DNA of 45,524 nucleotides from Nemertoderma westbladi (taxonomy: Eukaryota > Animalia > Xenacoelomorpha): the NCBI GenBank assembly GCA_032718475.1, contig JAUCBJ010000028.1:1-45524 (forward strand), given 5' to 3'. Within the stretch, counting starts at the first letter, position 1. The number at the start of each line of letters is the position of its first letter. A program made the position numbers and the translations under genes. Below the pieces are notes generated by a model. It was not told the origin of the DNA. It saw only the letters and a program-made list of their open reading frames with translations, and made no database searches. Shown one piece after another: positions 1 to 45,524 of this stretch.

Positions 1-1395
1 TTGCTGTTAATACAAATGGTGCGTTGTATATAATGTGTAATGTTGTCATAATAATGTAACAATTTTGTAATAAAATATCAGAATGACAACGATTGCAAAT
101 TTGCGAAATTAACTGAACAAATACACTAGAATATTCTCAATAAAAAATACAATATATTTGAATAATTATAAACAAATAATAAATAACGCAGGGAATGGAA
201 GTAATCAATAGAGGCCTATTATTAAATAAAATCCCCAAAGCTCGGATCCCACCAAATGCGTGCAGAGTACCAAAATACAACCATAATCAGTGCGGGGTAC
301 ATCTGAGTTCCTGGGTGACTAATTTAAATGAATCCCATTGCGGTACCATTCTTCTAGACTAACGGGAAGCTTTCCGTTTATCTCGCACATGCTCTAACTC
401 ATCATGAACTGCTCTGGACTTGCCACTCACAGCCGTAACAACATGTGGGTTTACAGGATTTATATATCTACCCTTTAACATCAAGGCGAACCCGGTCATA
501 TGTGACAGTAAGTAAACTTACTGGCTGAATGGGTTGAATGAACTGTGCGGCACTTTACGAAAGCAAAATCCATGACACAGAATATCAGCGGTTTGTACCT
601 AACTAAATGATACATAACAGCTTTGGTACACCCATTATTCGTCAAACCCCAAATCGCTTTAATGATAACATCTACCCACACTACCAAATGCTGAAATGGT
701 GGCGATTCTGGACCACAATAAAAAAATAAACCAAATAAATATAAACAAATCCTGAATCAAATACGGTTGCTGGGTATACAGTGTTCAGCCTACCTGTCTG
801 GTATGTAGGCCTATCCATTAGCCATTATTTATGCTCAGATAATACATTAGGCTATGCCTATATTATTATTAATTAACTTAGTCAGTTAGTAAATGTATTT
901 AAATTCGTCACCAACTTACTCTCCCAATGTCTACGTGTATCTCTGCCTATACAGGGTTGAATGCTGGGCTACTACTGGCAGTCAGGAAAGGTTGGTTGGT
1001 ACCTGGTTGGTTTAGCCTTCACCACAACCCCAAGGGCATAATATTCAGTATATCTCCATAGCAACCAACAATAACACCAGCATGTCCAGGAACTATCAGT
1101 GTTCCCCACCCCACTCCCTCCCTTCCCTGGCTTCTGTGTGGTAAGGTTAATGACCAGGCATGTAATAACATTAGATGTGCGTCCCTATTAAAACGCTTAT
1201 AACTCATGAAGAATAGTAGATACAATGATGTTATATGGCTCAAACGACTCGTATTGAACGCGCGGATCTAATAATACCAAATAGAAGATGATACGATAAG
1301 GAATAACCGATCTGGAAATTGATTAATAATATAAAAAAGAATTTCCATTAAAAATACGGTTTTTAAAGTGCTCTAAAATTTTTTTGGTTGGGCGA

Positions 1396-2832
1396 AATCG
1401 AAAACGGTTTCGAAATTTGGAATTAGCGCATCAATATTACCCAGAAAAAGTGTTTTCGGGCAAAAAATTTTTTTTTGCGCAAATCGTCAAAAATTGATAA
1501 ATCTCGTAAGGGGGGACCGCACCGTGATTTTTGGCCAAAAATAAAAAACGCTGAAATTTGGTGAAAAGTTGCGCAAGAATAAATGGTATAATAAGTTATT
1601 GGACCATTTTCGATAAAAACCACTTTTGGCCAATTTATGGCCAATTTAGTAAAAAAAATAGGCCCTTTTTTAAAAAAGTTTGTCCCCCCTATGGCCCCTG
1701 AAGATTAATTTTTTTTATAAAACAATGTATAGTGGATTTGTAGAACTCAAAAAATCAGACAGGCTTCATTTTTTTTTTGGAGCCCCTAGACCAAGGGTTC
1801 TCGAGATATTGACTTCCGAAAATTTGCGTTTTTTGAAAAAAACTGAATTTTTGGTGGACAAAAATTTCCGTCATCCATTTACTCCAACAAAAATAGATTT
1901 CTGTGCTTAACTTTCTGTCTACAAAAGGTAGCTATTGAGTAGTACTAAAACATGTTAAAGTTTAAAAAAAAAATAAACAGAGAATTTTGAGAAAATTAAT
2001 TTTCCCCAAAGTGGTTTTTTCCGATTTTGCAATTTTCCACCTTTTGTCCACCCTTTTTCCCCCCCTAAAATTGAACGAGGTCCGGATCTGAAATATTGAG
2101 CAGGTAGATCCACCTTCCCTCTATTGATTAAAAGTGGAACGGTCTCGATCCGATACATAGTAACAGAGCTAGAGCGCTTACAAAATTGGCTCAAATGGCC
2201 CAAAATTGGCGCAGTAATGTCTACGACTTGCCCATAGCCGACCACTGTATGCCTTTTGGCTGAAATTTTCAGAGAACATGCCCACAGTATAGGCGCGTTT
2301 GTAGTATAAGTTTCGACCCCATAGGCCTAAAGCTCTACGAGCTAGGGGCTGCGGAATGTCGAAAAATAGCGTTTTTGATAATTTTTCTGGGAAAAATGGA
2401 TTCATTTAAAAATGGCCAATTTTTGAAATCTGAAATTTTGATAGAATGTGCATCATTTATATAGCTAGAAAAAACCCACACGACATTGCGTGGTTTGTAT
2501 TTGATTTTTTCGAGAAAATTGAGCCGGAATGAAAAAAAACGTGATTTTTTCAAAATTTTCAATGTTTGACCTTTGACCTTTGACCCTTAAAGGTGGAATT
2601 TTTCAAAAAACGAAGCTCAACTTTTCTAACGGGCGGGATGTCTGTACGCACGCAAAATTTCAGCTTCCGAGCTTTATCCCTTCTGGGTGCTAGTACGAAC
2701 TCCGCCGACAATCCTATATATAGAAACCTGTACAGGGGAAGGTTGGCTTCCTGACTGCGGAAGCCAACAGGTTTACTCTTTATTTTTTTACTTTCTGAGA
2801 GTCCGCATATCCAACGAGGGAGCGGATGCTAG
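1396..2832. repeat. Dispersed non-coding repeat, copy A (~1.4 kb); probable non-autonomous DNA or rolling-circle transposon
   Basis: Highly similar to 3603-5021 from AATCGAAAACGGTTTCG to TCCGCATATCCAAC (offset ~2.2 kb). Hairpin GTTGGCTTCC-N7-GGAAGCCAAC at 2742-2768, TGACCTTTGACC repeats, and recurring CTGAAATTT motifs. Ends in a TCCGC...GCGGA stem followed by CTAG (2829-2832). The duplication is seen directly; the class is inferred. Confidence 0.75.
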
Positions 2833-3602
2833 GAGGGGGAGAGAAGAGAGAGAGAGAGGGGATAAAAGAGGGGGGTAGAGTTAGGGAATATGAAGGTTTT
2901 ACAAAATGACTGACAGGTGTGTAGGTACACTGTACGATGTTGTAATATTATTCAAGAATGTAAATAGAATATTAAGTCTAGATTTTTTATGAACTTCTGA
3001 AGTCTCCATAGTAAACCCGCCATCCCTCCCAAATTACAATAATATATTGTATTTTACATAATTGTTTGTCGTCTTATTCCTTGACCTATTGACTACAAGC
3101 CCTGTTAACCCCCTATCTTATCCACATATAATAAATTATTGTATGAATAATATTCAATTGTTATAAGAAATTTGGGTACCCACATAATAAGCATGAATGG
3201 ACAGGGTCATACTGGGGAAGGGGGGGGGGGGGGGGGGGTAATAAACATATTATATTTTATAGCCCCAATCCCATCAACACAAGTGTTGATGAGGATTGGG
3301 GAGAAACACTTTCTATATAAGAATAAATATAGTTTATCTTTGCACTTTTCAGTTTCGTGTCCACCTCCAGTTTCATAGCCAACCTGGAATTAGGTGCTTC
3401 TAACATATTTATGTATAATAGGTACAATTCCATCATAATGTACCTAAAACATCTTAAAATATGTTTATGCATCTACTAATACCAAATTCAAGTTGATACA
3501 ATAAGATTTACAAGATTTGAAAAAATTAAAAAAAAAATTTTTTTTATCATATATTTGAAATTCCAGAATTGAAAATGCTCTAATTTTTTTTCTATTGATT
3601 TT

Positions 3603-5021
3603 AATCGAAAACGGTTTCGAAATTTGGAATCAGCGCATCAATATTTACCAGAAAAAGTGTTTTCGGGCAAAAAATTTTTTTTGCGCAAATCGCCAAAAAT
3701 TGACAAATCTCGTAAGGGGGGTTAGCACCGTGATTTTTGGCCAAAAATAAAAAACGCTGAAATTTGGTGAAAAGTTGCGCAAGAATAAATGGTATAATAA
3801 GTTATTGGACCATTTTCGATAAAAACCACTTTTGGCCAATTTATGGCCAATTTAGTAAAAAAAATTGGCCCTTTTTTAAAAAAGTTTGTCCCCCCTATGG
3901 CCCCTGAAGATACATTTTTTTTATAAAACAATGTATAGTGGATTTGTAGAACTCAAAAAATCAGACAGGCTTCATTTTTTTTTTGGAGCCCCTAGACCAA
4001 GGGTTCTCGAGATATTGGCTTCCGAAAATTTGCGTTTTTTGAAAAAAACAGAATTTTTGGTGGATAAAAATTTCCGTCGTCCATTTACTCCAAAGTAGTA
4101 GATTTTTGGGCTTAACTTTCTGTCTACGGAAGATAGCTATTGAGTAGTACTAAAACATGTTAAAGTTTAAAAAAAAAATAAACAGAGAATTTTGAGAAAA
4201 TTAATTTTCCCCAAAGTGGTTTTTTCCGATTTTCCGATTTCCCCCCTTTTTTCCCCCCATTTTCCCCCTCTAAAATTGACCAAGGTCAGGATCTGAAACA
4301 TTGAAAAGGTAGATCCACCTTCCCTCTGTTGATTAAAAGTGGAACGGTCTCGATCCCATATATAGCAACAGAGCTAGAGCGCTTACGAAATTGGCTCAAA
4401 TGGCCCAAAATTGGCGCCATAATGTCTACGACTTGCCCATAGCCGAGCACTGAATGCCTTTTGGCTGAAATTTTCAGAGAACATGCCCACAGTAGAGGCG
4501 CGTTTGTAGTACAAGTTTCAACCCCATAGGCCTGAAGCTCTATGAGCTAGGGGCTGCGGAATGTCGAAAAATAGCGTTTTTTGATAATTTTTCTGGGAAA
4601 AATGGATTCATTTAAAAATGGCCAATTTTTGAAATCTGAAATTTTGATAGAATGTGCATCATTTATATAGCTAGAAAAAACCCACACGACATTGCGTGGT
4701 TTGTATTTGATTTTTTCGAGAAAATTGAGCCGGAATGAAAAAAAACGTGATTTTTTAAAAATTTTCAATGTTTGACCTTTGACCTTTGACCCTTAAATGT
4801 GGAATTTTTTAAAAAACGAAGCTCAACTTTTCTAACGGGCGGGATGTCTGTCCGCACGCAAAATTTCAGCTTCCGAGCTTTATCCCTTCTGGGTGCTAGT
4901 ACGAACTCCGCCGCCAATCCTATATATAGAAACCTGTACAGGGGAAGGTTGGCTTCCTGACTGCGGAAGCCAACAGGTTTACTCTTTATTTTTTTACTTT
5001 CTGGAGATCCGCATATCCAAC
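3603..5021. repeat. Dispersed non-coding repeat, copy B; its right end abuts the truncated LINE RT
   Basis: Near-identical to 1396-2815, with the same hairpin at 4948-4974. Lacks the terminal GCGGA/CTAG segment of copy A. Confidence 0.75.
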
Positions 5022-5694
5022 AAGCACGGAACCCTGGGGGAGCCGATACATTAGCTTCTGGCACTCAGAATAGGTGTTCCCGACTTTAACCTGTTGTGTT
5101 CGTCCGAATAGATATGATACAAACCAATCTTACGCAGCTCCTCTAATACCAATATGGTTTTCCAAAAGTTCTAGTAGTTTACTATATTACACAGTATCAA
5201 AGGCTGCGCTTAAATCTAATAAAATTAAAAGAACAGCTGAGCCTCCATCGATATTCGATTATATCATTGTTCACCTTTAACAATGCAGTCTCGGTACCAT
5301 AGTACTGCCTATAGGCACTCTGCACCTGGGTCGTAGAGACTCAATTTGAATTCATGTGAGTGATTAACTGAGGTGTAACAATCTTCTCAGTCAACTTTGA
5401 TATATGAATAGTAAGTTTGATACAGGTCTAAAGTTCTTTATGATCCCCGGATCCAAGCGGGCCTTCTTTAAAATTGGATTAAGTATTGCCTCCTTAAATA
5501 TGGTTGGTACCGTTGCCGTTTTAATAGATAAATTTATAATCACCGTAATTATTGGCAATAACAGTTTAAGTGATAGCTTGACAACTCTTGTTGGTAATGG
5601 GTCGCGTGGACTTGTCTTAGACTTTGATTCTTTTTTATGAGTTTCTGTTTCATCCATTGTTACCTCCTGAAAGTCTGTAAGTAATGATTTCGGA

Positions 5695-5990
5695 GTGTTA
5701 CCCGTGGCAGCAAATGACGCAGCTGGGTTGCCCGTAGCAACCGATGACGCAGCTGGGTTGCCCGTAGCAACCGATGACGCAGCTGGGTTGCCAGTAGCAA
5801 CCGATGACGCAGCTGGGTTGCCCGTAGCAACCGATGACGCAGGTGGGTTGCCCGTAGAAACCGCTGACGCAGCTGGGTTGCCCGTAGCAACCGATGACGC
5901 AGCTGGGTTGCCCGTAGCAACCGATGACGCAGGTGGGTTGCCCGTAACAACCAATGACGCAGCTGGGTTGCCCATAGTAACTGATGACGT
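5695..5990. repeat. 30-bp minisatellite, ~10 units (GGGTTGCCCGTAGCAACCGATGACGCAGCT), in frame in the LINE ORF2 linker (ATGNPAASSV repeat)
   Basis: The tandem units are directly visible, and ORF 5391-6104 reads through them. Confidence 0.95.
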
Positions 5991-7443
5991 TATAGATTTA
6001 TCTGCAGCAATTTCATTTTTACAGACTGAAGTTATAGGCGTCAGTAAATCGGCACGAATATCCATTATCTTATCTTCGAAGAAACTTAGAAACACATTAG
6101 CCATCGACTTATCGTCATCATGCGTGGGCAGATTGCTTTTATTATTTCTGTACAGAATTTTATTAACAACCGCGAATAGTGTGTTAAAGGTTAAGGTTTC
6201 TTTAGCTGAGATGATGATTTCAGATACCGTTCTACATTGCTTCCGATAGGCAGCACAGTCTATAGGTAGTTTCGTCTTTTGGAACCTACGCTCAAGTTGA
6301 CGACGCTTTCTTTTTCCATCAGCAATTGCACTGTTGTATCAAGCAGCCTTTGGGTGTTTTGTGACGGTCTTTTTCAACATTGGCGCATGCTTGTTAAATA
6401 ATTGACTCAAAGTCTCATTATATTTGGCGAGGACCTCACTGATATTTGTATCTAATGTATTAGTAGCTGTACATAGAGTAGAATGTCCCAGATCGTCTAA
6501 AAATAAATCCAGGTTAAATTTGTTCATATTCCTGTAACTAACAGTTTCTGTATCCACGGCAGGTTTTACTAGGTTGAGGTTGAAATAAATAGCGAAATGG
6601 TCAGATAAGCCGATATTCCTTATGTTGATGTCCTTTTATGTGAGACGGTTCATGTACCCATTGGTGGAGCCCAAAACAATTTACAACATCCAGGAATTCA
6701 CAAGCTTCTTTGTCGTCACATACATCCACATGGAAGTTAAAGTCTCCAGCTATAATCAGTCGCCCAGGTAGAGGCGCATTACATCCTGTAGAAACTCAGC
6801 AAATTGGTCATAATGGAGCCGTAAACCCGTTTTTTTGAGAAGGACATGTCTGGTATATATTAAAAAGTCTTATTAGAACACCACAATGCAGTGAAGTTAG
6901 TTCAATATACTCAAATGTTGTGTATAAAACTATGCAAAGGTGCTGCTTTAACTGAAGTGCAGTTTTATATATGCAGGCGACACCACCACCAAGTTTATCA
7001 CTCCTGGGATTGTGTTTAAGTGTATATCCCGTTGGACAAATTTCATTAATAGTTACAATATCACTATCGTTTCCTTTCAACCAGGCCTCCGTAATAGCCA
7101 TAATGTCTACCTTATCGTCTACAATGTGGTCCTTTAACACTGCAGCTTTATTATTAATGGACCGTGCATCTTATAAACACACAGCAGTTAAAGTAGGATC
7201 TAAGATTTTCGACTCATATTCTGGAGTATACAGATACAGTCAATCTGTTTGTGTCGATATATTTCTGGAATTTCGACGGGATGGGGGGGTTTGCTATTGG
7301 TCCGGGGTTGTTAGAGTAACTGTAGGTGGTGTTACAGGATGCACTGTTGTATTGATCACAGTGTATTCCCCACTCGGTTTCAGTGATATTGACTCGGCTA
7401 CAGATTCTCGATAAATGACAAAGCGTTTTTCAGGATGCATTGC

Positions 7444-8600
7444 TTATAACAGGCGCCGTTCCGCTCTGAGTTCATACTGGAAATGACGTTCTTCTGGTGT
7501 GAAGTCGGGGGATATGTAGCAATGCTTGTAGACTTCCGATTTTCGGAGTTCATGTGCTTTGCGCAACAGTGAAGCTCTTTTATCCTGCGGCAAAGTGACT
7601 AACATTGGTTTACAATCACGTTCATTCCCAACTCGTTTAGATGATACCTCTTCCGTGGCTAAATTGATATTAAGTAAGACTGCGATTCCAATAACAATAT
7701 TGTTGTCATCACTTTCTGATGCTATCCCACTCACTATAATATTCGACTTACGCTTCATTTGTTCCGCAGCCTTGAGTTTAATTTGTTTAAACAAGGCCGC
7801 CACGTTGGCTTGTTTTAACCCAGACTTTACCTTGGAGGCGTACGAGACACGGCTCCAAGAACCTTCATCTGTTTCTAAATTTCTTGATTCATTATTAGCA
7901 AACGCTTTAATATCACTTAAGATGGTTCCAAATCACCTAGCTTCTTCTCGATATCATCGACATTTGCTTCACTTTCAATGCGCAAATCCTTCAACCTTGA
8001 AGTCGTTGCCTTATTAGTGTCAATAATCCTCCACTCTAACATATTTGATCTATTGGTTATGGCGTCCATTTCTTGAACCACTTCTAAGAATCTTTCTTTA
8101 AGTTGCGATTCCAACTTCTCTAACTCATTTAACACCCGAGAAATGCGTTGGCCTAAACATGGGCCACAGTAGAAGTCCACTCGTCCGAATTCCATGCCCT
8201 TTTTGGCAATACAAATCATCGATGTGATACAGCGCGCACCAGAGCAGCCTACCTCGATCTCAATCAAACCATCATTACACAATTCATGTTTGTTTCCAGT
8301 ACCACTAGCTGCTGGCATTAGAGGTGGAGCTGACGATTTGTTGCCGCGTTTCCCTGAGGAGTTCGAAGAATTTATATGCGCACCGATGCTCAGACGTCTA
8401 CGTTCCTGATTCGGTTGTGAAGACATCGTATCGTACGAAGCCAACAGGCAAACGTGAAATATTTGCCAGGTACGGTACTCACGGTAGACCGTTAATAATG
8501 CTGCAGAAACCGTATAGCACCAATGTGCCGGCGCTGCAGTGTATGGTACCAAATAAAATGAGTAAAAAATTTTTAAAAATAGTTCGTAATAGGGTTTCAA
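7444..8600 (-). pseudogene. LINE ORF1 (PHD-like finger, coiled coil, L2/CR1-type C-terminal region), disrupted
   Basis: ORF track segments 7917-8600 and 7444-7803 lie upstream of the APE domain and carry ORF1-like motifs. Confidence 0.7.
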
Positions 8601-8725
8601 CTACGACCGATGCTGGGACCACGAATGGGTACAGGCTTGTACCGGTACCAGATGTAGAGCCGTACAGTAGTTAACAATTTAGTCAGCAATCAACGATGTA
8701 TGTGACCAGAACGTATAATGTATAC

Positions 8726-8774
8726 ATAATATAATATATATAATATAATATATATAATATAATAATATATATAA
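8726..8774. repeat. (TAATA/TA)n AT microsatellite
   Basis: taatataatatatataatataata... is visible directly. Confidence 0.8.
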
Positions 8775-9201
8775 TGGCATTAATTATTTGTAAACAAGTC
8801 AATTATGCGCAGATAATTTGACTTTATGCTATTATTTACACAAATTTTCCCAGGTATGGTAGCCCTCTTCACTAATAACGTCTGAGAATCGGGATGAATA
8901 TTTCCAATATTAGATTCATAAATTCGTTGAAGAATAAATGCATAAATGCTCTACCAATTCCATTCTAAATTTCAGAAATTTATGTTACAGCGTACTTGAA
9001 TATTTCTGATGCTCGTGACTTCAAATGTTCTCACTCACTATGTTCGTTCGTTTAACAAATCACTCAGCGTAAAATACTGTAATAAAAAGTGCCACTTTAC
9101 ACACTACTGTAGTTTGTTCAGTTAATAATAATTGCAAAGTTTTAACAGTTTTACTTATCTTGCTTGACAAACAAATTAATACATTAATAAATAGATATCA
9201 G

Positions 9202-9464
9202 AACTGACGATTGAGTTCAATGATGAGTCCTACAAAAATGGTATGATTCGTTTCTATGCGGAGACGGATATCAATTGCCCTGGGTATAAGGGGTGGTGGC
9301 ACCTTTACGGTGAAGCTGAATATAATAAGGTCGATAAAAATTACTGCAAGCCAGGGGCGTATTTATTTGGACAGATGGAAAAAACATATTGGAAACCATA
9401 TTGGAACCAAGATGGGAAAATCGGACCATTTCATAGCATAGAAATGAGGATTAAACTTACCTAA
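9202..9464 (+). CDS. Probable terminal exon of a divergent fibrinogen-related domain (FReD) gene
   Basis: After the AG at 9200-9201 (phase 1) the frame reads LTIEFNDESYKNGMIRFYAETDINCPGYKGWW...C...YW..YW...HSIEMRIKLT*. This parallels the FReD C-terminal pattern (HNGM.F..D..NC...GGWW..C...W..W...EMKIR). AATAAA at 9526-9531. Upstream exons were not identified. Confidence 0.5.
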
Positions 9465-9657
9465 ATCGTTACGAAAAATCCCTTTGATATTTTATTCATT
9501 AGATTAAAAGTAAATAACACGATACAATAAAACAGTGGCTACTGTATAATAATAGGATGCAAAAAAATACATGGAAAAAGAAAAAAGTTAAAAGTGTACA
9601 TAAAGACTATGGAAATTGTGAATAATGCCTAGGATATGTAGAGGAGCAACAGACAAT

Positions 9658-9685
9658 GGGGGGGGGGGGGGGGGGGGGGGGGGGG
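9658..9685. repeat. Poly-G tract (another at ~3220-3238)
   Basis: Homopolymer visible directly. Confidence 0.9.
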
Positions 9686-10528
9686 CAATCTGCTGCGAAC
9701 TACCGACACTATCCACAGAGGGGTGGAAGGTGGGGATTCTACGCAACCACATGGCAGAGCTCCCGCGACACAAGGAGCCAGAGAGCCATTGGAAGAGGTG
9801 GCGGATGAGTCTGGCAATCTCACGAATGGTGGATGATGAGTTGGAATCCTATCCCCCCGCCTAGAGGGCTTCAACAACTAGCGGGGTGAAATACAGAAAT
9901 TTAAACAATAATATAAACAGAAATACTGATACTTGATGAGTAGATCTACATAACTTAACCTACATTTGTAGTCTTAATCATATACTTAATCAATTATTGA
10001 TGAAGTCAAAGTTGTTCAAGATCAATAACTTGATCACGTTTCGCTCAATTTATTTCAAACTGCAACTGCAACAAAAATGAAAATTTTAGATGGAATTTTA
10101 CGTAATGTAACGTTATTATCGATTTAATAAATAAATAATAAAAGAAACCCAATTTTCCTGCTTTTTTGAAAGTGTTGCCATTTGGTTTATGTAATAACTA
10201 TTACATCATTGTGTGCAAAGTAGCACTTTGCAGCGTTACGACCCGAGTATATTTATGTACCGAGCGAGCGCAGCGAGGGAGTGAGGTTTACACAAACAAG
10301 GGTCTTTAACGCTGAAAAGTGACCTTTGCAAGCAATGATGTATGTAATTTTGATACATTATGTCAACTTAACAGCGTTCGGTATGTGAAGAAAGGATTTT
10401 ATGGATACTTATTTATACATTTTAATCATGTACTATATTGAATATAAGTGAAATGTATTAACAGGTACACAGTATTAATTATACTATACTACTACTATAC
10501 TTATACTATTTAAATCGAACTAATTAAC

Positions 10529-10574
10529 AGCGCTATACGCACGTTTCGGCCTAACAGGCCTCATCAGTAGCGCT
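10529..10574 (-). ncRNA. Minimal type I hammerhead ribozyme (inverted copy, intact core)
   Basis: The minus strand reads AGCGCTA-CTGATGA-GGCCTGTTAGGCC-GAAA-CGTGC-GTA-TAGCGCT, giving stem I, the CUGAUGA core, stem II, GAAA, a short stem III and a GUA cleavage triplet. Confidence 0.9.
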
Positions 10575-10921
10575 AACCAGCTCAGCCACTAGCCCCTGAC
10601 ACTCACAGTCCCACCTAATCCACTTCTATTGAACGGGCAGTCTTAAGTTGCATATATTGCACCTTTATCTTACCATTATATTACGGACCTTTAATTACAG
10701 TTGCAACAGCTCATCTCCAATTTATTTAATTAATATCAGCATGGCAGCAATACTCGAGCTGAATATTTATTTATTTGTACTTCCCTCCTGTTTCACTCTA
10801 GCATACTTGAGGCCGTTAGGTCCGCTGTTAGAGATAGAATTATATGCAACTTATGACTGCCCGTTCAATAGAAGTGGATTAGGTGGGACTGTGAGTGTCA
10901 GGGCTAGTGGCTGAGCTGGTT

Positions 10922-10970
10922 AGCGCTACATGATGTAGGCCTGCTAGGCCTGAAACGTACGTATAGCGCT
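10922..10970 (+). ncRNA. Degenerate hammerhead ribozyme copy (three single-base insertions in or next to the core)
   Basis: AGCGCTA-CATGATGTA-GGCCTGCTAGGCC-TGAAA-CGTACGTA-TAGCGCT. The stems are intact but the core is disrupted. Confidence 0.7.
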
Positions 10971-11251
10971 GGTTCAACCCCCGGTGACGCGCTCTCATTT
11001 TTTCCACTTCTGAACAAACCCATAATATTACACCTTTAATTACAGTTGCAACAGCTCATCTCCAATTTATTTAATTAATATCACCTGGCAGCAATACTCG
11101 AGCTGAATATTTATTTATTTGTACTTCCCTCCTGTTTCACTCTAGCATACTTGAGGCCGTTAGGTCCGCTGTTAGAGATAGAATATATGCAACTTAAGAC
11201 TGCCCGTTCAATAGAAGTGGATTAGGTGGGACTGTGAGTGTCAGGGGCTAG

Positions 11252-11346
11252 TGGCTGAGCTGGTTAGCGCTACTGATGAGGCCTGTTAGGCCGAAACGTA
11301 CGTATAGCGCTGGTTCAACCCCCGGTGACGCGCTTTCTCATTTTTT
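11252..11346 (+). promoter_or_regulatory. Putative type 2 Pol III internal promoter (A box 11252-11263, B box 11312-11322) and T6 terminator (11341-11346) bracketing the hammerhead
   Basis: TGGCTGAGCTGG fits the A-box consensus TRGCNNARYNNG, and GGTTCAACCCC fits the B-box GGTTCRANNCC. TTTTTT follows ~18 nt downstream. The same layout is present in the upstream unit (~10908-11002). Confidence 0.65.
11266..11311 (+). ncRNA. Minimal type I hammerhead ribozyme (intact); predicted cleavage after GUA at 11304
   Basis: Stem I AGCGCTA (11266-11272) / TAGCGCT (11305-11311); CTGATGA 11273-11279; stem II GGCCT-GTT-AGGCC 11280-11292; GAAA 11293-11296; palindromic ACGTACGT stem III 11296-11303. Confidence 0.93.
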
Positions 11347-12167
11347 CCACTTCTGAACAAACCCATAATATTACACCTTTAATTACAGTTGCAACAGCTC
11401 ATCTCCAATTTATTTAATAAATCATTAATCCACCTTGACTATTGTCGACTGAAGCAAACTAAGTCACAGTCTGTGTCCGTTCGGTTTTGCTGAACACTAT
11501 CGCCATTTTCTTTGGTCATTTTAGTGTCTTCTGTTGGACGTTTCGCCATAAAGGGATTACAGTATACGTTAAACAATTATTGACATACTGTCACATACTG
11601 TTATACGTCACTGCAAACTGGATAATAAAGCAGCACTCATCAAAATAAATGGAAATAATACATTCTGGAATACGGAAAATGAAGTTGTTTCCATGTCACT
11701 GATTACTTTGATTACCGTCCTATAGGCCGCAAAGCTGCAAAGTAATACTTTGCAGCGTTGCGAGTAATTCACCAGAACGCTATTAAGTTGACATAATGTA
11801 ACAAAATCTCTTGTATGTATATCCTCGAACTCTTCAAGAGGTTTGTGTTCTCCAAACAAATCTACCAAGCATGGCTGTCTATGAGGAGTAGATTGTTCAC
11901 AATTCCCGGACATTATTAATATTATTTAAATATCCCGCTTCTGTTCCAACTAATAAATTAAACACCGCAGTTTGTTCTGAGAGGATCTCATGTTAAAAAC
12001 TCAATGCTGATTCAGTCCTGGTAACTTAAGATTAATCTAAATACATCAAAACACTTTCATATATACAGCAATAAACAGTAAAGAAACTCATAAGTAAAAT
12101 AACAAGAAATGAAAAGCTGGCAGTAAATGAAAGTGGATAAACTTTAAACAAAAACACCTGATCCAGG

Positions 12168-13118
12168 TGTCATATATTTCATATAATGTGTACTGAACTT
12201 AAAACAATATCAATGCAATATGGTGCTAATAATAAAGTCGTGTATAAACTGTAGAGGCAATTATATTTACGGCTTGGGCAAAGCACTGGCAATAGACCTA
12301 TATATTGTGTTTGTTATTAGTACATTATTTGTTCACGATCATTCAGGTGAAGGGAATTGTATTATGTTTGTATACTATATATACTATATTATATACTATA
12401 TACTATATTATGCTATCACCCTCGAATACGTAAGGGAAAGGCATGGACAGCCTTGAATAGGCTTTCCAGGATTTGGAAATCACCGAGAATTAATCGGAAA
12501 CTTAAGGTCCGATTATTTAGAGCAGCAGTAGTTCCAGTACTCCTCTACGGGAGTCCATGCTGGGCTCTAACTGCTGAGGACACCAAATCTCTGGATGGCA
12601 CATTCACAAGAATGCTACGCCGGGTTCATTGTGTCAAGTACAATGCACACATCTCCAACCAGACACTATATAACATTGGAGGTGTCTCATTGGTTCCCCC
12701 AAGCTTGACACTAGAACAAAATCGCCTCCGCTTTGCAGGACATTGCTTTCGCCGTGAGGACCAGCCAGTGCATAATCTTGTACTTTGGCAGCCTCATGGA
12801 GTGAATAAGCATGGTGGACAGCCCATGACTTTCTTGAGACGCATCTTAAAGGACACTGGCCTTAAAGATGCGGATGATCTAGCAAATGTCATGGGTGATA
12901 GGGAGTTGTGGCGGTGCAATTTTGTTGACAAGCCGGCACAGCATTCTTAAAAATGCAGCTGCAATGCAGCATGCCGATCCTAGTAGTAGTAGTAGTAGTA
13001 TGCAATCATAAAGTGACTTTTAATTTTTGTTTAACAAGTTTTGTTATTAATAAGGTTTGCAAGTAGAAGGAATAGTTTGTTTTCACACTCAATTTGTGGA
13101 AATTATATTTTCACAACA
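12168..13118 (+). repeat. 5' LTR (interrupted by an RTE fragment at 12419-12998)
   Basis: TGTCATATATTTC...TTTTCACAACA; matches 17050-17301 plus 19479-19555. Confidence 0.93.
12419..12998 (+). mobile_element. 5'-truncated RTE-clade LINE (3' end) inserted in the 5' LTR
   Basis: ORF ending at 12950 with RTE C-terminal motifs (KAW..L.RIWKS, LLYG..CW.LT, RLRFAGHC.R, DRELWR). Short 3' UTR and a (TAG)6 tail at 12981-12998. Flanked by TATGCTATCA (12409-12418) / TATGCAATCA (12999-13008), a probable TSD with one mismatch. Confidence 0.9.
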
Positions 13119-13120
13119 TT

Positions 13121-13130
13121 TGGCGCCCGA
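13121..13130 (+). promoter_or_regulatory. Primer-binding site TGGCGCCCGA (tRNA-Lys-like)
   Basis: Lies 2 nt after the 5' LTR end and matches the start of the known tRNA-Lys PBS TGGCGCCCGAACAGGGAC. Confidence 0.8.
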
Positions 13131-13296
13131 TAAAATATACATAAGAAAATACATTATGTATAATTACTTGTGTAATAATCATTTGTAAGTCAAAAAACTC
13201 AAACATGTTTGCGATACTGTATAACTGCAAAGGGAAGGTCAACAGGCTACCTCATTAATTAATCAAAAGGGTAAAATTCATCACACAAAGACGAGG

Positions 13297-15564
13297 ATGC
13301 CTGATCCAAAACCAAGTGGACCAACACCGGGAACCAATGGCGAGAAATTAACAAAACTCGCTAAGACACAAAGCGCATATCGACGACAAGCAACAAACGC
13401 AATCAAAGACGTTGGAGATATCAACACACTCACAAAGGTGACGAAAACGGCGAACTCAACAATCATAGAAGATACAATGAAAAAACTCGACACAATCAGC
13501 GAAGAGATTTGGGGGTATCTCGATGACGACGCTATGGATAAAGATGCCACAGATTCAATGGAATACAAGGTGAGACTCATCAACACGTTAAAACTGAACT
13601 GAAATTATCGATTGACTCAGATAACTACAGTAGTAATACATCTATTCTTAGTAGTACACAGCCTGTTGCCCAAGCACCTTTTCATTCTAATGCCTCAATT
13701 TTTTCAAATATAGATTACGCTAGTAGTTCCACAGCTAGGTCTGTTTTACCAAAGCTTAAGCTTCCTGAATTTGATGGCAATCCATTAAATTACCGCGGTT
13801 GGAGGGACTCGTTTCAATCCGCTGTACATGAGTCAGGTCTTCCTGATGTGCTGAAATTGGAGCACCTCATACAAAGTTTGTCTTCGACTGCAATGACTGT
13901 AATTGCCGGTTTACCAGTAAGCAGTGACAACTATAAAGTAGCAATGGACCTTTTACACAATGAATACGGCTCAGAAAACAAAATTATACAAGCTCATATA
14001 GAGCAATTACGAAATATTAAAAAGTCAATAGTTGATAGAAAATTAAAAACCATCTATAATACTTGCCAGAATCATATTCCTGCGTTAGCTGCACTAAATG
14101 TTCAGCCAGAATCATACCAATTAACAATCATACCAGACATTCTTGGGATTCTGGATTGGGAGTATGGCAGAAAATTGCTAGCAATGAAGAAAAATAATAT
14201 TTCGGATTTGACATGGTTAATGGATCAAATTGGGCAACGCTTAGAATCAGAGGACTAAGCACTCCGGTTTCGGAGTACATTAAATGTGTTTTCTGTAATC
14301 AATCGCATTATTCATCGGCATGCCACGTGATTCCAGAAGTAGATCAAAGGAGACAAATTCTAGAAAAAAAGGAATTGTGTTTCAACTGTCTGGGTAACAG
14401 ACACCTAGCTCGTAATTGTATACGTAACAAGCCTTGTTACAAATGTAAACGGACTGGTCACAATACAGCAATATGCTATCGGCTTCAGAATCAAGGGCGT
14501 TCATCATACCATAAACCCAATATAACCAGGTCCAACACATTGATTAGTAGCAACCAATATACGCCTAATAGCATGGTAGTCACGCAAGCACAAAGTGAAT
14601 ACTCAAATGAAATAACCAAAACATTAACAGTCAATATTCAGGCTTTAACTTCTAGTATAATATCATCAAACGGATGACTACAAACAGCAGTGATTAAATG
14701 TAACACTGCAAATGCGAACAATAAAACATTAAATACATCGTTTAATGATGGTAGCATGCGAACGTTTGTAACCAATAATTATGTCACAACCTACAACATA
14801 CCTATTAAAAACACTTAGCAATAAATGGTTTTGGTTACAAAATATCAGATAAGACATTCCATAACGTAGCCGAAATTGAGTTAATAACCAGCAACGGTAA
14901 TGTAGTTGTAATACATGCATTAGTAGTTGACAAGATTTGTAGTCCAATTTTCAGAAACTTCGAAATCAATAAAGGGGTAGAAACTAAATTAAATGGACTC
15001 GATTTACACAACAATAACAACTATAGGGAAATCGCAACCATTTACAGTGGAGTTACTTATAGGAGCAGATTATTACTGAGACATAGTTACAGGTAAGGCA
15101 ACGCGAATTTCGGGTTCTGGAATAGTAGCATTAGAATCTGTTGTTGGTTGGCTATTATCTGGGAAAGTACATAAAGTAAATGGTAATTATCATAATGTAT
15201 GCATGTTATCATTATCACAATCAGGCGATGAAACAATTGACAATGATACGCACAAGCTTAAAACAGTACTAAAAAGATTCTGGGCAATGCAAGATGTAAA
15301 CACGCCAAAACGAATACACCGAATCGCCTCAAACGAATAAGGTTCTCAAGTAAAATTGTAATGGATAACGGCTTATACACTGTACCCTTGCCATGGACTA
15401 CAAATCCGACATTGATAAAGTATCACTATAAACTGTGCGAAAATCAGTTATTTTCATTAATAAAAAGACTCCGAAAGAGTGGTGGTTTACTGGAAAGATA
15501 CGATAAAGTAATAAAGGAGCATCTTACAAAAAATTACATAGAACCAGTAAATCACTTGAAATAA
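13297..15564 (+). pseudogene. gag: Bel/Pao gag (DUF1759-like, three CCHC-type knuckles), protease and pre-RT region; disrupted
   Basis: LPKLKLPEFDGNP...W..F (~13746-13815); KLEHLIQSL...NY..A..LL...YG; CVFC...H....C, CFNCLG..H....C and CYKC....H....C (14213-14677); LLIGADYY (~15054-15077); Y.V.LPW (15361-15400). Stops and frameshifts throughout. Confidence 0.85.
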
Positions 15565-16668
15565 CCGGGGTCGATTTGTGTGTCCCATTGTCAATAATAG
15601 AAATCAATGATACAATCGCGAAGGATTACATTTGCTTGTTTAGATGTGCAGTAATTATGGCAATCACCTATAAATAGTTAGGGATCTGAGCCATAAATCA
15701 TTCATTGCTGCATTTCATCGGTTTATCTCGCGCAGAGGAATATCCAGTCATATGTTTTCTGACAATGCCTCTAATTTTCATAAATCCTCAAATGAAATTT
15801 TATTACAAAACAAATTGTTTAATTGTCCAGCGGTAATAGACGAATTCGGCAAACAAGAAATACATTGGAAATTTAACGTGCCTCTTAATCCCTCAGCATA
15901 CGGTTTCATCGAACGTATGGTCGGTGTAACTAAGGGATGCATGAAGAAAGTTCTAGATGGATCAGTCTTAACACTAGACCAATTACCTACAGTAATCGTC
16001 CAAATAGAAGCTATTGTGAACAGCAGACCTCTTATATTCACATACGACAAAAGGGAAGATTATTGTCATCCTTTAACCCCATCCCACTTCCTTGTACGTC
16101 ATAGGCTATGTTCGTTTCCAGGCAAGTCTTTACAAAGGTACAGCAATGTGACGCACATTACTCTTAATAAAGCAAAACAAACCAAAGAAATCTTAGTTAA
16201 CACATGTTGGAATGTGTGGAGAGAGGACTACATATCTGAGTTGCGCGAATTCCATAGCAAAGGCAATCTTAACCCACGCACGCCCGTCATTCCACAAGTA
16301 GGTGACGTGACATATGCATTTTAGAAGATCGTAAAATTCCGAGATGCTTGTGGAAATTCTGTAGAGTAAATGAATTGATAATTAGCAAAGACGGACAAAT
16401 ACGGGCTGCTCACATATACATAGTTAAGAGAAAGAAAGCTGCTCGTACTCTCAATCGTTCAATAAAGCAACTCATACCATTTGAAATAAATCAGCACGAT
16501 CATAACATTATCAAGGAGGGAGACATTACTAGAGTAAAGTCAGTCCAAAATAGAGATATCAAACCGAAAAGCGAATGTGAAGTGCTGGAACATTCAGTAC
16601 CCATTCAGCAAACTGCAATGAATCCCGCCAGAACACGAGAATTCATACCTCGTATTGCCAAGAAGTAA
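15565..16668 (+). pseudogene. Bel/Pao integrase core and C-terminal region; disrupted
   Basis: TGVD at 15564-15575; FHRFISRRG; SDNASNF; GFIERMVG..K; IEAIVNSRPL; PLTPSHFL; W..W..DYI..L; DGQIRAA...RSIKQLIPFE. Confidence 0.88.
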
Positions 16669-17032
16669 GGGTCAGATACACCATCAAAAAAAAACCTGCC
16701 ATGGAAGTTGGATGGAGTTTGAAGTCATTTTAACTGTATCGTAGTATATAATTTTAGTATCATGGTGAATATTTTATGTATTATATTTGCGTAGTCAGTA
16801 ACAGAACCTACGAAAGAACCTTTTTGAAAATAAATATAACTTATGTAAATTATTTCTTGCAAATATAATTATTATATATATTATTAATTAGTAATTAATT
16901 AAGAATGAGATGGGAATGTGTAAGGAATATATAATATTCATTTAGTATTTTAAAAAGGTAGAAATCAATAAGATACATATTTCGTGCAAACGTTAACGAT
17001 TTATTACTAAACGTGTATTATAACGTATTTTT

Positions 17033-17049
17033 AAAAAAAAAAGGGGGAG
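17033..17049 (+). promoter_or_regulatory. Polypurine tract
   Basis: AAAAAAAAAAGGGGGAG lies immediately before the TGT of the 3' LTR. Confidence 0.85.
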
Positions 17050-17301
17050 TGTCATATATTTCATCTAATGTGAACATTACTTAAAACAATATCAATGCAA
17101 TATGGTGTTAATAATAAAGTCGTGTATAAACTGTAGAGGCAATTATATTTACGGCTTGGGCAAAGGACTGGCAATAGACCTGTATATTGTGTTTGTTATT
17201 AGTACATTATTTGTTCACAATCATTCAGGTGAAGGGAATTGTATTATGTTGTATACTATCTATCATAAAGTGACTTTTAGTTTTTGTTATTAACAAGTTT
17301 T

Positions 17302-19478
17302 ATATATTTTAACAATAAGCCTAGCGTTATTTAGGCACCAAATAAAATTAACAAGGATAATACTATTCATTAAGCGATATGGCACTAAAATTCAATTTAT
17401 AAGTAGTTATAAATTAATTAATTTAAAAAACAAACCGAAGTAAAATCGAGTTTATTATATGAGCTATGGAATAAATTTAAAAATATATCTACTTTCGTTG
17501 CCGTGATGATTTGTTCGCCCAATAAGATAGCGGGTGATGGTTTCTAGAACACGCTGTAAGGTTATACTTGTCCGCCATTGCGCCACAGAGCGAGCAAATA
17601 CAGTCACTGGTAGGATCATGGAAATCAGTAGTGCTACAAATATGGTGATGGAAGCCGTGTATGGACATACGCGTTATTATATGTCTATTCTTAAAATTTG
17701 AGTTCTTCCACTTTTGATTTGTGAAGGCCGGAGAGTTCCAAAAACTAGCGGGAATTTCTTCTTGCTTTGATTTCACAGCCTGAAAATATTTACAAAATTC
17801 TTCAGTTTTCGGTGCATTTAAAACCGCCTGTAGATCAGCACACAAATAATTTTCCTTGCATATCGCCAGCACTAATCGATTTTGAGACGTTTTGTGTAAT
17901 GAAAGTACGCGTTTTAGAAAATTTGTCTTTATTCTATCAATGTCGTGGAAATTTGATGCCTTTAAGAACTGCCAGATTTCTCCGAGACCGTATAATACTA
18001 TAGGACGAACCTTTATGTTGAATAACTTTATCGCTGTACCGAGTGACAGTATAGTTGGATTTTTAATACCATGTATTGATTTAAGCGCCTTACATTGGAT
18101 GTTTATAACGTGCAAACTGAAAGAAAGTGTTGGCTGTAACACAATACCGAGATACGTGTAGTTGTTGACAATTTCTACAGGTTTGCCATTGTAGTAGAAT
18201 TTGTCGGCGTTACAAAGTCTACCGCCCCGCCTAAACTTGATAATTTGGGATTTCTTTAAGTTTGCAGTCAGTCCATTCAATGACGCCCAGGTATAAGTTG
18301 CGTCTATAGCAGACTGTAGAGCAACTCTGGAATCCGAGAAGAATACCAAGTCGTCGGCAAACAGGAAAGCAATTACAGATTCAGCTGATCGTTTAATAAA
18401 CTTTATAAGGTCCCAGATATATAATATAAACAAAAACGGACTCAAACTATCGCCCTGTAGAAATCCTTGAGTCTGTTTTACAGACTTTGACTTTCGCAGA
18501 CCATCATAAATGTGTATGTAGTTTGGGCTGAGGATTGCTTTAATTAAGTTTAACAATTTACCATTAACTTTAAATACGTGTTCTAACTTAAGCAGGATCC
18601 TTGACCGCGGAACTGAGTCGAAGGCCTTTTGGAAATCAATGAAACACGCATATAAAGGTTTTTTCGGCGTGGAAAGGTTAGCTTTGATCCGTAAGAGTAG
18701 AAGGCGTAAAGGTTCCATTGTTGATCTGCCAGATATAAACCCGAATTGCCAGGTCGGTATCTTACATTCTAGAAATTCCCGTAGGCGTCTCTCTACTAAA
18801 CCTGTGAGGAGTTTATATGGATTGCACAGCAGCGAAATTCCCCTGTAGTTATTGGGATCATCGCGTAGCCCTTTAAGCTTATACAGAACTTTAGTTAAAC
18901 TAAATTTCCAAGAAGTAACAAGGGACCCTGTTGTTAAACATATGTTAAATAGCAACGTCCAGAAATATATTGTTAGCGATATTGATCCTTTCAAAACCTC
19001 ATACGTTAATTTATCCGGTCCACCCGATTTACCATTTTTCTTCCGCCATAATTCCCTTTCAATCTCCTCGGCAGTGAAAGGTCTATTACATGCGTCGTCC
19101 GCATCATCGACGGACGAGTCCAGCTGGTCCGTAGTCTGTTCGTCACCGGTATCTATAGGGTCCGCATCTGGGCTGTTTAATATCTTTGTGAAATGGGTTT
19201 CCCACGTCTCTAAGGGAATTGAACAGCAGGACTGTGCTGGTCGCTCTTTACACCACCGATAAGGCTGGGATTCAGCTTCCTCTAGTAATCGCAGTTCCAT
19301 TCGCTCATCGAAATCGCGGCGTTTTCTCGATAACAGAGATTTATATTCCAATTTTATATTGCAACATTCCTCTCTAAGGTTTATATTGGATTTGGCCGAT
19401 AAATGGGCAGCGAGGACTTGTTTCCGTTTCTGAAAACATTCTCCGTCGAACCATGGTTTTGAATGTCGGTTTCTGGGG
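17302..19478 (-). mobile_element. 5'-truncated non-LTR retrotransposon (RTE/RTEX-like) inserted in the 3' LTR
   Basis: Perfect 17-bp TSD TGTTATTAACAAGTTTT (17285-17301 and 19479-19495). Contains an uninterrupted RT ORF and an AT-rich 3' UTR. The clade assignment is inferred from motif style. Confidence 0.92.
17489..19478 (-). CDS. LINE ORF2 fragment: reverse transcriptase with Cys/His-rich C-terminus (endonuclease lost by 5' truncation)
   Basis: 620-aa ORF (17489-19351) whose frame continues upstream through KPWFDGEC. Motifs: KSGGPD, NYRGISLL, QFGF, FIDFQKAFDSV, QGDSLSPFLF, FADD, YTYLG, LYG.EIW, CSLCG. Confidence 0.93.
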
Positions 19479-20215
19479 TGTTATTAACAAGTTTTGCAAG
19501 TAGAAGGAATAGTTTGTTTTCGCACTCAATTTGTGGAAATTATATTTTCACAACACCAGGATCGATCCCATTACTTTCACATCTTAAGTCTGGCACGCAA
19601 CGGAGTGAGATATACTAGTAGTGTAACAGACTGATTGGAGGGGGGACTGAAAAAAAAGAGAAAACGACCGTGAAACTTGTATAAGATAAGGTGCTGATGA
19701 AAAAAAGGGGAAAACTGAAGAAAAGAAGGACATAATATGTGAAAAAGGATAAATATGGCTGAACAAATATATTTCATAAGCTGGTGAAATTGTTATTGTT
19801 TTTAAATCATATAAAACTTGATAAGCCAGCAAGCTGGCTATAAGAAGACCGTCCATAGTGTAGTTTGGGTCCCTCACTATTGAACAGCTTTGCGAGATTC
19901 TGAGAGATGGTAATACTGTACAACACCTACAAGTCATTATTAGTAACCTATAAATCATAAAAAGTTTGAACAGCCCAGTAGCTTAAAGTTCAATCAGCTG
20001 GTCTCGTACCTAACCTAGCAGTGAGTAACCTTATAGATATTACCATAGGATTCACTGGGAAGAGCTATTCACAGCTGGCGGGGTAATACGTTACTAACTA
20101 ACAGTTTTTATATTATTGCTCACTGTCTAGGATAGAGCGAGGTAGTAATAAACTTGGCAAGTAATGTACATCTCTGCAGTTGGGGCCTATCCATTCAATC
20201 AATAGTAGTAACTTA

Positions 20216-20486
20216 CTAGGCCCTCATGAGAACCAGCGGCTGGTGTTTCTATCATTGAGTCTATGGCCATTGGGACATACTGTAGTGTCTTGGGGCTATT
20301 TCTCGAAATAAATAAAGCCACTTTGATAATTTTTATCGACACTATTTTTTCCACATCCTGGGGTTGAGCTGCGTCGATTGATATAACTTCCATTGTCGGA
20401 CGAGCTATAGCTTCGGAGGAGTTAACCTGATATACATACATAGATACATATATAGGGTACATAGATAGTGAATACTTTTACAGTAA
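20216..20486 (-). mobile_element. Possible short Helitron/Helentron-like non-autonomous fragment
   Basis: On the minus strand a (GTAT)-type microsatellite (~20430-20455) is followed by the palindrome ACCAGC-N-GCTGGT (20232-20244) and then CTAGT (20216-20220). Only one copy is present in the window, so support is weak. Confidence 0.3.
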
Positions 20487-20847
20487 GATGTCCTAACAGT
20501 CTTCTAATTAATAAATAAAATACTTTACTTAGAATATATATCTCAAGAATTTTCGGTTTTCATAAATATAATGTGCTAGAACCAGGTTTTTCCACGTTTT
20601 TCTAAATATTCTAGAAAAAAAACCGCAATATAATAATATTTATCTGTGAGATATAATCTATATTATTTTATCCAGAAAATTATATAGTGATTCGGCGTGA
20701 AAAAAGAAAAATAAGTTTACCGAAACCCACTGACCCCATAGAGTTCAAACCACCATTAACGATCGACTTACAAAGTACTGACAATCAAGGTAAGAAGACG
20801 AAGAAGGACAAATTACTTGTAGACCCGGACGGATCAACAGTCAACAA

Positions 20848-23800
20848 GGGAGGTGCCACCTCAACGTAGTCCCAGGTCCCGATCCCATCAAAGAGAGGTG
20901 TCACCAATATGGAGTCCCAGGTCCCGATCCTATCAAAGAGAGGTGTCACCCCAACGTAGTCCCAGGTCCCGATCCCATCAAAGAGAGGTGTCACCAATAT
21001 GGAGTCCCAGGTCCCGATCCCATCAAAGAGAGGTGTCACCCATATGGAGTCCCAGGTCCCGATCCCAACAAAGAGAGGTGTCACCAATATGGAGTCCCAG
21101 GTCCCGATCCCAACAAAGAGAGGTGTCACCAATATGGAGTCCCAGGTCCCGATCCCATCAAAGAGAGGTGTCACCAATATGGAGTCCCAGGTCCCGATCC
21201 CAACAAAGAGAGGTGTCACCCATATGGAGTCCCAGGTCCCGATCCCAACAAAGAGAGGTGTCACCAATATGGAGTCCCAGGTCCCGATCCCAACAAAGAG
21301 AGGTGTCACCCAAACGGAGTCCTAGGTTCCGATCCCATTAAAGAGATGTGTCACCAATATGGAGTCCCAGGTCCCGATCCCATCAAAGAGAGGTGTCACC
21401 AATATGGAGTCCCAGGTCCCGATCCCAACAAAGAGAGGTGTCATCCAAACGGAGTCCCAGCTCCCGATCCCAACAAAGAGAGGTATCACCTAAATGGAGT
21501 CCCAGGTCCTGATCCCATCAAAGAGAGGTGTCACCAATATGGAGTCCGAGGTCCCGATCCCATCAAAGAGAGGTGTCACCAATATGGAGTCCCAGGTCCC
21601 GATCCCAACAAAGAGAGGTGTCACCCATAAGGAGTCCAATGTCCCGATCCCATCAAAGGGAGGTGTCACCCATAAGGAGTCCCAGGTCCCGATCCCAACA
21701 AAGGGAGTTGTCACCCAAACGTAGTCCCAGATTCAGATCCCATCAAAGAGAGGTGTCACCCATAAGGAGTCCCATGTCCCGATACCATCAAAAGGAGGTG
21801 TCACCCATAAGGAGTCCCAGGTCCCGATCCCATCAAAGGGAGGTGTCACCCATAAGGAGTCCCAGGTCCCGATCACATCAAAGAGAGGTGTCACCCAAAC
21901 GGAGTCCTAGGTTCCGATCCCATTAAAGAGATGTGTCACCAATATGGAGTCCCAGGTCCCGATCCCAACAAAGAGAGGTGTCACCCAAACGGAGTCCTAG
22001 AGGTCCCGATCCCATCAAAGAGAGGTGTCACCCAAACGGAGTCCTAGGTTCCGATCCCATTAAAGAGATGTGTCACCAATATGGAGTCCCAGGTCCCGAT
22101 CCCAACAAAGAGAGGTGTCACCCAAACGGAGTCCCAGCTCCCGATCCCAACAAAGAGAGGTATCACCTAAATGGAGTCCCAGGTCCCGATCCCATCAAAG
22201 AGAGGTGTCACCAATATGGAGTCCGAGGTCCCGATCCCATCAAAGAGAGGTGTCACCAATATGGAGTCCCAGGTCCCGATCCCAACAAAGAGAGGTGTCA
22301 CCCATAAGGAGTCCCAGGTCCCGATCCCAACAAAGGGAGTTGTCACCCAAACGTAGTCCCAGATTCAGATCCCATCAAAGAGAGGTGTCACCCATAAGGA
22401 GTCCCATGTCCCGATACCATCAAAAGGAGGTGTCACCCATAAGGAGTCCCAGGTCCCGATCCCATCAAAGGGAGGTGTCACCCATAAGGAGTCCCAGGTT
22501 CAGATCCCTTCATAGAGAGCAGTCCCAGGTCCCAATCCCATCAAAGAGAGGAGTCACTCATATGGAGTCCCAGATCCCGATCCCAACAAAGAGAGGTTTC
22601 ACCCAAATGGATTCCCAGGTCCCGATCCCAACAAAGAGAGGTTTCACCCAAATGGAGACCCAGGTCCCGATCCTAACAAAGTGAGGTGCCACCTCAACGT
22701 AGTCCCAGGTCCCGATCCCATCAAAGAGAGGTGTCACCAATATGGAGTCCCAGGTCCCGATCCTATCAAAGAGAGGTGTCACCCCAACGTAGTCCCAGGT
22801 CCCGATCCCATCAAAGAGAGGTGTCACCAATATGGAGTCCCAGGTCCCGATCCCATCAAAGAGAGGTGTCACCCATATGGAGTCCCAGGTCCCGATCCCA
22901 ACAAAGAGAGGTGTCACCAATATGGAGTCCCAGGTCCCGATCCCAACAAAGAGAGGTGTCACCCAAACGTAGTCCCAGATTCAGATCCCATCAAAGAGAG
23001 GTGTCACCCATAAGGTGTCCCATGTCCCGATACCATCAAAAGGAGGTGTCACCCATAAGGAGTCCCAGGTCCCGATCCCATCAAAGGGAGGTGTCACCCA
23101 AACGTAGTCCCAGGTCCCGATCCCATCAAAGAGAGGTGTCACCAATATGGAGTCCGAGGTCCCGATCCCATCAAAGAGAGGTGTCACCAATATGGAGTCC
23201 CAGGTCCCGATCCCAACAAAGAGAGGTGTCACCCATAAGGAGTCCAATGTCCCGATCCCATCAAAGGGAGGTGTCACCCATAAGGAGTCCCAGGTCCCGA
23301 TCCCAACAAAGGGAGGTGTCACCCAAAAGTAGTCCCAGATTCAGATCCCATCAAAGAGAGGTGTCACCCATAAGGAGTCCCATGTCCCGATACCATCAAA
23401 ATGAGGTGTCACCCATAAGGAGTCCCAGGTCCCGATCCCAACAAAGGGAGGTGTCACCCAAACGTAGTCCCAGATTCAGATCCCATCAAAGAGAGGTGTC
23501 ACCCATAAGGAGTCCCATGTCCCGATACCATCAAAATGAGGTGTCACCCATAAGGAGTCCCAGGTCCCGATCCCAACAAAGGGAGATGTCACCCAAACGT
23601 AGTCCCAGATTCAGATCCCATCAAAGAGAGGTGTCACCCATAAGGAGTCCCATGTCCCGATACCATCAAAAGGAGGTGTCACCCATAAGGAGTCCCAGGT
23701 CCCGATCCCATCAAAGGGAGGTGTCACCCATAAGGAGTCCCAGGTCCCGATCCCATCAAAGGGAGGTGTCACCCATAAGGAGTCCCAGGTTCAGATCCCT

Positions 23801-26800
23801 TCATAGAGAGCAGTCCCAGGTCCCAATCCCATCAAAGAGAGGAGTCACCCATATGGAGTCCCAGGTCCCGATCCCAACAAAGAGAGGTTTCACCCAAATG
23901 GAGACCCAGGTCCCGATCCCAACAAAGAGAGGTATCACCCAAATGGAGACCCAGGTCCCGATCCTAACAAAGTGAGGTGCCACCTCAACGTAGTCCCAAG
24001 TACCCGATCCCATCAAAGAGAGGTGTCACCAATATGGAGTCCCAGGTCCCGATCCTATCAAAGAGAGGTGTCACCCCAACGTAGTCCCAGGTCCCGATCC
24101 CATCAAAGAGAGGTGTCACCAATATGGAGTCCCAGGTCCCGATCCCATCAAAGAGAGGTGTCACCCATATGGAGTCCCAGGTCCCGATCCCAACAAAGAG
24201 AGGTGTCACCAATATGGAGTCCCAGGTCCCGATCCCAACAAAGAGAGGTGTCACCAATATGGAGTCCCAGGTCCCGATCCCATCAAAGAGAGGTGTCACC
24301 AATATGGAGTCCCAGGTCCCGATCCCAACAAAGAGAGGTGTCACCCATATGGAGTCCCAGGTCCCGATCCCAACAAAGAGAGGTGTCACCAATATGGAGT
24401 CCCAGGTCCCGATCCCAACAAAGAGAGGTGTCACCCAAACGGAGTCCTAGGTTCCGATCCCATTAAAGAGATGTGTCACCAATATGGAGTCCCAGGTCCC
24501 GATCCCAACAAAGAGAGGTGTCACCCAAACGGAGTCCTAGGTCCCGATCCCATCAAAGAGAGGTGTCACCAATATGGAGTCCCAGGTCCCGATCCCAACA
24601 AAGAGAGGTGTCACCCAAACGGAGTCCTATGTCCCGATCCCATCAAAGAGAGGTGTCACCAATATGGAGTCCCAGGTCCCGATCCCAACAAAGAGAGGTG
24701 TCACCCAAACGGAGTCCCAGCTCCCGATCCCAACAAAGAGAGGTATCACCTAAATGGAGTCCCAGGTCCTGATCCCATCAAAGAGAGGTGTCACCAATAT
24801 GGAGTCCGAGGTCCCGATCCCATCAAAGAGAGGTGTCACCAATATGGAGTCCCAGGTCCCGATCCCAACAAAGAGAGGTGTCACCCATATGGAGTCCAAT
24901 GTCCCGATCCCATCAAAGGGAGGTGTCACCCATAAGGAGTCCCAGGTCCCGATCCCAACAAAGGGAGTTGTCACCCAAACGTAGTCCCAGATTCAGATCC
25001 CATCAAAGAGAGGTGTCACCCATAAGGAGTCCCATGTCCCGATACCATCAAAAGGAGGTGTCACCCATAAGGAGCCCCAGGTCCCGATCCCATCAAAGGG
25101 AGGTGTCACCCATAAGGAGTCCCAGGTCCCGATCACATCAAAGAGAGGTGTCACCCAAACGGAGTCCTAGGTCCCGATCCCATCAAAGAGAGGTGTCACC
25201 CAAACGGAGTCCTAGGTTCCGATCCCATTAAAGAGATGTGTCACCAATATGGAGTCCCAGGTCCCGATCCCAACAAAGAGAGGTGTCACCCAAACGGAGT
25301 CCCAGCTCCCGATCCCAACAAAGAGAGGTATCACCTAAATGGAGTCCCAGGTCCCGATCCCATCAAAGAGAGGTGTCACCAATATGGAGTCCGAGGTCCC
25401 GATCCCATCAAAGAGAGGTGTCACCAATATGGAGTCCCAGGTCCCGATCCCAACAAAGAGAGGTGTCACCCATAAGGAGTCCCAGGTCCCGATCCCAACA
25501 ATGGGAGTTGTCACCCAAACGTAGTCCCAGATTCAGATCCCATCAAAGAGAGGTGTCACCCATAAGGAGTCCCATGTCCCGATACCATCAAAAGGAGGTG
25601 TCACCCATAAGGAGTCCCAGGTCCCGATCCCATCAAAGGGAGGTGTCACCCATAAGGAGTCCCAGGTTCAGATCCCTTCATAGAGAGCAGTCCCAGGTCC
25701 CAATCCCATCAAAGAGAGGAGTCACTCATATGGAGTCCCAGATCCCGATCCCAACAAAGAGAGGTTTCACCCAAATGGAGTCCCAGGTCCCGATCCCAAC
25801 AAAGAGAGGTATCACCCAAATGGAGACCCAGGTCCCGATCCTAACAAAGTGAGGTGCCACCTCAACGTAGTCCCAGGTCCCGATCCCATCAAAGAGAGGT
25901 GTCACCAATATGGAGTCCCAGGTCCCGATCCTATCAAAGAGAGGTGTCACCCCAACGTAGTCCCAGGTCCCGATCCCATCAAAGAGAGGTGTCACCAATA
26001 TGGAGTCCCAGGTCCCGATCCCATCAAAGAGAGGTGTCACCCATATGGAGTCCCAGGTCCCGATCCCAACAAAGAGAGGTGTCACCAATATGGAGTCCCA
26101 GGTCCCGATCCCAACAAAGAGAGGTGTCACCCAAACGTAGTCCCAGATTCAGATCCCATCAAAGAGAGGTGTCACCCATAAGGAGTCCCATGTCCCGATA
26201 CCATCAAAAGGAGGTGTCACCCATAAGGAGTCCCAGGTCCCGATCCCATCAAAGGGAGGTGTCACCCAAACGTAGTCCCAGGTCCCGATCCCATCAAAGA
26301 GAGGTGTCACCAATATGGAGTCCGATGTCCCGATCCCATCAAAGAGAGGTGTCACCAATATGGAGTCCCAGGTCCCGATCCCAACAAAGAGAGGTGTCAC
26401 CCATAAGGAGTCCAATGTCCCGATCCCATCAAAGGGAGGTGTCACCCATAAGGAGTCCCAGGTCCCGATCCCAACAAAGGGAGGTGTCACCCAAACGTAG
26501 TCCCAGATTCAGATCCCATCAAAGAGAGGTGTCACCCATAAGGAGTCCCATGTCCCGATACCATCAAAAGGAGGTGTCACCCATAAGGAGTCCCAGGTCC
26601 CGATCCCAACAAAGGGAGGTGTCACCCAAACGTAGTCCCAGATTCAGATCCCATCAAAGAGAGGTGTCACCCATAAGGAGTCCCATGTCCCGATACCATC
26701 AAAAGGAGGTGTCACCCATAAGGAGTCCCAGGTCCCGATCCCATCAAAGGGAGGTGTCACCCATAAGGAGTCCCAGGTCCCGATCCCATCAAAGGGAGGT

Positions 26801-29315
26801 GTCACCCATAAGGAGTCCCAGGTTCAGATCCCTTCATAGAGAGCAGCCCCAGGTCCCAATCCCATCAAAGAGAGGAGTCACCCATATGGAGTCCCAGGTC
26901 CCGATCCCAACAAAGAGAGGTTTCACCCAAATGGAGACCCAGGTCCCGATCCCAACAAAGAGAGGTATCACCCAAATGGAGACCCAGGTCCCGATCCTAA
27001 CAAAGTGAGGTGCCACCTCAACGTAGTCCCAAGTACCCGATCCCATCAAAGAGAGGTGTCACCAATATGGAGTCCCAGGTCCCGATCCTATCAAAGAGAG
27101 GTGTCACCCCAACGTAGTCCCAGGTCCCGATCCCGTCAAAGAGAGGTGTCACCAATATGGAGTCCCACGTCCCGATCCCATCAAAGAGAGGTGTCACCCA
27201 TATGGAGTCCCAGGTCCCGATCCCAACAAAGAGAGGTGTCACCAATATGGAGTCCCAGGTCCCGATCCCAACAAAGAGAGGTGTCACCAATATGGAGTCC
27301 CAGGTCCCGATCCCATCAAAGAGAGGTGTCACCAATATGGAGTCCCAGGTCCCGATCCCAACAAAGAGAGGTGTCACCCATATGGAGTCCCAGGTCCCGA
27401 TCCCAACAAAGAGAGGTGTCACCAATATGGAGTCCCAGGTCCCGATCCCAACAAAGAGAGGTGTCACCCAAACGGAGTCCTAGGTTCCGATCCCATTAAA
27501 GAGATGTGTCACCAATATGGAGTCCCAGGTCCCGTTCCCAACAAAGAGAGGTGTCACCCAAACGGAGTCCTAGGTCCCGATCCCATCAAAGAGAGGTGTC
27601 ACCAATATGGAGTCCCAGGTCCCGATCCCAACAAAGAGAGGTGTCACCCAAACGGAGTCCTATGTCCCGATCCCATCAAAGAGAGGTGTCACCAATATGG
27701 AGTCCCAGGTCCCGATCCCAACAAAGAGAGGTGTCACCCAAACGGAGTCCCAGCTCCCGATCCCAACAAAGAGAGGTATCACCTAAATGGAGTCCCAGGT
27801 CCTGATCCCATCAAAGAGAGGTGTCACCAATATGGAGTCCGAGGTCCCGATCCCATCAAAGAGAGGTGTCACCAATATGGAGTCCCAGGTCCCGATCCCA
27901 ACAAAGAGAGGTGTCACCCATAAGGAGTCCAATGTCCCGATCCCATCAAAGGGAGGTGTCACCCATAAGGAGTCCCAGGTCCCGATCCCAACAAAGGGAG
28001 TTGTCACCCAAACGTAGTCCCAGATTCAGATCCCATCAAAGAGAGGTGTCACCCATAAGGAGTCCCATGTCCCGATACCATCAAAAGGAGGTGTCACCCA
28101 TAAGGAGCCCCAGGTCCCGATCCCATCAAAGGGAGGTGTCACCCATAAGGAGTCCCAGGTCCCGATCACATCAAAGAGAGGTGTCACCCAAACGGAGTCC
28201 TAGGTTCCGATCCCATTAAAGAGATGTGTCACCAATATGGAGTCCCAGGTCCCGATCCCAACAAAGAGAGGTGTCACCCAAACGGAGTCCTAGGTCCCGA
28301 TCCCATCAAAGAGAGGTGTCACCCAAACGGAGTCCTAGGTTCCGATCCCATTAAAGAGGTGTGTCACCAATATGGAGTCCCAGGTCCCGATCCCAACAAA
28401 GAGAGGTGTCACCCAAACGGAGTCCCAGCTCCCGATCCCAACAAAGAGAGGTATCACCTAAATGGAGTCCCAGGTCCCGATCCCATCAAAGAGAGGTGTC
28501 ACCAATATGGAGTCCGAGGTCCCGATCCCATCAAAGAGAGGTGTCACCAATATGGAGTCCCAGGTCCCGATCCCAACAAAGAGAGGTGTCACCCATAAGG
28601 AGTCCAATGTCCCGATCCCATCAAAGGGAGGTGTCACCCATAAGGAGTCCCAGGTCCCGATCCCAACAAAGGGAGTTGTCACCCAAACGTAGTCCCAGAT
28701 TCAGATCCCATCAAAGAGAGGTGTCACCCATAAGGAGTCCCATGTCCCGATACCATCAAAAGGAGGTGTCACCCATAAGGAGTCCCAGGTCCCGATCCCA
28801 TCAAAGGGAGGTGTCACCCATAAGGAGTCCCAGGTTCAGATCCCTTCATAGAGAGCAGTCCCAGGTCCCAATCCCATCAAAGAGAGGAGTCACTCATATG
28901 GAGTCCCAGATCCCGATCCCAACAAAGAGAGGTTTCACCCAAATGGAGTCCCAGGTCCCGATCCCATCAAAGAGAGGTGTCACCAATATGGAGTCCCAGG
29001 TCCCGATCCCATCATAGGGAGGTGTCACGCAAACGTAGTCCCAGGTCCCGATCCCATCAAAGAGGTGTGTCACCAATATGGAGTCCCAGGTCCCGATCCC
29101 AACAAAGAGAGGTTTCACCCAAATGGAGACCCAGGTCCCGATCCTAACAAAGTGAGGTGCCACCTCAACGTAGTCCCAGGTCCCGATCCCATCAAAGAGA
29201 GGTGTCACCAATATGGAGTCCCAGGTCCCGATCCTATCAAAGAGAGGTGTCACCCCAACGTAGTCCCAGGTCCCGATCCCATCAAAGAGAGGTGTCACCA
29301 ATATGGAGTCCCAGG
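20848..29315 (+). repeat. 45-bp satellite array (~185-190 units; consensus GGTGTCACCAATATGGAGTCCCAGGTCCCGATCCCAACAAAGAGA) with ~3.0-3.3-kb higher-order repeat
   Basis: The 45-bp periodicity is directly visible. The marker variant GAGGTGCCACCTCAACG recurs at ~20850, 22683, 23974, 25851, 27007 and 29154. Confidence 0.97.
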
Positions 29316-29582
29316 GGCCGAGTAACTCAAAAAATCTTGAGATTGACCTTGAAACTAACCTTGAATCTATTTTACTAGTATTCCTATCTGAAATATTTCA
29401 AGGTCAACCTTAAGGTAGACTTAAGATTTTCCTCAAGGTAAACTTGACATTTCAAGCCGGTAACACAAAATATCTTGACTTGAGTTGAAGTCAAGTTTCG
29501 AGGTAAATTTCAAGGTAGCCATAGAGGTACCTTCAAATTTCAAGGTATCTTCAAATCAATGTTTCAGCTGTTAGCTGTTAGC
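29316..29582. repeat. CCTTGA/TCAAGG-rich palindromic repeat flanking the satellite (related copy at 43401-43570)
   Basis: The first ~40 bp (GGCCGAGTAACTCAAAAAATCTTGAGATTGACCTTGAAA) are identical to 43401-43439. Many ACCTTGA / TCAAGGT words in both orientations suggest a MITE-like sequence. Confidence 0.6.
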
Positions 29583-29794
29583 CTTCCGCTACCGGTACCG
29601 TAAGCGGCATTTTTGCAGAATACCCCAGACCCGAAATTTCTAAATAAAACTCAGTTGATCATGAATATAATGAATGATACTGTAGCTAGAGTTATACTGT
29701 ACAGCGGCACTTCTACGAGTATGTGTACCCATGACCGGGATTTTTTGGTAGTAGCTATTTTTTGCTACTTTTTTTTAAATTTTCTATATCAAAT

Positions 29795-31057
29795 TCCACG
29801 AAGCTAAGGAAAATCAACTACTTTCGCTAAGAAAGATTTTCCTTAGCTGAGATGGTCTATTCATAGTGGGCTATTTTACTTGTGTGAGGCAGATTTGGGG
29901 TTTTTTGATAGGCGAAAAAACTAGCCTTTAAAAGTACCCTGAAATTTTGCATGTATATACTACTCGGCGAGGCGCATCTTTTGGGCCGGGTCTCATATCC
30001 AGGAAAAATCTGGTTTCCATGGCAACGGACTTCAAAAAAAGTCTATGTATTTCAAGTCAATATTTATAACTCTATTTGTAGGAAAACTATAATAGATTTA
30101 AACTTGGGGTTTTGCAACACAACTATAAGGTCCATAGCAGATCCGATTGAGGCTAAATAGAAAATCCAGTTACGTTGGCAACCGGGATAAACAGATGTTA
30201 AAATTTATAAAATGATAATTTGAGGCCTAAGGGCAAGGTGTTATGACTTGAGACCAACCCCTACCCCCACTATATAACTTATTCTGCATCCGAATTACAT
30301 TGTTCTATTTTTCAGTTACCATGACAACAGCCGAAAACAGATGTTTTTATACAAAAATTATTCATTTGGACATAGACTTCGCGATAAAATTTTACAAAAC
30401 TGGGTATGTGTTATCTGCACCACTAGTTGGAACTTTTAGTGAAACTTAAATCATTCCAGAAATTTAGTTACCATGGTAACTGTAGTTTTTTAAACTCTAT
30501 ATCATTCAAGTCTATATTGATAACTCTATTTCTAGCAAAACTGTAATATATATAAACTTGGGGTTTTGTAACTCATCTATAAGGTCCATATACAAGCCGT
30601 TCGAAGTTAATTAGAAAATCCATTTACCATAGCAACAAGAGTAAACAGATGTTAAAATTAATAAAATGATAATTTGAAGCACAATTTAATAGTATTATGA
30701 CTTGGGACCAACACCTACCCCCACTATATGACTTATTCTGCATCCGAATTACATTGTTCTATTTTTCAGTTTCCATGACAACCACTGCAAACAGATGCAT
30801 TTTGATAGAAAATCTGTAATTTGGACATAAACTACAATATTTTCTGAAACTCGATGTGTTATCTGAAAAACAATCTGGACTGAATCTTTTTTCAAAGGTA
30901 AAACCAACAGTTCCAGAGAACTCTAGTTTCCATGGGAATAGAAGTTATTTATTGGCAAATGCTACTAAACTAGGCTAAGCAACGAACCAAATTGTGGCCG
31001 TTTGTTTAATTTTCCTTAGCTTCGTGGTTGCATTTCCTTTAGGAAATGCCTTTCTAG
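29795..31057 (+). mobile_element. Non-autonomous Helitron-like element H1 (full length)
   Basis: 5' TCCACGAAGCTAAGGAAAAT; 5' hairpin AGCTAAGGAAAATC...GATTTTCCTTAGCT; two internal ~455-bp repeats; 3' sub-terminal inverted repeat ATTTTCCTTAGCTTCGTGG; hairpin GCATTTCCT-TT-AGGAAATGC; terminal CTAG followed by T. Confidence 0.88.
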
Positions 31058-31329
31058 TAGCTATAGTTTTGTAAAAAAAAAATGTTCTAGAACAAATATT
31101 TTTTGTTCTAGAACATTTAAAAAAAATAAATTTATTAGAAATTATTTGTTATGTTAATAAATAGTTTAATTATCTATAAACATTGATAGCTACTAATTAT
31201 TTTCAAGCTAGCTAGTGATTTTACAAGTTTAGCTATCATTAAAAAAAAAATTTCAGAAATTAATTGAAATTATGTGTAATGAATTGTTTTTTTTTAATAA
31301 TAGGTAACTTGCAAAATCACTAGCTAGCC

Positions 31330-31873
31330 TGAATATTAAAACAACACCAATAAAAACCTGTCCCGGAGATCCCCTACCTTCTACAATCCTGAAGGGTTGC
31401 ATCCACTTATTAATTCCAGTGTTTGTATTAATCATCAACTTGTCATTCTCTACTGCAAAAGTACCGATCCTCTTCAAGGAGTCAATATTACGGCCCCTTA
31501 TTAAGAAAGTGCGCCTTGATCCAAATGTTCTAAACAACTTCAGACCAATATCTAATCTGAAGTATATAGCTAAACTCACGGAGAGAGTACCTAGTTGCAA
31601 GACAGTTAATGCATCATTTAACTATAAACTCACTACATGAACCTTTTCAGAGTGCCTATCGTAGCGCACACAGTGTTGAGACCGCCTTATTGCGTGTAAA
31701 TAACGACCTTTTACGATGCATTGATGATGGTGAGAGTGTTATTTTGATAATGCTAGGTCTATCCGCTGCTTTCGATTCGATCGATCACGATATATTGCTT
31801 TCCACTCTAAAGAACGATTTTGGTATCTACGGCCAGACTCTAAATTGGTTCAAATCTTATTTGTCAGATCGGA
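31330..31873 (+). pseudogene. CR1/L2-group LINE RT fragment (first of four pieces)
   Basis: KTCPGDPLP, NFRPISNLKYIAKLTER, QSAYRSAHSVETALL, LSAAFDSIDH, WFKSYLSDR. Continues at 35148-35162, 37491-37597 and 38866-38890. Confidence 0.9.
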
Positions 31874-32884
31874 TCCACGAAGCTAAGGAAAATCAACTAC
31901 TTTCGCTAAGAAAGATTTTCCTTAGCTGAGATGGTCTATTCATAGTGGGCTATTTTACTTGTGTGAGGCAGATTTGGGGTTTTTTGATAGGCGAAAAAAC
32001 TAGCCTTTAAAAGTACCCTGAAATTTTGCATGTATATACTACTCGGCGAGGCGCATCTTTTGGGCCGGGTCTCATATCCAGGAAAAATCTGGTTTCCATG
32101 GCAACGGACTTCAAAAAAAGTCTATGTATTTCAAGTCAATATTTATAACTCTATTTGTAGGAAAACTATAATAGATTTAAACTTGGGGTTTCTCAACACA
32201 ACTATAAGGTCCATAGCAGAGCCGATTGAGGCTAAATAGAAAATCCAGTTACGTTGGCAACCGGGATAAACAGATGTTAAAATTTATAAAATGATAATTT
32301 GAGGCCTAAGTGCAAGGTGTTATGACTTGAGACCAACCCCTACCCCCACTATATAACTTATTCTGCATCCGAATTACATTGTTCTATTTTTCAGTTACCA
32401 TGACAACAGCCGAAAACAGATGTTTTTATACAAAAATTATTCATTTGGACATAGACTTCGCGATAAAATTTTACAAAACTGGGTATGTGTTATCTGCACC
32501 ACTAGTTGGAACTTTTAGTGAAACTTAAATCATTCCAGAAATTTAGTTACCATGGTAACTGTAGTTTATTAAACTCTATATCATTCAAGTCTATATTGAT
32601 AACTCTATTTCTAGCAAAACTGTAATATATATAAACTTGGGGTTTTGTAACTCATCTATAAGGTCCATATACAAGCCGTTCGAAGTTAATTAGAAAATCC
32701 ATTTACCATAGCAACAAGAGTAAACAAATGTTAAAATTAATAAAATGATAATTTGAAGCACAATTTAATAGTATTATGACTTGGGACCAACACCTACCCC
32801 CACTATATGACTTATTCTGCATCCGAATTACATTGTTCTATTTTTCAGTTTCCATGACAACCACTGCAAACAGATGCATTTTGA
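31874..32884 (+). mobile_element. Helitron-like H2 (3'-truncated, fused to H3)
   Basis: Starts A|TCCACG. Breaks at ...CATTTTGA, where intact copies continue TAGAAAAT. Confidence 0.88.
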
Positions 32885-34151
32885 TCCACGAAGCTAAGGA
32901 AAATCAACTACTTTCGCTAAGAAAGATTTTCCTTAGCTGAGATGGTGTATTCATAGTGGGCTATTTTACTTGTGTGAGGCAGATTTGGTTTTTTTTGGTC
33001 GGGGAAAAAACTAGCCTTTAAAAGTACCCTGAAATTTTGCATGTATATACAACTCATCAAGGCGCGTCGTGTGGGATGGGTCTCATCTCCAGGAAAAATC
33101 TGGTTTCCATGGCAACGGACTTAGAAAAAAGTCTATGTATTTCAAGTCAATATTTGTAACTCTATTTGTAGGAAAACTATAATACATATAAACTTGGGGT
33201 TTCTCAACACAACTATAAGGTCCATAGCAGAGCCGATTGAGGTTAAATAGAAAATCCAGTTACCTTCGCAACCAGGCTAAACAGATGTTAAAATTTTTAA
33301 AATGTTAATTTGAAGCCTAAGGTTAAGGTGTGATGACTTGGGACCAATCCCTACCCCCACTATATAAATTATTCTGCGTCCGAATTTGATTGTTCTATTT
33401 TGCAGTTACCTTGACAACCGCTGAAAACAGATGTTTTTATACGAAAATTATTCATTTGTACATAGACTTCGCTATAAAATTTTACGAAACTAGGTATGTG
33501 TTATCTGGACCACTAGTTGGAACTTTTAGTGAAACTCAAAACATTCCAGAAATATCTAGTTACCATGGTAACTGTAGTTTTTTTAAAGTTATATATCATT
33601 CAAGTCTATAATCATAACTCTATTTGGAGAAAAACTGTAATATATATAAACTTGGGGTTTTGCAACTCATCTATAAGGTCCATATACAAGCCGTTCGAAG
33701 TTAATTAGAAAATCCATTTACCATAGCAACAAGAGTAAACAGATGTTAAAATTAATAAAATGATAATTTGAAGCACAATTTAATAGTATTATGACTTGGG
33801 ACCAACACCTACCCCCACTATATGACTTATTCTGCATCCGAATTACATTGTTCTATTTTTCAGTTTCCATGACAACCACTGCAAACAGATGCATTTTGAT
33901 AGAAAATCTGTAATTTGGACATAAACTACAATATTTTCTGAAACTCGATGTGTTATCTGAAAAACAATCTGGACTGAATCTTTTTTCAAAGGTAAAACCA
34001 ACAGTTCCAGAGAACTCTAGTTTCCATGGGAATAGAAGTTATTTATTGGCAAATGCTACTAAACTAGGCTAAGCAACGAACCAAATTGTGGCCGTTTGTT
34101 TAATTTTCCTTAGCTTCGTGGTTGCATTTCCTTTAGGAAATGCCTTTCTAG
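32885..34151 (+). mobile_element. Helitron-like H3 (full length)
   Basis: A|TCCACG...hairpin...CTAG|T. Confidence 0.88.
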
Positions 34152-34202
34152 TATATTAAGTCAGATTATAATTATAAGTTATGCACAGTTTACTATTTTT
34201 AA

Positions 34203-35147
34203 TCCACGAAGCTAAGGAAAATCAACTACTTTCGCTAAGAAAGATTTTCCTTAGCTGAGATGGTCTATTCATAGTGGGCTATTTTACTTGTGTGAGGCAG
34301 ATTTGGGGTTTTTTGATAGGCGAAAAAACTAGCCTTTAAAAGTACCCTGAAATTTTGCATGTATATACTACTCGACGAGGCGCATCTTTTGGGCCGGGTC
34401 TCATATCCAGGAAAAATCTGGTTTCCATGGCAACGGACTTCAAAAAAAGTCTATGTATTTCAAGTCAATATTTATAACTCTATTTGTAGGAAAACTATAA
34501 TAGATATAAACTTGGGGTTTCGCAACACAACTATAAGGTCCATAGCAGATCCGATTGAGGCTAAATAGAAAATCCAGTTACCTTGGCAACCGGGATAAAC
34601 AGATGTTAAAATTTATAAAATGTTAATTTGAAGCCTAAGCCTGAATTTCTCAACTCAACTATAAGGTTCATATCCAAGCCGTTCGAGGTTAATTAGAAAT
34701 TCCAGTCACCATAGCAACAAGACTAAACAGATATTAAAATTTATAAAATGATAATTTGAAGCACAAGTTAATAGTATTATGACTTGGGACCAACACCTAC
34801 CCCCACTATATGACTTATTCTGCATCCGAATTACATTGTTCTATTTTTCAGTTTCCATGACAACCACTACAAACAGATGCATTTTGATAGAAAATCGGTA
34901 ATTTGGACATAAACTACAATATTTTCTAAAACTCAGTACATGTGTTATCTGAACCACAATCTGTACTGAATTTTTTTTCAAAGGTTAAAGCAACAGTTCC
35001 AGCGAACTCTAGTTTCCATGGGAATAGAAGTTAATTATTGACAATTGCTACTAAACGAGGCTAAGCAAGCAACGAACCAAAGTGTGGCCGTTTGTTTAAT
35101 TTTCCTTAGCTTCGTGGTTGCATTTCCTTTAGGAAATGCCTTTCTCG
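34203..35147 (+). mobile_element. Helitron-like H4 (internal deletion, CTCG end)
   Basis: A|TCCACG...hairpin...CTCG|T. About 300 bp shorter because of a deletion near 34640. Confidence 0.88.
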
Positions 35148-35162
35148 TACAGAAGGTTCAGA

Positions 35163-36237
35163 TCCACGAAGCTAAGGAAAATCAACTACTTTCGCTAAGA
35201 AAGATTTTCCTTAGCTGAGATGGTCTATTCATAGTGGGCTATTTTACTTGTGTGAGGCAGATTTGGGGTTTTTTGATAGGCGAAAAAACTAGCCTTTAAA
35301 AGTACCCTGAAATTTTGCATGTATATACTACTCGGCGAGGCGCATCTTTTGGGCCGGGTCTCATATCCAGGAAAAATCTGGTTTCCATGGCAACGGACTT
35401 CAAAAAAAGTCTATGTATTTCAAGTCAATATTTATAACTCTATTTGTAGGAAAACTATAATAGATTTAAACTTGGGGTTTTGCAACACAACTATAAGGTC
35501 CATAGCAGATCCGATTGAGGCTAAATAGAAAATCCAGTTACGTTGGCAACCGGGATAAACAGATGTTAAAATTTATAAAATGATAATTTGAGGCCTAAGG
35601 GCAAGGTGTTATGACTTGAGACCAACCCCTACCCCCACTATATAACTTATTCTGCATCCGAATTACATTGTTCTATTTTTCAGTTACCATGACAACAGCC
35701 GAAAACAGATGTTTTTATACAAAAATTATTCATTTGGACATAGACTTCGCGATAAAATTTTACAAAACTGGGTATGTGTTATCTGCACCACTAGTTGGAA
35801 CTTTTAGTGAAACTTAAATCATTCCAGAAATTTAGTTACCATGGTAACTGTAGTTTATTAAACTCTATATCATTCAAGTCTATATTGATAACTCTATTTC
35901 TAGCAAAACTGTAATATATATAAACTTGGGGTTTTGTAACTCATCTATAATTTCCATATCCATCCAAGCCGTTTGAGGTTAATTAGAAAGTACAGTTACC
36001 ATAGCAACAAGACTAAACAGATGTTACTATTTATAAAATGATAATTTGAAGCACAAGTTAATAGTATTATGACTTGGGACCAAGACCTACCCCCACTATA
36101 TGACTTATTCTGCATCCGAATTACATTATTATATTTTTCAGTTTCCATGACAACCACTGCAAACAGATGCATTTTGATAGAAAATCGGTAATTTGGACAT
36201 AAACTACAATATTTTCTGAAACTCGGTATATGTGTTA
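35163..36237 (+). mobile_element. Helitron-like H5 (3'-truncated, fused to H6)
   Basis: Starts A|TCCACG. Breaks at ...GTGTTA, where intact copies continue TCTGAA. Confidence 0.88.
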
Positions 36238-37490
36238 TCCACGAAGTTAAGGAAAATCAACTACTTTCGCTAAGAAAGATTTTCCTTAGCTGAGATGGTC
36301 TATTCATAGTGGGCTGTTTTACTTGTATGGAGCAGATTTAGTGTTTTTTGATAGGTGAAAAAACTAGCCTTTAAAAGTACCCTGAAATTTTGCATGTATA
36401 TACAACTCATCAAGGCGCGTCGTGTGGGATGGGTCTCATATCCAGGAAAAATCTGGTTTCCATGGCAACGGACTTAGAAAAAAGTCTATGTATTTCAAGT
36501 CAATATTTGTAACTCTATTTGTAGGAAAACTATAATACATATAAACTTGGGGTTTCCCAACACAACTATAAGGTCCATAACAGAGCCAATTGAGGTTAAA
36601 TAGAAAATCCAGTTACCTTGGCAACCGGGCTAAACAGATGTTAAAATTTTTAAAATGTTAATTTGAAGCCTAAGGTTAAGGTGTGATGACTTGGGACCAA
36701 TCCCTACCCCCACTATATAACTTATTCTGCGTCCGAATTTGATTGTTCTATTTTGCAGTTACCATGACAACCGCTGAAAACAGATGTTTTTATACAACAA
36801 TTATTCATTTGGACATAGACTTCACGATAAAATTTTACAAAACTGGGTATGTGTTATCTGGACCACTAGTTGGAACTTTTAGTGAAACTCAAAACATTCC
36901 AGAAATATCTAGTTACCATGGTAACTGGAGCTTATTAAAGTCAATATCATTCAAGTCTATATTTTTAACTCTTGTTTGTAGGAAAACTGTATTAGATATA
37001 AATATTGGGTTTCCCAACTCAACTATAAGGAAGGTCCTTAGAGGAGCCAATTGTGGTTAATTAGAAAATCCAGTTACCTTGGTAACCAGGCTAAACAGAT
37101 GTTATAATTTAAAAAATTATAATTAGAAACACAAGTTAAAGGCATTATGACTTGGGACCAACCCCTACCACCATAATATCACTTATTCTGCATCCAATCT
37201 ACGTTGTTCTATTTGCCAGTTACCTTGACAACCACTGCAAACAGACTTTTTAACAAATTAATAATTAATTTTGCACATAAACTACTCAATGAAGCTTCCT
37301 TGAAGTCGATGTGTCACCTGGAACCACAAACTAGATCTTAATGTAAAACTCAGCATTTCTAGAAAAGTCCAGTTACCTTGGCAATACCGGGAGTTCTTTT
37401 AACTCGGTAAATCAATGAACTGATGAGTCAAAGAGTGTCTAATTTTCCTTAGCTTCGTGGTTGCATTTCCTTTAGGAAATGCCTTTCTAG
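36238..37490 (+). mobile_element. Helitron-like H6 (full length, divergent second half)
   Basis: A|TCCACGAAGTTAAGG...CTAG|T. The segment ~37030-37440 differs clearly from the other copies. Confidence 0.88.
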
Positions 37491-37597
37491 TAGGCTCAGC
37501 ACAATAGTATTATTTCACACAGTATACTCGGTCACTACCCCGCGTTATTGCTAAATATTGTATTGGGTATCATTTGTATGCCGACGATACACAAATA
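37491..37597 (+). pseudogene. CR1/L2 RT fragment containing the YADD catalytic motif
   Basis: Translates as FTQYTRSLPRVIAKYCIGYHLYADDTQI. After H7 the sequence resumes TATATTTCGTTCAAG = YISFK. Confidence 0.88.
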
Positions 37598-38865
37598 TCC
37601 ACGAAGCTAAGGAAAATCAACTACTTTCGCTAAGAAAGATTTTCCTTAGCTGAGATGGTCTATTCATAGTGGGCTATTTTACTTGTGTGAGGCAGATTTG
37701 GTTTTTTTTGATAGGTGAAAAAACTAGCCTTTAAAAGTACCCTGAAATTTTGCATGTATATACTACTCGACGAGGCGCATCTTTTGGGCCGGGTCTCATA
37801 TCCAGGAAAAATCTGGTTTCCATGGCAACGGACTTCAAAAAAGTCTATGTATTTCAAGTCAATATTTATAACTCTATTTGTAGGAAAACTATAATAGATA
37901 TAAACTTGGGGTTTCTCAACTCAACTATAAGGTCCATAGCAGAGCCGATTGAAGTTAAATAGAAAATCCAGTTACCTTGGCAACCAGGCTAAACAGATGT
38001 TAAAATTTATAAAATGTTAATTTGAAGCCTAAGGTTAAGGTGTTATTACTTGGGACCAACCCCTACCCCCACTATATAAATTATTCTGCGTCCGAATTTG
38101 ATTGTTCTATTTTGCAGTTACCATGACAACCGCTGAAAACAGATGTTTTTATGCAAAAATTACTCATTTGGACATAGACTTCATGATAAAATTTTATGAA
38201 ACTGGGTATGTGTTATCTGGACCACTAGTTGGGACTTTTGGTGAAACTGAAAACATTCCAGAAATATCTAGTTACCATGGTGACTGGAGTTTATTAAAGT
38301 CTATATCATTCAAGTCTAAATTCAATACTCTATTTGTAGCAAAATAATGTAATATATATAAATTTGGGGTTTTGCAACACATCTATAAGGTCCATCCATA
38401 TACAAGCCGTTCCACGTTAATTACACAATCCAGTTACCATAGTAACAAGACTAAACAGATGTTAAAATTTATAAAATTATAATTATTGAAGCACAAGTTA
38501 ATAGTATTATGACTTGGGACCAAGACCTACCCCCATTATATGACTGCATCCGAATTACATTGTTCTATTTTTCAGTTTCCATGACAACCACTGCAAACAG
38601 TTGCATTTTAATAGAAAATCGGTAATTTGGACATAAACTACAATATTTTCTGAAACTTGGTATGTGTTGTCTGAACCACAATCTTTACTGAATCTTTTTT
38701 CAAAGGTAAAACCAACAGTTCCAGAGAACTCTAGTTTCCATGGGAATATAAGTTAATTATTGGCAAATGCTACTAAACGAGGCTAAGCAACGAACCAAAG
38801 TGTGGCCGTTTGTTTAATTTTCCTTAGCTTCGTGGTTGCATTTCCTTTAGGAAATGCCTTTCTAG
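37598..38865 (+). mobile_element. Helitron-like H7 (full length)
   Basis: A|TCCACG...CTAG|T. Removing it restores the reading YADDTQI-YISFK. Confidence 0.9.
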
Positions 38866-38891
38866 TATATTTCGTTCAAGCGAAAAATAGG

Positions 38892-39022
38892 AAAGATAGG
38901 TGTCACCCACGGAGTCCCAGGTCCTGATCCCATCAAAGAGAGGTGTCACCAATATGGAGTCCCAGGTCCCGATCCCAACAAAGAGAGGTGTCACCCAAAC
39001 GGAGTCCTAGGTTCCGATCCTA
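38892..39022 (+). repeat. Start of the second 45-bp satellite array (~3 units), separated from the rest by H8
   Basis: GGTGTCACC...GGAGTCCCAGGTCC units. Confidence 0.9.
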
Positions 39023-40289
39023 TCCACGAAGCTAAGGAAAATCAACTACTTTCGCTAAGAAAGATTTTCCTTAGCTGAGATGGTCTATTCATAGTGGGCT
39101 ATTTTACTTGTATGGAGCAGATTTGGTTTTTTTTGATAGGTAAAAAAACTAGCCTTTAAAAGTACCCTGAAATTTTGCATGTATATACTACTCGACGAGG
39201 CGCATCTTTTGGGCCGGGTCTCATATCCAGGAAAAATCTGGTTTCCATGGCAACGGACTTCAAAAAAAGTCTATGTATTTCAAGTCAATATTTATAACTC
39301 CATTTGTAGGAAAACTATAATAGATATAAATTTGGGGTTTCGCAACACAACTATAAGGTCCATAGCAGATCCGATTGAGGCTAAATAGAAAATCCAGTTA
39401 CCTTGGCAACCGGGATAAACAGATGTTAAAATTTATAAAATGTTAATTTGAGGCCTAAGGGCAAGGTGTTATGACTTGGGACCAACCCCTACCCCCACTA
39501 TATAACTTATTCTGCATCCGAATTACATTGTTCTATTTTTCAGTTACCATGACAACCGCTGAAAACAGATGTTTTTATTCAAAACTTATTCATTTGGACA
39601 TAGACTTCACGATAAAATTTTACAAAACTGGGTATGTGTTATCTGGACCACTAGTTGGAACTTTTAGTGAAACTTAAATTATTCCAGAAATTTAGTTACC
39701 ATGGTAACTGTAGTTTATTAAACTCTATATCATTCAAATCTATATTGATAACTCTATTTGTAGCAAAACTGAAATATATATAAACTTGGGGTTTTGCAAC
39801 TCATCTATAAGATCCATATCCAAGCCGTTTGAGGTTAATTAGAAAATACAGTTACCATAGCAACAAGTCTAAACAGATGTTAAAATTTATAAAATGATAA
39901 TTTGAAGCACAAGTTAATAGTATTATGACTTGGGATTAACCCCTACCCCCACTATATGACTTATTCTGCATCCGAATTACATTGTTCTATTTTTCAGTTT
40001 CCATGACAACCACTGCAAACAGATGCATTTTGATAGAAAATCGGTAATTTGGACATAAACTACAATATTTTCTGAAACTCAGTATATGTGTTATCTGAAC
40101 CACAATCTGTACTGAATTTTTTTTCAAAGGTTAAAGCAACAGTTCCAGAGAACTCTAGTTTCCATGGGAATAGAAGTTAATTATTGACAATTGCTACTAA
40201 ACGAGGCTAAGCAACGAACCAAAGTGTGGCCGTTTGTTTAATTTTCCTTAGCTTCGTGGTTGCATTTCCTTTAGGAAATGCCTTTCTCG
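39023..40289 (+). mobile_element. Helitron-like H8 (full length, CTCG end) inserted in a satellite unit
   Basis: The flanks GTTCCGATCCTA | TTAAAGAGATG rejoin to the satellite variant GTTCCGATCC(C/T)ATTAAAGAGATG. A|T insertion with no TSD. Confidence 0.92.
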
Positions 40290-43200
40290 TTAAAGAGATG
40301 TGTCACCAATATGGAGTCCCAGGTCCCGATCCTAACAAAGAGAGGTGTCACCAATATGGAGTCCCAGGTCACAATCCCAACAAAGAGAGGTGTCACCAAT
40401 ATGGAGTCCCAGGTCCCGATCCTAACAAAGAGAGGTGTCACCAATATGGAGTCCCAGGTCCCGATCCCAACAAAGAGAGGTGTCACCCAAACGTAGTCCC
40501 AGGTCCCGATCCCATCAAAGAGAGGTGTCACCAATATGGAGTCCGATGTCCCGATCCCATCAAAGAGAGGTGTCACCAATATGGAGTCCCAGGTCCCGAT
40601 CCCAACAAAGAGAGGTGTCACCCATAAGGAGTCCAATGTCCCGATCCCATCAAAGGGAGGTGTCACCCATAAGGAGTCCCAGGTCCCGATCCCAACAAAG
40701 GGAGGTGTCACCCAAACGTAGTCCCAGATTCAGATCCCATCAAAGAGAGGTGTCACCCATAAGGAGTCCCATGTCCCGATACCATCAAAAGGAGGTGTCA
40801 CCCATAAGGAGTCCCAGGTCCCGATCCCAACAAAGGGAGGTGTCACCCAAACGTAGTCCCAGATTCAGATCCCATCAAAGAGAGGTGTCACCCATAAGGA
40901 GTCCCATGTCCCGATACCATCAAAAGGAGGTGTCACCCATAAGGAGTCCCAGGTCCCGATCCCATCAAAGGGAGGTGTCACCCATAAGGAGTCCCAGGTC
41001 CCGATCCCATCAAAGGGAGGTGTCACCCATAAGGAGTCCCAGGTTCAGATCCCTTCATAGAGAGCAGCCCCAGGTCCCAATCCCATCAAAGAGAGGAGTC
41101 ACCCATATGGAGTCCCAGGTCCCGATCCCAACAAAGAGAGGTTTCACCCAAATGGAGACCCAGGTCCCGATCCCAACAAAGAGAGGTATCACCCAAATGG
41201 AGACCCAGGTCCCGATCCTAACAAAGTGAGGTGCCACCTCAACGTAGTCCCAAGTACCCGATCCCATCAAAGAGAGGTGTCACCAATATGGAGTCCCAGG
41301 TCCCGATCCTATCAAAGAGAGGTGTCACCCCAACGTAGTCCCAGGTCCCGATCCCATCAAAGAGAGGTGTCACCAATATGGAGTCCCAGGTCCCGATCCC
41401 ATCAAAGAGAGGTGTCACCCATATGGAGTCCCAGGTCCCGATCCCAACAAAGAGAGGTGTCACCAATATGGAGTCCCAGGTTCCGATCCCAACAAAGAGA
41501 GGTGTCACCAATATGGAGTCCCAGGTCCCGATCCCATCAAAGAGAGGTGTCACCAATATGGAGTCCCAGGTCCCGATCCCAACAAAGAGAGGTGTCACCC
41601 ATATGGAGTCCCAGGTCCCGATCCCAACAAAGAGAGGTGTCACCAATATGGAGTCCCAGGTCCCGATCCCAACAAAGAGAGGTGTCACCCAAACGGAGTC
41701 CTAGGTTCCGATCCCATTAAAGAGATGTGTCACCAATATGGAGTCCCAGGTCCCGATCCCAACAAAGAGAGGTGTCACCCAAACGGAGTCCTAGGTCCCG
41801 ATCCCATCAAAGAGAGGTGTCACCAATATGGAGTCCCAGGTCCCGATCCCAACAAAGAGAGGTGTCACCCAAACGGAGTCCTATGTCCCGATCCCATCAA
41901 AGAGAGGTGTCACCAATATGGAGTCCCAGGTCCCGATCCCAACAAAGAGAGGTGTCACCCAAACGGAGTCCCAGCTCCCGATCCCAACAAAGAGAGGTAT
42001 CACCTAAATGGAGTCCCAGGTCCTGATCCCATCAAAGAGAGGTGTCACCAATATGGAGTCCGAGGTCCCGATCCCATCAAAGAGAGGTGTCACCAATATG
42101 GAGTCCCAGGTCCCGATCCCAACAAAGAGAGGTGTCACCCATAAGGAGTCCAATGTCCCGATCCCATCAAAGGGAGGTGTCACCCATAAGGAGTCCCAGG
42201 TCCCGATCCCAACAAAGGGAGTTGTCACCCAAACGTAGTCCCAGATTCAGATCCCATCAAAGAGAGGTGTCACCCATAAGGAGTCCCATGTCCCGATACC
42301 ATCAAAAGGAGGTGTCACCCATAAGGAGCCCCAGGTCCCGATCCCATCAAAGGGAGGTGTCACCCATAAGGAGTCCCAGGTCCCGATCACATCAAAGAGA
42401 GGTGTCACCCAAACGGAGTCCTAGGTTCCGATCCCATTAAAGAGATGTGTCACCAATATGGAGTCCCAGGTCCCGATCCCAACAAAGAGAGGTGTCACCC
42501 AAACGGAGTCCTAGGTCCCGATCCCATCAAAGAGAGGTGTCACCCAAACGGAGTCCTAGGTTCCGATCCCATTAAAGAGGTGTGTCACCAATATGGAGTC
42601 CCAGGTCCCGATCCCAACAAAGAGAGGTGTCACCCAAACGGAGTCCCAGCTCCCGATCCCAACAAAGAGAGGTATCACCTAAATGGAGTCCCAGGTCCCG
42701 ATCCCATCAAAGAGAGGTGTCACCAATATGGAGTCCGAGGTCCCGATCCCATCAAAGAGAGGTGTCACCAATATGGAGTCCCAGGTCCCGATCCCAACAA
42801 AGAGAGGTGTCACCCATAAGGAGTCCAATGTCCCGATCCCATCAAAGGGAGGTGTCACCCATAAGGAGTCCCAGGTCCCGATCCCAACAAAGGGAGTTGT
42901 CACCCAAACGTAGTCCCAGATTCAGATCCCATCAAAGAGAGGTGTCACCCATAAGGAGTCCCATGTCCCGATACCATCAAAAGGAGGTGTCACCCATAAG
43001 GAGTCCCAGGTCCCGATCCCATCAAAGGGAGGTGTCACCCATAAGGAGTCCCAGGTTCAGATCCCTTCATAGAGAGCAGTCCCAGGTCCCAATCCCATCA
43101 AAGAGAGGAGTCACTCATATGGAGTCCCAGATCCCGATCCCAACAAAGAGAGGTTTCACCCAAATGGAGTCCCAGGTCCCGATCCCAACAAAGAGAGGTT

Positions 43201-43400
43201 TCACCCAAATGGAGACCCAGGTCCCGATCCTAACAAAGTGAGGTGCCACCTCAACGTAGTCCCAGGTCCCGATCCCATCAAAGAGAGGTGTCACCAATAT
43301 GGAGTCCCAGGTCCCGATCCTATCAAAGAGAGGTGTCACCCCAACGTAGTCCCAGGTCCCGATCCCATCAAAGAGAGGTGTCACCAATATGGAGTCCCAG
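40290..43400 (+). repeat. Second 45-bp satellite array; mostly a duplicate of ~26250-29315
   Basis: Same order of rare variants at a constant offset of 14,221 bp (ORF-track starts 26315/40536, 27005/41226, 28361/42582). Confidence 0.95.
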
Positions 43401-43946
43401 GGCCGAGTAACTCAAAAAATCTTGAGATTGACCTTGAAATCCACTTCAAGGTCACCTTGAAACTCAAGTTTTACCTTGACTAAAGATTTTCTTGAGTTTC
43501 AGTCAAGCGGGTAACTCAAAGCAATACTTAGTCAAGGTGATACTTGAAATTTCAAGGCTCACCTTGAGTATTAAAGATGGAAGAAGTATTTGTTTATTTC
43601 AGCAGTTGCCTAGGTTATGCAGTGAATCCCATTGCACCTGCAATAATATACAGTAGGCCTACTCAATACAGTACGTTAAAGCGTTTAAGCGTTAAACAGT
43701 TTGGCCTATACAGTATATCGAAGTGACATACTGTATGTGGGAAATATAATCACGGTTGTGAGGGTGAGCAATGTAGTACTTGAACTAAAATTAGGAACTA
43801 TAGAGATGCAACCGGGCTTTAAGGTGGTTGGTTACTAAAATGAATACCGCTTTCACAGGCGATGTGTTGACAGATGGGAGGCCATGATGAGGTAAAGTGC
43901 GGACATACAAGGTATCAGGTAGTATTTCCAGTTCTCCCTTTTACCT

Positions 43947-44024
43947 GAGCCGCTAGCTGAATGGTTAGAGCGTCAGACTTCCATCACGGAGGTCACCAGT
44001 TCGATCCCACCTGAACGCCTTTTT
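43947..44024 (+). pseudogene. tRNA-like pseudogene or tRNA-derived SINE head (TCC at the anticodon position, Gly-like)
   Basis: A box TAGCTGAATGG (43954-43964), loop CTTCCAT, B box AGTTCGATCCC (43998-44008), T-run at 44020-44024. The acceptor and anticodon stems pair poorly, so it is not a functional tRNA. Confidence 0.6.
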
Positions 44025-44431
44025 ACCTAATTTGCTAAGCTGTACCTAACGAAAATTATAATAAAGATTGGGCAAGACATTTCGCAACCTTCGCATTACA
44101 ACCACTACCATTCCAATCAATAGGCTTATTGATGGTTTTATATGACATCCTACGTAATGTTTCTTACCAAAATTTAAAATATATTTAAGCATGTTAGAAG
44201 ACGTCCGTGAGATGATACAATTTGTGTTTTAGCGTCCCCTGACAATTTATTTAACTACATTCCAAGAACAAAATGTTACACGACATGGCGATTAATTTTT
44301 GTATTTATATTTTTTGTGGCACTTCACAGAAATAATATTTCGAAATGTTAGAGGGGAAGCCTATCAGCCTATGGAAACACTTTGTTATTCCCAGACATTA
44401 GTTGCCATACTCAAAACAACATACACCTACA

Positions 44432-44630
44432 TGGTTGGGTGAATTCTTAGCCCGCGTGTATTCTTAACCCACGGGTATTCTTAGCCCGCGAGTTAGTAAA
44501 GGAGCAGGTTAGTAAAGGAGCAGGTTGCAGAGGCGTATTGGGGGAACCAAATCAATAAACGTTATTGTTTTGCGGGCTAAGAATACCCACGGGCTAAGAA
44601 TACTCACCGGGCTAAGAATTCCTGAGACCA
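44432..44630. mobile_element. ~200-bp MITE with three sub-terminal repeats per arm
   Basis: Three copies of (G/T)ATTCTTAGCCC on the left and three of GGGCTAAGAAT on the right; GAATTCTTAGCCCG (44441-44454) is the reverse complement of 44608-44621. Termini TGGT...ACCA. Flanking direct repeat (CA)CCTACA at 44424-44431 and 44629-44636. Confidence 0.8.
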
Positions 44631-45524
44631 CCTACAGTACTTATAGTCTCGAGTAAAACTTCCTAAACTATAACCTCAGGCGTTTATCATTAGTAGTCTG
44701 CAAATAGTTATAAACAGTGGGGGGTATTCCACAATCCTTTGACTTTTCTGTCGCACTTTGATGTTTTTGACTATTATTTGCAAAAGACTTGGGTCTTGGA
44801 TTCTTCTTGGGCATACTATAGTTCGGTATGGGTCGGTATACCTTTTACTGTAGTAGTGGGCACCGGGTACTGAAAAGTAGGCCATTGTACTGGTACGATC
44901 ACAATTAATAGGCCTGCCTATCTTGAATGAAAGGAAATTCAGTAGAAACTGAAACTGTTTTAGTTATGGATGTTGTACTGCACATTCGGTACATGACTGC
45001 AACGGAGAATTCAATCTGTCCATTGCATGTTTGTTAGCACTGGTACTGTACAAATGCAGACCTGCGGTATTCAGTCAGTCAGTCTTTAAATGTATTGGAA
45101 TACCGAAACAACTTATATAGATACTGTAGGCCTATGGCTATGGTTATGTGGTTGACCTACAGTAGGCCTACTATCTGACTGTACAGTAGCTTAGCAGACA
45201 ACAAATTTTTATTGTCAACACGATAGCACGAACAACATGATGTCGATGTATTCGATATATGTCGAAATTCAGACATTGTTACATATTTGGAATCCTTGTA
45301 ACGCAAGCTTTCTATTGATATGAAAAAATCACGACTAATATGGAGAATGGTAATGATACGGATGATGGTGCGATTTCGCAAAAGACACCTTTTTAAAACG
45401 CTTATAAAAAACATTCAAAGCGAAATCTAAAATTCCGGCTTCATGGTAACAACCACGGTGAGTTGAACTAGTTGTGTTTCTAATTTCAAGCAATATGATA
45501 AAGATTTGTAGAAAAATTTGGGGG

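Follow-up and report, generated by a model that had tools for sequence, protein, structure and literature searches.

A hammerhead ribozyme motif nested between Pol III promoter boxes in a retrozyme-like tandem repeat of Nemertoderma westbladi

How animal retrozymes are transcribed is an open question, and the review by the group that defined them describes them as seemingly having no promoter (PMC7761336). The locus studied here raises this question in a specific form. Within a window of 45.5 kb, which is the whole stretch of DNA that was analysed, a small array at approximately 10528-11418 carries a cassette in which an A box and a B box enclose a hammerhead motif, with a run of six thymines after them. 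It must be asked what kind of element this is, and whether the boxes are a promoter, a part of the ribozyme, or both. The explanation that is slightly favoured is that of a non-LTR retrozyme with its own Pol III promoter: a tandem repeat, non-coding and present in many copies, whose unit of 341-343 bp has the hammerhead motif between the boxes.

Elements of the cassette and their predicted fold

The elements of the cassette and of the unit around it are the following.

11004-11244, forward strand: body of the unit, from T6 to the next cassette, with seven TTT runs and no T4
11238-11247, forward strand: 5' strand of a basal stem, pairing with 11321-11323 and 11326-11331 (mean probability 0.84 in RNAfold) and probably close to where Pol III starts
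11252-11263, forward strand: A box, a strict consensus match; 11253-11254 and 11256-11261 are predicted to be paired with the B box, and the GG at 11262-11263 opens a 4-nt bulge of helix I
11266-11272, forward strand: 5' strand of helix I, pairing with 11305-11311 (mean probability 0.85) and overlapping the 3' strand of the would-be D-stem
11273-11279, forward strand: hammerhead core, C3 to A9, identified by sequence and descriptor
11280-11292, forward strand: helix II and loop 2 (mean pair probability 0.96)
11293-11304, forward strand: GAAA (11293-11296), the 2-bp helix III with an 8-nt palindrome (11296-11303), and GUA, with the predicted cut after 11304
11305-11311, forward strand: 3' strand of helix I, overlapping the 5' strand of the would-be T-stem
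11312-11322, forward strand: B box, a strict consensus match, 60 nt from the A box start-to-start
11341-11346, forward strand: T6, the predicted Pol III terminator, 18 nt after the B box and the sole run of four or more T in each unit
10964-11304, forward strand: predicted cut-to-cut monomer of 341 nt, with the B box and T6 at its 5' end and the A box and core at its 3' end

The A box, the hammerhead, the B box, the interval of 18 nt and T6 had all been named in the initial annotation, and every one of them is present. The consensus motifs used in the box scan are those generally known for A and B boxes. The TRGCY/YGG and GGTTC motifs given in the text of PMC10886601 agree with them. Strict B boxes occur twice in the 45.5-kb window, both within the array, and the hammerhead descriptor finds exactly two sites in the whole window, at 11273 on the forward strand and, in an inverted copy, at 10567 on the reverse strand; it finds none in 200 dinucleotide shuffles of a 12-kb region searched on both strands. 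When the hammerhead is held fixed and the rest of the unit is shuffled, a strict A box at most 40 nt upstream together with a strict B box at most 40 nt downstream is never obtained in 20,000 shuffles, and boxes of the loose consensus are obtained once in 20,000; shuffling of the local flanks gives 0 (strict) and 1 (loose) in 20,000. The position of T6 is by itself a weak signal, since 501 of 5000 shuffles place a run of five or more T equally close to the B box, and the same is true of the T4-free body, which is matched by 415 of 5000 shuffles and by 41 of the 466 241-mers of the window with a like T content.

The Rfam search proposed in the initial annotation returned the hammerhead in part and the tRNA not at all. 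At gathering thresholds nothing in the cassette is matched, and at E<=10 the only match is a partial one to Hammerhead_3, covering the core (19 bits, E 0.44). No Rfam tRNA match was obtained with the whole cassette or with either half. ARAGORN with default settings finds no tRNA in the cassette, and at a threshold of 87% it reports a pseudogene only, which is equalled by 17 of 1000 shuffles. When the ribozyme was excised in silico in 418 ways, ARAGORN made 402 calls at the 80% threshold, with mixed isotypes among the ten listed; these calls were not used as evidence, because they are no more informative than the native sequence. A tRNA gene with an intron was rejected as a candidate, given the lack of an Rfam tRNA match and ARAGORN calls that appear only at a relaxed threshold and with inconsistent isotypes. 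Elsewhere in the window (43945-44025, forward strand), a second tRNA-like head has loose A and B boxes and T5, with no ribozyme and no Rfam tRNA match, and is likely to be a SINE head or a tRNA pseudogene.

In the structure predicted by RNAfold, the A box pairs with the B box and extends helix I (11256-11261 with 11312-11317, and 11253-11254 with 11319-11320). A 4-nt bulge at 11262-11265 contains the GG of the D-loop, and a basal stem is formed between 11238-11247 and 11321-11331, in which 11238-11243 pair with 11326-11331; the predicted rod extends well beyond the boxes. The hammerhead had been placed in the position of the anticodon arm of a tRNA-like fold, and this placement does not agree with the prediction, in which helix I uses strands of the D- and T-stems and the two boxes are paired with each other. 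Because the two strands of helix I would also be needed for the tRNA arms (D-stem, 3' strand; T-stem, 5' strand), cloverleaf and hammerhead are mutually exclusive. The ribozyme had also been described as a minimal type I hammerhead. It is of type I and lies between the A and B boxes, but it is the canonical and not the minimal form, because the sizes of its helices (helix I of 7 bp with a bulged extension, helix II of 4-5 bp, helix III of 2 bp with a palindromic tetraloop) fit the 'canonical metazoan' type I ribozyme as described in the text of PMC4209133, where the short palindromic helix III is said to require a dimer. The self-duplex of the helix III palindrome is predicted at -9.8 kcal/mol, or -8.8 kcal/mol with a variant at 11300, and helix III in the monomer is slightly unfavourable, at a cost of 0.6 kcal/mol. 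Fold stability above that of shuffles was not found, with z of 0.15 to 0.35 for the cassette and of -0.3 for the circular monomer.

According to this model, the boxes are predicted to serve twice, as a promoter in the DNA and as an extension of helix I in the RNA. Seven positions of the A box and eight of the B box lie inside the predicted helix. All five pairs that involve a box position free of consensus are formed (four Watson-Crick and one G.U), and the single mismatch, C11255 with A11318, brings together two fixed promoter positions. In simulations of a strand that evolved purely for pairing with the 3' arm, a strict A box match appears in 126 of 200,000 cases, and pairing alone is therefore insufficient to explain the A box.

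These observations bear directly on the most serious of the rival explanations, a promoterless retrozyme in which the boxes are what remains of a captured head, from a tRNA or a SINE, and were kept solely as an extension of helix I, and in which read-through by a host polymerase makes the unit RNA. The box positions within the predicted helix, the continuation of the rod well outside the boxes and the weakness of the signals from T6 and the T4-free body speak for it, and read-through has been proposed for metazoan retrozymes, which seem to be without a promoter (PMC7761336). However, both boxes are perfect even where pairing makes no demand (T11252, C11255, G11262, G11263 and the mismatched A11318), and they have remained perfect while the acceptor and T stems decayed. 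Relic boxes are considered rather unlikely.

Transcription, cleavage and the monomer

The distance of 60 nt between the A and B boxes falls inside the range of 31-93 nt given for yeast tRNA genes (PMC4937561). In yeast, Pol III starts 18-20 nt upstream of box A (PMC4937561), a rule that would put the start of the cassette RNA at 11232-11234, and the predicted basal stem begins at 11238. By analogy with yeast and from the modelled stem, a 5' end at approximately 11232-11238 is more likely than the one at 11245 that had been put forward in the initial annotation. For termination, T6 allowed yeast Pol III to be released completely in vitro (PMC9278858), and the minimum reported for human is four (PMC4937561). 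Given that T6 lies 37 nt past the cut, the promoter of the cassette would mostly yield an RNA of about 105-115 nt, and RNA of unit length requires read-through. The distance to be read through, approximately 300 nt, is greater than the 50-200 nt that is typical of Pol III read-through in yeast in vivo (PMC4937561).

It follows that the Pol III unit of about 100 nt and the monomers of 344 nt that the initial annotation had combined are incompatible as products of the same transcript unless T6 is read through. The length is also to be corrected, given that the period of the repeat is 341-343 bp and the cut-to-cut monomer has 341 nt. Its reading of the geometry is borne out by the sequence: a cut after 11304 separates the two boxes and leaves a permuted monomer with the B box first and the A box last, from which the promoter can be restored only if copying crosses a ligated junction or proceeds along a multimer.

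For a retrozyme with its own Pol III promoter, the following cycle is proposed, in which the motifs, their spacing, the tandem and inverted layout and the abundance are taken from the sequences, the fold and the dimer from prediction, and transcription, cleavage, ligation and mobilisation by Penelope from known systems. TFIIIC would bind the boxes and Pol III would start at about 11232-11238, with most transcripts ending at T6 as RNA of about 105-115 nt. In a tandem array, a fraction would pass T6, the T4-free body and the next hammerhead, and end at the second T6. Two hammerheads would then pair via the helix III palindrome and cut, releasing a monomer of 341-343 nt with B first and A last, which a host ligase (RtcB in known systems) would close. 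A reverse transcriptase of Penelope type would copy round the circle or along a multimer, and partial tandems would be inserted, these being the only products that rebuild the order A box, hammerhead, B box. For retrozymes of coral, mussel and axolotl, circular RNAs, cleavage of dimers and ligation by RtcB are described (PMC7229834), and an origin of retrozymes from Penelope is argued in bioRxiv 10.64898/2026.07.22.740005, where eight of the nine Xenopus dimers tested are reported as uncut.

The strength of T6 as a terminator speaks for a second rival explanation, in which a working promoter makes only the RNA of about 105-115 nt that ends at T6, this RNA is self-cutting or acts in trans, and the RNA of the unit does not come from Pol III. 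In detail, its palindrome would pair with the hammerheads of long transcripts made by Pol II read-through, so that lone copies could cut. The palindrome does permit intermolecular pairing, helix III of the monomer is unfavourable, and cleavage in trans is reported for Sm-alpha (PMC6765202). A T4-free body, weak as this signal is, would nonetheless be unneeded in such a model, which is judged to be quite improbable. The favoured explanation and the two rivals discussed so far all involve an element of retrozyme type.

A hint on circles comes from public sequencing runs, five of which contain the unit. Four were compared, three of DNA (X1, X3 and X5) and one, X4, that is RNA only by guess and is labelled as a different organism. 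X4 has two contigs on the region, one of which, of 155 nt, includes a piece of the flanking repeat. The other has 371 nt, is unbranched and covers 10960-11330, with its first 30 nt equal to its last 30. Given an assembly word of 31 letters, it is read as a closed cycle of 341 nt; this is a single contig with a depth of 5.5, found by its likeness to the copy studied here. It carries three alleles that are present at 2-7% in X1 and X3, and the majority alleles of X1 and X3 are absent from it, which fits one RNA species better than a thin sampling of the DNA family. As a sign of circular RNA the cycle is a weak hint, given that a homogeneous tandem DNA array gives the same cycle.

The array, its insertion and its family

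The array is made of an inverted fragment and 2.2 direct units, as follows.

10528-10658, reverse strand: inverted, 5'-truncated copy, corresponding to unit positions 11182-11312, with the A box and an intact hammerhead and without the B box; it stops where helix I stops
10659-10672: linker of 14 nt that joins the inverted and direct parts
10673-11019, forward strand: tandem unit 1, with A box at 10908-10919, damaged hammerhead core, B box at 10971-10981 and T6 at 10998-11003
11020-11362, forward strand: tandem unit 2, of 343 bp and 44% GC, with no ORF of 100 aa, carrying the intact cassette
11363-11418 (end approximate), forward strand: partial unit 3

The inverted copy is 99.2% identical to unit 2 over 131 nt, with one substitution that lies within loop III, and it stops 50 nt short of the unit position where the direct part begins. 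An assembly artefact by fold-back was rejected, since the junction is no mirror and 50 nt are skipped. In run X1, a contig with a depth of 26 covers 10663-10664 in the linker. The array covers three cut sites and terminates at neither a cut site nor T6, its right end being 114 nt beyond the cut site and 72 nt beyond T6. No target duplication was found at the ends of the array, where the longest junction repeat is of 2-5 nt. Contigs of other samples link the flanks without the array (10454, 10481 and 10484 to 11417, 11441 and 11462), from which it is likely that the array is one insertion into another repeat. This host repeat (10347-10527 and 11417-11807) has inverted arms of 33 nt at 10347-10379 and 11775-11807, is associated with palindromes (10202-10342 and 11728-11762) and a microsatellite of TATACTA type, has high depth in the DNA runs, and is perhaps a MITE or a helitron-type element.

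Units 1 and 2 share 96% identity and differ by four substitutions and eight gap events, six of which are insertions, three of them in the ribozyme. Three other repeat pairs in the window have ratios of substitutions to gap events of 6:0, 17:3 and 89:13. Given that its differences are rich in insertions, unlike those of these pairs, the damage to unit 1 may be partly read error, and the small insertions of this unit (10673-11019) are possibly uncorrected long-read errors. Two consecutive units with complete hammerheads, by which Li et al. recognise active elements, are not found at this locus, where the core of unit 1 is damaged, possibly by such errors.

The family is plainly large and diverse: 2302, 1917 and 155 contigs of the three DNA runs fall on the 1.1-kb region, and their summed depth, which is not a copy number, peaks over the ribozyme and the B box. 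The variant figures refer to the 40 of 98 variants listed, each of which has a frequency of roughly one half or above in one or more runs, and the remainder could hold minority changes in the core or boxes. Among the variants listed, six within the cassette reach a majority in some run, and all six keep the boxes, the core and the pairing. Three of them are at unpaired positions (11249, 11286, which is in loop 2, and 11336). The variant at 11259, present at 54, 44 and 97% in X1, X3 and X5, keeps a purine in the A box and turns a G.U pair into A-U, that at 11300 leaves the palindrome paired through G.U, and that at 11331 changes G-C to G.U. Given that 33% of all possible substitutions are compatible (40% when transitions are weighted), six of six has P of 0.001-0.004, a value that is partly post hoc, with three of the six variants seen before the model was fixed and with sites that are not independent. 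Because a single one of these six falls within a box, the result points to selection on the RNA fold and gives no separate sign of selection on the promoter. Indels were also seen, each in individual contigs, at 11271, at 11296 and at 10577/10581, the last of these within the A box that the inverted copy carries. In the contigs, no position has many molecule starts or ends, and among the public runs with the unit none is on record as RNA.

The layout of the array also has to be weighed against a third rival, in which an autonomous Penelope-like element was truncated and the array, no independent unit, is its terminal repeat (pLTR). A partial tandem with an inverted copy is in agreement with this, and retrozymes are described as resembling pLTRs (bioRxiv 10.64898/2026.07.22.740005). 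However, there is no RT or GIY-YIG ORF in or beside the array, consecutive units adjoin directly, and the X4 cycle closes at 341 nt, which makes this origin very improbable. An autonomous Penelope was not seen in the window, where the 17 ORFs that were scanned matched no domains other than those of LINE and BEL/Pao elements. A DNA satellite that recombination has amplified, with ribozyme and boxes inert today, would suit the tandem layout, the damaged core of unit 1 and the absence of a recorded RNA run with the unit, but it hardly merits consideration in view of an inverted-plus-tandem insertion into another repeat and of majority variants that all keep the fold.

For the self-promoting retrozyme, the evidence counted in favour is the box placement (0 of 20,000 shuffles), the variants that keep the fold, the Penelope-like layout and the X4 cycle. 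Counted against it are the strength of T6 and the read-through distance, the fact that the position of T6 and the T4-free body recur in 8-10% of controls, the damaged core of unit 1, the lack of an Rfam tRNA match, the z of -0.3 of the circular monomer, the piece of flanking repeat that X4 also contains, the window without an autonomous Penelope and the eight uncut Xenopus dimers.

The remainder of the window is rich in repeats. It has a LINE reverse transcriptase ORF (17489-19480, reverse strand; RVT_1, E 2e-32), whose best named matches, at no more than 38% identity, are from mites, insects, a hemichordate and a fish, remains of BEL/Pao type (13542-16668, forward strand; DUF1759 and DUF5641) and a weak endonuclease match (6808-7170, reverse strand). 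A 45-bp satellite with 53% GC, higher-order repeats and more than 250 copies occupies 20846-29315, 38892-39024 and 40292-43401, and an array of repeats of about 1.0-1.3 kb, with 84-99% identity and an internal sub-repeat of about 460 bp, occupies 29790-40280. Further repeats are a direct repeat of 1.55 kb with 93% identity (1266-2818 and 3471-5024), a 30-bp tandem array (5714-5989), a run of G28 (9658-9685) and 17-bp tandem repeats arranged as inverted arms (44439-44619).

Relation to known elements and significance

Metazoan non-LTR retrozymes, as described in the text of PMC7229834 and bioRxiv 10.64898/2026.07.22.740005, resemble the unit in being non-coding tandems of 150-450 bp with less than 50% GC, many copies and no LTR layout, and in carrying one type I hammerhead per unit with a helix III of 2 bp and a palindromic tetraloop. 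They differ in that they seem promoterless (PMC7761336), whereas the unit here has a perfect A box, a B box and T6 round the ribozyme. The closest precedent is Sm-alpha, as the initial annotation had recognised: the tandem unit of Sm-alpha and Sj-alpha, of about 335 bp, likewise has both a type I hammerhead and the A and B boxes of Pol III, and their single copies are described as no longer able to propagate (PMC6765202, PMC2576457, PMC8490949). In Sm-alpha, however, the promoter comes before the ribozyme and stays in one piece, at the 3' end of the RNA after cleavage (PMC6765202), whereas here the ribozyme is between the boxes and the cut splits the promoter. The head of Sm-alpha is still called a tRNA by tRNAscan-SE (PMC2770079), whereas the boxes here are predicted to be part of helix I. 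This contrast is drawn from the descriptions in the text of PMC6765202, PMC2576457, PMC8490949 and PMC2770079.

With Penelope-like elements the array shares a partial tandem next to which lies a 5'-truncated copy in inverted orientation, a layout described as typical of them (PMC8557442), the lack of a clear target duplication and a palindromic helix III (PMC8557442, PMC4209133); they have an ORF with RT and GIY-YIG, and the unit here is without an ORF. With tRNA-derived SINEs and Helenus TRIMs it shares the boxes of a type 2 internal promoter and the nature of a non-autonomous retroelement (PMC10886601). In Helenus the boxes are within the terminal repeat, and hammerheads appear in the text available of PMC10886601 merely as a citation. 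Compared with both, the unit has no head-body-tail structure, no A tail and no LTR, PBS or PPT, and the ribozyme replaces the middle of the tRNA-like part. A tRNA-derived SINE was rejected as a candidate: the distance between the boxes fits, but there is no 5' head, body, 3' tail or target duplication, and the array ends inside the body. The proposal of a new SINE/retrozyme family thus holds for a high-copy retrozyme-like family, as judged from contig counts, and not for a SINE layout.

The literature searched, including the text available of PMC4918200, PMC5680766 and PMC6155905, gave no example of boxes that enclose a ribozyme and take part in its helix I; Repbase, subscription papers and figures were outside this search. 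By the literature found, a Pol III promoter with a hammerhead is known (Sm-alpha, with the promoter upstream), and what appears to be new is the nested layout with its predicted dual use.

Relatives were sought in mainly microbial collections, in which none outside the family was found. A pattern of core and B box gave 7 viral loci, 119 of about 310 metagenome loci (25 of 64 parts) and 120 of about 180 prokaryote-genome loci (44 of 64 parts), and none of these 246 loci has a type I hammerhead. The same is true of the 120 loci, of about 170 viral ones, with a pattern of A box and core, and a family-specific pattern in viral contigs and blastn against phages gave no match. Because these collections hold little animal DNA, the searches are uninformative on the spread of the family among animals.

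A type III descriptor is passed by 7 of the 119 metagenome loci. In L040, L057, L086 and L122, together with L017, which aligns with this set and does not pass the descriptor, LTR-like ends contain a type III hammerhead with a D-arm-like helix I hairpin, its loop resembling a D-loop, and a perfect B box after it (L057:30-125, L086:29-124, L122:32-127, L040:465-578 and L017:470-565). L057, L086 and L122 have an A box of the 11-nt form with one mismatch and are identical over about 120 nt, diverging after a CA end, and in L040 a purine tract and TG lie about 485 nt upstream. Judged from sequence, these five loci resemble LTR ends and are perhaps fungal, and they may be an independent instance of a Pol III promoter with a ribozyme inside it. 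The exact pattern is absent from the prokaryote genomes and viral contigs searched. Three other loci (L030, L075 and L112) have no A box; each carries a type III hammerhead, which Rfam matches below its gathering threshold (E of about 5e-6 to 8e-6), and, after it, a hairpin whose loop resembles a B box. A wider proposal, offered tentatively because we regard it as doubtful, is that promoter and ribozyme are interlocked in a design that arose twice, as the nesting in the five type III loci would suggest, and that may have been overlooked in described retrozymes. The boxes would recruit TFIIIC as DNA and make up helix I and its loop as RNA; cleavage would destroy the promoter, and only correctly ligated circles or uncut multimers would yield transcribable copies, which would amount to a check on circularisation. 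The terminated RNA of about 110 nt may in this case assist the cleavage of dimers in trans.

A family with a complete internal Pol III promoter motif makes the transcription of animal retrozymes testable with a cassette of 110 nt, in which point mutants could separate the role of the boxes as promoter from their role in the helix. If the dual use is true, the unit would be a compact natural case of one sequence that is both a DNA promoter and part of a catalytic RNA, and a self-contained design for the production of circular RNA. If the boxes are inert, it would be the record of a ribozyme that was built into a captured tRNA-like head.
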